A DNA stretch of 57,561 nucleotides, taken from contig NW_005434443.1 of assembly GCF_000315625.1 (NCBI RefSeq), positions 1-57,561 on the forward strand, given 5' to 3'. The DNA is from Guillardia theta CCMP2712 (taxonomy: Eukaryota > Protista > Cryptophyta). Positions within the stretch are counted from its first letter, which is position 1. Every line of letters begins with the position of its first letter. Shown in pieces: positions 1 to 57,561 of the stretch. The translations under genes and the position numbers were made by a program. The notes under the pieces are model-generated. The model worked only from the letters and a program-made list of their open reading frames with translations. It was not told where the DNA came from and ran no database searches.

Positions 1-1031
1 TCGCTGAACAGAGTCAGGTGTACTCCCTCCATCGCTTCGCTCTCTCGGAAAGCTCGAAATGCTGTATCATTCGCCTCTGGGCAGCTCGAGGAGACGATGC
101 ACTCCACCTCCCTCTGTCTCCAGATGACGTTGGCCCCTACAGCGATGAAGCCTTTCTGACCTAAGCCTTTGTGGACTTGCTGTCCTGGCGCCCCAGCGAC
201 CAGCATGCCTGCCAGCGGCTGGAGTTGGACCGCTGCAAGGGACTGGCGCAGCAGCTGATAGCGATAGACGGCAGCTATCTCAGCCGTTGTCATGCCGCCC
301 AAGGTTAGCAGGTGAGTCAGCTCTGCCAAGCTGCCCCCTTTGCCCCAGGGTCCTCTCTTGGCTCGAATCTTGAAAGATCGATCGTGCACGATGCTCACAT
401 GTACAGCTGTGAACTTGCGACCATCGATCGCGAAGTCCTCTCTTCCCTGCCAGAGCTTCTCCGCTTGTGCATTGCGGAGGAAGGAAACAGTCACCGGGAT
501 CTCCTCAGCACTCGCTATCTCGGGTCTATACGGAGCCTTCCACATGATTGCTTTACTCTCTTGCACTGAGTCTACGATCAGTCCGATCTCTTCAAATTTC
601 TTCTTCAGCTTTTCTTCATGGTTGACATACACCGAGGAGATGCCCAGGAGAGTCATGGAGATGAAGGAAGTCACCTCGTTGCCTGCTGAGGCGGTGTATG
701 TCTCGACCTTCTCCTTCTTGGCTTCTTCAATCTGCTGCATAAACCACTCTCTGGATGCGTCACTCCATCCAGTCATCGCTTCTTGCAGAAACTCACGTCG
801 TGCCTGCTGACATGTCGAGCGGATGGCTTCTGCGATAGCGTCGGGGGTGCATCCCTCCACAGCCTTGCAAGCCTGGGCTGTCCTGCTGTTCGGATAACGC
901 TTCGCGAAGCTCTTCACCCTCTCGACGAGATCAGCTTCGAGGACAGAGGCATCCACAAGTCCGCTCTGCGTGTATTGGCATGATCTCCGATACAGCAGGT
1001 TGCGAACATTTTCATCATACTGAAGAACCAT
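1..1031 (-). CDS. ORF1 protein of family B element (partial; continues beyond the window start)
   Basis: Minus-strand frame from ATG at 1031: MVLQYDENVRNL...QQIEEAKKEKVETYTASAGNEVTSFISMTLLG... It is in frame across the segment deleted in the 12309-14123 copy. Confidence 0.7.
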   Translation of the reverse strand, partial: MVLQYDENVRNLLYRRSCQYTQSGLVDASVLEADLVERVKSFAKRYPNSRTAQACKAVEGCTPDAIAEAIRSTCQQARREFLQEAMTGWSDASREWFMQQIEEAKKEKVETYTASAGNEVTSFISMTLLGISSVYVNHEEKLKKKFEEIGLIVDSVQESKAIMWKAPYRPEIASAEEIPVTVSFLRNAQAEKLWQGREDFAIDGRKFTAVHVSIVHDRSFKIRAKRGPWGKGGSLAELTHLLTLGGMTTAEIAAVYRYQLLRQSLAAVQLQPLAGMLVAGAPGQQVHKGLGQKGFIAVGANVIWRQREVECIVSSSCPEANDTAFRAFRESEAMEGVHLTLFS

Positions 1032-1121
1032 ACTTAGAAAGCTATTTGAAGTATACAAACCTCTTGCTTGCAGCTTCCTTGGCGCCCTGGCGGCTTCCCC
1101 TACACCTGACGAGGAGCCATG

Positions 1122-1184
1122 CTGCCGAAAATAACGGCGCCTCTGCCGAAAATAACGGCGCCTCTGCCGAAAATAACGGCGCCT
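1122..1184. repeat. 21-bp tandem repeat x3 (CTGCCGAAAATAACGGCGCCT) at the element 5' end
   Basis: Read directly from the sequence. Confidence 0.95.
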
Positions 1185-1209
1185 CCTAAACCCTAAACCC
1201 TAAACCCTA
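1185..1209. repeat. Telomeric repeat tract (CCCTAAA)~3.5
   Basis: CCTAAACCCTAAACCCTAAACCCTA; Arabidopsis-type TTTAGGG on the minus strand. Confidence 0.97.
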
Positions 1210-1232
1210 GTAGTAGTAGTCGATTTTTATTA
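1208..1232 (-). other. Element 3' end: AATAAA followed by an (ACT)4 tail joined to AGGGTTTAGGG
   Basis: Minus strand reads TAATAAAAATCG-ACTACTACTACT-AGGGTTTAGGG. Confidence 0.8.
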
Positions 1233-1776
1233 GAATGCTAGAATAGTCGCATCGGGTACCTTCCCGGTCTAGTCTAGTCTAAATGGGTTCTCACGCTTGG
1301 CAGAGCGGCCCTTCTTGGATGGCCCGTTGTGGCATCCAGGGTTCTATCGCTGTTCCGCTTTTTCTGTTGTTTCCATAGTCCTCCGTTCCGAGCCGCCGGT
1401 GCCGTATCTCCTCCGGGCCCGGGTTGACGGTTTCAGTGTAACCGTCCACCTTTCTATTTTTTGCGCTAAGTCCATGTCCCTTCCCTGCCTGCCGCTTGTG
1501 AAGCTTCCCCATCGGTCTGTCCTCGTTGCCCTTTCCCCTGCCGTCATCCATCTGTCTCCTGTGTCCTTGCCCCTTCCTTGCCATGTTGGTTGTTTTTCGC
1601 CTGTGAGGCTTCCCCTTCGGTCTGTCCGTTGACCGTTGCCCTTTCGTCTCCCATCTGTCTTCTGTGTCCTTGCCCCTTCCCTGCCATGCTGATCCTGGTT
1701 GCTTGCTTTTGAGGCTTCCCTTGTGATCTGTCCTCGTTGATCTTTACCCAGTCATCTTCCAACCATCTTATATCCT

Positions 1777-4545
1777 TCATGCTTGTTCTCTGTTAGTCGT
1801 GTCTCCTCGTCTCCTTGAGGTCCACAGCATGTGTTGCACTTCGAGCAGCTGGATGACTATCTTGGTCATGGCTCTGTCAATCATATCCTCGTCCATGAGC
1901 AAGTTCCGGAAATTTGTGGTCCATTCCCGCTCCATAATACTGCCTCTCACTCCTGCAATGAACGTGGCTTGTAAGACCTCTGTGTTGTCGCTCCTGCTTG
2001 TCATCTCTGCCCGCAGTGCTGCATATTTCTGTTCTTTCTCCTGAAACTTTGCTTTCAGGTTTGCCAGACTGCTTCCCTCGCCCGTGAACTCTGAAGTTCT
2101 CGCTATCTCCACCAGCACAATGCGATTGCTCCCTCTGAAGTAGCAGAGCCCATCTGGTATGAGATTGCCGTGCTCTGGTGCAGTCAGTCCTAGCCCTGTC
2201 ATAGAGTTGATTGGCGTTTGCCACCAACTCTCCTGTTCAACACTTTTCTTCTTCCAGCTTTCTGTCAGGCATCCCTTGATTGTCTCCATTACTCTGTTGT
2301 GTGCCAACGCGATCATGAGCTCAAATTCTTTGCAGGCTAGCTGAACATGCACCCAGCTTTCTTCCCTGCCTTCGCACCATGGGCAACAGGGGGATGTCGT
2401 CTTCTTCCACTGGAACAGCTTTTTCCTCGTTGGTGCTGACCAGGTAATAGCTTGGATAGCTGTCCGAAGTACTGATCCGCGACACCTCTGTAAGGCTCGA
2501 CCTAGGATCCTTCTGCCCACTTGTGGTTCCAGGAGAAAGGTTTCCGTCAAGGTGAGGGGGGCTTCTTTCCTCCTCAGTTCCAGTTGTTCTTCTCTGATTA
2601 TCTTATCCCATATTTTCAATCGATCCATCCCCGGCTTGAAGTTCTCTTCGTCTGCAATGCAGAATCCCAAGTCGCTGTCGATGAGGGCCCGTTCCCACGT
2701 GGAGGAGAAGGAGGATTTTCCCTTGCGGGCTTCTTCTGCAGCTTCTTGCACTACGGTGTGGTCTGCGATCATAGAGAGGTTGATCTCAATGCCCTCCCGC
2801 TGAAATTTGCTCAGGCATTCCTGCAGTCTTCCTGCCAAGTCGTATACGAGCTCGTCTTCATACTGCATGGTAGACCATCTGAGGGTGTCCGTAAGAAAGC
2901 GATGCATTCGGGTTGATTTAAAGAGGACGAAGATTTTCCTGATTGTTTTCTGTTTGCCTCTTTGTTCCCAAATCGCTTGTAGGAGTATGCAGAGTGCGAT
3001 GGTATGTGCTCTGATGACGCTGCATTTTCCGTGTATCTTGATCGCTCCGCGTTCCTGCTCTCCTTCCTTGTCTTGCGTGCTGTATCCTATCGACATTGAT
3101 CGACCCTTCCTGTTTCGTGATATGTCGCCGTGGATTGCGGACCACACTTGGTTCCTGTTCTTCTCCTGTTTGGCCGAGGCTTGATAGTTTTCGTTTTGCT
3201 TCCTTCGGTATTCTTGTAGCTCCTCCTGTTCAGGGATCAGGTGTACTGTGAGTTGGACAATTATTCTCTCTTGTTCCGACTCCTTGCAGTAGACAATCAG
3301 GTCGTCTTGTGACTTCCTGAGGCTCCGATCGCCCGTCCTCCAGAAATTTGCAGCGTAGCATATTTCTGATCCTTTAGGTACCTTACCGACTAGCATGAAG
3401 CCGTCAGGGATTTCTTTCCTGAAGCAAGTTTGGTTCCATCCGATCAAGATTGTTCCAGACTCGCATGCGGCGTAGCTGAGGTATTGTTCCTGTTGGTCGA
3501 TCCATATTATTTCACGTCGAACCTCGTCTTCCTGCAAGCTATCGGTTGCGGCCTGGATTGTCGGGTGATAGAGGGTGGGCCAGTTGCTGAACTGTTTTGT
3601 TTCAGCGAGCATCCCCAAGTGTTCTAGAAATTCGTACGACAGCGGAAGGCCTTGTTGTCTATCTCGAATTTCAGCCATGGCGGTGGTTAGATGTTCCCAC
3701 CAAGCTTGCGAGTTGAGTGAGCTGTTATGTGTTTTGCTGATATACTTAGCAATTTGCAGTAGGATCTCTGTCTTCTCTGGGTTCTTGGCTCCATCGTCAT
3801 CTTCTTTCCTCGCAAATGGCGCCGAGCGAAGGGAAGGTTCAGCTTCTTTGATGTCTTGTTCTTGGCCCGTGTGACTTCTGGGCCGGTCCATGATTGCTAT
3901 GTCGCCCTTGATTTTGAAACTTTCCTTACCTTTTAGGATTAGGTGTTCCTGTTGATCCAGATTGCCTAGTAGTTTAGCCATGAGGGATCTTGTGTTTGCA
4001 TGAGCTGGGTGTGGCCTTCTCTCTTCTGCTGCTTCCCGATGCTTTTTGGATGTCTCCTCCCGGTCCTCCTCTGATTGCGGGTGTGACTTTCGTTTTCGGG
4101 TTGTAGCACTATCCTGCGAGGCAACCTCTCGTCTTTTCCTCTTTGTTCCTGATGCTCTGTTGACGCTGCTTACCCAGATGACATTTTCTTGTAGCAGTTG
4201 CATTACGATCCCCTCCGCCTCCTCGCGTTGCCTTGGGAAAGGCCAGAGCTTCCTTGGCAAATGCAGTTCTTCGTCAGCGATAGGTCGTATATTTCGTAGC
4301 AAGGAGAATTGGAGTTTCGGGAGTTGCCTCCATAAGGCTTGGAAGGTCGTCCAGCCTTGTGGTCTGTCGCTGTCGTTCAAGTTTGCCACCATATCCTCCA
4401 TCCTATGAAGGAGGGAGATGCTTCCAGGTAGGTGACCTGCTTCTATGTGGGCCCAGCTGATCCTCGTGTTTAGTTTTTCCGCCAGCCAGACTGCTAAAGC
4501 TTCGGGTCCCCGCACCACATCACGCTCCATAGTTCGAAAATTCAT
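1777..4545 (-). CDS. Retroelement ORF3 (C-terminal half of pol): degenerate RNase H-like region, CCHC zinc finger, restriction-like PD-(D/E)xK endonuclease
   Basis: CPWCEGREESWVHVQLAC (C-x2-C-x8-H-x4-C), then AHN, PDG, VLVEIA and KEQKY, which is the R2/NeSL-type RLE motif order. Confidence 0.88.
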   Translation of the reverse strand: MNFRTMERDVVRGPEALAVWLAEKLNTRISWAHIEAGHLPGSISLLHRMEDMVANLNDSDRPQGWTTFQALWRQLPKLQFSLLRNIRPIADEELHLPRKLWPFPRQREEAEGIVMQLLQENVIWVSSVNRASGTKRKRREVASQDSATTRKRKSHPQSEEDREETSKKHREAAEERRPHPAHANTRSLMAKLLGNLDQQEHLILKGKESFKIKGDIAIMDRPRSHTGQEQDIKEAEPSLRSAPFARKEDDDGAKNPEKTEILLQIAKYISKTHNSSLNSQAWWEHLTTAMAEIRDRQQGLPLSYEFLEHLGMLAETKQFSNWPTLYHPTIQAATDSLQEDEVRREIIWIDQQEQYLSYAACESGTILIGWNQTCFRKEIPDGFMLVGKVPKGSEICYAANFWRTGDRSLRKSQDDLIVYCKESEQERIIVQLTVHLIPEQEELQEYRRKQNENYQASAKQEKNRNQVWSAIHGDISRNRKGRSMSIGYSTQDKEGEQERGAIKIHGKCSVIRAHTIALCILLQAIWEQRGKQKTIRKIFVLFKSTRMHRFLTDTLRWSTMQYEDELVYDLAGRLQECLSKFQREGIEINLSMIADHTVVQEAAEEARKGKSSFSSTWERALIDSDLGFCIADEENFKPGMDRLKIWDKIIREEQLELRRKEAPLTLTETFLLEPQVGRRILGRALQRCRGSVLRTAIQAITWSAPTRKKLFQWKKTTSPCCPWCEGREESWVHVQLACKEFELMIALAHNRVMETIKGCLTESWKKKSVEQESWWQTPINSMTGLGLTAPEHGNLIPDGLCYFRGSNRIVLVEIARTSEFTGEGSSLANLKAKFQEKEQKYAALRAEMTSRSDNTEVLQATFIAGVRGSIMEREWTTNFRNLLMDEDMIDRAMTKIVIQLLEVQHMLWTSRRRGDTTNREQA

Positions 4546-7500
4546 TTCTCTTTGGAGCTCGAGGATTGTTTGGCATCCCCATTCCGCAAACCAGTTTTTC
4601 TCGTTCGATGTATCGTAGCGCTGCTCGCCCTAGGATTGGGGCAGGATGAGGGACCTGCAGCCCTCCATTCTCTGTTGGCAGGTAGAATATACCATTCCCT
4701 GTACTTTTGCTCAGTCCTAACGCTTGTTTAAAAGCTCTGATCCACAGTTGATCTAATTCTTGTAGATCTCGCCAAGTCCATCCAGTCATGACTGCGGAGT
4801 AGCGAAAGACGTTGAGAATTCCAACTTTCACCAGGTAGAATTTTTGCGCAGGAGTATAACTCGACGAGCTGATGTTTTTGATCAGTTCTTTGGTTTTTTC
4901 AAAGACGTATGCTCGTTCTCCCCAAGTGAAAGGGCAGCCCTTTATTCTTCGTCTTTCTTCCTTCCACAGAGAGATGCGATAGCCGAGATATTTGAACGGT
5001 TTAGTAGCCGGTAGGGCTTCGACAGGTTCCCCCATGACCGTTATTTTGTTCGCACCAGGAACCTCTCCCTTGCGAGCATAGTCGAAGCTGGTTATCTCTG
5101 ATTTCTTATTGTTGATTTGCAGTCCTGACCATTTGCAGAAGGAATCCACCACTGCTACCAATTCTCGCATTTCTTTCATCGTGTGTGCGATGAGTACCAT
5201 GTCATCGGCGAAGGACAGGTTGTTTGTTGTTCCTGTGCTGCACTTGTCCAATTGCCTAGAGAGGATGCATAGCACCAAGTTGGCCAGTTGTGGGCTACTT
5301 GCTCCACCTTGTGGCAGCCCGATTATTAGAGGTATTTTCCCTGTGTTGAACTCGTTTGTTTGTATTTGCAGTTCGACTCCACTGTTGCAGGCTATCACAG
5401 TTCTAATGTCCTCAGGATGGAAGCCTAGGCTGTTCATTGCCTGCTCGACCACCTCGATTGCCACATTGTTAAAGAAGTTCGCAAAGTCCAGGTACAAGAG
5501 AATGAGGGACGTTTTGGCCTCTTCTGCTTCTTCTACGATCGAGATCAGTCGATGAGCCTGCCGACTTGTGCTTCTGCCTGGACGGAACCCCTCCTGGAAG
5601 TTTGTGAGGACGTTGTTTGCTTCTACTGTCTTACTCAGACGATGCGCCAGGATTGCCTGAACCAGCCGAGTAAGCGTTGACATGACGCATATAGGCCGCA
5701 TGTTTTCGAGAATGTGACAGAATTGATTTTTTGGCAGGAGGCGTACTCTCGCTGTCTTGTTGAGAACCTCAGCTTTGCCTTCTAGGGCTGCATTGACTAA
5801 CTTGCCAACTTCCTCTCGGCATGCTGGTGGCAGCGCCCGCAGCACTTCGTTCGAAATGAGGTCAAGTCCTGCAGCCTTTCGTCTCGGCGCCGAGGCGAGC
5901 CAGACATCAATCTCTCCCGGTGCCAGGGGTCTGGTGATTTCCTGTTGTTGTCTCCTTGAAAGCTGCACCCCCTCAGGCGGTGTGATCCGTCTTGGGGCCA
6001 CGGTTGTGAACGACTTACATTTTGTGCAGTACGGGGTCATCCCTCCCCCTCCGATGGTCTCGTCGCTTGAGTCAGCCAAGGGGAGCATACATCCGATGTT
6101 TGAGCATTTTGAGCAGGTCCCTTGTTTCGTGCATGCGTTGACGCTGAAGAAGAATCGTGTATGGTCCGCGTCCTCAAGCTCTCTAACCTTCTGCATTGGG
6201 AGATGATCCGTGAGATCACGGTATCCTGCTATCTCCCATGTTGTTTTATCCGATTCTTCTAGTGCTACAATTGCTTTCGTGATTGTGTTTGCAGGTAGCA
6301 GTGATAGAAAGAGCCAGTCATCTGTCCCCTCTCGCTCGATCCCAATCATCAGTTGCTGGTTTGCACTCCAAAATGCTCTAACACCCCTCGTGTCTTCGCT
6401 AGATAAGGTTGCTTCGATTTGGTTGATGAGCTCGTCGGCATTGTCGACTATCTTGCCGAGCAGTCGAAGAGCCAAGCCTTTGTGGCAACGAAGGGAGTTA
6501 GGGTGTTTTTTCTTGATGTCTTGACTTATCATCGGTTCTTTGGGAGTGAAATCATTCTTGCGTCCCATTGCATTCTGGGATTCACGGCTGCCTACCGTGC
6601 CAAGCCGTGTTTGCTGTTGTTGGCAGATCTCTTGGAAAACTTCGTTGTTTTGTTCTTCACATATCGTTCTGAACCTCTCGATCTTAGTTCGCAATTCTCG
6701 TTGTAATGTAGCTTCCGTAGGTACTCCAGTCGCTGGTCTTTGCTGTGATGCTTCCCTAAGTTTAGTCCGCAAGTTGCGGATCGATCTCTTCAAATCCATT
6801 TGTTCTTTGTTCGCGTGTCGCCTCCCTCCCTTTCTGATTTTTACCTCCTTTAGTGGTAGAGAGTTGGCGAGCATCTCACAAATGTTACATTCTTGCGCCT
6901 TAGCTCGCATGTCTCGTATGTTTGCATCTAGTTGTTGCGCCCATTCGATCTTCTTCTCCTCCCACGTATCGCGATCCAGCACCCATCTGCTTTTAGGGGT
7001 TTCCCCCCTCTTCTGTCGTGTATTCATCTGATGCACTTCCACTCGTGGGATTAGCTGCGTCTCCTCGGATGTGAACTTGGTGTGCACTTGCACCACCAGG
7101 GCTCTGTGATCAACTGCTCCCCCTATCACACAGCCGTCGACCGTCCACGATTGAAGGGAGATGTTGGGGAAGTTGTCCTCATTAGTTGGGGGGTGGATAG
7201 CGAGGACTGCGTCGAGTTTGGCTTCTATCAATTCTTGTTTGTACCATGTTGAGAAGGTAAATGTTGTCCCAGTCTCGCTGATCTGTTCATATGAGAGTGT
7301 ACGGTGTGCGGAAAGGTCTGCCAGGAATTTCTCGAATCTCTCATCTGCTTTTGCGGTGATAGATGAGGGGGAATATCCTCTCCGCATTGGTGTTGTTGTG
7401 TTGGTTCTTGCTGCATTAAAGTCTCCGGCTATGATGTGTGTCTCTCTCGTTCCCAGAGCGAGGTGTAGCAGCTCTGCCCACAGTTCCCCTTGCTCTCGAA

Positions 7501-9229
7501 TCGCATTTTCCGCCGGTACCTGATGGAGGTTCGTGACTACGAAAGAATTTTTCCCTGTTCCGACTTTGATCGAAAACACTCGGTTTCGATATTTCTTTTC
7601 TTTGTTGCACGCCTGAGCGGCATGGGAAGGGGAAGGCGAGAGGGAAGCGTGGACCAGCGTTACCAACCTCAGGTCTCCTTTCCCCTTCTTGGCATTGATC
7701 TTCGCAGGCCCCAGGAAGATTCTGTAGCAGGCCCAGTTCTCCTTGATCATCTTCCTTAATTTGTTCTCGTCGCGGGCCGAGACCCTTACCTCTTGTAGTA
7801 GCACAACCCCAGGTTGGAAGGACTGGATTAAGTATGCGAGGATGTGCTTGAGAACAAAGTGATTGCAACCATTCACATTTTGTGAGATGAGGAAACCTGG
7901 GTCTGAGCTTTTTCGATGCATCTGCGCCCAATCATTGCCCCTTTGCTCCTCCTGCCTTTTCCCCCTCCGCTCCTTCCCTCTCTGGGAGGTTTTCTCTCCT
8001 GAGTGTGCATTCTCCTCCATTTCCTCACCAAAAAGTCTTGGTTGGGGCTTCGTGGTGGTCGCCTGCCGCTGGATTGCGATCGGCTGTACCTTCTCCTCAG
8101 GCTTTGCCGTCGAGGTCATCGGCCGCTGGATTGCGTTTGGCTGTACCTCCTCCTCAAGCTTTGTCGTCGAGGTCATCAGCCGCTGGATTGCGTTTGGCTG
8201 TACCTCCTCCTCAAGCTTTGTCGTCGAGGTCATCAGCCGCTGGATTGCGTTCGGCTGTACCTCCTCCTCCGGCTTTGTCGTCGATTTCAAGCTCTCTTGC
8301 ACCCTCGCCTCCTTCGGCAGAGATCGCAGAATTACCTGGGCCGTTTCCTCCATCTTCTCCAGATGGGTGAGAGCTGCAATCAGTTGTGTTCTGGTTTGCA
8401 TCAGCCATTCTTGCGGAAGTCTTAGTCTTGTCCTCGTTTCCATCGTTGCTAGCCAGTCTTGATTTGTCTCGCAGAGCAGTAGGGTGTGAAGGATAGCAAA
8501 CACTCCGCAGTTGAAGTTATCTTCCTGTTGGAAGGCTGAGCACCACTGTATCTGCCATGGGGCATTGGTCTGATCGTCAAAGATGTGTTCGATCACTCCG
8601 ATTGTCAGCTCAGCCATTTCTCTTGCTCCTTTTGCGTGCTCCCCCGTTGTTACAAGATTCCTCGCTCCCTCGATCCCTCGTGGGTCCCTCGTTGTGCTCG
8701 TTCTGTCCTCGCAGAGGGGGTCCAAGATGTACGCGCATCGCCGATCATATCTTAATGCAATTAGAATCCAGTGGTTGCTGTGGATGATAGTTGGGAACAG
8801 GAAGGTGTGTTGCTCATCTCTCAAGCTGCTGAGGTGAAATCTGTTCCCGACTCTCAAGCGGGACGCCTCGTCTCGCAGACTGGATATTACCCTTGGCAAG
8901 AAGATGATGTTCCGCGTTTGCTGGTCCTCACGAGCTCTCCCTTTGCGTACCATATGTATTGCTCTTCCTCCTTGAAGAGCCTTGCTCATCTCATTGAGAG
9001 TAACTTCGATCATGTTCTCGCATAAAAATCCGCTTACTCCTCGATTGTTCAGGGCAGTGATGCCAAATTCCTTGTCGCCTCGTTTGTCTGACCATGGGAT
9101 CTCCTCGATCCAATCAAAAAAATACAATGTTCTATCTACATGTTGCGTTTCCTTTGAAACCGTTTCCCTCTCCCCCCCTTGCCTACTCCCGGCACTCCCC
9201 CCTTCCTCCTCCCTTCCTCCTCCTGTCAT
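4520..9229 (-). CDS. Retroelement ORF2: Ulp1/C48-like cysteine protease, APE endonuclease and reverse transcriptase
   Basis: Protease: NHWILI, ILDPL, QQEDNFNCGVF (~8470-9100). APE: SQNVNG, LLQEV, AGDFNA, KLDAV, VDH (~7090-7900). RT: KAAGLDLI, LLPK, RPICV, QEGFRPGRS, LDFANFF, LPQGGASSP, FADD, KYLG, ENGGL (~4650-5900). Confidence 0.95.
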   Translation of the reverse strand: MTGGGREEEGGSAGSRQGGERETVSKETQHVDRTLYFFDWIEEIPWSDKRGDKEFGITALNNRGVSGFLCENMIEVTLNEMSKALQGGRAIHMVRKGRAREDQQTRNIIFLPRVISSLRDEASRLRVGNRFHLSSLRDEQHTFLFPTIIHSNHWILIALRYDRRCAYILDPLCEDRTSTTRDPRGIEGARNLVTTGEHAKGAREMAELTIGVIEHIFDDQTNAPWQIQWCSAFQQEDNFNCGVFAILHTLLLCETNQDWLATMETRTRLRLPQEWLMQTRTQLIAALTHLEKMEETAQVILRSLPKEARVQESLKSTTKPEEEVQPNAIQRLMTSTTKLEEEVQPNAIQRLMTSTTKLEEEVQPNAIQRPMTSTAKPEEKVQPIAIQRQATTTKPQPRLFGEEMEENAHSGEKTSQRGKERRGKRQEEQRGNDWAQMHRKSSDPGFLISQNVNGCNHFVLKHILAYLIQSFQPGVVLLQEVRVSARDENKLRKMIKENWACYRIFLGPAKINAKKGKGDLRLVTLVHASLSPSPSHAAQACNKEKKYRNRVFSIKVGTGKNSFVVTNLHQVPAENAIREQGELWAELLHLALGTRETHIIAGDFNAARTNTTTPMRRGYSPSSITAKADERFEKFLADLSAHRTLSYEQISETGTTFTFSTWYKQELIEAKLDAVLAIHPPTNEDNFPNISLQSWTVDGCVIGGAVDHRALVVQVHTKFTSEETQLIPRVEVHQMNTRQKRGETPKSRWVLDRDTWEEKKIEWAQQLDANIRDMRAKAQECNICEMLANSLPLKEVKIRKGGRRHANKEQMDLKRSIRNLRTKLREASQQRPATGVPTEATLQRELRTKIERFRTICEEQNNEVFQEICQQQQTRLGTVGSRESQNAMGRKNDFTPKEPMISQDIKKKHPNSLRCHKGLALRLLGKIVDNADELINQIEATLSSEDTRGVRAFWSANQQLMIGIEREGTDDWLFLSLLPANTITKAIVALEESDKTTWEIAGYRDLTDHLPMQKVRELEDADHTRFFFSVNACTKQGTCSKCSNIGCMLPLADSSDETIGGGGMTPYCTKCKSFTTVAPRRITPPEGVQLSRRQQQEITRPLAPGEIDVWLASAPRRKAAGLDLISNEVLRALPPACREEVGKLVNAALEGKAEVLNKTARVRLLPKNQFCHILENMRPICVMSTLTRLVQAILAHRLSKTVEANNVLTNFQEGFRPGRSTSRQAHRLISIVEEAEEAKTSLILLYLDFANFFNNVAIEVVEQAMNSLGFHPEDIRTVIACNSGVELQIQTNEFNTGKIPLIIGLPQGGASSPQLANLVLCILSRQLDKCSTGTTNNLSFADDMVLIAHTMKEMRELVAVVDSFCKWSGLQINNKKSEITSFDYARKGEVPGANKITVMGEPVEALPATKPFKYLGYRISLWKEERRRIKGCPFTWGERAYVFEKTKELIKNISSSSYTPAQKFYLVKVGILNVFRYSAVMTGWTWRDLQELDQLWIRAFKQALGLSKSTGNGIFYLPTENGGLQVPHPAPILGRAALRYIEREKLVCGMGMPNNPRAPKRNEFSNYGA
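8060..8290 (-). repeat. 60-bp coding tandem repeat x~4 (TTKLEEEVQPNAIQRLMTST) in the protease-APE linker
   Basis: Visible in both DNA and protein. Confidence 0.9.
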
Positions 9230-9238
9230 GATTCGGTT

Positions 9239-11344
9239 TTAGAGCTGAGAGGCAACCTCTCCCTCTTGGTTGCCACTCTCCTCTTCCATCTCCAGTCCCA
9301 TCTCCTCCTCTGCCTTGCTCAAGAGAAACTCAATTTCGTCTCCCGAGCCTACGCTGCCTTGGTAGGTTAGCGTGGCTGTGAGAACTAATTTATTCAGGGC
9401 AAGAAACAACAAGTCAGTTCGAAATTCTTTTTGTTGTTTCTCCCCTCCTCTCCCTGTTGCTTTTGCAAAGGCTCCCTGGCGTCTTCTTGATGCTACCGTC
9501 TCCCACGCATGCTGCTCGCTTACTCTTGCAATCTTACTCTTCAAAACTTGCATGTCGTCGTCCTGGGTTGCCGAGGATGATTCCGCCCATTCCTTCAGCG
9601 TCGGAAAACATGCATTTCCAGGAGATGACAAGCTGTCGTACAGGCCGACGATGGCTCCATCGAGCCTGAGTTTGCAAGCTTGGTTTTCTGCACTCTGTCC
9701 CTGGTTGACAGTCTCCTCCAGAACTTTGTAGATGTCTTCGAGGACCACGTTTGCCTCTGGTTCTGGGATGTTGATCTCATTCTCGATCCGTTCGAGATCT
9801 ACCTGTGCCCACAGAGGCTCCGTGGGGGATTCTGTAGCGATCGCTTCCCAAAGGTTGGCACTGCCTGGCTCTAGGAGAAGAAGTTTCCCCGCCCTGTCCC
9901 ATGGCGCAAAGGACCTGAGTATGTCGATCGCCGTTTCTTTTTCTGAGAAGCTGAGCACTAGATGTTCACCGTTCCAGCTGTTGGTCTCGACATCTTCCTT
10001 CGAGGAGATCTTGACGATGTGCTCAGCCGCTGACTCCTTCCAGCTCGCCACGATCCGTCTCAGTCCTCGAATTGTCATGCCCATAGAGAGATCCTCCCCG
10101 TCGCAGATCTGTTCAGCTTCCTCTCTGGTGAACCTTCCCTTCTGTGCTTTACTCTTGACCAGCACCTCATAGGTCACTCTTCGTGGTACTGCTCCTAGCG
10201 CGTCGGGCAAGAAGTCCAACCTAATTGGATGCTGTCTCGTTACCCTGGTGATTGCACTAACCTGAGTAGTGAACCATTTGAGGATCTTTTCATCTTCCGA
10301 CATCAGTCCGAGGTGTATGCCTCCTCCATTCCTGTCGTCTCCCTCAAACATCCGTAGCGTGGTGCTCAGGACGTCCGTCGAAGAGCATCTCGCAATCCAA
10401 TCGATCTCTCTTCCTTGTCGTATCTCGTCCACTCCGGCTGCTGCGAAAGTGCGTTTGTTGGGCTGACCTTGAGGTCTCCTCTTCGTCTTGACCTCTAGCT
10501 GCATGCCCGCTTCCGGCTGCACCTCCAACACAGCTATTCCTTGTTGCAGCAGGTGTTGACGATAGATCTCCGTAATCCCAGCTGAGTTCATGCCATTCAT
10601 CTTGAGGAGGTGAGAGAACTCAGCTAGGGCCCCCGCCTTGCCAGAGTGCTTATCCTTCTGTGGCCTTATCTTGAAGGAGCAAGGATGCTTCGAATGCGCG
10701 TTCACCGCGCGGATCATCTTTCCGTCGATCCTGAAGTTCGTCTGTCCTTTCCACAGCAGTTCTGCTGCGTCGTTCAATTGGAGTGTTGCCACGACTGGGA
10801 TTTCATCCACTGTCGGAATCAAATCTTTCTTGATCGGGGCTCTCCACGAGATGCATTTCTTGCCCTGCTCCTCGTGCACCAAGAGTCCTTGATCCTTCAA
10901 CTTCTCACACAGTACCTCAACTTGTTTTATGTACTGGGTAGGAACTCCGAGGATAGCCATGGTAATCAGTTTACCACTCTCGGGGGACGCTCCTGAAGCA
11001 TCGATGCAGGCACTCTTGTCTAGTACCTCCTGTTTGTCTGCGTTCCATGCAGAGACATACCACGACTGTCCTTCTTCCCCCCATTCTTTGATGGCATCCT
11101 CCTGGCTCCTGACTTCAGCATGTTTGCAGGTCTGTCGAATGGCTTCGGCTAAGGCGTTCATCGAGACTTCCTTGGACTGCAAGGCTCTGCCTGTCCTGCT
11201 CTGAGGGTACTGCCTGACGAAGTGTTCCAATCTTCGGATCAGCTCTCCTAGCGAAGGTGCTGAAGGTGTCGTGTCCTTGTTTAGGAACTGGGAAACTCGG
11301 ACACGAGCAATCTGTTTCCTTTCCTCTTTGGATAGATACCACAT
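9239..11344 (-). CDS. Retroelement ORF1 (about 700 aa, no recognisable domain)
   Basis: Long ORF that stops 9 nt before the ORF2 ATG. First ATG is at 11344 (the track starts at a TTG, 11350). Homologous to the family B and C ORFs. Confidence 0.85.
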   Translation of the reverse strand: MWYLSKEERKQIARVRVSQFLNKDTTPSAPSLGELIRRLEHFVRQYPQSRTGRALQSKEVSMNALAEAIRQTCKHAEVRSQEDAIKEWGEEGQSWYVSAWNADKQEVLDKSACIDASGASPESGKLITMAILGVPTQYIKQVEVLCEKLKDQGLLVHEEQGKKCISWRAPIKKDLIPTVDEIPVVATLQLNDAAELLWKGQTNFRIDGKMIRAVNAHSKHPCSFKIRPQKDKHSGKAGALAEFSHLLKMNGMNSAGITEIYRQHLLQQGIAVLEVQPEAGMQLEVKTKRRPQGQPNKRTFAAAGVDEIRQGREIDWIARCSSTDVLSTTLRMFEGDDRNGGGIHLGLMSEDEKILKWFTTQVSAITRVTRQHPIRLDFLPDALGAVPRRVTYEVLVKSKAQKGRFTREEAEQICDGEDLSMGMTIRGLRRIVASWKESAAEHIVKISSKEDVETNSWNGEHLVLSFSEKETAIDILRSFAPWDRAGKLLLLEPGSANLWEAIATESPTEPLWAQVDLERIENEINIPEPEANVVLEDIYKVLEETVNQGQSAENQACKLRLDGAIVGLYDSLSSPGNACFPTLKEWAESSSATQDDDMQVLKSKIARVSEQHAWETVASRRRQGAFAKATGRGGEKQQKEFRTDLLFLALNKLVLTATLTYQGSVGSGDEIEFLLSKAEEEMGLEMEEESGNQEGEVASQL

Positions 11345-11430
11345 GATCAAACAACCGTTTCTGCACAGAAAAATGTCCTGTTCAGCACCCTAGCTCGCAG
11401 GGATCCCCTCAAACTGCAGGGGAGGAGAGC

Positions 11431-12271
11431 ATGTCTGTTACTCCAGCGGCCTGTCTGTTACTCCAGCGGCCTGTCTGTTACTCCAGCGGCCTGTCTGTTA
11501 CTCCAGCGGCCTGTCTGTTACTCCAGCGGCCTGTCTGTTACTCCAGCGGCCTGTCTGTTACTCCAGCGGCCTGTCTGTTACTCCAGCGGCCTGTCTGTTA
11601 CTCCAGCGGCCTGTCTGTTACTCCAGCGGCCTGTCTGTTACTCCAGCGGCCTGTCTGTTACTCCAGCGGCCTGTCTGTTACTCCAGCGGCCTGTCTGTTA
11701 CTCCAGCGGCCTGTCTGTTACTCCAGCGGCCTGTCTGTTACTCCAGCGGCCTGTCTGTTACTCCAGCGGCCTGTCTGTTACTCCAGCGGCCTGTCTGTTA
11801 CTCCAGCGGCCTGTCTGTTACTCCAGCGGCCTGTCTGTTACTCCAGCGGCCTGTCTGTTACTCCAGCGGCCTGTCTGTTACTCCAGCGGCCTGTCTGTTA
11901 CTCCAGCGGCCTGTCTGTTACTCCAGCGGCCTGTCTGTTACTCCAGCGGCCTGTCTGTTACTCCAGCGGCCTGTCTGTTACTCCAGCGGCCTGTCTGTTA
12001 CTCCAGCGGCCTGTCTGTTACTCCAGCGGCCTGTCTGTTACTCCAGCGGCCTGTCTGTTACTCCAGCGGCCTGTCTGTTACTCCAGCGGCCTGTCTGTTA
12101 CTCCAGCGGCCTGTCTGTTACTCCAGCGGCCTGTCTGTTACTCCAGCGGCCTGTCTGTTACTCCAGCGGCCTGTCTGTTACTCCAGCGGCCTGTCTGTTA
12201 CTCCAGCGGCCTGTCTGTTACTCCAGCGGCCTGTCTGTTACTCCAGCGGCCTGCTCTGTTACTCCAGCGGC
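11431..12271. repeat. 20-bp tandem array (CTGTCTGTTACTCCAGCGGC) x41 plus one 21-bp variant; 5' end of element A
   Basis: Near-perfect repeats from 11431 to 12250 and a variant unit at 12251-12271. No spacers. Confidence 0.98.
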
Positions 12272-12273
12272 CT

Positions 12274-12308
12274 CCTAAACCCTAAACCCTAAACCCTAAA
12301 CCCTAAAC
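12274..12308. repeat. Telomeric repeat tract (CCCTAAA)5
   Basis: Read directly. Confidence 0.97.
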
Positions 12309-14123
12309 TCCAGGCTCCCCGGAGAGTAGAACGTGTCGTGGAGGTTGCCAACGGCCTTGTCCAGGACCAGCTTGATCGGCTCGCTCGTCCCTGCCTCGTT
12401 CAAAGAAGCTGCATCTTCGATGACTGCTGACAGCTCGCTGACGAGCTGCATGTCCTCTTGGCTTGACGGAGATGCTGCCTCCATTGTGATCCTCTCCAGG
12501 TCTGTAAACTCCAGCCACTCTCCCTCGCTCTCCTCCTGTCGCTGCGCTGCGTCGCTGGTGCCCCGCTGACCAGCCGCCTCAGAGTCAGGCTCCTTGTCGA
12601 AGCCGACTGCTTCGAGCTTGGTGGCTGCGCCTTCGAGATAGAAGGGCAGCTCCTTCATCATGCGTCGAGCATCCTCCGTGGAGCCGAGGAGGATGCATAG
12701 CTTAGACCCGTTCCAGGACTTGGTGTTCAAATCCTCCTCCATGTCGATGCCTTCAACTTTGATCTCGAGCCTGTTAGCGATCTCCAACAAGACTCTCTTG
12801 ACTCTTGCGATGGACGTGTTGCCGCCGTTGCACAGCCCCTCCATCTCCTTCCTCGTGAAGCGACCAGATGCCGCCGTCGACTTGATGATGATCTTGATCT
12901 CCTTGCCGTCCTTGCCGCCTGCCTTCTTCTGCATCCTTGATGCCTTCTTCAACTTATTTCTGGACACAAAGCGATCAGCTGTCAACTCGACTGCGAGCGC
13001 CTCTCTGATCTTCGGGTCCTCGCTGAACAGAGTCAGGTGTACTCCCTCCATCGCTTCGCTCTCTCGGAAAGCTCGAAATGCTGTATCATTCGCCTCTGGG
13101 CAGCTCGAGGAGACGATCCACTCCACCTCCCTCTGTCTCCAGATGACGTTGGCCCCTACAGCGATGAAGCCTTTCTGACCTAAGCCTTTGTGGACTTGCT
13201 GTCCTGGCGCCCCAGCGACCAGCATGCCTGCCAGCGGCTGGAGCTGTACCGCTGCAAGGGACTGGCGCAGCAGCTGATAGCGATAGACGGCAGCTATCTC
13301 AGCCGTTGTCATGCCGCCCAAGGTTAGCAGGTGAGTCAGCTCTGCCAAGCTGCCCCCTTTGCCCCAGGGTCCTCTCTTGGCTCGAATCTTGAAAGATCGA
13401 TCGTGCACGATGCTCACATGTACAGCTGTGAACTTGCGACCATCAATCGCGAAGTCCTCTCTTCCCTGCCAGAGCTTCTCCGCTTGTGCATTGCGGAGGA
13501 AGGAAACAGTCACCGGGATCTCCTCAGCACTCGCTATCTCGGGTCTATACGGAGCCTTCCACATGATTGCTTTACTCTCTTGCACTGAGTCTACGATCAG
13601 TCCGATCTCTTCGAATTTCTTCTTCAGCTTTTCTTCATGGTTGACATACACCGAGGAGATGCCCAGGAGAGTCATGGAGATGAAGGAAGTCACCTCGTTG
13701 CCTGCTGAGGCGGTGTATGTCTCGACCTTCTCCTTCTTGCTTGCAAAAGCTCACGTCGTGCCTGCTGACATGTCGAGCGGATGGCTTCTGCGATAGCGTC
13801 GGGGGTGCATCCCTCCACAGCCTTGCAAGCCTGGGCTGTCCTGCTGTTCGGATGACGCTTCGCGAAGCTCTTCACCCTCTCGACGAGATCAGCTTCGAGG
13901 ACAGAGGCATCCACAAGTCCGCTCTGCGTGTATTGGCATGATCTCCGATACAGCAGGTTGCGAACATTTTCATCATACTGAAGAACCATACTTAGAAAGC
14001 TATTTGAAGTATACAAACCTCTCGCTTGCAGCTTCCTTGGCGCCCTGGCAGCTTCCCCTACACCACGCGTGCAGCCATGGTGCCTGAAATAACCGGCGCT
14101 CGTGCCTGAAATAACCGGCGCTC
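12309..14123 (-). mobile_element. Family B element, 3'-truncated within ORF1; ORF1 is frameshifted by a 61-bp deletion
   Basis: ORFs 13690-14016 and 12296-13693 are two pieces of one ORF1. Bases equivalent to 721-781 are missing at 13739/13740. The 5' end has a 22-bp repeat x2 (14080-14123). The ORF runs directly into telomeric repeats. Confidence 0.88.
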
Positions 14124-14151
14124 TAAACCCTAAACCCTAAACCCTAAACCC
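14123..14151. repeat. Telomeric repeat tract (CCCTAAA)4
   Basis: Read directly. Confidence 0.97.
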
Positions 14152-14565
14152 AATCTGCTGCATAAACCACTCTCTGGATGCGTCACTCCATCCAATCATT
14201 GCTTCTTGTAGAAGCTCACGTCGTGCCTGCTGACATGTCGAGCGGATGGCTTCTGCGATAGCGTCGGGGGTGCATCCCTCCACAGCCTTGCAAGCCTGGG
14301 CTGTCCTGCTGTTCGGATGACGCTTCGCGAAGCTCTTCACCCTCTCGACGAGATCAGCTTCGAGGACAGAGGCATCCACAAGTCCGCTCTGCGTGTATTG
14401 GCATGATCTCCGATACAGCAGGTTGCGAACATTTTCATCATACTGAAGAACCATACTTAGAAAGCTATTTGAAGTATACAAACCTCTCGCTTGCAGCTTC
14501 CTTGGCGCCCTGGCGGCTTCCCCTACACCTGGCAAGGAGCCATGCTGCCGAAAATAACCGGCGCT
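14152..14565 (-). mobile_element. Family B element, 5' ~410 bp only (3'-truncated)
   Basis: Nearly identical to ~729-1140, has a single 5' repeat unit, and is bounded by telomeric tracts. Confidence 0.88.
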
Positions 14566-14619
14566 CCTAAACCCTAAACCCTAAACCCTAAAACCCTAAA
14601 CCCTAAACCCTAAACCCTA
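14566..14619. repeat. Telomeric repeat tract, ~7.5 units including one CCCTAAAA variant
   Basis: Read directly. Confidence 0.97.
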
Positions 14620-14945
14620 GACACTCCTGCTCGAGCGCATTAGTCGCTGCTGCCCTTGGAGAGAAGGCGCTACCCCTCCTCGCTGCCTTGTTCCCTTGCA
14701 CCCGTGTCCAGCGCTGCTCGCCGAGGTACGCTCTGAGCTTTTCTTTCAACATGTTTCGCTTCGATCCCAGCGTCGGCGTGGCTGCCCAAGCTCCGAGCGT
14801 CATGAACTCCACGTTGCCCGGCGAGCAGAAGGTGTCATGCAGCTTGCCAACACTCTTGTCTAGCTCCAGAGAGATCGGCTTGCCAGCTAGCAGCTCCTCC
14901 TCTGATGTCTCCAAGAGCATCGTCGAGAGGTCGAGCAAGACCTGA
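14620..14945 (-). mobile_element. Internal ORF1 fragment of a third related family (C), truncated at both ends
   Basis: ISLELDKSVGKLHDTFCSPGNVEFMTLGAWA aligns with family B IKLVLDKAVGNLHDTFYSPGSLEF and family A LRLDGAIVGLYDSLSSPGNACFPTLKEWA. Confidence 0.82.
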
Positions 14946-14992
14946 CCTAAACCCTAAACCCTAAACCCTAAACCCTAAACCCTAAACCCTAA
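14946..14992. repeat. Innermost telomeric repeat tract (CCCTAAA)~6.5; boundary to unique sequence
   Basis: Read directly. No further telomeric tracts were seen downstream. Confidence 0.97.
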
Positions 14993-16695
14993 GGAGAGGC
15001 GAGTACCCCCGTGACTACTGCTGTGGGCACGTGTGCGGTATGAGTCTTTGGACTTGAGGGCGCCGGCGGGCAACAGGCCAGTCTTTGGGGGGACCATGCT
15101 GATTCTTTCTATTTCGGTGTGAAGATTTTCAATGAAGGTGAAGGAGCTGGAGGTAGAAGAAACATCATGAAGTACTGTAGAAGTACCATCAAGTAAGAAT
15201 TCACAACAAAGAATGGGAAAACAACTTTATCACACTAATGATTTTTCCGATTAAAAAGAGCTTGAGGCATGCTTTAAGTACACAAGATATGAGTAGCGCT
15301 GCCTCTCGCAGACTGTTCCTGGAACCTTGCTTCTTAGTCCAAGCTCTAGGTAAAAGTTCACTTCATTCCCTTTCTTCCTTACTGGACTACAGAAGATTAC
15401 CTGGCATGTCCATGCTGTCGGTTCGAAGAGTTCGCACAAGTAAGAACCGAGGAGAAGTTAAAACTGATCAAACCAGTGGAGGTATGACTTGTTTCAACCC
15501 AAATTGAATATCGACTTGCGGTCAGAGTACATGAGTAAAGGATTTAGTGTCGAGGTATGAGAGGCGAGGTAGAGGTGCAAGGTAGAGAGGTTGAGGTGTA
15601 GGATAAGAGAGGTAGAAGAGTAAGAGATAAGCGTTAGAGGTGCGATGTAGGGCAGAAGAGGAATTTGTGTAGGGTATGAGAGAGGATGTTTTAGTGACGC
15701 CTTCGATGTAACAGGAGCAGCTACAGTTTGTTGTGCATGAGCAGGCAAGATGGTGTCCACGTTCAACATTCGTGCTCGAGGAGGTCAGCGCACATCTCGT
15801 GCGTTTCGTGCTGCTTGCATTGAAAAACTTTTAGGAAGCCTGGCGAGAGTTTGACGCGTCCAGTAATGTCTCGTTGCATGTGACAGGTGCTTTGACCTGT
15901 GTAATGGGACGAGATCAAGACTTGATCAAGACTTGATGCAGCATACAACGCCGAGAGTGATACAGCGTACAATGCTGACAGTGACGGCATGGACGACAAT
16001 TGCCCGTCAGTAGATGTCAATGAGGACAAAGCAAGCATTCATCTTCTTAGGAAGCACAAGAAACTGTGGTGTAGAGAGAAAGGCGTAATTGATTGCTTGC
16101 TCGTTGAGCAGGAGCAAAGTGACTCTGCAAGGTGACTTGCTGGCACAACTTGTGTATTTTGACTTGATATGCAGAGGTTGGAATAGCGAGGAGGACGCGC
16201 GATCTGAGGAAAGCAGTTGGGAACAAAGGAGCACGAGCAGCGAGATTGCCCATGGCAGTCGGCATGATAGTGATGAGATTGCCTATGACAGTCGGCATGA
16301 CAAGGATGCTGCGGATGGAGTGATTGAAAACATTGACGATGAGAGCCTGGGATTGATTATCGACGGTCTACAGGTACAACCTAACGGTCATGTTGTACAA
16401 CCTAACGGTCATGTTGCTTCTCAATTGACGGGTGTAGGTTGTGGACTCTGATCCCGAAGCCTCTTGCGTGTCAGAGGACCAGAGCGACGCCTTGCTTGCT
16501 GTAAGGGGGTCAGGGCCTGAAGAACAAGAAGAGAGCATCAAGCAAAGTTGATTCCCGTATTCATACAACCAGACAGAAACTTAAAAACTGCAAACTCGCG
16601 GACAAGAATTTTACGTATTTTCTTTGGGATCCTAGGGACAAGACAGCTACTGAAGGATTGAAAGCTCACTAGACAGCTCCTGGAGGCTTGGAAAC

Positions 16696-18677
16696 TCAAG
16701 CGAGAACTTTTGTGCAAGCCTGCAAAAGATTGAGATGCGGCATGAGCAATTGGCTGTTCACCTTCAAGACAACGACAGTGGCTCCCAGAAGTCCGAGGAA
16801 AGTTCCCAGCCCGATCAGCCCGCCAGCGACATGATAGTCCAACCCTAGCAAGCGTCAACCATGCTCGTGTCTGCAAGAGAAGCAACAGCGCAGACCGAGT
16901 GAGCTCGACGAGTCAGCCTTGGCAAGCTGCCTCTTGGCCCCGCGAAACATCATGCTGCAGTCAAGCGTCTCAACGTCAAGAACAGACACGTGGTTTGATT
17001 TGGCTCACCTGGGAAAGACGTAGATAACAAACGATCCCAGCAGTGCTCCAAGAAAGCTCACAACGACACCCAAATCGCGCAAAATCTTGACTCATGCGTC
17101 AAATATCAAGAGGAGGCGAAAACGAGAGCACCATGGATCCAGCACAGACAGAGGCTATGAAGACGCAAGCTATGACATCCTTGAGCTTCTGGGTCGGCTC
17201 CTTCACTTTCATGAACTCCAAGATGCTCGTGCGAAACCCATCAAATGTTAAGGCGTAACCGAGCAGAATCGAAGAACCGATTGCACCTCTGTAAAAACAT
17301 CATTGCATGAAGAGAGTCAACCAGCAAGTGCACCGCGAGATAGTTGCGAGCAAGTCAGAGGTTGCATAGTTGTTGAGAATGAGGCCATATGACATTCCTC
17401 CAAAGGTGAGGAAGCCAGCAACCATGTAGATCGCATTCATCAGGAATGCTCCAAAGAACGACGAGTACGTCAAAGTATCGAACCTAGAAAGTATCAACTG
17501 ACAAGCCATCAGGGCATTGCTTCCGTCGCACCTCTTGCGCGTCGCGTCCTTAAGCTCCCGCAGAAACTTGGGGGCATTGTAGTGGCACAGATAGCTGTTA
17601 GTCAACATGGAGATGAGAATCAAGCTCTTGATCAGCTTCGTTCCCATCACGTCGAAGGATGACACAACAACATTCTTGCCGCCAGTTGCAACAAGCTGAT
17701 TGAAGAAGACACCGCCAGGGGCATAAGAGCCCTCGACAAGACGCAGAATCATGAAGAATGCTGTGAACAAAAGACCTCCGATGCCGAGGAAGCTGGCGTA
17801 AGAGAGGAAAGTGAAGGATCTGAGAAGGCACAACGGGAGAAGACCAAACAGGTGAGCAACGAGGAGGATGGAGTTACGATTGACAGCAACTCCTGCGACT
17901 TGTGACACACCAGCGGTGATCGCAAGGTCAGAGAACAGATCGCCGATGATCATGGAATAAATCAGGCACGCTGACCAAGTCTTGAACACCACGATGAGGT
18001 TTGGAATCCAGGCAGTTGACTCGCCAACGGTTTTGGCCCAGCCCTCGCTAGGGACGAAGGATCAGGGACGGGCTGGGACAAGGGAAGAGAAGGGGAATGA
18101 ACAACTCACGTGTAGCTCTTCGCTCCAGTCATCTCGCATACTTTCCCGATCATCGCAAAGCAGTATCCCGCGATAGCGGCAAAAGTGAAGGCGATCCCCA
18201 ACGCCAGCACCAAAGTCTGCCGCTGATCCGAGAAGGCAGCGACGCCTCCAGCCAAACAGAGAACACCTGAGCCAACCTGTGCAGCAACGATCAGAGAGAG
18301 CAGAAGAAGAGGATGGCTACAATGTTCTTGATTAAGTTGCTCACGCATCCTCCCATCGGAGTGTCTCCTGGCTGCCATCCTGCTGGCAGCATGCTTCTTG
18401 AAGAGCCATCGCTAGCAGCACTGGAAGACGCTTGCGTCTGAACGAGCGAAGCCTGCTTCCTCTTCACAATGCTCGACGTGAACGAGCCCTCATTGGCACG
18501 GAGAGAATGAGAGATTCCATTCGTTGTGGAAGCGTGCCTGATGGCACTATTGCATGCTGAAGCCCTGACGCCTCGAACAGAGGTAGGCAGTTGCAGAGGA
18601 TGGAAGGCAAAGGCCCAACACTTGTGAATCAGGCAGAGCGTAAAGCAGACGCGCAGGAAGTACTCGCGAGACTGCAT
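16696..18677 (-). CDS. Amino-acid transporter (Aa_trans/AAAP family), multi-exon, with a bipartite plastid-targeting presequence
   Basis: NLIKNIVGSGVLCLAGG, LLPLCLLRSFTFLSYASFLG, SYLCHYNAPKF, GFLTFG...ILNNY, LGVVVSFLGALLGSFVIYVFP. The N-terminus is MQSREY...HKCWA-FAF. The first ORF is on the minus strand although the track labels it +. Confidence 0.85.
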
Positions 18678-20742
18678 TAGGATCTAAGAGTGTAAGGAAA
18701 GATGTCAGGCATTGATCCAGAACATGTTCAAAGTTTCAATGATTTGATGTTTGATTCGAATCATTATGTATATGATTATTGTTAGAATCTCATCAGCACC
18801 ATCATCGTTTCGTCGAACCCTCCCTGTTCATCCATAAAACACTCGTCTCGTAAAGTTCTTGCACTTAATCTCCAATGTCCTATTCAAGTTCTTCGTTTGC
18901 TAAGGGTTTCTGCCTGCCCGTTTGTCTTTCACTTCAGCTCCATGTCACTTCGTCTCTGCCTCGGCCCCATTCTTGGACGAACTCACTAGGAGCCCTCCAT
19001 CCTTCACACCTCTCTCCCTTCCCTGCCATCCCTGACATAATTCCACCCAGATCCTCAAGGCACCCCTCACTCCAGAATGAGTCTTCTTGACCGGGGGTAG
19101 TACAAAACACCCCTACCAACTCAATTCCACTCTTCTATCTAGTTTGGCATAAGCAGGGGTGGTGACCCTTTTAACCGTTTACCCCAAGAGGGTGACTACC
19201 CTACCTCTACGTTTTGCTGTGCATTGACTTCCCACTGAAGTACGCATTCTGTGAACTTTCACTCCACACAAGTACGCGAAGTACGTAGTTTCAGTGGGGG
19301 ACAGCAGTCGGCAGGATTAGGTTTGGTTCTCGCTGTCTTTTCTCTTCCCGCCGTTTGGCCTGTGCGACAGAGTCAGACTCTTCGACTCTCCTGATTGTCC
19401 TCGTACTGATTTTTAACTTAACTTTGAGTAAAAGCCTCCGTCCCGTCACGTAGTACCGCCGGCACTGGCCACGGTCGAACGGACTGTACACTCGACTCAA
19501 CTCTCAGTCTGGCACCGTACGGTCACGTAGAGCGGCCTCCTCAGGCCGCGCCCCGCGCCGCGGGCCGGGCACTGTACGGCAAGCCTCCACTGGCCGGGCC
19601 GCGCGCCTGGTCACCGGGTCACCAACGCCGGGCCGCCATCCGGCGATCGGACCGGACGGGACTGACTCAAGTCGGAATGAAGGCGGAAGTTGACTGCACG
19701 GTACCACCCTCACCCTTACAGGTCATCTGCCATCGTGACCACCACCACCCGTCATGGCGTTTTGATCTGTAAAGTACCCCCTCTTTGAATCTTCCAAGTT
19801 TACTACTACACCGCATTACAATCCGAGTACCCCCTTCACAGTACTTCAAAGGACCCCTGCTTGGACCATGACGTTTCAGATCCTCTGGACAATCTGAAGT
19901 GAAAATCTTTCGAGACTCTCTCACCCCCCCCCCTCCGTAACTTCTTTTGGCATTCTCCGGTACCCTACCCTTTCTAGCGGCTCGGAGTCTGGCCTACTAG
20001 TAGAACTGCACTACCGCATTCCTCTCAAGCTGAGTACCCTACCCCCTCATTATCAGATCATGCTATTTGCTAATAAATTGCCTTCTTGTGACCATATTAT
20101 AAAACGCACTAAAAATCTTATTCGTGAGTACCCCTACTTGGAGTAATATCCAAAGTGGAGGACCCTGCTTCTGAGCGACACCCCCTTTGTAGCCTGTTTG
20201 TACCCTACCCTTGTAGGGCAATTTTTGAACCCCTCCCACCAATGCAATCTCGAACACCCTGGACAACAACCCCTACCCTACAGGGCTCATTGAATTGGTT
20301 TTTTTGGGGTCAACACAGCAGTACGTGCTGTTACTACTACAACCAATCGAGGTTACTACGACAGCTCAAGGTTACTACGACAGATATATATTGCAGTGTT
20401 ACATTCGTTCACCTCCCTGGTTTCCTCTCTCTACGTCTCGTCGTTTCTTCACACTTTCTCTTTCAAACAATCTTCTCGCTTGCAGGCCCGTGCTATCAGT
20501 CTGGACAGTCAAGCGGTCAACGACAGTAAGTCCTTTGCACTTCAAGCCTTTGATATTTCTCGACCTCTATCACATCAGGTAATCTCCTTGAAATGTTCCC
20601 GCGTCGTCTATTCTCCGCTCCTCCTTCAGTTGCGATTCTTCTTTCCCTCGCACTGATATACTAGCTGAAAATGTTCTCCGCTTCTTGGCTGTGTTCCTCT
20701 GCTTCAACAGATACTTGTTCAGCCTGATGTCAGTGAGCAGGC

Positions 20743-21682
20743 ATGAGCAACCGCATGTTCGAGCAGCCATCTCGGTCCTTCACTTCACTTCCGGCACGTA
20801 GAGCGACTACAGAGGACGATGAACTTATGAGCGGCAAGAAGACCATAGCTACGTCTATAGGGCAGATCAACCAGGCTCTTGGAAAGCTTGCGGTGGAATC
20901 GAGCGGAGGAAAGGATAAGAATAGCCCAATTGACTCCATCAAACAAATCGCTGTGAAAGAAAGCAGAAAGATTGAAACAAAGTTCAAGGCAATAGTGATA
21001 CAGGCAGCTGAAGAAAAGGATTCGCTGGTATGGGATTGTCTTTCATGGTAGCTTGTCTGACTGGTAGAATTTTAGATGCTAAAAAACTCTCTAACACAAG
21101 CCAAAGAGCAGCTGGAGGAGCAGGTGTACAATGCATCTGAGAAGCAGGGGCTGCTCGCAGCTGCTCTAGCTCAGAAGAGCAAGAAGAAGCTGACCATCGA
21201 GATGGAGGAGGATGAGAAGTGGAACATCATTGAGAAAGCCACCTCCGCTTCCTGGACCAAAGTCTTGGACTCGCTCTTGGAGACAGCTGAGAACTGTGCT
21301 CTTGCTCAGCTGGAGGAGGAGGACGACGACGAGACACGAAGCGAAAGCTCAGTGTCGATGCTGCCGAGGAAAAGTTACTCTGACGACGGAGACAATGATT
21401 GGAGATCCCTCGAGGAAAGGCCGACGGACTGGACGGACTGGACAGGCAAGTCAAGTTTCTCGTGCTATGTGGTGCGCTAACCCGGCATGCTCAGATGCAA
21501 ATGATCGCGATAACAGTCCTCTTCGACTTCCTGGAGGAGCAGGAAAGCAGCAGCAGCGGTACATCTCGCCGCTACGAAACCCTGTCGGGCATGACGAAGG
21601 AGGCATCCAAGCCTTTCCTGGGCGAGGAGGAAAGAAGAAGCAGGACAGTCGGCTGGTCAGCAGCTACGACTTCGAGGACTGA
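20743..21682 (+). CDS. Hypothetical coiled-coil/acidic protein, multi-exon
   Basis: Consecutive + ORFs 20743-21051, 21076-21480 and 21212-21682 can be joined by ~50-nt GT-AG introns. No recognised domain. Confidence 0.5.
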
Positions 21683-21871
21683 CACCTTCGCCCGTTATCT
21701 CCTCGTCTCCCCCTCTCTGCGCTTGACCCTCTCCCTCGTTCTTGTATAAAGTATTTCATAATGCACAAGGAAAATGATGCGAACCATTTCCCATCCTCCG
21801 TTTCCTTCCCCTGCTCACTCTGACTCCCCATCAGCAGCTCCGTTTCCTTCCCCTGATCACTCTGACTACCA

Positions 21872-24800
21872 TCAGCAGCTGCCGTACAGATGGAAGCGGA
21901 CGGAGAGCTCCAGCTTCGCCTGCTTCAGCCTGCCCTCAATCTTGGGGTTGAGGATGGGGAGGAATATGTTCTCGTGGCTGCTCTGATATAGGGCCTTGCT
22001 GAGCTCCACGCTCACGCTCCCGATGAAGTCGTCTTTTGTGATCTACGTGCCGTCAGAGCAGAAATGATAAGCAACGTGCAATATGCTAGGTACGGCAGGG
22101 GCAGGGGCAGGGGCAGGGGCAGGGGCAGGGGTCAAGCTGGGATCAGGAAGGAGGGTGGCATCGGGTAGATTGGAAGTGAAGAAGAAGATTAACTCACATT
22201 GTCCTTGTCCCACACTGTGATGACGACTGAGGAGGCTTCCGCTGCCACGTCCCACTCGAACTCTTCCTCCCACTTGGGGGTGACACTCCTCGGAATCGTC
22301 CTCGTCACGTAGGACTGGGCGTCTTCCTGCCCTGTGAGGTAGAGGATGCAGTAGGGGTCGCAGCTGCGGATCAAATCCATCTTGGGTAGGCCACTAGCTC
22401 CGTGAACGCAGACGGAGAGTTTGCCGATCTTGGAGCTCTCGGGGTGTGAGGAGGAGGCGGCGGCAAAGAAGCTCTTCCTCCTCTCCGGGATTGAGTCCAT
22501 GATGCTGGAGGCGATGCTCTCAACCAGGTCGAGCGTCCGCCGCTGATCCTCGAGCACATTGATCTGCATGAGGTTCATGGCGAGCAGCCTCCTGCACGTG
22601 AGACACGCATGGTTAGATAGAAACAGAAAGGAAGAGAGGAGGGGATACAAAACGATTTGAGGAAAAATTAATCAGAAATGAGGAGAGACGAGAGGAAGAA
22701 GTAGAAGTTTACAAGTGGAAGAGGTAGAAGAAGAGAAGAAAAGGAGTGAAGAAGAGAAAGTAATTCTCACTTCATGTTCTCCATCCCCACGATCTCTCGC
22801 AGCTCCCTATTTCGTCTCTCTCGGAGCTCAGACACGTCCTTTCCGTATCGCTCTAGGATGTCCAACATCACTCTTCGCTGCCCTTCTCCTTCCCCCGCAT
22901 CTTCGGGGGCAGGAGCGACGCTGGCGCTGGAGCTGGACTGCATGGTGAGCAGGTCGAGCAGCCCGTCCTCATCGATCTGCACGCCCCCCCGAAGGAGAAT
23001 CGCCTTTCGCCGCGCCATCTCCTTGTCAACCACCTCCTTCATGCGCTGGCTCGAGCCCCGCGCCTTGAGCTCATCCTGCAGCGATTGTCGGATCTTCTGA
23101 TCTGCCATGAAGTTGCGACTGCCCGGCAGCCAGCGGCGCGCGCCGTGGCTGAGCACGTCCTTGAGCTCCGAGACGAGGCCGGCGCGAGCGTCGGTCGATT
23201 GCTTGACGTTGGAGTAGGCCTCGACGAGGATAGCGAGGAAAATGTTGAAGAGAATGAAGAGCACAACGAAGATGTAAGACCACAAGTAGAGCTGGAAGGA
23301 GATGTCTGAAGCAGCGTGATCCATCTGCGAGGAAAATAAGAGGACAGGAGACGGAAGCAGATCCAGAGGAGGAGAAGGAGGAGCACGATGGAGAAAGGAG
23401 GAAACAAAAGAAGAAAAAGGAACGAGGCAAAGAACAAGAGCAAGACAACGAAGAAAGAGGAAGGAGGGGGAGAAGAAGGAGAAGAGAGGAGAAGGAGAGA
23501 GGAGGAGGAGAGAGGAGGAGGGAGGCACCGAAGTGTAGAACTGAGTAGTGTCCATGTTAAGAATAGTGATAGCAAGAGACTTAAAGGAACCTGAGAGATT
23601 GGACATGCCCTGAGATAAAAGTAAAGGAAAAGACCCAAAAAAAAGAAAGCAGGTGAAGATAAGAGCAACAATCACCACTGAGACGAGAAGGAGCAACAGC
23701 AACATCAAACAATTTCTCATATGAAGTCAAACCTCGTACTGATGGCCGAAGAGGAACACGCCGACGATGGCATACCCCACGAACACGATCATGAACAGCA
23801 GCAGGAAGTGAAACAGATCGCTCGACGCCCTCCCGATCGTCCTCGTCACCATCCCCATCCGCTCTTGGAAGTCCAGCGACTTGAGCATTCGGAACACAAA
23901 CAGCACGATGCTCATCCCCGCGAAGAAGGCGTACATGTCCTCTGCCGACGCCATGGCCTTGACCGAGTCCAGCAGGAGGAGGAAGTCGTACTCGGCCTGG
24001 TTGTTGGTCCGCAGCCTCCTGGCCTTGGCAAAGCTGGTGACTGCGATGGGACTCTCGAAATTAGCGGCGCTGCCTTGGCTGGAGGCGGAGGAGACTCGTC
24101 GCGAGCTGCCGTACTCGGGCCCGTAGAAGAGGATCGGGTAACCGACCTTGAGGCTGAAGGCTCGCGCCTTGCTGTGCAGCAGGAGCCAGCTGACTACCGA
24201 GCCGACGAGGAACGCGAAGTGAAGCCAGTCGATGAGGTTGAAGGGGTCGGTGAAGTAGGAGGAGGCGGAGAACTTTCTCAGGTGGTGCAGGATGTCCGTC
24301 ACCTCCATCCCCACGTTGATCACCAGGGCCAGCAGGATGGCGAGCATGAGCAGCAGCTGCCACGTGCTCGGGTGCTTGATCTTGTCCACCCCCACCGTCG
24401 TGATCTTGTACTCCCACGGGATCTTTCCCCCGACGTCCCAGGTGAAGGTCACCTGGCAGTAGGAGAGGATGTTTCTGACCGCGTTGTAGGTCATGAGCTC
24501 CACGGAGACTTGCTTGGTCTGGAAGTCGATGAACTTCCCGTCCTGCAGGCTCGTCAGCATGTCGAGCGCCTGCTTCCTTGACAGCCGCTCGTCGAAGTAC
24601 ACCTTGAAGTTGTCCGCTTCCAAGCTCACCACCACAGCTGGGCTCTTGCTGAAGTCAGAGCCGTTGACGTCACGAGCGAGCTCGTCGGGCGTCAGCTCGC
24701 CGTCCATGTTGAGGTCGAGGTGGTTGGAGTCGTAGCGGTGGGGGAAGAAGCCGTACGGGTAGGAGATCACCTCCTGCCCGCTGTCGTCCACGAACGAGTG

Positions 24801-26952
24801 TCGCTCGCTGTCGCCGTAGAAGCGATCGGCTCGCAGCTCGCCGTTGTAGAGGCTGCTGGAGGGCATGAAGGTCGGGTCGAAGCCGAAGGGAGTGCTCTCC
24901 TGCGCGGAGGTCGAGGGGCAGTTGATGCTGCTCTGAGCGAGGAGCGTGTAGTTGTGCAGCCCTGGGTCCTGGATGTGATCGACGCACGTGGGCAGACTCT
25001 GCATGCGCTTCTGCGAGACCACGAGAGCTCCGACCATGCGGTTGAACGGCGTCACCTCCAGCACCTTGGGCGTGAAGGGAGGGATGACAACCGGGGGGCC
25101 GGAGGAGGAGGAGCCGTAGGACCAGATGTCAAAGTGGTTGTGGTTCTCGCAGGAGGAGGAGAAGCTGGCGAGAAGAGCAGAGGCGTTAACGCAGGGCGGA
25201 AAGCCGCCGGAGCCAGGGCACTTGTCCTGAGGACAGACGCCGTCGTAGGAGTCCCTGGTGTCCACGGTACAGAGAGCGCAGGGCTTGCAGACGAAGGTCG
25301 AGGAGGAGGAGGATGATGATGCCACTACAGTCCATGCAGCGCAGAAGGAGGAGGCAGCGCAGTCAGCGTGGGAGGAGCAAGTATCTCCGACCTGTTTTGT
25401 GCCCATCGAGATGTTTGGAGTTGAACGCAGTTTGGTGTTGATGTTGTTCTTCAGATGAGAGCCTTTTGACTGCTTGTCTCTTGCCGACGGGCAACTCATG
25501 GCTGCTTGTTTGAAGGAAGACTCAGTTTCAGCGAAGGACAACGGCAGTTGCTTCTCGTACGCTGAACAGAATTGAACCTGACAAGATGAANNNNNNNNNN
25601 NNNNNNNNNNNNNNNNNNNNNNNNNNNNNNNNNNNNNNNNNNNNNNNNNNNNNNNNNNNNNNNNNNNNNNNNNNNNNNNNNNNNNNNNNNNNNNNNNNNN
25701 NNNNNNNNNNNNNNNNNNNNNNNNNNNNNNNNNNNNNNNNNNNNNNNNNNNNNNNNNNNNNNNNNNNNNNNNNNNNNNNNNATCAAATCTGAAGCGAATA
25801 AAAAGCTTCAGTCAGGAATATCCAGCATTATCCAGCTCCTGCTCACCAGTGACATCAAGCGTTTCACACTTGGAGTCAGGCGACTGGTTGACGAGCTTAG
25901 AGCAGTAATCAATGATGTTCTCAATCATAAGCGTGACGGACGCGATGAGCTCTCGGGTATCACCGTAATCAAACGAGTTCAGCTGCTGGTTCGGTGGAAC
26001 CGTGCTGAACAAGAAAACAATGTCAGAGATAAAAGATGCATCATAGAAAAAGCATCGACCTCTGAACCAGTCTCAGGTAGTGCTCGATGGTAGACAGGTC
26101 CACCAAGTCTGTCGTCTGCTTCGTCTGATACATCACGAGCGTGTACTGCCCGTCGGGAAGCTCGAGCGAGAGCGTCGCGTTGTCAATGTCTTGCTCGAAG
26201 ACGAAGGCGTTCATGGTGTCGCTGTAGATGTTGTAGGTGAACTTGCTCCTGCTCGGGTCCAGGCTCGAGTCGAGGAGCGTCAGGTCCCACCCCAGCAAGG
26301 CTCCACTGTCAGCGATCACGTCCTTGAGGCTCAGGGACACGCTCGTCAGGTTGGGATACTTGCCGCAGTCTGGGATGCAGCCGAAGCGACCGAAGCCCGG
26401 GTACTCCGCAGGGCTGTCGCAGACTCCGTCACCACAGACGGGGTCTTGGAAGACGGACGGGAGGATACTCTGCTGCAGCCAGGAGTAGAGGTCGTCGTTG
26501 TTGCGGATGTATCCCGTGGCTCCTACCCCGGAGTTCATGAAGCCCCCCGAGAGATATGTAGGAAGGTCACCGATAAGGAAGTCGAGGAGCGAGCTTTCGA
26601 TAGCAAACAGTGTTTGAGAGTCACGCTGGACAAAGACGAGGAGGATGAAGAGGAGGAAGAAGAGGGAGGTGCCGGCGAGCTTACGGTATCTTGTCGAGCG
26701 ATCGATCCTGGATTGTACCTGCTCCAGAAATGCTTGGAGTTTCGACTCTTTCTGCTTCTCTGAAGATTCCTTCGGTGGACAGAACAATGTCTGAGACTCT
26801 ACGTCATGAAGAACGCTGTCAATAGTTTCAATCCTATTCCTGAAGACATTCGGATTCTCAAGCACTCGGTTCAGATCAAACTCGGCATCCTCGTAGCTTC
26901 TCGACTCCCTTTGATGCTGCAGGACGCCTGCAACGGCGGCGTTCAAGGCCAT
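21872..26952 (-). CDS. Polycystin-2/TRPP-like cation channel with a C-terminal C2 domain (copy 1; spans an assembly gap)
   Basis: YFTDPFNLIDW, RMLKSLDFQERMGMVTRTI, GYAIVGVFLFG, FILFNIFLAILVEAY. C2: LPKMDLIRSCDPYC...WEEEF...VWDKDN/ITKDDFIG. Confidence 0.85.
25591..25781. other. Assembly gap (N run)
   Basis: About 190 N bases. Confidence 1.
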
Positions 26953-27965
26953 GGCGGCACTCAAGGAACAGAAGCTGGAACCATCGACATTGATGCAGCC
27001 GCACGGGGACAAGCAGGAACAGAAGGCTTGATAGATGATAGTACCTAGCTTTCACACCCGGTGTCGCCTTTGAAAGTACAATCATTGTCCCAGTCTCTTC
27101 ATAGCAATTTGAGGGTATCGGGAGTAATAAGCGGGTCAGACAGACAGACAGACAGACAGGTGATATATACTGGGTGATATATAGAGATAGAACGTTCATT
27201 TTAATCTTACATGAGTTATAGTAATCAAAGTTTTACACCAGTACAGACTTTATAAAGAACCCCCACAAATATGATGATTCAAGTGGGGTGGTAGCAAAGA
27301 AGTCAAAAGGCTATTTGAGGGTAGGGTAGTCTCAAAGACCTCGGACATTCCGATCGACAGCTGAGCAGTACCGTTGTACCCCTGCAATCCCCTTGAATAG
27401 AGGGGTAGTGCGTTAAGCCTAGTCGGTCACTTCCCCATGAAATCCATATCTTTTATATTGGTACTAATGATCTTCTTGTTTTTAGAATTGTACCAGGAAC
27501 ATGATAGTACTTGATTTCGGTGTTTTAAAAATCTGACCAATTCGTTTTTGATCACGACTAATGCGATGCGAGTAGTTGGGAACCAATGGGGGGAGGAGAA
27601 GGAGTGTTGAGGAAACGTTGAGGAAGCGTTGAGTAGAAACAGATAGCAGGGCGAGATAGAGTGAGAAAGAGAGTGAGGACTGATGGAAAAGGGACGGAAA
27701 GCAGAATGAGATTGAGAAAGGTCGGGAACAAGGGCAGGGCTTGGATGAACAAAGCTATTCACACACATCGCACTTTCACTAGCAGAGAACAGGAATGAGA
27801 CATGGCTTGGAACTAGTTTCATTGACGACGAACAGCAAAACAATACCCTATCTGTTTCTGCTTCAACCTCTGACACATGCGTATCGCAGGACGCTGGAAC
27901 TTTAAGACTTCTACGAGGGCTCCGGGTTTGTTAGGTGTGTACAAACTTGATCTAAACCAGTCGAC

Positions 27966-30900
27966 ATGGCTGCAGCTGTTGTTGCCGCTACTTTGAATCG
28001 GCAGATGCGCGAAGCTGAACAGGAGCAGGAGCTCGATTACTCTCTACATGGCATGCTGGAGGACCCGCACACCTTTCAAAGCAGGATGGCGTCGGTGGAT
28101 AGCGTTCTGGAGGACCTCAAGTCAAAGTCCTTGTTCGGCCCCACGGATGATGCGCTGAAAGAGTCAGAGTCAAAGATTCATGCTCTCCTCGAGAAGGTGC
28201 AGGCCAGGATCGATCGCTCGACAAGATACCGAAAGCTCGCCGGCACCTCCCTCTTCTTCCTCCTCTTCATCCTCCTCGTCTTTGCCCAGCGTGACTCTCA
28301 AGTTCTCTACGTCATTGAAAGCTCGCTCCTCGACGCCCTTGTAGACGACCTTCCTTCCATGCGCTCGGGGGGCTTCATGAACTCCGGGGTAGGAGCCACG
28401 GGATACATCCGCAACAACGACGACCTCTACTCCTGGCTGCAGCAGAGTATCCTCCCGTCCGTCTTCCAAGACCCCGTCTGTGGTGACGGAGTCTGCGACA
28501 GCCCTGCGGAGTACCCGGGCTTCGGTCGCTTCGGCTGCATCCCAGACTGCGGCAAGTATCCCAACCTGACGAGCGTGTCCCTGAGCCTCAAGGACGTGAT
28601 CGCTGACAGCGGAGCCTTGCTGGGGTGGGACCTGACGCTCCTCGACTCGAGCCTGGACCCGAGCAGGAGCAAGTTCACCTACAACATCTACAGCGACACC
28701 ATGAACGCCTTCGTCTTCGAGCAAGACATTGACAACGCGACGCTCTCGCTCGAGCTTCCCGACGGGCAGTACACGCTCGTGATGTATCAGACGAAGCAGA
28801 CGACAGACTTGGTGGACCTGTCTACCATGGAGCACTACCTGAGACTCAATGCGAAGTAAGTAAGTGAATCTTTAGTTATATTCGTTAATGTTGATCGACA
28901 GCACAATCCCGGAGAAGGAACTTTCAAATAGTTTGCACTATGGCGACATGCGGGAATTTCTCTCGTCGGCGATTCTTTTGCTGGAGAACATCATTCATTA
29001 CTGCTCGAAAGAAAGTTCTAGAACCTTTCAAGAATGTCAAGAGCTCAATGTTGAAGGTCTTTCGTTGTTATTGGCCTTATACACTTTCTGATTATCCTTA
29101 TTCGCTTCAGATTTGATCGCTCATTTTCTTGATTCCTATGGACTAAACGGCAGCGTATCCATGAAAGATCGGAGGACAAAAGTCCTCACGCCTCTGTTAA
29201 ATGTAATACACCTGCTCTCACATGCTTGGACTCAAATGCTTTTCTCAGATCAAATTCTGCTCGGCCCCGAACCTTCGCAACAAAACCTACGCGGCCCTCA
29301 AAGAACTGTTCACTTCCTACCAGACCTCCGGCTGCTCCGACTCGAACGCCTTACGCGCAACCCAGCAGAGTCTGTCAGCGACGATGAAGAGAAGCAAGAG
29401 GCCCCTACAAGTACTGCAAGACTTGGTGGACGCGAAGAACAAACATCAGTCCCAACGAGCAACCGCAGCAGGGGGAACACAACAAGTCGGATATACTTGC
29501 TCCTCCCACGCTGACTGCGCTGCCTCCTCCTTCTGCGCTGCATGGACTGTAGTGGCTCCCAGCACCAGCTCCTCCTCCTCAAGGCCAACCAACAGCGCCT
29601 CCTCCTCCACCTTCGTCTGCAAGCCCTGCGCTCTCTGTACCGTGGACACCAGGGACTCCTACGACGGCGTCTGTCCTCAGGACAAGTGCCCTGGCTCCGG
29701 CGGCTTTCCGCCCTGCGTTAACGCCTCTGCTCTTCTCGCCAGCTTCTCCTCCTCCTGCGAGAACCACAACCACTTTGACATCTGGTCCTACGGCTCCTCC
29801 TCCTCCGGCCCGCCGGTTGTCATCCCTCCCTTCACGCCCAAGGTGCTGGAGGTGACGCCGTTCAACCGCATGGTCGGAGCTCTCGTGGTCTCGCAGAAGC
29901 GCATGCAGAGTCTGCCCACGTGCGTCGATCACATCCAGGACCCAGGGCTGCACAACTACACGCTCCTCGCTCAGAGCAGCATCAACTGCCCCTCGACCTC
30001 CGCGCAGGAGAGCACTCCCTTCGGCTTCGACCCGACCTTCATGCCCTCCAGCAGCCTCTACAACGGCGAGCTGCGAGCCGATCGCTTCTACGGCGACAGC
30101 GAGCGACACTCGTTCGTGGACGACAGCGGGCAGGAGGTGATCTCCTACCCGTACGGCTTCTTCCCCCACCGCTACGACTCCAACCACCTCGACCTCAACA
30201 TGGACGGCGAGCTGACGCCCGACGAGCTCGCTCGTGACGTCAACGGCTCTGACTTCAGCAAGAGCCCAGCTGTGGTGGTGAGCTTGGAAGCGGACAACTT
30301 CAAGGTGTACTTCGACGAGCGGCTGTCAAGGAAGCAGGCGCTCGACATGCTGACGAGCCTGCAGGACGGGAAGTTCATCGACTTCCAGACCAAGCAAGTC
30401 TCCGTGGAGCTCATGACCTACAACGCGGTCAGAAACATCCTCTCCTACTGCCAGGTGACCTTCACCTGGGACGTCGGGGGAAAGATCCCGTGGGAGTACA
30501 AGATCACGACGGTGGGGGTGGACAAGATCAAGCACCCGAGCACGTGGCAGCTGCTGCTCATGCTCGCCATCCTGCTGGCCCTGGTGATCAACATGGGGAT
30601 GGAGGTGACGGACATCCTGCACCACCTGAGAAAGTTCTCTGCCTCCTCCTACTTCACCGACCCCTTCAACCTCATCGACTGGCTTCACTTCGCGTTCCTC
30701 GTCGGCTCGGTAGTCAGCTGGCTCCTGCTGCACAGCAAGGCGCGAGCCTTCAGCCTCAAGGTCGGTTACCCGATCCTCTTCTACGGGCCCGAGTACGGCA
30801 GCTCGCGACGAGTCTCCTCCGCCTCCAGCCAAGAGCTTCCCGGTGACTTCGAGAGTCCCATCGCAGTCACCAGCTTCGCCAAGGCCAGGAGGCTGCGGAC

Positions 30901-32624
30901 CAACAACCAGGCCGAGTACGACTTCCTCCTCCTGCTTGACTCGGTCAAGGCCATGGCGTCGGCAGAAGACATGTACGCCTTCTTCGCGGGGATGAGCATC
31001 GTGCTGTTTGTGTTCCGAATGCTCAAGTCGCTGGACTTCCAAGAGCGGATGGGGATGGTGACGAGGACGATCGGGAGGGCGTCGAGCGATCTGTTTCACT
31101 TCCTGCTGCTGTTCATGATCGTGTTCTTGGGGTATGCCATCGTCGGCGTGTTCCTCTTCGGCCATCAGTACGAGGTTTTGATTCCATTACTTGGTTCATA
31201 CATGATCCTTACGACCGTTGCAGGGGATGTCAAACTTGAGCTCGGCCTGCAAGACTCTCGCCATGATGCTCTTCAATCTTGACTCGACCTTGTTCTACTC
31301 CTCGGTACTATCAGAGGAACTTGATGGATATCGTTGACTCTTTTGTTCAGCTTTCACATTCGTCATCGGACGGAGCAGTACAAGTGTTTCTATGGTCCTA
31401 CGTGTTTGTCGTCTTCTTCCTCCTCTTCAACATCTTCCTCGCTATCCTGGTCGACGCGTACGTCAACGTCAAACATGAGGTCGATAAGGCCAACGGGCTC
31501 CTGCAGGACATCGCCCTGTTCGCCGTCCACGGGGCTCGTCGGGTGATTTCTCCCAGCTCAACTTTTATCTCGGACCAGCAGCTGGAGAAGCTACTCAAGG
31601 AGAAGCTGGAGGCCATATGTGTCAAGAACGTCATCCAAGGTGAAGTCAACCAGCACCTCGCCCACCAGAAGGCCATCCTCTTGAAGGGAGGGCATCAGAT
31701 CGGACCGCAGCAGCTCGGCTCCCTGCTGGGCTTCCAAGAGGCCAAGGAGGATGAGGTGGAGGCTTCTGCAACAAGCCTGGACGTTCCAGTGTCGGAGAAT
31801 GCGGCCATGCAGGACGTGATGAGCAGGTACGGGGAGGACGTGGCAGAGCTGCGAGATCGGAGGAACACGGAGCTCAAAGAGATCGTGGGGATGGAGAACA
31901 TGAGGTGAGAGGAGGGAGAGGGAGGCGAACAGCGAGCTGACGGCTTGTGCAGACGTCTGCTCGCCATGAACGCGATTCAGATCGGGATCATGGAGGAGCA
32001 GCGCAGGCTGATTGACCTAGTGGAAGGCATCGCTCGCAAGTCAAACGTGCAGATTCCAAGGACAAGGAGCTGCTTCGAACTGTTTGGGAAGGAGCGAGAA
32101 GGAAACAAGCGGCTGAACCTGACCGTCCTCTCAGCCTCAAAGCTTCCTAAGATGGACTTCTTTCGTAGTTGCGACCCATACTGCGTCGCCTACATCAACG
32201 GCAGCGGGTCCTCCCCCTCCTTCCGCACCAGCGTCGTGCAGAGAAGCACCTCGCCGACATGGAACGAGAAATTCACATGGAAGCTCGGGGGCGACACAAC
32301 TATCCTCACCATCACCCTCTGGGACAAAGACAACGTTGTTCGTGCCTTTGTTTCTCGTCGTTTGACTAGCATGCGCAGGTGTCAAAGGACGACTTGATCG
32401 GCACGGTCATAGTGGATCTCAGGAGCTGTGTGGCGGGAGAAGCAAGGAGAGCAGATTTCCAGGTCAGGAACCCTCAGTGCCAGGCGAAGCTAAAGGATGC
32501 AACATTGTGTCTTGAGATCGAAATATTTGAGGAAGAGGAGATGACAGAGGAGGATTTGGACCAACAACCTAGTGAGTCTCCTGAGATAAGGTATGCTCCC
32601 CCTAGAGTTATCAAGGATGATTGA
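27966..32624 (+). CDS. Polycystin-2/TRPP-like cation channel with a C-terminal C2 domain (copy 2)
   Basis: Same channel motifs as copy 1, plus CGDGVCDSP Cys-rich motif and DLNMDGELTPDE EF-hand-like loop (both also in copy 1). C2: LPKMDFFRSCDPYC...WNEKF...LWDKDN/SKDDLIG. Confidence 0.87.
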
Positions 32625-32876
32625 TGGCAATAAAGTGCAATTTTTGATAGCAGTCTGATCAGCTACTTACCAGCTGGTGCTTATCTTACCATCCAACCTC
32701 CAGTTCCAACTCTGCTTTCTCTCTCCTTTCTCCTTCTTCTGTTCCTGTTATTAGTGATCATCATTGCCTCCAATTCTCATTTTCTTTTTCTGGCTGTCCT
32801 CGATCTTCCTCTTCCTCTGCCTTCTCTTCTGCCTCACCATATTCTCTCCTCTATCTATATCTCTATCTCTCCTTGT

Positions 32877-32927
32877 CCTCCTCCTCCTCCTCCTCCTCCT
32901 CCTCCTCCTCCTCCTCCTCCTCCTCCT
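32877..32927. repeat. (CCT)n microsatellite
   Basis: Read directly. Confidence 0.95.
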
Positions 32928-33732
32928 GGAAATTTGACTAGGTATGTCATATTCCGACAACCCCCTGAGGGTTTTCTTTGACAACATCACCACCCCACCC
33001 CATCGATTCCGGAAAACACATACCATTTGCCATGTACCCCACCTGGTTCAATCTCGAACCCCACCCCTCCTCCTTATCCAGCCGTTGGATTCCAACGGGG
33101 AGATGAGGTCAAGGTAACCACTACCCCTTGTGGTGACCAATCAAGTACCCTACCGACTCTATCCTCTGACCGGCTGCCATGCGGCAGTTGCGAATGAAGT
33201 TGGAGGAGGAGGAGAGAGAGGAGGAGAGGAGGAGGAATGCAAGGAACAGAGAGCGAGATCCTGTGAAACGAGAGCGATGAGTAGGAGGAGGGGAGACGGA
33301 GAAGGGAAAGTGAAGAATCGGTTTTTGCCGGGAGGCGCCGAAATGCGTCGAGAGAACAGTCAACTATTTGGAGTGGTGTTCATGTTTAGCGAAGTAAGTT
33401 TAGAAGTGAGTCGATGAATGTCGAGAAGGAAAAGGAAACTACAGGATGGCAGCTCAAGCTGAACATGTAGATCAAGGTGCTTTCCGTAGATTGGTTCTGG
33501 TTTTCTTTCATGAAATCTGGTTGAGCGCATCGTACAATCTTGAAGCCCCTCATTTCGAATTTGAAATGGACAAGGGAGATAGTTAGACTTGAACTGGTCT
33601 AAACTTGTTGTGCCAATCCTTTTGGAGACTCATTGTTGACGTGATAGTTGGCAGGAAGAAAGTTGAAATTGATTCAAGACAAATACCAACAAACTAGGAT
33701 GCAGCAGTAACATGCAAGTAGTGAAGATCGAC

Positions 33733-36700
33733 ATGACGGCCTGGCGTTGGACTAGGATCAACTCTTTCTGTCTCATCGTGTTTCTTCATTTGATCTTCTT
33801 GTCGTCGGGTGTTGAGGCCGTAGATCGAATCCTGGCATCGGTATGAAACCCCTGCTCTCGGCTCTTCCTGCATGTTTCTACCTTCTGACATACCTGCAGG
33901 CGAGCTTTCCCGCAGACGCGCGATGGATGACTTCATATCTGAATGACATTCCTGCTCCATACCAAGTTCAAGTGGACAACACAGGCGCCTCGGCTACAGA
34001 CCGATCAAATGACAATCAACCATGGTACTTCACTTCTGGCGCGGTCTTTTCTGGCGACATGTCCGATGCGTACAACGGACTTCTATCGGTGATGAGATCT
34101 GCATCGTCGGTTTGTTGACACTGACGATGAATCTTCAGTTTCGCTTGATGCATGTTCAAATTGCTGATAGCAATGCTGTGATGATCAAGTCTCATCCGAT
34201 CGTCATCCTTAAGGCTACCTGCGGCTATTCCCTCACTTGGACGCCAAAGTCATTCCCTTCCACAGACATGGTCACTGTGAATTTGAACGAATACTCCGGT
34301 ATATGGCTACATGCTGATATCTAACGTGAATTGAACGAGTGTGCAGGATGGAAGGATAGTAGGACTGGAAAGGCACCCGACAATCTTGATTTTTTGGGTG
34401 TTCTAAGCCATTTGGAGTCAATCAAGATCTTGTAATACACTCATTGCTTTGACTCTTTCTTGTTCATGACATTTGCTCCCGCGTGAATGAGAAACTAATT
34501 AGCTTATTACAGGGGGTCATATTTCACTAGCGCTGAGACTACTAAGCTTATGGTAGACTTGTATGTCTCCATATGTTGTTGTGTTCCTGACATTGTTTAA
34601 ATCAACAGGATGTAAAGCTGATTGCTGGGTCAAGATCCCAGTATCCATGCTGCAATGCTCGCAGTGAGGTATAGCTATTCAAGTACTCGGGAACTTTACG
34701 TTGACTCTGTCAAAGGTCGATGCTTGCACAACAAAGCCCTCCCAAGAGTTCAACCCACCTAATCTAGTGTTCTATTGCGAAGGAAGGTGATTATTTACCA
34801 TTGTCCGATGAAGGGCAACGGACATCAGAACGAGTCATTCTGAAAGTTTTACTCCACAGTCAGAGAAAATCAGTGAAGATCTCAAAGATTTATCCGAGGT
34901 AACTTGATCTCGTGATCTATGAAGGATATTTAACTGCCCCCCAGGTATTCTCGTCGGACTGGCGGCACCTGGATTACAGTCACGGGTAAGGTTATACTCT
35001 ACGGTGGCTGAAGTTGTTCACTCGCTTGTTCTTTCAGGCGAAAACTTTGGGCTAGCTGGAACCAAGCCAATTGTTCGTATTGATGGAAGACAGGTAAGAG
35101 TCGATACTGTCCATGGAGGCGTCAACTGACGTCAATGCAGTGTGAAGCTACGAAGTTTGTTCCCAGCAGAGCACTGGTCCAACTTCCAAGTACCATCGAC
35201 GCCTCAACGATTCTGGCTCCATTGGTTGTGCATGAAAGCTTGATATAAATTTGACCTTGACACTTGAAATGCAGAACAACAAGCGAGGCAACGCCCTGCT
35301 GAATGCATGGATGACTGCTACAGACTCTATGAAGGTTCGCTTCCTGCTACAACAGAACAAGACGATAACACTTGGCTCAGAATATGTACCCCGAGCATTG
35401 CTGGAACGGTATGAAGGATGATGGAACGGACAAAGGATACAACTATGGAACGGTATATCCCTTCCTTCTGGACCTGAAGCCAACCCTCTGTGATATTCTT
35501 CTCTCTGCAGGAGGCAGCACCCAAGTATATCAACCAAGGAGAGACTGGGATTGACACCGGTAAACCCCGACGCGTATCTTGACTTGACACTGAGAGGAGT
35601 CGACCAGGTGGCCCATGCTTCCCCTCGCACTGCAGCAGCTGCCCAGACTCCTCCAAGTCATGGTGTGACTCCAACTACCAAGTGCGCCTCAGCCTCTGCT
35701 GCCGGTCAAGTTCGGGGCCCTGACCTTGTTCACTCAGATCATCGCTGAGTCCAGTGGAACCTGCAAGGGCCGCGGGGACCCCGTGACGGCCTGCAACCAA
35801 AACTTCCCATACCAGGTCAGCCTCGACGAGGTAGGGCTTGTCAATCTGACTCGATACCAGCGTTTCCCTTCTCTTTGTCCAGATAATCTTGACACTCCTC
35901 TGGTCTCCAACGTGGTCAGTAGATACAGTCCTACCTCTCTCTTTCAGTATCTTTCTCCCTCCTCCTCTCCTTTCTTCAACCCTCTTGCTGACCTTCTAGA
36001 GCTTCTTCTATCCTTTCCTCATTCCTCCCCTTCTGCAGTTTGCCTTTGCTCCTATCATCACAAGCACCCACAGGTCTCTACTCTGAGGTCGCAGACTCGG
36101 TACAGCACATCATCCTTGACCCAGACTGATAAGGTGTCCTCTCCTGTGAACTCTCCTACTCTTCATGACTCTTTCTCGTCTCGCCCAGTACTTCGACCTC
36201 CTGGACATCCGGAGCACAAACATCACGGCTCAACTCGCCGCTATCGACACTTCGATGACTGTCTTCAGCATCATCGACCTGGTCTGCCAGCATCAGAACA
36301 CTCCTCTGACTAGAAACTGCCTTGCTGATGGCACCGCGACCGAGCTCGTACAGGTTTCTCCACACCCAAGAACTTTTCTTTGGTCCGTTCTGAACTTTTG
36401 AACCTTCTAGAACTTTGTCAAGATCTTTGACGCCAGCGACTTCACGGTAACTTCCCTCACCTCCTCATCTCCTCCTGATCAATTTCCATGCAGAAGTACG
36501 AGGTGGTTCTGGTGGAGCAGATCACTGGGGACAACACGATCAAGGTTTCCAGGGGCAAGGGAGGAACGACTGCTATCACCTTCACTGCAGGAAGTAAGGT
36601 GTATCAGTGTGGCAAGAACGAGTACTGCGCAACCAGTCAAGACCTGGCCAACAACCGCTACATCCGAGTAGACGACGAGATCATGAAAGTGACAAGTGCT

Positions 36701-39700
36701 GGCGGCATCGCCATGGTGTCTATCCCCAGCACGACATGTGGCAGCGGCTACAACGGCTCTACTGCTCTTATCGTGGAGTGTGTGGCTCCCTGTACCAGCA
36801 GGACTCCTCTGACTGGCAGCGTACAAGTCAATCCCTCAGACAACTCCATTGCAAGCGTCACCGTCACTGACCCTGGCTCAGGATACTCCTCTAAATTCCT
36901 CCCCACCATCACCGTAGCCAACGGAGACGGCTGCACCCTGACGCCTCTCTGGACCTCTGCCATCGTGAGCCGAGCGCAGGCGCTCACAACCGCTCAAGCG
37001 CACGCCAACGTCCCGACAATCTCCCGCATGGACTGTATCGACTCCGATGAGACCGGAGACAACTGCGGTGGGAGGTGCAAACCCTGCCCGTCGGGTGTCC
37101 GCGGCCCCCAGCAGCAGGTGAACTTTCTCGAGCTGCTGCATTCAACGCTGTCTTACCATCTTCCTGCAGGATACCGTTCTATGTCTCACTCCCGAGCTCA
37201 AGCATGGGCTCAACCCGAGTGACCTGGCAGTGACCGTTGAAGCAGCACCAGGACCCACGAACTCCCCCTACCAAGTTCGTATGAACGAGATGAAGACCGG
37301 CTGGGTGGACAAGTCCTCCTACTCAGTCTCGTGCGTCTCAGAGCAGAACCGAGGGTTCGAGTACGGGGCTCATGACTTCGTGTGGAGCTCCAGCCTCAAG
37401 AGCGACTACGCAGTTGTCGTCACGGGGACGACAGTCGATGGCAACACGGGAGACACATACGTTGTCGGGGCGATGGTGAAGCAAGTGACTATTGAGGGGA
37501 AGCACATCATGTCAGCAGAGCAGATGGGATCGTTGACTGTCACTACCAGCCTGTCCACCTGCACTCCGACCATCACCGGAATCCATGATGTTGTCGGGCT
37601 GCAATATGGCTGTGCTCTCAACGGCTTCATCGCTCGTTTCTCCAAGTCAGGCAAGGCCATGTGGCTCAACAAGGTTGAAGCAACAGGGAGCTCTACTACC
37701 CCCATGTCTGTTCTGACTGACGCAGCGTTCGACCCCGCTCGCTCTGAGCTCTACGTAGTTGGTCACTACAGCGACGGCCAGACGGACGGCCAGTATGCAA
37801 CGACGCTGAACCTCTACGATGTGAATCCATCTACTCGAACCTCCGCGGCAACGACTACAAACACCATGGCGATGGAGACTCTCACGTCCACTAACGGCAT
37901 CTACCAGGAAGGCATCATCGTCAAGTACGGCAGGGAAGGCAACGTACTGTGGTACAAGAAGATCGACGCCTCGGTCTTGTCGTCGGGTGCTGGAATGATC
38001 GTGTCAGACCTCAAGATTGAGACTTACAAGGCAAGCACTAGCAACATCATCAACACCCAGCTGCATGGCATCGGCAAGCCTCCCACAGCTCCCACGTCCA
38101 CCAGCCGAGTCGACATCAACTATGACTCCGGCATTGCCCAGCAGGCAGTCCAGGGAGGCACCGGCACAGTCAGCACGATCACTCTCGCCTCCACCGCCTC
38201 CAGCACCAACAAGTGGTATAACGGCCTGACCATCAGGATCACCAAGGGACCTGGTTACGGTCAGAAGCGAACCATCTACGAGTACGACGGGACCTCCAAG
38301 GTCGCCAAGGTTCAGCCCGACTGGGACCCGCAGCAGCTCCCAACCTCAGCATCGCAGTACGTCATTGAGGGAGGCAGGCCGACCTCGTGGGTGTCTGGGA
38401 TGCACTGGAGCAACGGAGGCGTGTACGTCAGCGGCAAGATTCAAACTTTCTGCGGCCAAAACTGCTTCACAAACGCGGACAAGAACGCGACATACGTTCG
38501 GATGGGAGAAATGCGTGACGTATATCGCGACTCGACGTCCAAGACAACTCCTAAGCACATTGACGTCATTCTCTCTCAGGACGACCACCAGAACTTCGTC
38601 TCTCAGTTTGACATGGACGGCAGAGTCTTCTGGACCCGCCTGGTTGGCTCCAACGGCCTCTACGGGCAAGTTGTGAACGGTGCCCTGGCCAGCTTCACAT
38701 TTCACAGCAGTCAAACTCTAGAAGACAACATGTTCGAGGGGGCGCTGGTGACTGTCGTCGCTGGAACGAACATGGGGGAGACAAGAATGATCAGCTCCTT
38801 CTCCGCCTCGACCAACAACGTGACTGTTTCCACTGATTTCAGTGATCCATGCGACAGCACTACCAAGTTCATCATCTCCAACAAGGGCACTACGGGCACC
38901 GTCACCTCCGTCACAGCCCCCAATACGGCCATCCTCAGCGGAGACTTCCTGTCGTTCGACGACGCATACAAGGGCTTCAACATCATCTTCTCTAAAGCTG
39001 ATGGTACCACTCGATCCCTCGTACGCATCGACAGCTACACGGCCAGCACCCAAACCTTCACCTTCAAGGCCTACGGCACCTCCTTCACTGCTGCTGCCAA
39101 CGACCAGTAAAGATTGACTTACACGCCGGGCCCGCCTCTGACCTTCTCTCCAGGTTCCACATCCTCGATGCCGCCACTATCGCCGCCATGTCAGTGGCTG
39201 ACGATAAAGTTTTCCTCACGGGTCTCGCCACCCAGTCGTACCTCCGCGTTCAGAACTGCTCCTTCGACAGCGCTACCGTCCTCGAGGGCCCACCGGCCAA
39301 CACTCAGCCCACCCAGGTGTTCGAGTGCGCCAACGTGGGAACCAGTCTCATGGGCCCGACAACCTACGACCCCAGCAGCGTCGCGCTGGTGGCTCAAGGG
39401 TCCAACAAGAGCGACGCCTCGGTTGGGATGCTGAAGGCGTTCACGGGCTGGGGCATGTACACTCTTGCTTACAACGGTTCCGGCGCGGCCACGTGGCTGC
39501 AGCAGGCGAGCGGCGGGACGATCCGACCACGAGCGATCGTAGCAGTTGAGCCATCGATCGGAGGAAGAGCGCTCGAGAGTCAGTGGGGAGGAACTCCAGA
39601 CTCCAGGTCCCTCCCCAGCAGGAACCAGCCTGACGATGCATCGCATGCTCGCGACGTGGGCTCGGAGAATTTCCCGACGGCTGTGATCGACGGGAGGTAT

Positions 39701-41298
39701 GTCTACGTGGCCAGCGAGGTCTACGACTGGATGAACGCAACAGACTTTGGTAGGACAAGATTCCCGTTGGAGTGCAGTCGCGGAAAGACGCTCGGCGAGA
39801 AGTCGGTCTCGACAGATCGTCTCCTCGATGCTCAGTGCGCTGGTCAGGTCGTGGCAAAGGGCTCTTCCTCTTCCTGGCCCGGGTCCCACACAGCCTCCCC
39901 TGACATCGTCCTCGTCCAGTACTCCATGCAGGATGGGACTGTCAACCTGATCCGTCGCACCGGGCAGATGGACGGGAAGGAGACTGTGACGTCCATGGCT
40001 GCTGACCCCTTGACGGGCTCAGTCTACTTGACTGGTCAGTACTACGTAAAGTCAACGAGCGACGTACAAGGAGGAGAGACGAGGACGGGAGGGGAAGACA
40101 TCTTCGACCTTGTGGCTGCTAAGAGGGGGGAGAGTGTGGGCTGTCCCTTGCAGCGAGTCGACGGGACTCTCAGCCTCGGGGAGTCGGGCACCCCCTACTG
40201 CAAGTTCTACGCGCAGGCCAAGTCGACAGCAACTGGGACTGGCTATCTTGTGAAATTCTCTTTCAACGGCGATGAAAACAACAGGGGCAACTTGAACCGC
40301 CGGCTGGTCCCCTCCATCACGGGCCACCTGACCGCTAGCAGCTCCCTGCTCTCCTGCCAGGACAAGAACCTGGTCACCGCAGACACCAACGGCCAGACCC
40401 ATGTCCTGACAGGAAGCGCGGACTGCAAGACTCACGTCAGCGGCTGCAGCTGCCTGTACCTTGTCATCCAGTCCAGACTGACCGACGGGGCTGCTGTCTA
40501 CCAGGACTCTGGGACTGGACCGACGTCCCAGCTCAGCGGCTACAAGATCAGGATCACAGCAGGGAGGTCCAAGGGATACGAGGGTATCATATCCGCCTAC
40601 AGCGTGTCGTCCAAAGTCTACAACGTGATTCCCTCCCTCCCCTCAACCGGCGTCGACGAGACTTCACTGTTCCAGCTCTTCCCCTGGAGCGAGTTCACCT
40701 CTAGGCTCCACCTGCCCTCCTGCTCCGCCCCCGTCAACGCTGGCTGCGGCGCATACAACATCGACTGGGCCAAGACCATCGGCCGCTCTCTCTCTACGGG
40801 CGGCAACACGCAGACGACGGCGCAGACGTCTCCTGTCTCCCTCAGCCTCGTCCATTCTGACTTACTTGTCGCTGGCACCTTCTCCGGCTTCGTAGGCTCC
40901 ACTACCACCGGACAAGTCAGGTGAACAGAAGATCTATCATCGCTTCCTCCCCCTTCCCCTTCCTTCTTGCTCTTCGTCATTCGTTTGAACTCCTCTCCAT
41001 CGCTTCTTGCCCATCCTCCACCTCCTCCATCGCTTCCCAACCTCCTCCTCCTCCCCACTAGATCTTCCTCTTTTTCCTCCCCTCCACAGATCTTCTTCTT
41101 CCTCCTCGCCTCGTCTAGATCCTCCTCCTCTTCCCCACCTTCAGATCCTCCTCCTCTTCCCCTCTTCTAAATCCTCTGCTTGCAAAGGCTGTCTGACCCT
41201 CTTCCCGCAGCCTTGGCTTCGAAGGCATCGACGAGGTCGTCGGGTTTGCCAATCAGAACTCGCAGATCGGATCTTTCTTGACAAGACTGGAGGACTGA
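33733..41298 (+). CDS. Very large secreted multi-domain protein (signal peptide, laminin-IV-like, IPT/TIG, Cys-rich, beta-propeller-like and repeated beta modules), many introns
   Basis: Exon 1 (33733-33840) is MTAWRWTRINSFCLIVFLHLIFLSSGVEA..., followed by an in-frame intron 33841-33899. Motifs: WYFTSGAVFSGDMSDAYNG, TGGTWITVTG/ENFG, DSDETGDNCGGRCKPC. Long ORFs 36488-37222, 37230-39110 and 39188-40924. The last exon ends ...LTRLED*. Confidence 0.72.
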
Positions 41299-41544
41299 GG
41301 GCCCCCAAACTTCTCCTCTTCCTCCACGTAGCATAGAAACGCTTCTTTCAACCTCATGTGTGCTTGTTTATACCTCAAGAGTGCTAAACAACAAAAGCTC
41401 TCTTCTCCTCCCTCCCCTCCTCCCTCCCCTCCTCCCTCCCCTCCTCCCTCCCCTCTCTTTCTCTTCTCCCGCACACACACAAAAGAGTAGGAGGGCATAC
41501 AAGACACGGGAAGAAAGCATCTGACCGCTTCCTGACGGATCCTC

Positions 41545-44500
41545 TCAAGCTCCCTCCTCGCGGGCACATCGCAACATGTCAACTTCACTGACTGACTGAT
41601 AGCGCGACTAGTCAACTGGGTCGTCCTGGTATCTACAACCTGCGAGGCTTCACTCTCCTTCCCCGCTGCTCCTGCTCCTGCCGTCAGTCACAAGTACTGC
41701 ATCCTCAGCTCGGGCTCACCTGGCCATCCTCCCGCTTCCTCAGCAGCGTTGCTTCCCCGCTCATCATGTCTGCTGTGCTCCCTTCCCCTCCCCTCCTCTC
41801 GGGTGTTGTCATTCCCAGCTCCTGCAGCCTCCCTTCGTCTTCCTCTATCTTGTCGCAGCTCGCAATGATGTCCTGCACAGTCAAGTCAGCTGGGCTCTAG
41901 CCCGGCACTTCTCCTGACCTTCAGCTGGCCCTGGATCCTCTCGAGCTGAGCTCGCTGCCCCTTGACTTGACAGTACTGGTTTGACCGCATCTTGTCCACC
42001 ACCCCCACCCTCGTCTGCAGCTCACGACCCCCCACTGCCAGGCTCCCGTCCCACACTCTGACCTCGGTGGGCTTGTCAAGGCCGACAACCATCTCACCTT
42101 CCTGTACTGAACTCTCGAAGTAACTCCCCGCCTCCTCTGACCTCTCGAACAGGATCAGCTTCCCGAAGAAGTGCCGAGCGAACCTCCGCAGCATCCCCCG
42201 CGTCTCCTCCTTCTCCTTCCTTGGTGGCGCCGGCACCACAAACTGGCTGGCTCTCCCGTACGCTCCATCCGGGGAGAGGTCAGGCTCATCCAGAGGGATC
42301 GCGGCGTCGGGGAGCCTGTCAAGCTCGGAGAGGGTCATGACCTTGACGACGCTGAAGCCGGAGGAGGTGCGGATCTGCTCCATCTGACTGCTGGTGCCTC
42401 TGCTGGTCTTCGTCAGCAGGACGCAGTTGAGCTCGTCGCCGAAGGCTGTGGAGATGGCAATCTGAATGTCTGCGGCCCTCGGGTCATCAACGACAAACAA
42501 GGACGCAACACATCCTAGCACGTCAGCCTTCTTGGGGATCTTGACCCGGTGACTGCACTCCGGGTATCGAAGTTGGCTGTACATGTCTTCTATCGCCTTC
42601 AGCCTTTGCTCAAACACATCCCGCAGAACGTTGCAGCTGTTTCCAAACCTGTTGCAGTCTGACTTCAACAACTTATTGTCTTCTCTGTCTTTTATTTCCA
42701 CCCAGATCTCCTTGATCGGCTGACAGACTCTTGCTTTCTGGGGCAGCTGAGAAATGGAGTTGGAGATGGTCTGCCTCTCCTCGGCCAGCCGACGTCGAAG
42801 CCTCTGCGTCTCCTTGACTCGACTGTCAAGGACGCTAGCCGCGGCCTCCTGCTCCTGCTTGACACTGGGTGATCTCCCCCCCTCATCGAGAGGACAGCTG
42901 CTCTCGGTGTCATCGACCATGGCGGAGGCGGAGGGTGCAGGGAGCAACGCGCTGACAGGAATCTCGCTGATAGAGCGGAGGAGCTCGACATTCGTGCTGA
43001 TCTTGAAGGAGATCTTACTGGCAGACGTCTCGCGGGCTGGATGAGTCAGGGGAACAAGCCTGAAGCTGCTGTCCCTGCTCGGGGTCTGAGCATCGAGAGT
43101 GACTTGACTAGCCTCCAGTTTGAAGTTGTCCTCTTGGTCCAGGCACGGTAGCACGCAGGCCTGCCAATCCGATCGCTGGTGAAAGCTCGTCGAGTTGGCC
43201 TCGCGGTCCCAGGCCGTCACGTCGAAGTTCCAGAGGAGCTCGTCGCCCTCTGCCTTGGAATACCTCAAATTCAGCTGCTCCACTGGCCCTGCTCAAGCTC
43301 GTTAGCGTCGCACTTGACAGTTCACAGTCGCTCACCTGGCTTGACAACGACACGACCGTCGCAACTGACCTTGTTCTCGTCGTACGAGGACCTCGTGTCC
43401 GTGAACTCCACTGAAATCTCGTGGGGACCGAGCTGGGAGCGAGTGAACGTCAGCTCAAGGCAGTTGTCCTTGAAACAGGTGGGCACGTAAGGGATGGTCT
43501 GCCCGTGGGAGTAGAGCTTCACGTGCGGCATGTCGGTGTCGAGGTCATCCAGATGGTTGCCGTCCTCGGTGTGCAGCTGGACCTTCGCCGCAAACTTGGC
43601 GACCATCATCTGATCATTTGACATGACCTCGAGATGCTTCTCATCCTGCTCGAACGTGACTGACACCCGCGTGACGGAGTTCCTGGCGTTGACGGTGATG
43701 TTGAAGGTGAAGCTCTTAATGCGCTTCGAGACGATGTGAGGATAGTAATTTCCAGATGGCAGGGGAGGGATCTTTGACAGCCTGTACACCTCCCCATGCT
43801 GAGCATCGGTCAACTTCTCCAGCTTGACCCTCTGGTTGTGAACTTGAAGGTCAAGATCGTGCTGCCATCGGGAGGACAAGTTGTTCCCCGAGCTGTCCGC
43901 AACGTAAAATCGCAAGTCACACTCATAGTCTGCCATGCTTGGACAAGTCACATCGAGGCCCTCCTGGCTCTCCGGATTGATGCAGAGGATAGCGTTGCAA
44001 TCCCCAGGCTCGAGCTCCAGCTCGTAGCCCGCGGGGTGGAGGACGAAAGTCTTTTGGCTCCTCGTCCCCTCGCTCACGTGCAGGCTCATCCCGAGCTTCA
44101 GTGAGCCTTTGCCTGGCCTCCCGTAGATTCGCCAGTTCTTGACGCGCAGCTTTGAGCCCAGGATGGTAATGTTGCCGCAGGCATCGCGACCTTGGAGGAC
44201 TGCATTGTAATCATCGTAAAGGGAGATGTTGACAGCAGGCTGCTCGTCCTGCTCGAAGGTGAACGAGATCCGCTCGTCCAGACGCTGGTTCTGAAGCGGG
44301 ACGATCTCATGCCCGTTCTTGTCTAGGATCTTCGCCTCTAGGACATAGCTTTCTCCTGCCTTGACACCTTTCAGTGTCTTGTTTCCAGTAGCTTTCGAAT
44401 TCTTCGACACCGAGATGATCGTGAGGGTGTGGGGATCCCCAGCCAAGACCTCCACGTTCACATCATAATGAAACAATCGCCTTTCTGCTTGGCTAGAGGA

Positions 44501-47500
44501 GGGGGCCTCTGCCTGGCAGGAAAACACCGAGATCGAGTGCTGCTGACTTGCCTGCACCAGCAACGGGGGCAGCTGGCAGGCTCTCTCGACAGCCGTTCTG
44601 TAGAACTGAGGGCCGGCAGTAGACCAACTCGTCTCTACCTTGAGATCTGACATGGCCGTGACGGTTCCAACGCAAGGCTGGTTGGCCTCGTCGGTTGCAA
44701 CAAGGAGAAAGTCAGAGATGAGGTCCCCGTGCCTGACCTTGATATCGACCTTTGAGTTCCTACACGGCAAGTCCATCTCGGATCGGGACAGAGTGAACCG
44801 TCGCGGAGATCTGCTGACTATCAGAGGCACAGACAACCGCCGATGCAGCAACGAGCCCTCAAACTCGTAGAGCAGGTCGACGTTGCTCCTCAGAGTCTTG
44901 GGAAACTCATCGGAGTCGCAGAAGTAGACGTTGTCGCAGAGCGAAGCAGGGTCGAGGGTGTTTCGGAGCGAGTCATGAAAGACGAAGCATCGGCTGGTGA
45001 TTGCGATCGGGTCGAGGTTCTGAAACCTCTCGGTAAGCGTGAGTAATCGAGGATCCTGTCTCTCGTCCGAGAAGTACCGGACACAAATCCCGACCTTCTC
45101 CATCCCTTCAACCTTGAAGATTGACTGGATCGTTGCGAGGAAGGAGCACTTGGGTCGAGTCTTCCGAGGGTCTCCGACAGCAAGCTCTTGCTCTGTGTCG
45201 AGAACAACGCAGTCACCGACTTGGAAGAAGCCATGGACCATGTGCACCGCCGCCACTGGAGTCGATTGCTGCTGCAAGATTTCCTCGAATCGCACCATGT
45301 CATCGTGAGTCACGACCGAGGGATCCTCCATCGCCCGGGCGCAGGAGAAGAGGGAGCTCGTACACGAGCTTGCAAGGCAGCAGATCCCTTTCCGCACCTC
45401 TACTGACTCCCAGTGAGTGTTATTCGCAAAGAGAAGGTCGGGGCTAGTCACAACAAGCCTTCCCTCCCGCCTCTCGCACAGATTTCCGGAGACATCTTTC
45501 AAAGTGACGTTGACAGGGGGATGGTTCGAGTAGTTGACATGCTCGGTCCAATCAGTTTCCGTGTGTATCGCAAAGGGAGCTCCGTGGGTAGCAGTGATTG
45601 AGAAATCAGACGAGATCGGAATCCCATTGCGCCTATCTCTCGCTCTGATACTGAGATTGTGTTTGCCAACTTTACAAGTAATGCGAAGATCGTAGATCTC
45701 CACTGAGTTTTCAACAAATTTCAATTTGAATGGCAGAGATTGATTCTGATTGAAAATGATATCAACTTCTGGGGAAACAGCTTTGACATCTATCAAGTTA
45801 TTGAAAGAATCCTGCAAGCAAAAAGTGATCGTGATTTTCTTTCCTATTTCAACACTGTCATTGGAGATGCCTGAAACAGAAGAGATCTTGGACATTTCTC
45901 CAGGTACAACACAAAAGGTCTTTGGCTGACAATCGAATGGAATTTCAGTGTGGTGGGGCTCAAGAGTCAAAGTGTAAGAGTCCGCGACTGTCAAAGAGTC
46001 GACAATGTGTGGTGGCCAGGCATGTTGCGATATCTCGAAAGTCTTCTCCTGCCCGCTACTCAAGGCTTTCAACGTTGCTCGGATCTTGGGATGGTACGTC
46101 ATGATGACAGCACCTTGGGAATTTTTATAGACCAGACGAGGAAATCGAATACTCCGGCTGGCTTGAACAGGTTGCTGGAGTTCAATCGAGATGGTTCTGA
46201 TAATTTGCTCGTCATTCTTCTTCTTGTACTCTTCCCATTCCGCATCAGTCAACTTCCTGAGGAAATAAGAGGAGAGCTTGAAAGATTTTACATCATTCAT
46301 CTTGTTCTTAAAGTCCAAAATTCTCAGCTCCACCTCGCCTCTTGGTTTGTTCTTGGAAAAGTGATCTTCTTGCAGAAATCTCACTATCTGCCCAACAGTC
46401 TTAGGTCCTTGCCTGGTTTCCATGAACAACTCCACGAAATCACCGGCCTGATATTTGACTTTGCACAAAGTGATTTTGTTATGCTCTGACATCTTCAATT
46501 CATGCAAGTATTTCGGATCGTTCCCCACAAAATAGACTTCCTCGTCGTGTGCCAAGTGACACTCCTTTACCCATGATTCGAAGGCCTTCTTGCGGTCCTC
46601 GAGCGCGAAGGCCTCATCCATCTTCTTGAACATCTTCTTTCCCTTGTCCAACTTCGTCTTGCTGCCATCTGGCTCGATCCCACGATCGACAAAGAGCAGC
46701 CCGAAGGTGCGTTCAAAACATCGCTTTGGAGGTTGTGAAGGGGACAAAGCCTTGTCTGGGCGCTTCATAAACTCAGGGACATACTCCTCGTATGGAAGCC
46801 AACGTCCCATCCAGAACGTCATGAAATGCCTGTTCTCGGTGCATGGATGCTTGTGCAGTTTGTCCACTCGAGGGACCGTGTTCTCATGGTTGACATATGG
46901 GAAGTAGAAGACGGCGCCTGTGACAATGATGGGACATTCTGGGTCTTCTTCATCTTCGATCCTGAGGTATATCGGAAAGCAATCCTTTGCTTGATCACCC
47001 AGGACAGTGTTCAGGCAACAATCCAAGTCCACTAGATTGTAGCTTCTTTCAATCTCCTGGTAGATGACTGAAAAACTGACGTCGATCTGACTGTAGTTTG
47101 AGTTCTCCACGCTAGTGTAACTTCGCATCATCTGTTTTAGACTGTCCATGTCTCCTTGCAACGCGCTCGCTATCGTGCCGATAAGAGGTTCAGTCGGACT
47201 CATCAAACACGATTGACCCGCCTCCATCGAGACCTTTTCTGCAAACCTCTTCGCTCCTGTCTTTTCCCTGCCCAAGTACATGAAATAAATTCCCAGCAAG
47301 TTCCTCAGACAGACGTCGAAGGATTCCTGCGAAAAAGGCCGATCGCTCCCGGCAAAAAAGTGATTCTTGAAGCCTTCAATCTCAATCTTACAGAAGCTCG
47401 ACCCTGCAAGTTCATGGGTATCGCAGGACCTGACCTTCTCCACGGCTTGCCAGGCTGTCTTCTTGAACTCTTCCACCATCCGCACAACCACGCTGTTCCT

Positions 47501-48438
47501 GGTCTTGCTGCTGATGACATATCTCTCCCCAAGAGCATTGCAAGCTACTTTGGAGCCCCACCCGTAGCGGCAAAAAGTCCCGCACAAGTAGCGCTTGAGG
47601 GACGCGCAATGCGGGTTGTAAGACCCATTGGAAGAGTCTTGACCAGATCCGATGACAAGCATCTCTTTGGGATCCGCACATCCCACCCCGTTGTCCTCGA
47701 TGACCAAAGTGCCTTCATCCAGGTTGAGCTTGCACTGGATTTTCCTGACGTCGACTTCTGTGTTGAGGAGCACGTACTGTATGCAGTTATCGAAGATCTC
47801 TCCGATGGCAATCAAGAAGGACGCGTTGGCTATCATACTCTCAATGGTTCTGTTCTTCTTTGGTGTCGTATCTATTATCGACGAGCATTGGAACTTCACA
47901 TTGTCTGCAAGTGTACCCAAGTTACTACACATCGCAATCCGCTCGCATCCATCCACACTCACCTTTCAGCAGCAGCAGCCTGCATGGCCCACTGCAAATG
48001 TCCAAGTTGAACGCGCATATTTCTGATCCAATCTCGCTGTCTTTGCATAACCTTAGCGCCTGCTCAGCCATCAGTCAAATTTGAGAAAGAGCAGGAGCAG
48101 GAGCAAGAGGAGCAGCAGAAGCAGAAGCAGGAGAAGGAGAAGGAGAAGGAGAAGGAGAAGGAGAAGGAGAAGGAGAAGGAGAAGGAGGACAGGGACTCAA
48201 GAATTGTCACCGATGGGGAATCATTCAGCTTGAGCTTATTTATCAAGTGCCTGATTAAGTCTTCACTGCTACCAAATGCTTTCATGTCGTCATGGCTGAA
48301 GGAGATGACGTTTCTGATGAGATCCACGGTCATGAGTGCAAAGTGCATGGAGAAAACATTTCACCTCGAAGGCTGTTCCCCTTGGCGGTTCTCTTGCAAG
48401 ATGCATTCATCAACATAAACCACAATCTCGGCAGCCAT
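41545..48438 (-). CDS. SMCHD1: SMCHD1/GMI1-like protein: GHKL ATPase, transducer, BAH-like domains, Ig-like linker, SMC hinge
   Basis: GHKL: GEIFDNCIQ, IEDNGVG, FCRYGWGSK. SMCHD1-type FYFPY...TVP and FWMGRWLPY. Hinge-like region DVLGCVASLFVV...RHFFGKLILFE flanked by coiled coil (41886-43283). First and last exons are inferred from splice signals. Confidence 0.8.
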
Positions 48439-48539
48439 TTCCGAAGCAAAGAGAAGGACAGAGTCGGAGCTAGGAGCAAACAAGTGTACAGAAGGAGGAG
48501 AGTTGTGCCAAGTGGAACAGAGAATGAGGCTAGAGGAAC

Positions 48540-48810
48540 GGAGGAAGGAGAAGGAGAAGGAGAAGGAGAAGGGGGATCAGGAGCAGGTGGAGCAGGTGCA
48601 GGCGCAGGAGGAGCAGGATTAGGAGGAGCAGGTGGAGCAGGAGCAGGTGGAGCAGGAGCAGGAGGAGCAGGAGCAGAAGGAGCAGATGGTGCAGATGGAG
48701 CAGATGGAGCAGGAGCAAGAGCAGGTGGGGCAGGAGCAGGTGGGGCAGGAGCAGGTGGAGGAGCAGGAGCAGGTGGAGGGGCAGGAGCAGGTGGAGGAGC
48801 AGGAGGGGAG
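48540..48810. repeat. (GGAGCA/GGAGCAGGT)n low-complexity repeat
   Basis: Read directly. Lies upstream of the SMCHD1-like gene. Confidence 0.9.
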
Positions 48811-49690
48811 GTGTGCGGATGGGGAGGATGGAGGTTGGACGAGGAAGACGGGGAACTAGGAAACTAAATAGCAAACAAGTTCGTGGCTGCCCAGTACAGA
48901 AGGGGGTGGGGTACTAGATCTTGTTGGTACGGGTGATATAAACACATCCAACGTTGTTCGATCAGGGGTGGGGTATACCAACTGGTACCGGTAGTGGAGA
49001 GGACGCTGGAGTACTCCAGTACAAATATACTGTATATTTCTGGTACAGAATAACTAAAACATTTTAAAATTCGTACAATTTTGTGGGAATAAGATAAAAC
49101 TTTAGAATAGTTTACATATATATAATAATAAAATATTACCGGAAACTGTTACAAAACGCAGTACAATTTGTCCTGATACAAGACGCGGCGTCATCGGGCC
49201 ATCAAGATAGCTGAATGTGGCGGCCATGGAAAGCAGCATGGAAGGAGACACTTGGCGGGAGGGAGCGAGGAGGGAGATAGAGGAAGAAGCAAGGAAGGAG
49301 GGAGATGGAAGATGAAAGAGGAGATATGGAAGGGAAGAAGATGGGAGACGGCCGAGTTGAAATGGGAGGGAAGTTTGTGGTAAGATGGGGGTAAGAGTGT
49401 GTAAGTAATCTGTGAGAGGGATTATGAACAACAATATGTAAGAATGATTGTTGAGGCAGCGATCAACAGGATTCTTGAATATATGAAGGAGGAGGAGAAG
49501 ATCTACAGTGAAAAATGTGTTGACGTGTTCGCTCTTAACACGTGGGCCCCCAGGGTTCGACTGCTGAGGTCGCATAGAACAAACGGCACAGACCTTTTCC
49601 CCTCTCCCTCTCCTCTTCCTCCTTCTCACAAGTAGCTCGGCCAGCACATCATTCTTCAAGAGTTTTCCTCCCCCTCCTTCATCATCCGCC

Positions 49691-50538
49691 ATGAGCAGCA
49701 CTGTTGCTCCCGACGGGTTTGAGCTGGTGAATCCTTTCCTCCCTTTCTCGTGCGCTAACGCCGGAGCTGCAGGATGACGTTCAGGTGGAGGCGCTAAAGG
49801 AGCATGGAGTCATCGGGGCTGACAACCGCTGCCTCTGCTGCGGGAAGAGGAAGGAGGAGATGAAGACGTGTGCTACCTGCCGGCGAGTGCAATATTGCTC
49901 CACGAGATGTCGGGGAAGGGACCAGGAGCGACATGACAAGGTCTGCCCGTGGCTCCAGAAGTGCAAGGTCGAAGACGAGATGGCGGAGAGAGGATGGGGA
50001 CTTCTGCATGACGCCGACAAGCTCTCGAAGCTGCGATCGCTCCTCGAGAAGTCCCCGGCGCTGCTGGACTCTGACCAGCTCCCGTCGTCGCTCACCTGGA
50101 GGAGGTGGAAGGAGTTGAAGAGTATCAGCAGCAAGCTGCTGGACGACGAAGGCTGCACGCTCCTCAGCGCTCCTCTCACCCTCCTCCTTGTCCTCTCCCA
50201 GCACGAGGCCCTGCAAGAGCGGCTGGTCCGGACGAGGAAACAGAAGTTGGTCGTCCACATACCGGGCGCGAGCTCCATCGAGAGCTCCGTCCCTTCCTTC
50301 GTCTGGAGGGACGTCGCCCGCCCCTACCAGCTGGAGGTCCACCTGGTCGGGCCCCAGCTGTCAAAGTCTGCGGTTGACACGGAGGTTGTCAAGCATCACG
50401 CGTGCTCCTACGAGACCTTCTGCCAGCAGAACCCCAAGAGCCAGCCCGACCTTCTGCTGGGCTTCAACATGGGACTCTCCTGCCCCGACTACAGCTGGGG
50501 GGAAGCGATGGAAGCTATGTGGAGACACGCGTCGCCGA

Positions 50539-50601
<63 letters not shown>

Positions 50602-50814
50602 TTCCGATGGCGTTGACTACCGCTTCCTACATGGAGCTGCTGGAGGAGATCGCGATCCTGGAGGAGGAGGGTCACTTCCGCCTGCTGTCTGCTACCGAGA
50701 ACCCGATGTGCTGGCCCGTGTGCCTTCAGAGCGGGACGGTTGCGTCTGACGTCTACCACAAGAGCCGGTGGATAGCCCTCGGTGTGGTGGAGGGGAGGGG
50801 AAAGAGGAAGCGAC

Positions 50815-50851
<37 letters not shown>

Positions 50852-50987
50852 AGGAAAAGTGAAGAAGGTGGCAAGAGGGTCGGGGAAGGGCAAGAAGCAG
50901 GAGGAAGGGAGGAAAGGGAACAAGGGGAAGAGGGTCAGGTCACGACCTCCCCGCTCAGAGAAGAAGAAAACAAAGAAATTTCGTTAG
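49691..50987 (+). CDS. MYND zinc-finger protein with an MSS51-like C-terminal domain
   Basis: CLCC...CATCRRVQYCSTRCRGRDQERHDKVC (MYND). VVHIPGAS, VHLVGPQL, PDLLLGFNMGL, ENP. A short first exon from ATG 49691 splices in frame. Confidence 0.8.
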
Positions 50988-51034
50988 GATGAACATTACA
51001 GCCTGTACTCCCCCCCTCCGCCCCCTTCTGGACT

Positions 51035-54000
51035 TCAGCTCGGGACGAGCTTCGATCCCTCCTTGCTGTCAACCACGCTGTAGCCCTGTTTTGTTACCGT
51101 GTCAGTCCAGCTGTCAACCTCCCTCACCCCACCCGCTACCTCAGCTGCGATGAGGTCGCGGATCTCGTCAGCTCGTTTGAAATCTTTTTTCGCCTTTGCC
51201 TGCGCCTCCGGTCAGCACCAGCTGTCTCCGACCTCGCTACCTCCAGTCGCTCTTCCAGAAGCTTCTGCAGGTGAGAAGGAGCCTCCGCTGCCCCGTCTCC
51301 TCCCTCAGAATCAGCTGGGGCCGTGCCGGGGACTTCATAGAAGACGCCCAGCACCTGGCTAGGGTGTCAAACTCGCTGCCAACATGACAAGCACGCTGGT
51401 CAGACCCTGTCAATCTCCTCGAGCGTCTCGAGTGCCAACTTTGCGCCCTCCTTGTCAATCTGCTCGCAGCTTGTCAAAGGAGGTCAAGGCAGCTGACCGT
51501 TCTGCTGGGGCTGACCTGGTCAGTGTTGAGCAGCTTCTCTGTGGACTTGATGAAAGTGAAAAGTGCAGCACATGCGCGGGGAGTGTTGAGATCATCCATC
51601 ATGCCCTGCGGCAACCGATGTCAGCGGCCCTCCTTCCCTTCCTCCTCCCCTTGCTTCTCCTTCCCTCCCTCTTATCCTCCCTCCAATCCTCCACTTTTCT
51701 GATCTCCTCTCCTCTCGCCCTTCTCTCCTCTCCTCTCCTCTCCTCTCCTCTCTCCACCTCACTTTCGATTCTCTCCCATCCTCTCCTCTCCTCTCACGCT
51801 CCCATGGCCCGCATCTCATCCCTCCCTCCACCTCCTCTCACTGCTTTCACCTGTTCAAAGTCGCTCCTGCACTTCTTCGCCATCTCCTCAATCGATTGTC
51901 CACCTGCCGCTCAGCTCAACTCCAGCTGACTCCCACCAACACTCACCAGACTCCATCGAGACTTCGAGCAGCCGATTTCTCCACCTGCAGACTTTCAGCT
52001 CTCTCCTCTGCCTCCTCCTCCATCCTGTTGTCCTCCCATCTCCCTCCTTCTGCTGCTTCCTCCTTCTCCCTCCTCCTCCTCTTTCCCCGTCCTCGTTCCT
52101 CTCCTACTTGTCCAGACGCTTCAACGTGTTCCTTGCTCCTTGCAGCACGTCGGGGGCAAAGTTGAGAGCAGCGCGATACTGCGAGGAGACAACCTGCGAG
52201 GGATAAGGAGAAGGGAAGACGCGAGTTGAGAGGAAAGAGCAGAGCAGAGCAGAGCAGAGCAGAGCAGAGCAGAGCAGAGCAGAGCAGAAGACAAGAGGGA
52301 GGGAGGAGGGCAAAGGGGAGGGAGGAGGAGGGATCAACCAGGTATCTGAAGGCTCGACAATCGTTGGGGTCCTTGAAAGCTTCTCGCAACGTGAGGAAAT
52401 TCCCTGAGGAGCAGGTCAGCTGGTCTGTGAGCCCGGACCCAGCTCAAGTCCAGCTGGACTCACCCAGACTTTTGCTCATCTTCTCGTTGTTGATGTTGAC
52501 AAATCCGTTATGGACCCAGTAACGGCAGTACTGACAACCGCAATACGCCTCGCTCTGCCCAGTTCATTAGAACCATCGCCTTCCTCTCTGCTCTTCCTAC
52601 TGCTGCTCATCGCCCTCCTACTGCTACTCATCGCCCTCCTACTGCTACTCATCGTCCTCCTGCCCCTGCCCCTGCCCCTGCCCCTGCCTCTGCTCCATAT
52701 TCCCTTGCCCGCAAATCTCCTTCCTCCCTCCGTCTGATTCACATGCCCTCCCTCCATCATCCTCTCCCTCGCACTGCACGACGACTTCTCCGAGGCACTC
52801 GAAACAAGAGCAAGAGGTAGACCTGAGCGATCTCGTTCTCATGGTGAGGAAAGGTCAAATCGACTCCTCCCGCGTGAATATCAAAGGAGTCGCCTGCATA
52901 CGCACATCGGTCAGGACGACAAGACGGAAATCAACGAGGAGGAGGAATAGGAGGCAGAGAAGGAGGAGGAGGAGGAGGAGGAGGAGGAGGACGAGGACGA
53001 GGAGGAGGAGGACGAGGAGGAGGACGAGGAGGACGAGGAGGACGAGGAGGACGAGGAGGACGAGGAGGACGAGGAGAAGGAGAAGGAGAAGGAGCACTCA
53101 TCCACCGAGATACCGACGACTCATCGCACTGCATTCAATATGCCATCCAGGTCGACCTGCCAACCAACATAGTAAAACCACCACACCCACCGCCACACCC
53201 ACCTCCTCCTCCGCCGCCACCTCCGCCACCTCCACCTCCTATTCCTCGTATCTCCTTCTTTCCTGACCTTTGCTCAACTTGGTCTCCCATGTAACTTCAC
53301 CATCCTCTGGCTTGTAGGCCTTCCAGAGTGCAAAGTCCTTGCTGAAAATCAAGAATGAGCACTTTCTTCCTCTTCCCTCCCTCCCTCCCTCCCTCCCTCC
53401 CCTGCTCCCTCCTCTTTTGTAATCCCCCCATTCAGTTTTTCTCTCGTTTCCCTTCTTTCCTCCTCGTCCACTCCTCCCTCCTCTTCCCCTCTTCCTAGAA
53501 ACGAACCTGCTCTTCTTTTCAAAACCCTCCCTGTCAGTGATTCCTCCTCCTTCCGATGCCCCATCCTGAAATAGCTTGTGTAAGTACAATCACCACCACC
53601 ACCACCACCACCACCACCACCACCACCAGCATCATCATCATCATCAGCAGCAGCAGCAGCAGCATCATTAGAAACGTCACCATCATGTTGTCAAAGTCAA
53701 GTCTTGCAAGTTTTCCATAATCAGGAAAGCTCGACACGTCGAAGTAGTAAGATCCATCCTTCTCATACGCGTTCCCCTGATCTCAAGTCAACCACCAACA
53801 CAAGAGGCTAGATGTGGAGAACCTTCTGAACAAGCCCGTTGATCATCTCAACAATGTCGTCAATGTGCTCTGTTGCTCGAGGGTACTTCCTCGCTGGGAT
53901 GATATTCAGCCTCTTCAGGTCCTGTCGATCATAAAAGTCAGTCAAAGTTCGTCTCAACCAGTCGAAGGCAGTTCTGCCTCACATCGAAGAAAGCATCAGC

Positions 54001-54666
54001 GAACTTCTCTGTCAGCTCCTTCAGTCCCACGTTGTCTCTCTTCATCCTTTGAATGATCTTGTCGTCCACGTCTGTCAAGTTGCAGATATGGTCCACGTCG
54101 TATCCACAATACAACAACCAGCGTTTCAGAACGTCGTACGTCAGGAAAGCTCTGAAGTTTCCGATGTGGGCAAAGTCGTAGATGGTGGGCCCGCAGGTGT
54201 ACATCTTCACTGTCTTTCCGTCCTCGCACATCGGCTCGAACGTCTCCTTATCTCTCGACAGCGTGTTGTAGATCTTGAACCCCTTGAGCACCTCCCCAAC
54301 CCTCCCGCCCCCGACCGCTGCTGAGGCTCCGCGCTGCTGCATGCTCCATCGTGGAAGCAACGGTGACTTCCTGGCCTGTCCGTGCCTGGTCATAGACAGC
54401 GACCATGATGAAGATTTCTTGAGCGGTAAACTCGCGCCCCTTGCATTCTTCAGGTGTCCGCAGTGTGAGCCCGCCGTAGCGAAGGCCGGCATGGAGTTGA
54501 ACCATGGCCCTGCAGCATTCGAGCTGATAGGGTAGGACGAGGGAGAGGACGAGGATGCTGTGTTCTTCCAGGAGAGCATCGTCGCCGCCTGCATGTTCTC
54601 GTGCCATCTCGCTCCCTCCACCAGCGACGCCCCCATGGCTACCAGGAGCAGCGCCCCGACTGCCAT
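51035..54666 (-). CDS. cysS: Cysteinyl-tRNA synthetase, organellar type with N-terminal signal and transit peptide, multi-exon
   Basis: [18 protein letters not shown] (HIGH motif), [58 protein letters not shown]. Confidence 0.93.
52960..53093. repeat. Intronic (GGA/CGA)n microsatellite in the CysRS gene
   Basis: Read directly. Lies after the exon encoding GWHIECSAM and before the one encoding FPHHENE. Confidence 0.9.
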
Positions 54667-55419
54667 TGTCAGACCCCTGGCACAGCAGGTACATGGGGTA
54701 CTATTTTTACCCCCACCAACTCATTGTGCTACCCCACCATACAAAGACCAGATCAATTTTCCAGCATTGTTGGGTACTTCATTTACCCCTACCCTACATA
54801 ATTTAACCCCTACCCTACTGATTGTATTTTCCGTCACAGAAGGGGTGGTGGCCTCCTTTGTGTGTTTTAACATCTAGCATGTGAGCACGGTGTTGCCCGT
54901 TATTTACAAGTCGTCAGTGAACGTACTACGGTAAACCAGTCCTGTGCCATGTGCCGCCCGTCACACGCCGCTGGGTCAATGCCGGCACAGGGGAGACCAG
55001 TGAAGTAGGGTGTCTGTCAAAGCCGGGCAATAAGCCGCTGCCCGGCGAGTCTGGGGCCGGGCGGCGAGCTGAGCGGCTGCCCGGCCGCTGTCCTCCGACT
55101 CAGAGCCGAGTCACGCGGCCTCACCAACTTATCAAGTTTACTGATGAGTGGCCTACAAGGCTCCGAAGCTGAGCTGGCAGCAGTGGCTCGCGGGCCAGGG
55201 GCGGCCGGGCCCGGCGGCCGCCGGGCCCGGTCTCAGAGTCTGACTCGACTCGCGAGTAATGACCAGGGCCACCAGGGTGAACCGTCTACTTGAAGATAGG
55301 TGGGGGGGTAGTAGGTACCTTGCCGCAAGTGGGGACTCCGTGGGGTGGGGTCGCTACTCGATAGGCGAGGCTATTTCGAGGGTAGGGGGTCATGTTACTA
55401 AAGCGACCGTTAGCACAAA

Positions 55420-55704
55420 ATGAGATGAGATGAGATGAGATGAGATGAGATGAGATGAGATGAGATGAGATGAGGTGAGATGAGATGAGGTGAGATGAGG
55501 TGAGATGAGGTGAGATGAGGTGAGATGAGATGAGGTGAGGTGAGATGAGATGAGATGAGATGAGATGAGGTGAGATGAGATGAGATGAGGTGAGATGAGG
55601 TGAGGTGAGATGAGATGAGACGAGATGAGGTGAGATGAGATGGGATGAGATGGGATGGGGTGAGATGAGATGAGATGAGATGAGATGGGATGGGATGGGA
55701 TGGG
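55420..55704. repeat. Pentanucleotide satellite (TGAGA/TGAGG/TGGGA)n
   Basis: About 57 units read directly. Confidence 0.97.
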
Positions 55705-55842
55705 TGGAGCAAGAGCATTCATCAAGTCCATCTGATCATTGTTTACAGGAGACACATTGAAAGGGAAGGATTTGATTGCTTGCATGTCTGTTCATATTGA
55801 GAGCTCTCACAATTCCAACATCTGTCAACTTGCTATTCCACC

Positions 55843-57141
55843 ATGAAGGAGGCAGAGAATGCTGCAAACTCTGACGCTGCCAGGAAGACGGAATGGAAGT
55901 CAAGAAAAAGCGACCGGCTGGTCAGAGCAGAGCTCGTGCTCAACGGGCTCAAGACGGATTTCCTGCAGCAGTTCAGAAAGATAGAGAAGCAGAGAGAGTC
56001 GCATGCGATACGAGAGAAGCAGATAAGAAACGAGTACTTCTTCAAGCGCAGAAATTTACAAGTCCAGCACGAGCTGGCGACCAAGGGCAACAAGCCTGTC
56101 ACTCGGTGGAAGAAGGAGGAGGTTCCTGTGCAGAAGGACCCTGAGCCAGTCTTCCAGCACAAGCTGTTTGTTCCTCGCCTGAAGCTTGACGCTAGACTGC
56201 ATGATTGGCAGCAAAGTAACATGGAGAGCACGGCAGCAGAGGAGGAGGCTCCCGTGCGCTACATCGACTCGATCCGATCGCAGGTGACGCGGGTGGAGGT
56301 GTCGCAGGAGGAGAGGGCGAGGCTGCTGGCCATGGGAGCAACGACAGCCCGAGACGAGGGAGGAGAGAACGTTGCGCTGGCGACTTTCACCGCTCCTCAT
56401 TGGACCTCGTTGCTGACCAAGTCCTGGAACGTGACGTCGGCAGGGAGCGTAAGACCGCAGACGACACGAGACCCTCCTGCTGGTTCAGCCAGCTCCAGGT
56501 GGCTACCGACGAGAGCCCTGACGTCTCGGTCCGAGCAGCGGAGCAGGAGCCATGCGTCGGCGCTGCTTGCGGCCGAGAGGGCAACCAACGAGCTGTACAT
56601 GGTGCTTAACGACATGAACCAGCGGTCGTTGCGGAGATCTTTGAGCGGCGACTCGTTGACGGGAAGCCGAAGCCCGATGATGGACCCGGTAGCTGTCCGG
56701 GGGGAGAGGAGCCGGCCGACGGAGAAGACCAAGATTCCGTCGACGAGCAAGAGGGAGGCAGAAGGGCAGAGGAGACTGGAGGACAAGAGGGAGAAGGAGG
56801 AGCAGGAGGAGGTGGAGGAGCAGGAGGAGGGGCAGGAGGAGGAGCAGGACGGGTTTGAGATGGTACACGCAACGAAGTTTGACGAGCTCAAGATTGTCGG
56901 CTCCTTCCCCAAGTTCTCCAGCAGCAACCCACGAGCTGGGAAGAACGTCAAGGGGGATCACAGCCGGAAGGCTCGTCCAGCTACGAACAAGCCAGTCAAC
57001 CGGTTGAAAGCGAGGACAAGAACTGCTCCTGCTAGGTGCTGCTGCTTGCTTACTTCCTTGCTGCAACCCCTCTCCCTCCCCCTCCCCCCCCCCTTCTCGC
57101 CCCCGTATCGTTGCTGCTGCTGGGCTTGTGTGAGGCACTGA
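55843..57141 (+). CDS. Hypothetical charged, low-complexity protein; probably continues by splicing
   Basis: 432-aa ORF with an ATG start and plausible composition. The 3' part looks intronic (GT near 57035). Confidence 0.55.
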   Translation: MKEAENAANSDAARKTEWKSRKSDRLVRAELVLNGLKTDFLQQFRKIEKQRESHAIREKQIRNEYFFKRRNLQVQHELATKGNKPVTRWKKEEVPVQKDPEPVFQHKLFVPRLKLDARLHDWQQSNMESTAAEEEAPVRYIDSIRSQVTRVEVSQEERARLLAMGATTARDEGGENVALATFTAPHWTSLLTKSWNVTSAGSVRPQTTRDPPAGSASSRWLPTRALTSRSEQRSRSHASALLAAERATNELYMVLNDMNQRSLRRSLSGDSLTGSRSPMMDPVAVRGERSRPTEKTKIPSTSKREAEGQRRLEDKREKEEQEEVEEQEEGQEEEQDGFEMVHATKFDELKIVGSFPKFSSSNPRAGKNVKGDHSRKARPATNKPVNRLKARTRTAPARCCCLLTSLLQPLSLPLPPPFSPPYRCCCWACVRH

Positions 57142-57561
57142 GATGGAGCAGGAGCTCTGACAACGGCGGCAGCGGGCTGAGGAACGAGGAGGTCGCGGTG
57201 AGAAAGATCGCAAGTTGCTGGTTTCGACTGAATGCTTCTTCCTCCTCCCATGCTTCCTCCTCCTTCCGTCTATTCTCCTCCTCGTCCTCCTTCCGTCTTT
57301 TCTCCTCCTCCTCCTCCTTCCGTCTATTCTCCTCCTCCTCCTCCTTCCGTCTATTCTCCTCCTCCTCCTCCTCCTCCTTCCTGCCCCTGCCCCTGCCCCT
57401 GCTCGTGCTCGTGCTCCTGCCCCTGCCCCTGCCCCTGCCCCTGCCCCTGCTCGTGCTCCTCTCTTCCTCTTTCTCCGCAGAATCTCCACGAGCTCAAGAT
57501 CGCTGTGGACGAGGGTGTCGTGCAGTGGCAGTCTGAAAGCGACTCTTATCCTCTTGTACAG

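Follow-up and report, generated by a model that had tools for sequence, protein, structure and literature searches.

A probable telomere-repeat-specific lineage of Dualen-group retrotransposons at a cryptophyte chromosome end

The contig end analysed here very probably carries a lineage of Dualen-group LINEs that inserts specifically into the telomere repeat at a cryptophyte chromosome end, and for which we propose a cycle of insertion, erosion and healing. The window, that is the whole stretch of 57,561 nt that was analysed, equals positions 1-57561 of contig C231, and the elements occupy its first 14,992 positions, the beginning of the contig. Five retroelement pieces lie there head-to-tail, all on the minus strand, and read along that strand they follow in the order A, B, C, D and E, as given by a single assembly in which gaps are present. 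Because the window starts at contig position 1, the 3' ends of the pieces face the contig start. The array comprises the following features:

1..1184, minus strand: piece E, 5' part of an ORF1-only (RT-less) element; its open ORF1 runs off the contig start
1122-1184, minus strand: 5' units of piece E, three of 21 nt
1185..1209, minus strand: telomere tract of 3.6 units between the 3' tail of D and the 5' end of E
1210..12273, minus strand: piece D, full-length autonomous element, 11,064 nt
12274..12308, minus strand: telomere tract of 5 units
12309..14122, minus strand: piece C, ORF1-only family
14123..14151, minus strand: telomere tract of 4.1 units
14152..14565, minus strand: piece B, ORF1-only family
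14566..14619, minus strand: telomere tract of 7.6 units, including one 8-nt variant unit
14620..14945, minus strand: piece A, third family, ORF1 C-terminal fragment, truncated at both ends
14946..14992, minus strand: innermost telomere tract of 6.7 units

Unique subtelomeric DNA begins at 14993. The five pieces are parted by telomere tracts (25-54 nt, 3.6-7.6 units) and by no other spacer; 15 telomere-repeat matches were observed, against 0 in shuffled sequence. The plus strand carries the telomere C-strand in all five tracts, and every piece is sense on the G-rich telomere strand. By BLASTN, the pieces fall into three groups: B, C and E (95-99% identical), D, and A. There is no DNA similarity between the groups; their ORF1 products are nonetheless homologous (D versus C, 31% identical, E=1e-62), and the translation of A is a C-terminal fragment of ORF1, which together argue for three related families. 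An earlier reading, made from the sequence only, had described five pieces from about three related families in one orientation, joined by telomeric tracts without other spacer, sense on the G-rich strand and pointing their 3' ends toward the presumed chromosome end. All of this was borne out. B and C are not 5'-truncated: their 5' ends are intact and their 3' ends are truncated. More specifically, C retains two 22-nt units at its 5' end, carries an internal deletion and stops about 830 nt short of the family's normal 3' end, and B retains one unit and stops after 414 nt. The family to which B, C and E belong is 2.65 kb long and very abundant.

Autonomous elements are about 11 kb in length and encode ORF1 and an ORF2 of about 2,500 amino acids. 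Piece D is the only one of the five that carries a reverse transcriptase (RT) and nucleases, and the sequence-only description of the array as one of dual-endonuclease LINEs consequently holds for D and fails for B, C and E. Along ORF2, a C48 protease, an APE-type endonuclease, the RT, a degenerate RNase H-like region, a CCHC knuckle and an R2-type restriction-like endonuclease (RLE) follow one another. The features of D are:

1210..1776, minus strand: 3' UTR, with a 103-nt repeat (x1.9), a conserved terminal motif around AATAAA and a (CTA)n tail
1801..2598, minus strand: CCHC zinc knuckle and restriction-like endonuclease (PD...E.xR...K...Y), ORF2 C-terminus
2626..3138, minus strand: RNase H-like region, tentatively placed by low-identity alignment to relatives with Pfam RNase_H
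4597..4601, minus strand: site of a 53-bp deletion relative to intact copies
4973..5734, minus strand: reverse transcriptase core (Pfam RVT_1, 6.5e-35)
7085..7897, minus strand: APE-type endonuclease (Pfam Exo_endo_phos, 8e-8, 32.7 bits against a cut-off of 24.5)
8450..8950, minus strand: Ulp1/C48-type cysteine protease region, with H, D, Q and C motifs in the translation
9239..11350, minus strand: ORF1, 703 aa
11432..12273, minus strand: 5' array, 42 copies of a 20-nt unit, beginning directly at the telomere junction

The 53-bp deletion splits ORF2 of D into two frames (9229..4520 and 4545..1777). Intact frames of 2482-2504 aa are found on contigs C64, C15, C176 and C7, and the homologue P0002 is one single ORF of 2575 aa. 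That one element carries both an APE and an RLE, as had been proposed, was confirmed by several lines of evidence. The Pfam match to the APE lies at ORF2 aa 449-631, upstream of RVT_1; inspection of the translation reveals the motifs QNVNG, LQEV, GDFN and VDH, and a comparison with PDB returns weak matches to the L1-EN N-terminus. For the RLE, a profile search of PDB matches R2 proteins at E=2e-22, and an AF2 model of the region (pLDDT 92.6) finds R2Tg/R2Bm as its best Foldseek matches (2e-8, TM 0.68). The residues C, C, H, C, P, D, R, K and Y of the knuckle and RLE are invariant in an alignment of 21 sequences. The protease assignment is joined by a Peptidase_C48 match (Pfam, 2.8e-9) on P0002. 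The RNase H-like region has no Pfam match, and in the low-identity alignment its conserved catalytic E and D are replaced, so that it is probably inactive, judging from these residues. A domain search of the 703-aa ORF1 of D returned no recognisable domain.

An APE N-terminal to the RT and a CCHC knuckle with an RLE C-terminal to it are two characters of Dualen/RandI (Kojima & Fujiwara 2005), and D has both. A further character is an RNase H between RT and RLE, the place at which D has its RNase H-like region. In an RT tree drawn without named R2, L1, NeSL, Repbase Dualen or Chlamydomonas Dualen references, the telomeric families form one long-stemmed clade (SH-aLRT 100). This clade is sister (97) to 42 C48/SET/RNase H-bearing elements of cryptophyte type and adjoins a Haematococcus protein with APE+RT+RNase H, and 18 further APE LINEs fall elsewhere; the placement with these elements and this protein receives 97/94 SH-aLRT. 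The phylogeny suggested by the sequence-only reading tentatively places the families with Dualen-type elements, within the bounds of that reference set. The same reading had called the system Dualen-like, algal and not a described family. The APE+RT+RLE content and the RT placement agree with the first part, and the host is an alga, specifically a cryptophyte and not a green alga. The last part needs correction: the protein architecture of a 'cryptophyte Dualen' has been published, with Dualen-1_GCr as one named example and Dualen-5_CCu as another (Lescot et al., ISME J 2016, PMC5029228), and the clade is therefore not wholly undescribed. These elements share with ours the order of C48 peptidase, APE, RT, RNase H position, CCHC and RLE; the telomeric families differ from them in having no SET/Tudor module, in the replaced RNase H catalytic residues and in a separate ORF1. 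Lescot et al. (PMC5029228) make no statement on the insertion targets of cryptophyte Dualens, and none of the papers searched reports telomere targeting, such arrays or the ORF1-only partner. The closest protein relative comes from a Hanusia phi transcriptome, and no telomere repeats are seen on the metagenome contigs of three distant relatives.

Telomere targeting is seen most clearly at the junctions. The 5' junctions of about 27 copies lie at TTTAG(G), within 2 nt, and the family-specific 5' arrays (19-22-nt units, 1 to 42 copies) start exactly at the repeat. At the 3' junctions, a trinucleotide tail ending in TA is followed by the GGG of the telomere repeat: about 20 copies end in '...AATAAA..(CTA)n' with variable n and pass into the repeat in register, as the tail of D does. 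In the ORF1-only family the terminal tail is (TAA)n, whose register matches that of the (CTA)n of autonomous copies, and the 3'-terminal motif is common to both families. A fixed repeat position at both junctions and a single orientation, both seen here, are marks of telomere-repeat-specific LINEs such as TRAS/SART and MoTeR.

A genome-wide search for copies, their flanks and their distance to contig ends upheld the proposed target. The contig end that the 3' end faces is no more than 10 kb away for 39 of 52 RT-bearing copies (7.7% expected; binomial P ~8e-33) and no more than 35 kb away for 48 of 52; among ORF1-only copies, it is no more than 10 kb away for 33 of 40. At least 82 distinct contig ends bear copies with the 3' end toward the end; on C4, C17 and C19 each of the two ends bears an array, the two lying on opposite strands. 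With four to five exceptions, genomic copies are confined to telomeric or subtelomeric repeat tracts. Copies on C176 (an intact one), C154, C86 and C49 and 3'-end fragments on C3, C52 and C134 are non-terminal or inward-facing; they could be misjoins, old fusions or off-target insertions. One further observation counts against our best explanation: the lengths of the tracts that separate elements bunch at a lower limit of about 23 nt, the shortest and commonest being about 3.3 units, and random insertion into a long tract would not predict such bunching.

We propose that the autonomous elements would mobilise themselves and, in trans, their 2.65-kb partner. One of the two nucleases would nick the C-rich strand at a fixed repeat site, CCCTA^ or CCC^TA, and the freed 3'-OH would prime reverse transcription on an RNA with a trinucleotide tail, (CUA)n or (AUA)n, whose final UA would pair with the terminal TA of the primer. 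The G-strand would be cut 2-4 nt away at TTTAG(G), where the cDNA end complementary to the element's 5' AGG... would join. Such a reaction would yield a single orientation, with the sense on the G strand and the 3' end distal, within the repeat rather than at the tip. The assignment of nucleases to strands, the exact nick positions and the UA/TA priming are what we infer. Terminal erosion may then strip 3' parts, which would be lost because 3' ends face outward; telomerase would re-cap the eroded end and new elements would enter the new tract. Repeated rounds of erosion, capping and insertion could build an array of 5'-intact, 3'-truncated pieces, and the 3' truncations of B and C would have arisen by erosion and telomerase healing between insertions.

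The truncated pieces (B, C, A and many elsewhere) admit another origin that we consider possible, if clearly less probable, in which reverse transcription began internally on the RNA, with the nicked C-strand annealed to a short G-rich match, and in which erosion and telomerase play no role in the array. Both accounts predict the same local structure, and reverse transcription of SART1 constructs can begin inside the RNA, at GGUU sites that resemble telomere repeat (PMC7265360). Truncated 3' ends join the repeat at variable element positions, and at the two junctions for which the parental sequence is known, those of B and C, the breaks share only 1-2 nt with the repeat: the break of C overlaps it by 2 nt, as internal priming would allow, whereas that of B has only one matching parental base. 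Furthermore, 10 of 13 truncated junctions read A|GGG, as expected of telomerase extending a template-aligned end; the genome contains a TERT RNA-binding domain (51 bits), and, given the orientation, erosion at a distal 3' end is what one would most simply expect.

That the arrays arose mainly by subtelomeric recombination, break-induced replication or segmental duplication, with no true repeat preference, appears very improbable. Exchange between subtelomeres does occur in many organisms, and copies on different contigs are 99-100% identical. However, neighbouring pieces, tail lengths, 5'-unit numbers and tract lengths differ between ends, so that near-identical copies point to separate insertions, and a block duplication would have carried the flanks along too. 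Both junctions also keep a fixed register in at least three families and likewise in L031, an independent metagenome contig of a related organism, whose ORF2 is 82-88% identical to that of the genome's second autonomous family, whose 5' and 3' junctions are the same and which ends in 15 repeat units. Less probable again is nuclease-free attachment to the very chromosome end, extending the chromosome as HeT-A/TART or endonuclease-less Penelope-like elements do. The resemblance to HeT-A lies in the terminal head-to-tail arrays and the ORF1-only partner, but end attachment would place the 3' end proximally; the distal 3' ends observed imply that the primer must be a C-strand 3'-OH inside the duplex. 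Repeat tracts flank every element on both sides, contigs L004 and L006 finish with 280-480 nt of repeat immediately distal to the 3' end of an element, and both nuclease domains retain conserved motifs. Least likely of all is a misjoining of repeat-containing reads at the contig end: the assembly is scaffold-grade (669 contigs, with an N gap at 25591-25781), but the same junction types recur at at least 82 contig ends and in an unrelated metagenome assembly, two tracts in the window measure less than 31 nt, and unique element sequence borders every tract.

Telomere-repeat-specific insertion into the tract, as we favour it, has close counterparts in SART1 and TRAS1 of Bombyx mori, which likewise use one repeat position, keep one orientation and insert within the repeat, not at its tip; SART is also sense on the G-rich strand. 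SART1 requires about three repeats beside the nick (PMC7265360), beside which the commonest tract here, about 3.3 units, may be set. SART1 and TRAS1 belong to the R1 clade, in a different eukaryotic supergroup, and have an APE only, whereas the telomeric families have poly(A)-less trinucleotide tails, two nucleases, a protease, an ORF1-only partner and an ORF1 without recognisable gag knuckles; telomerase also appears to be working in this host. MoTeR1 and MoTeR2 of Magnaporthe oryzae, in work attributed to Starnes et al. in 2012, reportedly form head-to-tail arrays embedded in telomere repeat, with a short non-autonomous partner, repeat-capped truncated copies and variable short 5' repeats, all as here. 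In contrast to our families they are CRE-like, with an RLE only and no APE, and live in a fungus. HeT-A/TART/TAHRE of Drosophila also form terminal head-to-tail arrays, and the abundant gag-only HeT-A, with its RT supplied in trans, parallels the ORF1-only partner; those elements, however, add at the tip with the 3' end proximal and replace telomerase, whereas the elements here point the other way, in a genome that keeps its repeats and has TERT. Membership in the terminal-addition class (HeT-A/TART, EN-minus Penelope-like elements) was considered and rejected on the distal 3' ends, flanking repeats and two nucleases. Zepp (Chlorella), GilM/GilT (Giardia) and Athena-type Penelope-like elements concentrate at protist or algal chromosome ends. 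None has an APE together with an RLE; unlike the telomeric families, Zepp is an L1-like poly(A) element nesting into itself, and Athena has no nucleases and uses the G-overhang as its primer.

A few insects (R1 clade) and one fungus (CRE-like) are the known hosts of telomere-specific LINEs. The system described here is an independent origin of telomere targeting, this time within a third LINE group and in another eukaryotic supergroup; its host is a model alga with a sequenced genome. To our knowledge, no LINE group other than Dualen combines the two nuclease types, and Dualen is regarded as marking the step in evolution from RLE to APE. A 7-bp target that is identical at every insertion offers a direct handle on which nuclease cuts which strand. 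A bolder and doubtful extension is that the elements are a working part of cryptophyte chromosome ends, with the ORF1-only element a semi-domesticated, HeT-A-like buffer rebuilt in turn by telomerase and retrotransposition, 5' arrays made as the element RT copies the RNA 5' end reiteratively, in the manner of telomerase, and one nuclease per strand. If true, this would be the first system in which APE and RLE functions within a single LINE could be told apart on a defined target of 7 bp. The same ends show telomerase and retroelements coexisting, with an apparent record of erosion, healing and reinsertion, and a gag-only partner convergent with HeT-A; the system bears on how retroelement-based telomeres such as those of Drosophila may have evolved.

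The array opens contig C231, whose bases 1-57561 form the window, in an assembly of 87.1 Mb and 669 contigs. A three-unit telomere probe gave 15 matches in the window and 0 in shuffles; the tracts are oriented as at a left chromosome end, and the start of C231 cuts through the array. Read on the minus strand from inside to outside, unique DNA is followed by a telomere tract and piece A, and then by B, C, D and E, each preceded by a further tract and with no additional spacer between pieces:

14946-14992, telomere tract, C-strand on plus
14945..14620, minus strand, piece A
14566-14619, telomere tract, C-strand on plus
14565..14152, minus strand, piece B
14123-14151, telomere tract, C-strand on plus
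14122..12309, minus strand, piece C
12274-12308, telomere tract, C-strand on plus
12273..1210, minus strand, piece D
11432-12273, 5' end of D, 42 copies of a 20-nt unit beginning at the junction
1185-1209, telomere tract, C-strand on plus
1184..1, minus strand, piece E

BLASTN places B, C and E in one group (95-99% identical) and leaves D and A each separate. The ORF1 products are homologous between families (D versus C, 31% identical, E=1e-62), and the translation of piece A is a C-terminal fragment of ORF1. Taken together, the minus-strand reading, BLASTN and ORF1 homology bear out the sequence-only reading of five pieces from about three related families, lying in one orientation with their sense on the G strand.

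Further into the window, the subtelomere holds a large inverted duplication (22511-32033), with arms 99% complementary over 1581 nt (23729-25309 and 29598-31178), a second pair 94% complementary (26069-26758 and 28157-28846) and weaker outer arms. The duplication encloses an N gap (25591-25781) and may be either a genuine palindrome or a product of scaffolding. The gene-rich part (48066-57465) contains many long low-complexity repeats, including (ATGAG)x56 at 55420-55702 and GAG/GCA-type arrays of 6-15 nt at 48.1-48.8 and 52.9-53.1 kb.

Junctions with the telomere repeat are fixed in register. At about 20 loci, AATAAA near the 3' end precedes a (CTA)n tail of 3 to more than 10 units, which passes in register into the GGG of the repeat, and the (TAA)n tail of the other family meets the repeat in the identical register. 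Some 27 5' junctions fall at TTTAG(G) with a spread of at most 2 nt, most elements starting with AGG or GGCGCC, and the 5' arrays of 19-22-nt units are family-specific and run from 1 to 42 copies. Tract length between elements clusters at a floor of ~23 nt, reminiscent of the three-repeat requirement of SART1. At one locus (L090, G000:C63, ~8-11.5 kb) a D-type 5' unit is aborted after 8 nt, followed by ~1.5 telomere units, and then restarts, which may point to a template switch or to more than one joining event at the 5' junction.

Genome-wide copies were counted from best-scoring matches, so that the counts are lower bounds, and distances were measured to the contig end faced by the element 3' end. 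Within 10 kb of that end lie 39 of the 52 RT-bearing sites (48 within 35 kb) and 33 of the 40 ORF1-only copies (39 within 30 kb), compared to an expectation of 7.7% for random placement (P ~1e-30 or less, copies sharing one end being non-independent). Copies occur at no fewer than 82 distinct ends, belonging to 79 contigs. Contigs C4, C17 and C19 (1.0-1.3 Mb) have an array at each end, the two on opposite strands, which is expected of complete chromosomes, and on C70 and C203 280-480 nt of repeat lie distal to the element 3' end, reaching nearly to the contig end. Rather than mostly internal copies devoid of TTTAGGG flanks, the tabulation of best-scoring matches thus shows terminal placement with few exceptions; together with the fixed-register junctions, it upholds both the proposed specificity of insertion for the telomere repeat and the orientation of element 3' ends toward the chromosome end.

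One exception, on C176 (~9-20 kb; L040, L015), is a copy with an intact 2504-aa ORF2 that faces inward 15 kb from the contig start. The element breaks off within its 3' UTR, at nt 289, where unique DNA adjoins, and outward-facing ORF1-only copies sit closer to the contig start; this copy may represent a misjoin, a captured end or two ends fused long ago. The other exceptions are decayed copies (C154, C86, C49) and short 3'-end fragments (C3, C52, C134). The C134 fragment (~163.9 kb; L020/L026) lies 15 kb from the contig end, faces away from it and is followed by a degenerate inverted (C-strand) telomere-like run, perhaps the remnant of a former head-to-head arrangement.

Independent support for the telomere target comes from L031, a JGI metagenome contig whose ORF2 is 82-88% identical to that of the second autonomous family of this genome. 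At its start the contig carries an upstream element's 3' end, then three repeat units, then a 5' end at TTTAGG|A; it finishes with a (TAA)n tail and 15 repeat units. A metagenome scan with the RLE alignment added no new contig.

The autonomous element D is 11,064 nt long. Its ORF1 (703 aa) has no known domain among the Pfam families searched and gave no Atlas lead, and an AF2 model built from four sequences reached a pLDDT of 38. ORF2 is split into 1569 and 922 codons, a defect of this copy, which relative to an intact one on C64 has a 53-bp deletion near 4597-4601; the frame is open over 2482-2504 aa in other copies and forms one 2575-aa ORF in the homologue P0002. An Ulp1/C48 protease is matched by Pfam on P0002 (2.8e-9), with its H/D/Q/C motifs present in the window copy. 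Between this protease and the APE nuclease, a 57-nt tandem repeat (x3.9, window 8065-8284) encodes a linker of 19-aa repeats (..EEEVQPNAIQRLMTSTTK..). The APE assignment rests on a Pfam match exceeding the cut-off (8e-8), sequence matches in PDB being weak and confined to the L1-EN N-terminal part. RT is matched at 6.5e-35, and a region aligning with the Pfam-positive RNase H of relatives has its conserved E and D replaced. In the CCHC knuckle and RLE, the residues C, C, H, C, PD, R, K and Y are invariant in a 21-sequence alignment, whose profile matches the C-terminal RLE of R2 proteins (E=2e-22). The corresponding AF2 model (pLDDT 92.6) has R2Tg and R2Bm as best Foldseek matches (2e-8, TM 0.68), followed by viral PD-(D/E)xK cap-snatching nucleases. 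The claim of two nucleases in one element therefore stands.

Among proteins, the nearest are a transcript of Hanusia phi, at 57% identity, and metagenomic ORFs; a query with the C-terminal half retrieved numerous long proteins from metagenomes, bearing SET, Tudor, C48, RT, RNase H and zinc knuckle. This architecture has been published for Dualen elements of cryptophytes, the host group here, on the basis of transcriptomes and one Tara contig (PMC5029228). An RT tree of 68 sequences (quick search in IQ-TREE, named Repbase references not included) unites D with the second family, P0002/P0003 and Hanusia in a single long-stemmed clade (SH-aLRT 100). Its sister group comprises 42 cryptophyte-type elements (97), followed by a Haematococcus lacustris APE+RT+RNase H protein (94), with 18 other APE LINEs apart from all of these. 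This grouping with elements of cryptophyte-Dualen architecture is in keeping with the suggested Dualen-like affinity.

No telomere repeats occur on the contigs carrying three distant Dualens of cryptophyte type (L084-L086) or the more distant relative P0036 (L097/L098); some of these contigs may end short of the element ends. Telomere targeting therefore cannot be ascribed to the group as a whole and appears to be particular to this subclade. In the P0036 element, from an ENA marine metagenome, the Pfam RNase H is intact and non-telomeric DNA lies beyond the AATAAA..(CTA)n-type tail, which hints that the trinucleotide tail predates telomere targeting.

Full copies of the ORF1-only family (L088-L092) comprise 5' units, ORF1, a ~450-nt 3' UTR and a (TAA)n tail, then repeat; they span ~2.65 kb and have no RT. 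A first look yielded 172 candidates for this very abundant family, and the 40 that were scored show 99-100% identity. Just ahead of the tail, the family has its final tens of nucleotides in common with D, resembling LINE/SINE partners, which suggests that the ORF1-only element would be mobilised in trans.

Because the elements have their sense on the G strand and are flanked by repeats at either end, the primer would have to be a C-strand 3'-OH made inside the duplex. Insertion would accordingly proceed by endonuclease-dependent target-primed reverse transcription within the repeat duplex, with internal C-strand priming like that of SART1 (PMC7265360) and unlike HeT-A/TART, which add to ends. 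Judging by the 3' register, the nick would fall at CCCTA^ or CCC^TA. Every tail has TA as its last two bases and could pair with a TA-ending primer, and slippage at initiation may generate the variable trinucleotide tails. The 5' register would put the break in the G strand 2-4 nt from there, with a resulting target site duplication of GG or TAGG, and the AGG start of most families may offer microhomology for 5' joining. A HeT-A-style promoter role of the upstream 3' AATAAA/TATA-like motif for the next element was dropped since its distance to the next 5' end varies.

Several pieces have lost sequence at their 3' side. B and C keep an intact 5' end and are shortened with repeat directly adjoining (complete copies run ~830 nt past the break of C), and A lacks sequence at either end. 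For such pieces, internal priming is a live alternative explanation. They are best read as records of terminal erosion of the distal 3' end, healing by telomerase and re-insertion, because A|GGG is the reading at 10 of 13 3'-truncated junctions, only one base is common to the repeat and the parental sequence at the break of B, and the genome encodes a TERT domain. The latter is an RNA-binding-domain match (PF12009, 51 bits) at G000:C21:562211-562372, with one in-frame TAG that is probably an intron boundary, and is likely part of the TERT gene.

A search of the full-text literature found no description of telomere-targeting Dualens or such arrays. TTTAGGG is the cryptomonad telomere repeat type (PMC3622300), and a 2025 paper based on automated masking reports LINE/Dualen as expanded in all cryptophytes except G. 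theta. The sequence-only reading did not recognise the family as a described one; the cryptophyte Dualen clade is already published, in a paper that mentions neither targets nor telomeres (PMC5029228), and telomere-specific LINEs are a known class. What appear to be new are the combination of a telomere-specific LINE with a cryptophyte Dualen, its ORF1-only partner and the record of erosion and healing.

Follow-up and report, generated by a model that had tools for sequence, protein, structure and literature searches.

In the consulted portions of the accounts of the Chlamydomonas Dualen/RandI elements, an apurinic/apyrimidinic-type endonuclease (APE) and a restriction-like endonuclease (RLE) occur in one pol together with an RNase H domain, and this pairing of nucleases defines the group (Kojima & Fujiwara 2005; Dualen-4b_cRei, PMC9977147). 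The same portions describe a Josephin-related protease (PMC9977147, PMC8557442), in agreement with the Josephin-like enzyme named for Dualen in the first-pass annotation of the present locus, as well as very long target-site duplications, and they contain no mention of target specificity. The cryptophyte Dualen-1_GCr of Geminigera cryophila is a single 5287-aa protein with a SET methyltransferase domain, a C48 peptidase, APE, reverse transcriptase (RT), RNase H, CCHC, and RLE, a configuration termed typical of cryptophyte Dualens by Lescot et al. (2016; PMC5029228). Ulp1-like proteases were correctly attributed to NeSL-clade elements in the first-pass annotation and are also carried by Utopia elements (PMC4640811). 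In NeSL-1 and Utopia-1_TSP, nematode LINEs of the RLE type without an APE domain, the Ulp1-like (C48) protease is N-terminal, ahead of the RT, and is followed by CCHC and RLE, and insertion is site-specific into repeated targets, namely spliced-leader or U2 snRNA genes. R2 elements (R2Bm, R2Tg; PDB 8ibw, 9dou, 9nl2) have a C-terminal layout of a CCHC knuckle and a PD-(D/E)xK nuclease, lack the APE, protease, and RNase H-like insertion, and target 28S rDNA. The TRAS and SART elements of the silkworm are R1-clade elements of insects with APE only, which insert in a fixed register into telomeric (TTAGG)n repeats and whose ORF1 and ORF2 are closely coupled. SART1 reportedly has a UAAUG stop-start overlap between the two frames.

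The window analyzed here is the whole stretch of 57,561 nucleotides from contig NW_005434443.1 of Guillardia theta CCMP2712. Its minus strand carries a complete-length copy of a non-LTR retrotransposon at approximately 1211–12272, which lies between (CCCTAAA)n tracts at 1184–1210 and 12273–12307 and is matched elsewhere in the genome by at least 20 pieces with 96–99% identity to the element, several of the retrieved loci ending at contig ends. The 5' end of the element (12272) is occupied by a 20-bp unit repeated in tandem about 42 times, and the 3' end (~1211) by an (ACT)n tail. Among the remaining long ORFs of the window, host genes (SMCHD1-like and polycystin-like) and no further elements were found. 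Antisense coding at the locus was rejected, as open frames in the spliced antisense transcripts do not exceed 154 aa.

The first frame of the element, ORF1 (9239–11350, minus strand), encodes 703 aa from its first start codon, or 716 codons from stop to stop, and yielded no recognizable domain in a Pfam search. Four other copies likewise have the 716-codon frame with one stop after it, and the pN/pS of ORF1 between the window copy and other copies is 0.08. On a related contig, L013, ORF1 and ORF2 are joined by a UAAUG stop-start overlap. The stretch downstream of ORF1 is read here, with a probability of roughly 0.85, as pol of a non-LTR retrotransposon of the Dualen/RandI type that is inserted in (TTTAGGG)n in G. 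theta; the window copy is a slightly broken copy of this telomere-repeat-inserted element. Its Dualen/RandI membership rests on architecture and literature. A repeat survey of G. theta reported no LINE or Dualen (PMC12747079), which counts against the reading, and a literature search yielded nothing on telomere-specific LINEs in Guillardia.

The first-pass annotation took 1777–9229 as one pol, which holds for intact copies, whereas the window copy has two frames and lacks 53 bp. On the minus strand, a first piece of 1569 aa (4520–9229) contains the C48 protease, 19-aa repeats, APE, a cysteine cluster, and RT, and a second piece of 922 aa (1777–4545) contains a spacer, the RNase H-like domain, CCHC, and RLE; the two ORFs are in different frames and overlap by 26 nt (4520–4545). 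In copy L004, the pieces are continuous, and pol is one frame of 2482 codons with all domains, the longest of the single frames seen in those 53-bp-retaining copies that were checked. The two ORFs are one gene, which in the window copy is split because the loss of 53 bp, placed between 4597 and 4598 by alignment with the other copies, shifts the frame; intact copies encode pol as one protein of about 2480 aa. Programmed ribosomal frameshifting is common among retroelements and, within the 26-nt overlap, would also suit two pol ORFs that overlap and are both long and intact. However, the form containing the 53 bp occurs 16 times in the genome and the junction form once, in the window copy alone; the extra bases lie about 50 nt upstream of the overlap, restore one frame, and code for residues that align with homologues. 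Frameshifting is accordingly very unlikely and was rejected.

As to how the 53 bp were lost, the likeliest cause would be the descent of the window copy from a reverse-transcribed, mis-spliced sense transcript. On the sense strand, the lost segment is bounded by GT at its start and AG at its end, for which a chance of about 1 in 256 was estimated, its boundaries are unambiguous and without flanking micro-homology, and its 53 nt fall within the size range of the introns, mostly 41–68 nt, whose removal is seen in transcripts of this locus. These features argue against an ordinary genomic deletion with coincidental GT...AG ends. Such a deletion would require one event in one copy and would fit the RNA data, in which no read or contig with the 53-nt sense joint was seen, an absence that carries little weight in either direction because sense coverage at this point is near zero; it is the less probable explanation, though still a serious one, and the loss probably stems from mis-splicing.

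The order of domains in an intact pol would be a C48/CE-clan protease, a repeat linker, APE, the cysteine cluster, RT, a spacer of about 600 aa, the RNase H-like domain, CCHC, and RLE, with ORF1 preceding pol and closely coupled to it. The catalytic motifs named in the first-pass annotation for C48, APE, RT, and RLE, together with the zinc cluster, are all present on the minus strand and invariant in cryptophyte homologues of about 44% identity, which speaks against a chance occurrence. As for the domain set that it proposed, the C48, APE, and RT assignments proved strong, while those of RNase H and RLE are less firm.

The N-terminal domain of pol (aa 43–300; 8330–9103, minus strand) is confirmed by profile comparison and a predicted structure as a C48/CE-clan (Ulp1/SENP-like) protease fold. 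The window copy itself matches Pfam PF02902 at an E value of 0.034 and 14.4 bits, under the cut-off of 20.7 bits, which is exceeded by the homologues P0002 (37.6 bits) and P0001 (26.5 bits) as well as by more distant fragments. The family profile matched only C48/CE chains in the PDB, with 6dg4 (1.8e-5) as the best hit and Ulp1 (1euv) at 5.3e-5. The proposed catalytic residues are H153 in SNHWIL (8762–8779), D170 in YILDPL (8714–8731), and Q235 and C241 in QQEDNFNCG (8498–8533), all on the minus strand; they align, in family order, with the corresponding 6dg4 motifs (HW, D, and Q....C) and are invariant in homologues at about 33% identity. The AF2 model (pLDDT 66.8) matched NEDP1, SENP, and Ulp1 in Foldseek at E values of about 7e-6 to 1e-5, and the same SENP/Ulp1/NEDP1 group in VIA at Z 13–15 with 180–206 residues aligned. 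By both methods, the fold matches do not discriminate between C48/CE enzymes that act on SUMO, NEDD8, or ubiquitin. When the host SUMO gene was sought, ubiquitin came out as the best match, and introns apparently split the other candidates. In an exhaustive representative search, the protease region had only nine matches, mostly short fragments. The domain is followed by a linker of 19-aa tandem repeats (TSTTK.EEEVQP.AIQR...; 8060–8285, minus strand), the number of which differs between copies.

A domain of this kind might also be a relic that has decayed or lost catalysis, or a module binding ubiquitin-like proteins, with no protease role in transposition. The score of the window copy under the Pfam cut-off, the moderate confidence of the model, and a short deletion in L004 directly after the domain core are in line with such decay. 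However, the invariance of the His, Asp, Gln, and Cys, a domain pN/pS of 0.15, the homologues above the cut-off, and a fold match that covers the whole catalytic domain argue against this reading, and a relic is improbable.

Profile matches establish the APE and RT identities at the level of sequence. The APE domain (7085–7897, minus strand; Pfam Exo_endo_phos, E 8e-8) is N-terminal to the RT and has LINE-1 endonucleases as its best PDB sequence matches. Its catalytic motifs NVNG (7865–7885), QE (7784–7801), GDFN (7409–7429), D (7205–7222), and DH (7097–7117), on the same strand, are invariant among homologues. Between APE and RT, a motif of the form (I/L)R-x-GG-(K/R)R (6815–6832, minus strand) is conserved in a three-way alignment, in which its GG and the next R are invariant; it may be a candidate protease cleavage site. 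Upstream of the RT follows a putative zinc-binding cysteine cluster, C-x5-C-x2-C ... C-x2-C (6011–6139, minus strand), which was recognized by conservation, its five cysteines being invariant in the 44%-identity homologues, and has no family match. The RT, with fingers/palm and thumb (4610–5734, minus strand; Pfam RVT_1, E 6.5e-35), bears the FADD motif at 5198–5215 of the same strand. Among its solved relatives by sequence, R2 proteins rank first (9nl2, 85 bits) and LINE-1 ORF2p next (62 bits), and this order of scores would be compatible with a position between the RLE and APE clades.

The C-terminal part is less certain. Its 483 aa were folded from only four sequences, and the model has a pLDDT of 41.6, so that structural matches to it count as weak. 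An RNase H fold between RT and RLE (2716–3153, minus strand) is weakly supported by this low-confidence model: the best 50 Foldseek matches to the region are all type-1 or retroviral RNase H, and VIA, which is independent of Foldseek, gave Z 5–6 on the same poor model, while Pfam gave no match to the region in the window copy or the homologues. The positions of the DEDD catalytic residues are occupied by D/N, H/N, S/T, and E and are not conserved, suggesting that the domain is probably catalytically dead. The zinc knuckle C-x2-C-x8-H-x4-C (2332–2388, minus strand) has invariant CCHC residues and, in three homologues, weak zf-RVT matches at the same position (E 0.0025–0.016).

A putative RLE of the PD-(D/E)xK type follows the CCHC knuckle (1786–2238, minus strand), in the same protein in intact copies. 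Its motifs PDG (2143–2163), E (2095–2118), and KxxKY in a K-rich helix (2023–2055), all on the minus strand, belong to an I-P-D-G, E, and K..K-Y pattern that does not vary among six homologues from several cryptophytes. When 48,161 chains were searched independently of Foldseek, the region matched at the top arenavirus and bunyavirus cap-snatching endonucleases, R2Tg (1253–1390), and R2Bm (975–1078), the R2 matches being modest as well, since all Z scores are only 5.7–6.5 on the pLDDT 41.6 model. Searches of the PDB with the single sequence and with profiles of four and six sequences gave no match at E values up to 10, and Pfam gave no relevant match to the region. The checks proposed in the first-pass annotation turned out unevenly. 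By Pfam, Exo_endo_phos and RVT_1 are clear, C48 is recovered through homologues, zf-RVT is weak, and RLE is unmatched; by structure prediction, the protease matches SENP/Ulp1/NEDP1, while the C-terminal model is poor and its RLE match reaches only Z ~6.

Two cryptophyte homologues from other samples, 2573 and 2575 aa long, are collinear with the G. theta pol at about 44% identity, and the 10.7-kb contig of one of them ends in (AAT)n plus AGGGTTTAGGGTTTAGG. Homologous fragments bear the labels Hanusia phi and Rhodomonas salina, and the single locus recovered in a scan of metagenomes is apparently the contig of one of the known homologues. The reading frame is under purifying selection, as shown by pN/pS values of 0.05–0.28 for every part between the lineage of the window copy and the others, a test that amounts to comparing a single lineage and draws on few substitutions in each domain.

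These data also bear on whether the dual-endonuclease layout could be an artefact, in which APE-type and RLE-type LINEs, or a host Ulp1 fragment, are nested or adjacent and unrelated ORFs have been joined. The APE-RT part and the CCHC-RLE part of the window copy do stand in different frames, and the approximately 600 aa between the RT and the RNase H-like domain have no match, including none to Pfam in either the window copy or the homologues. However, other copies have one uninterrupted frame across all domains, the two homologues are collinear end to end, pN/pS is well below 1 in all parts, spacer included, and the same layout has been described in the literature (PMC5029228). A nested insertion was rejected on the uninterrupted frames and the collinear homologues, and an artefact of this kind is extremely unlikely.

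[quoted passage not shown] The combination had been proposed to be new or rare; rare is a fair description, but the claim of novelty fails because Dualen-1_GCr was already published with C48, APE, RT, RNase H, CCHC, and RLE. Differences remain in that the G. theta pol is less than half as long and has no SET match, that a separate ORF1 of about 710 aa lies ahead of pol, unlike in Dualen-1_GCr, and that the G. theta element is inserted in telomeric repeats, of which PMC5029228 makes no mention for cryptophyte Dualens. With the Chlamydomonas elements, as far as the consulted portions of their accounts go, the G. theta element shares the APE and, by its putative assignments, the RLE and RNase H in one pol and differs in its C48 rather than Josephin-related protease. 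It resembles NeSL-1 and Utopia-1_TSP in the N-terminal protease, the order of the following RT, CCHC, and putative RLE, and insertion into a repeated target, and unlike them has an APE domain. The proposed C-terminal layout is like that of R2. Telomeric-repeat insertion and ORF1/ORF2 coupling are shared with TRAS/SART, which differ in their single nuclease, target repeat, and clade.

By inference from these families, integration would proceed by target-primed reverse transcription into the telomeric repeats, with the cDNA strand continuous with the C-rich strand. One nuclease may nick the target for priming and the other may cut the second strand, a division of labour between APE and RLE that is suggested by analogy. 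For the protease, processing of the element's own protein would be the most plausible role, by analogy with CE-clan viral proteases and with the Gly-Gly-cutting Ulp1/SENP enzymes; alternatively, it may free a protein of the host or of the element from a ubiquitin-like modifier. The first-pass annotation had likewise proposed that it could process the polyprotein or take SUMO off telomere-binding proteins. A conserved GGG is found at the pol N-terminus and a conserved LR-x-GG-KR between APE and RT. A more specific and doubtful proposal is that the protease cuts its own 2480-aa protein after these Gly-Gly sites and releases protease-APE from an R2-like Zn-RT-CCHC-RLE part, after which the nucleases, by then distinct proteins, would each act on one of the two telomeric-repeat strands, or else that it strips a ubiquitin-like modifier from telomere-bound proteins and so opens the target.

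Dualen elements are regarded as connecting the APE-type LINEs with the older LINEs that have a restriction-like endonuclease. The architecture itself is already known, and the G. theta annotation adds to the record because the repeat survey lists no Dualen in this species (PMC12747079). The G. theta family has near-identical copies, a defined (TTTAGGG)n target, and a reading frame under purifying selection, and these features make it a practical system for addressing nuclease strand choice and the role of the protease.

Two pol ORFs lie on the minus strand at 4520–9229 (1569 aa) and 1777–4545 (922 aa), in different frames with a 26-nt overlap, and a third, ORF1, is located upstream of pol on the same strand at 9239–11350. 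All three are parts of one element, with its 5' end at ~12272, where a 20-bp tandem repeat occurs in ~42 copies, and its 3' end at ~1211, formed by an (ACT)n tail. (CCCTAAA)n, the complement of TTTAGGG, adjoins the element at both ends. At least 20 further pieces with 96–99% identity are present elsewhere in the genome of the cryptophyte alga G. theta (assembly of 87.1 Mb in 669 contigs), and several of the fetched loci stop short at contig ends. The protease-APE linker (8060–8285) consists of 19-aa (57-bp) tandem repeats, the number of which varies from copy to copy.

When the window copy was aligned with twelve others, every one that covers the site proved to have an additional 53 bases at window 4598/4597. 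With these bases pol is a single frame, of 2482 codons in L004, another locus of the element. In the genome, the junction lacking the 53 bases occurs once, in this window, and the 53-base form 16 times. The residues encoded by the 53 bases align with homologues from other species, and the piece is therefore coding sequence rather than an intron of the element. Its loss accounts for the frame change, and the two-ORF form of pol can be understood without programmed frameshifting. The missing piece starts with GT, ends with AG and has unambiguous boundaries, and 53 nt is within the length range of introns spliced from transcripts of the same locus, mostly 41–68 nt. We infer an origin by splicing, in which a sense RNA that had lost this piece as a cryptic intron would have been reverse-transcribed into the window copy. 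No RNA read with a 53-nt sense joint was found at the site, where sense-strand coverage is almost nil, and a plain deletion is a possible origin of the loss.

The antisense strand of the element is transcribed and spliced, across positions 1501–5618 of a further locus, L010 (~window 1334–5398, plus strand). A total of 14 splice joints were detected in contigs of three runs and in raw RNA-seq reads, most skipping 41–68 nt, and 12 of them read CT..AC on the element sense strand, which is GT..AG on the antisense strand. Reads have a poly(A) tail at L010:4016 (~window 2936). The spliced products contain no open frame longer than 154 aa. These observations suggest a non-coding RNA, perhaps linked to silencing.

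The N-terminal domain of pol is a C48/CE protease. The window copy itself gave a sub-threshold match to Pfam C48 (E 0.034). Two homologues of full length, 2573 and 2575 aa and ~44% identical to pol throughout, exceeded the cut-off of 20.7 bits with scores of 26.5 and 37.6, as did more distant fragments from an exhaustive search. The family profile matched only C48/CE-clan chains in the PDB, including a Ulp1-like SUMO protease (1.8e-5), yeast Ulp1 (5.3e-5), SENP1, SENP2, SENP5, ChlaDub, and XopD. The AlphaFold model (pLDDT 66.8, pTM 0.69) matched NEDP1, SENP, and Ulp1 with Foldseek E values of ~1e-5 and, in a second structure search, with Z of 13–15 over 180–206 residues, and the invariant H153, D170, Q235, and C241 line up with the catalytic residues. 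The matches do not discriminate between SUMO, NEDD8, ubiquitin, and the element's own polyprotein as the preferred substrate. CE-clan proteases cleave after GG. A conserved (I/L)R-x-GG-(K/R)R motif lies ~90 aa past the APE domain, and a GGG at the pol N-terminus is conserved. By analogy, our favoured working hypothesis is that the protease may process the element's own protein after Gly-Gly.

The APE domain was recognized by Pfam (E 8e-8), with LINE-1 endonucleases as the best PDB sequence matches. A cysteine cluster with five invariant cysteines (6011–6139, minus strand) matched no family. The nearest solved structures of the RT (Pfam E 6.5e-35) are R2 proteins (85 bits), followed by LINE-1 ORF2p (62 bits), a sequence ranking that would fit a lineage between the restriction-like and APE clades. 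The model of the C-terminal 483 aa was built from four sequences only and is poor (pLDDT 41.6), and all its structural matches are therefore weak evidence. At model residues ~30–200, the best 50 Foldseek matches were all RNase H domains, and a Foldseek-independent search repeated the match (Z 5–6). Across homologues, the four catalytic positions carry D/N, H/N, S/T, and E, which suggests that the RNase H-like fold is probably inactive. In three proteins, a weak zf-RVT match falls on the CCHC knuckle, each time at an equivalent position. Six homologues share, without change, three features of the RLE region: I-P-D-G, an E-bearing strand, and a K-rich helix ending in K-Y. Some family fragments carry the labels Hanusia phi and Rhodomonas salina. 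Sequence searches linked this region to no family. In the Foldseek-independent search of 48,161 chains, the highest-ranking matches to residues 331–481 of the poor model were PD-(D/E)xK nucleases (Z 5.7–6.5), namely arenavirus and bunyavirus cap-snatching endonucleases, R2Tg 1253–1390, and R2Bm 975–1078, the latter two ranges being the R2 nuclease domain. These data are supportive, not decisive, of a putative RLE. The domains and motifs read in the first-pass annotation were largely confirmed, with C48, APE, and RT established and the RLE and RNase H-like domains less firmly supported.

In the APE-RT region, divergence of the window copy from the others is ~6% at synonymous and 0.7% at non-synonymous sites. 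The pN/pS was 0.05 for RT, 0.08 for CCHC plus RLE, 0.09 for APE, 0.14 for the RNase H-like domain, 0.15 for C48, 0.17 for the spacer, and 0.28 for the linker plus Zn cluster, values that amount in effect to one comparison with few changes per domain, since the other copies are near-identical to each other. The low pN/pS agrees with the cross-species conservation. The other copies form a tight cluster (mutual difference 0.5–1.4%), from which the window copy is ~6% off at synonymous sites, and at least two sublineages therefore exist, both evolving under purifying selection.

On the window plus strand, the C-rich repeat is followed immediately by the sequence complementary to the (ACT)n tail. 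This direct junction argues for target priming in which a nick in the C-rich strand would prime first-strand cDNA at a fixed register. The related contig L013 (10.7 kb), which comes from a different sample, starts with two copies of a 20-bp unit, ends with (AAT)n and then AGGGTTTAGGGTTTAGG, and has its ORF1 stop and ORF2 start overlapping as TAATG (L013:2251–2255). The family is thus characterized both by telomere targeting and by close coupling of ORF1 to ORF2. The window ORF1-pol junction (9229–9241, minus strand) reads TAA, nine bases, and ATG, all in one frame, a spacing repeated in four other copies. The coupling resembles the termination-reinitiation that has been reported for SART1, a telomeric LINE.

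Pieces of a second element family occur at 1–1183 and 12308–14992 in the same orientation, each opening with 1–3 copies of a 22-bp repeat and separated by short (CCCTAAA)n tracts, and are arrayed head to tail in the direction of the contig end. The 465-aa ORF of this family (12296–13693) had no Pfam match. Two ordinary host genes, for a polycystin-type channel (29222–31282, plus strand) and an SMCHD1-like protein (41886–47962, minus strand), lie inward of the array at distances from ~15 kb upwards. The element array therefore marks the end of a chromosome, with normal genes beside it.

The element most probably has the architecture of a dual-endonuclease LINE. Ulp1-like proteases have been reported in NeSL and Utopia-1_TSP, both without APE (PMC4640811), and Chlamydomonas Dualens encode a Josephin-related protease (PMC9977147, PMC8557442). 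The domain combination had been considered new or rare. However, among the cryptophyte Dualens that Lescot et al. (2016) assembled from transcriptome data, Dualen-1_GCr encodes SET, C48 peptidase, APE, RT, RNase H, CCHC, and RLE, and those authors described this domain set as unique to cryptophyte Dualens (PMC5029228); the proposed novelty of the architecture is therefore refuted. In contrast to Dualen-1_GCr, the G. theta family has no SET domain, its pol is shorter, and its ORF1 is separate. Our literature search turned up no publication about LINEs specific to telomeres in Guillardia. By its architecture and the published record, we class the element as a new cryptophyte Dualen associated with telomeres, represented here by a copy broken by the 53-base loss.

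Follow-up and report, generated by a model that had tools for sequence, protein, structure and literature searches.

3'-truncated, telomere-capped retroelement copies at a scaffold end of Guillardia theta are consistent with terminal loss, telomerase healing and re-insertion

Introduction

At one scaffold end of Guillardia theta CCMP2712, three retroelement copies without their 3' ends run into telomere repeats. How were these ends lost, and does the succession of the copies keep a record of what happened at the chromosome end? An earlier note on this DNA had proposed repeated terminal loss, telomerase healing and new insertion, with the array read as a chronological record. Here we analysed the window, i.e. 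the entire 57,561-bp scaffold, and surveyed the junctions between elements and telomere repeats in the window and in 12 other G. theta scaffold pieces, which together hold a minority of the genome's copies. Protein matches identified the DNA as that of G. theta CCMP2712. In the literature searched, a limited collection, no description of G. theta telomeric retroelements was found.

Results

Layout of the array

Telomere-type heptamer tracts are present in the window in their C-rich form on the + strand (21 matches versus 0 expected), thus placing the chromosome terminus to the left of the window. All the elements of the window are sense on the G-rich (minus) strand and are listed, with the tracts that separate them, in Table 1. 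Telomere tracts between elements are all short in the window and the 12 scaffold pieces, ranging from 22 to 95 bp with a single one of 512 bp, regardless of the upstream sequence.

Table 1. Retroelements and telomere tracts at the left end of the window, from the terminus side inwards.
Position	Strand	Feature
1–1184	-	Outermost T copy, with three 21-nt 5' units; runs off the scaffold end toward the chromosome end
1185–1209	-	Telomere tract, 3.6 units; separates the outermost T copy from the LINE 3' end
1210–12273	-	Full-length autonomous LINE
12274–12308	-	Telomere tract capping A, 5 units; precedes the LINE 5' monomer array
12309–14122	-	Copy A of element T, intact 5' end, ends at T 1843
14123–14151	-	Telomere tract between B and A, 4.1 units
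14152–14565	-	Copy B of element T, intact 5' end, ends at T 408
14566–14619	-	Telomere tract between C and B, 7.6 units, with one 8-nt variant unit
14620–14945	-	Copy C, internal piece (326 bp) of the ORF1 of a sister ORF1-only family
14946–14992	-	Innermost telomere tract, 6.7 units; adjoins unique subtelomeric DNA at 14993

The assembly is a draft of 2012, in which the array occupies the end of a scaffold, in a repeat-rich region, and scaffolds stop inside arrays. Such a location, together with junctions known from the assembly alone, is also what reads misjoined through short repeat tracts could produce. We regard an artefact of this kind as very improbable. Indeed, every read type used in building such an assembly is longer than the tracts concerned (29–54 bp), so that the joints between internal sequence and repeats should exist in single reads, and eight other scaffold pieces carry joints of the same kind between element and telomere, located at different positions.

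An autonomous LINE with a fixed mode of insertion

The full-length LINE carries at its 5' end 42 monomers of 20 bp (11432–12273), and encodes on the minus strand ORF1 (9239–11350) and ORF2 (4520–9229, continuing in 1777–4545). Pfam matches in 4520–9229 (minus strand) identified an APE endonuclease (Exo_endo_phos, E = 8e-08) and a reverse transcriptase, RT (RVT_1, E = 6.5e-35). A weak Ulp1 match in the LINE (E = 0.034) may point to a Dualen-like clade instead of the R1 clade with SART/TRAS. A reading of the array as 5'-truncated Athena-like copies on the + strand was rejected, since it is the minus strand that carries the long ORFs, APE and RT as well as the ORF1 homology.

At its 3' end, the window LINE has a (TAC)n stretch that joins the telomere tract in the canonical register. 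Intact 3' ends beside perfect tracts were all found in one register (10/10), (TAA)n or (TAC)n being followed by TAGGG. In the window and at 12 loci, the elements have telomere repeats on both sides, are sense on the G-rich strand and point to scaffold ends. Insertion being always sense on the G-rich strand, the 3' ends face the terminus. One internal rearranged locus with inverted pieces (L004) is the exception to the single orientation.

The array is built by telomere-repeat-targeted non-LTR elements, namely an APE- and RT-encoding LINE plus ORF1-only partners that share the LINE 3' box. With APE and RT, one orientation and a fixed 3' register, the system has a SART/TRAS-like way of working, a likeness of function.

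Three copies without 3' ends

Element T is an ORF1-only partner element of 2.66 kb, of which A and B are members; a full-length copy with the canonical 3' end (L001:9881–12542, 2662 bp) was used as reference. No relatives were found when metagenomes were scanned with the T ORF1. As originally described, A, B and C lack their 3' ends and run into telomere repeats (CTGGAG/TTTAGGG at 12308, CAGATTG at 14151 and GTGTCT/AGGG at 14619), each breaking at a different point, and the surviving pieces measure 1.8, 0.41 and 0.33 kb. Comparison with full-length T confirmed that the parent continues with ATTGAAG past the breakpoint of B.

Copies A (1814 bp) and B (414 bp) also keep their 5' ends, as the earlier note had it. 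These coincide with the 5' end of the copy at 1–1184 and show, directly after the tract, two units of 22 nt in A, which represent a different 5' subfamily, and one 21-nt unit in B, against the three units of the outermost copy. Since A, B and the outermost copy differ in 5' subfamily, they are separate insertions. According to the alignment, A stops inside ORF1 at approximately residue 582 of the LINE ORF1, and it bears a frameshifting 61-bp deletion between 13739 and 13740. A spliced intron at this gap was rejected, given the absence of GT..AG ends, the flanking CAAG repeat and the shifted frame. Copy C, with both ends missing, shows 95% identity to a copy of the sister family (L007:6814–9760) and corresponds to family-3 positions ≈1771–2096.

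A possible overlap of 1–3 nt had been noted for all three junctions. This holds for A, which shares 3 nt (GTT) with the telomere repeat, and for B, which shares 1 nt (G); in C, the 4 nt before the tract differ from the sole parent-like copy available.

BLAST analysis against the window did not retrieve any remainder of the lost 3' part of A, B or C, either on the far side of the adjacent elements or elsewhere in the window, and nested insertion was thus rejected. The expected rise of divergence toward the inside was found in direction, with private changes numbering 1 in 1074 bp in the outer copy, 5 in 1367 bp in A and 2 in 358 bp in B; however, these changes are too few and the trend is not significant.

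Junctions across the scaffold pieces

The survey yielded 11 distinct junctions between internal sequence and telomere repeats (3 in the window and 8 further), nearly as many as the intact 3' ends. Breakpoints are located at positions 408, 544, 1843, 2365, 2408, 2433, 2569 and 2601 of T, and at positions 1259, 1846 and ≈2096 of the sister family. Ten of these 11 occur once in the 13 scaffold pieces, a partial sample in which no second copy of the A, B or C breakpoint was found; A and B, in particular, do not recur in the 12 other pieces, as fixed derivatives carried to many loci would. The same breakpoint and cap at several loci is a pattern seen only for a 265-bp truncated derivative, present twice in L010 (9481–9745 and 12236–12501), the two units being 99% alike and both breaking at T 2569, with different flanks. 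Given this derivative, not every truncated copy need have been truncated in place.

Parent and repeat share 1–3 nt at 10 of the 11 junctions (simulated chance 0.447 per junction; P ≈ 0.002). Seeds end in G or AG at 6 junctions and in T at 5, the latter including the GTT of A and the junction of C. Such seeds would also be expected if the copies were born truncated, that is, if the endonuclease nicked the C-rich strand and RT started inside the T RNA at a 1–3 nt pairing, with no end loss at all. A precedent is offered by SART1 of Bombyx mori, for which internal RT initiation at telomere-like seeds can yield 3'-shortened copies (PMC7265360). This origin would agree with the junctions of A, C and three others, which are compatible with the canonical register, and with the position of the breakpoints, 5 of the 9 in the set then known lying within the final 20% of the element (P ≈ 0.02), although such an excess near the 3' end fits equally erosion from the 3' side and internal priming near the 3' UTR. 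Against it, the truncated junctions start the telomere tract in several registers, and at least 6/11, including B, are incompatible with the register that is invariant in the 10/10 intact ends. In addition, the sample holds about as many truncated as intact ends, a proportion that is high for a priming error. We consider it unlikely that the copies were born in their present form. The occurrence of two nick registers, as an explanation for all the junctions, was rejected because the L012 junction lies outside both.

Two further T copies have lost their 3' part but bear no telomere cap, and 5'-truncated LINE sequence directly adjoins them, in L003 (T 1–1560 to LINE 10442–11064, with a 3-nt microhomology) and in L011 (T 5–1805 to the ORF2 tail of another LINE). 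These direct joints show that 3' loss can arise by routes without a telomere cap. They would be accounted for if the next element inserted farther out and its cDNA joined inside an older copy, by microhomology or template switch, thus deleting the 3' part of that copy, in which case the telomere letters at the capped junctions would represent a telomeric 5' leader of the incoming RNA. Two T copies in L010, whose upstream tracts are identical down to a shared 5-nt interruption, could be taken as evidence of a leader travelling with the element. However, that tract accompanies mosaic copies, which point to recombination among arrays, and recombination explains it as well. A transcription start in the upstream tract would have to be assumed, a leader of 4–8 repeats would be required every time and, as the cap may precede the 5' end of another family, several families would need leaders. 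Loss coupled to the insertion of the next element is, in our estimate, quite unlikely.

The mosaic T copies and the 265-bp derivative also bear on whether A, B or C might have been truncated and capped elsewhere and then copied here, by retrotransposition of a read-through RNA with telomere repeats at its end, by break-induced replication or by recombination between chromosome ends, in which case the array would not record local events. The breakpoints of A, B and C being without a second copy in the scaffold pieces, themselves a minority of the genome's copies, and nearly all the others having been seen once, an origin by copying seems improbable to us, and it would still need an original healing event.

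Discussion

Our preferred explanation of the array, to which we assign a probability of roughly 0.6, is that terminal loss was followed by telomerase healing and then by new insertion. The orientation of the elements, the short seeds and the registers unlike those of normal insertion all fit erosion or breakage and healing by telomerase; the terminal loss and the telomerase-made caps are what we infer from the sequence. According to this model, the outer telomere tract would be lost by erosion or by a break, and degradation would enter the 3' part of the outermost element. Telomerase would then extend the exposed G-strand end from a 1–3 nt seed, thus leading to a new tract, and a new element would enter this tract a few repeats away from its base. 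Repeated three times, this cycle would have left C, then B, then A, each capped by 29–54 bp of repeats. Since the tracts between elements are short, the model requires in addition that elements insert near the base of a tract or into telomeres that are very short, or else that the tracts shrink later. No truncated element beneath a long terminal tract, the intermediate expected at a terminus, was seen in the scaffold pieces. The idea of a chronological record may thus be kept for the truncated series C, B, A, but not for the whole array, whose order does not follow, since any internal tract is accessible to an element that relies on an endonuclease.

Arrays that record their own history, as proposed for G. 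theta, occur in Drosophila, where HeT-A, TART and TAHRE form head-to-tail terminal arrays and the outermost element is shortened by erosion until another is added. Unlike in G. theta, telomerase and repeat caps are absent from these arrays, the elements attach to the chromosome tip itself with the 3' end pointing inward, and erosion removes 5' ends. Gladyshev and Arkhipova are reported to have described, in 2007, how Athena and other endonuclease-deficient Penelope-like elements alternate with telomerase-added repeats, their truncated ends being capped. Athena-like elements prime at the G-overhang, have an RT of another family and lose their 5' ends, whereas in G. theta there is an APE domain, the elements lie the opposite way and the 3' ends are those lost.

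SART1 and TRAS1 of Bombyx mori are, like the G. theta LINE, APE-type LINEs with a defined nick in the telomere repeat and a fixed orientation and register, and SART inserts into the G-rich strand, as the G. theta elements do (PMC7265360). However, they carry a poly(A) tail in place of (TAA)n or (TAC)n, no ORF1-only partner of theirs is known, whereas G. theta has such partners, and the telomerase of Bombyx is very weak. Arrays of 3'-truncated telomere-capped copies are not described in PMC7265360.

In Magnaporthe oryzae, MoTeR1 and MoTeR2 resemble the G. theta system in several respects, with telomere-repeat arrays of one orientation and short interstitial tracts, an autonomous element plus a partner with a common 3' end, and arrays reshaped by recombination and break-induced replication (PMC7367193). 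The process of truncation, healing and re-insertion was observed experimentally, and 19/24 de novo telomeres grew from seeds of 1–4 nt (Rahnama et al. 2020, PMC7367193). In G. theta, likewise, the junctions are direct and on the terminus side of the copies, the seeds fall within 1–4 nt and the register is not fixed by the endonuclease. The two systems differ in that MoTeR elements face the other way and lose the 5' end, their endonuclease is restriction-like whereas the G. theta LINE has an APE (Pfam), and their host is a fungus with a 6-nt repeat instead of a heptamer. Moreover, the Magnaporthe events were seen happening, whereas those of G. theta are read from sequence.

It is a tentative, rather doubtful extension of the healing model that telomerase might also create new mobile elements. 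A telomere-ended truncated copy would stay transposable if the LINE needed only a telomere-ended RNA able to pair with the nicked C-strand. Erosion and healing would then keep yielding non-autonomous derivatives, of which the 265-bp unit may be an example, and the chromosome ends would be maintained by telomerase and retrotransposition acting together instead of by telomerase alone.

The principle of terminal-element truncation, de novo telomere addition and re-insertion is already established elsewhere, and what G. theta adds is therefore not a new mechanism but a new lineage, a new orientation and a well-defined test set. The junctions offer a direct way to approach the alignment register of the G. 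theta telomerase and bear on how strictly a site-specific LINE needs its own 3' end. If the healing model is true, the chromosome ends of this cryptophyte would hold a readable history of end loss and repair, and telomerase and telomere-targeted retrotransposons would take turns at the same ends in a telomerase-positive organism, as a mirror image of Magnaporthe.

Organisation of the array

Every long ORF of positions 1–15,000 lies on the minus, G-rich strand, and a search of the window for a two-unit telomere motif, allowing one mismatch, retrieved 21 matches against 0 expected. Since the repeat is in its C-rich form on the plus strand, the left end of the window faces the chromosome end; the window is a complete scaffold of the 2012 assembly of Guillardia theta CCMP2712. 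The full-length LINE begins with a 20-bp unit repeated 42 times (11432–12273), followed by an ORF1 of 703 aa and an ORF2 in which Pfam identifies an APE endonuclease and a reverse transcriptase; its 3′ tail, (TAC)n, runs directly into the adjoining telomere tract. On another scaffold piece (L008:8500–8565) an inverted LINE 3′ end, the reverse complement of the 3′ box plus tail, adjoins a G-strand telomere tract, an exception in orientation that suggests a past rearrangement.

Main features of the array and of related scaffold pieces
Feature	Position	Strand	Description
Telomere tract	1185–1209		C-rich form on plus strand, 7-nt repeat
Full-length LINE	1210–12273	-	ORFs, Pfam domains, 5′ units, 3′ tail
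Telomere tract	12274–12308		C-rich form on plus strand, 7-nt repeat
Copy A	12309–14122	-	T 5–1843; cut inside ORF1; 61-bp frameshifting deletion
Telomere tract	14123–14151		C-rich form on plus strand, 7-nt repeat
Copy B	14152–14565	-	T 5–408
Telomere tract	14566–14619		C-rich form on plus strand, 7-nt repeat
Copy C	14620–14945	-	ORF1 segment by translation; both ends absent
Telomere tract	14946–14992		C-rich form on plus strand, 7-nt repeat
265-bp derivative	L010:9481–9745; L010:12236–12501		same telomere-capped 3′ breakpoint
Capped T breakpoints	T 408, 544, 1843, 2365, 2408, 2433, 2569, 2601		
Capped sister-family breakpoints	1259, 1846, ~2096		

Copies A, B and the outer copy (1–1184) form a single family, unrelated to the LINE in DNA sequence; their ORF shares 31% identity with LINE ORF1. 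The complete element, T, was defined from a tandem array on another scaffold (L001:9881–12542, 2662 bp). It has one to many 5′ units of 21–22 nt, a 694-aa ORF1 with no RT, a 3′ UTR of 2.9 × 76-bp repeats and a 3′ box nearly identical to that of the LINE (1210–1260), the trinucleotide tails being (TAA)n in T and (TAC)n in the LINE. T is thus an ORF1-only partner of the LINE, and the common 3′ box fits its trans-mobilisation by the latter. The number of 5′ units varies from 1–3 in the window T copies to ~5 (L007:9814–9910), ~14 (L011:9586–9890) and the 42 of the LINE. One T copy (L012:10001–12485, protein P0001) bears a tandem duplication of ~100 codons inside ORF1, covering the region where copy A is cut. 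About 0.8 of the words of the T sequence (12309–14122) were also present in runs whose labels name several different organisms or metagenomes of lake, estuary and freshwater origin; such runs may represent studies of prey or of kleptoplasty, contamination or relatives.

The junctions, piece sizes and parent continuation described in the earlier note proved correct. All three copies lose their 3′ ends, and A and B indeed start at the T 5′ end, C lacking both ends. In its 5′ units and leader A represents one subfamily and B and the outer copy another, thus A, B and the outer copy are separate insertions and not duplicates. At 13739/13740 copy A lacks 61 bp that B and the outer copy keep, the gap being flanked by a CAAG direct repeat and splitting ORF1 into two frames (ORFs 13690–14016 and 12296–13693); its ends are not intron-like. 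Copy C shares 95% identity with a sister family, likewise ORF1-only, represented in L007, and its ORF1 segment spans the point where A stops.

Telomere junctions of truncated elements

Junctions were surveyed in the window and in 12 further pieces of the genome chosen via protein matches. Ten of these pieces extend to the end of their scaffold, and their elements point toward that end. Eleven distinct junctions of internal element sequence with an outer telomere tract were found, against 10 intact 3′ ends meeting perfect tracts, so that capped truncation is common and not peculiar to this scaffold. The breakpoints of A and B did not recur in the further pieces, and the missing 3′ parts were absent beyond the neighbouring elements in the window, nested insertion being thus disfavoured.

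When every junction was aligned to its parent sequence, an overlap of parent and repeat was found at 10 of the 11 (3 nt in A, 1 nt in B, 1–2 nt in eight others; P ~0.002, random joins simulated on the T sequence giving at least 1 nt in 44.7%). The proposed 1–3 nt overlap thus holds for A and B and fails for C, where 4 nt mismatch the single parent-like copy available. The 10 intact ends follow one register throughout, tail then TAGGG; the truncated junctions start their tracts in several, and at least 6 of the 11, including B, are incompatible with that canonical register.

Tracts started from short seeds, in registers unrelated to the element endonuclease, are what telomerase healing predicts. 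The reading we favour, with a probability of roughly 0.6, is terminal loss, telomerase healing and then new insertion. Because the 3′ ends face outward, any terminal loss would remove 3′ sequence; telomerase would then grow a new tract from a short seed, independently of the endonuclease register, and the next element would insert into the tract capping the previous truncated copy. Alternatively, the copies may never have had a 3′ part, reverse transcription having begun at internal telomere-like seeds, as it can in SART1 of Bombyx (PMC7265360). The registers of A and C are compatible with such an origin, those of most truncated junctions weigh against it, and we regard it as unlikely. Breakpoints are concentrated in the last fifth of the element (5 of the 9 known at the time of the test), an excess predicted alike by erosion from the 3′ side and by internal priming.

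Other routes to 3′ loss

Two T copies, cut at 1560 (L003) and 1805 (L011), are joined straight, without intervening telomere repeats, to 5′-truncated LINE sequence (L003:11249–11252, with a 3-nt ACA microhomology, and L011:11701). In these arrays, then, 3′ parts are also lost by deletion on insertion, by template switching or by microhomology-mediated repair; that such events made the capped copies, a putative telomeric leader on the incoming RNA mimicking the cap, is quite improbable, and no sign of such leaders was found. The 265-bp derivative (a partial T 5′ unit, an unrelated stretch of ~130 bp and the 3′ UTR of T as far as 2569, with cap) occurs twice in L010, 99% alike with different flanks. 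Truncated copies with a cap are thus able to spread, or to be copied, and each individual one might originate elsewhere, although we doubt this as the general origin. The same pair hints, tentatively, that healed copies might become new mobile derivatives, if an RNA ending in telomere repeats suffices for the LINE machinery. Two further L010 T copies (tied to L010:9745–9863 and L010:14057–14155) carry the same upstream tract, down to a shared 5-nt interruption, and are identical in their 5′ regions. In the ORF regions they belong to different clades; this mosaic structure points to recombination or gene conversion within arrays. Misassembly of the junctions is most unlikely, since the tracts span only 29–54 bp.

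Interstitial tracts measure 22–95 bp across the sample, plus one of 512 bp that separates the 3′ end of a LINE from the 5′ end of a T copy (L003:11876–12387). Given such short tracts, the healing model needs insertion near the tract base, very short telomeres or later tract shrinkage. At three different ends, tracts that are otherwise perfect contain a single 8-nt variant unit, with one extra T, 4–5 units in (window 14587–14594, L003 ~11900, L009 ~9490).

Order of events and known systems

Each truncated copy sits in the tract capping the previous one, giving the order C, B, A. The claim of a chronological record would hold for this series but not for the array in its entirety, as insertion driven by an endonuclease can take place in any of the internal tracts. 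Divergence rises inward as had been predicted, but not significantly, private changes being few (outer copy, 1 in 1074 bp; A, 5 in 1367 bp plus the deletion; B, 2 in 358 bp).

Bdelloid Athena elements reportedly alternate element addition with telomerase capping, a related process, and erosion records are already known from Drosophila arrays. In the MoTeR arrays of Magnaporthe oryzae the same sequence of events was watched directly, 19 of 24 new telomeres growing from 1–4 nt seeds (PMC7367193); those arrays lose the 5′ end, whereas the G. theta elements lose the 3′ end, and the events are here inferred from sequence. No account of telomeric retroelements of G. theta was found in the limited set of papers searched. 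The process is already known from Magnaporthe; what is new is the lineage, and outward 3′ ends with 3′ truncation as its signature. The 11 junctions form a set usable for testing the telomerase register.
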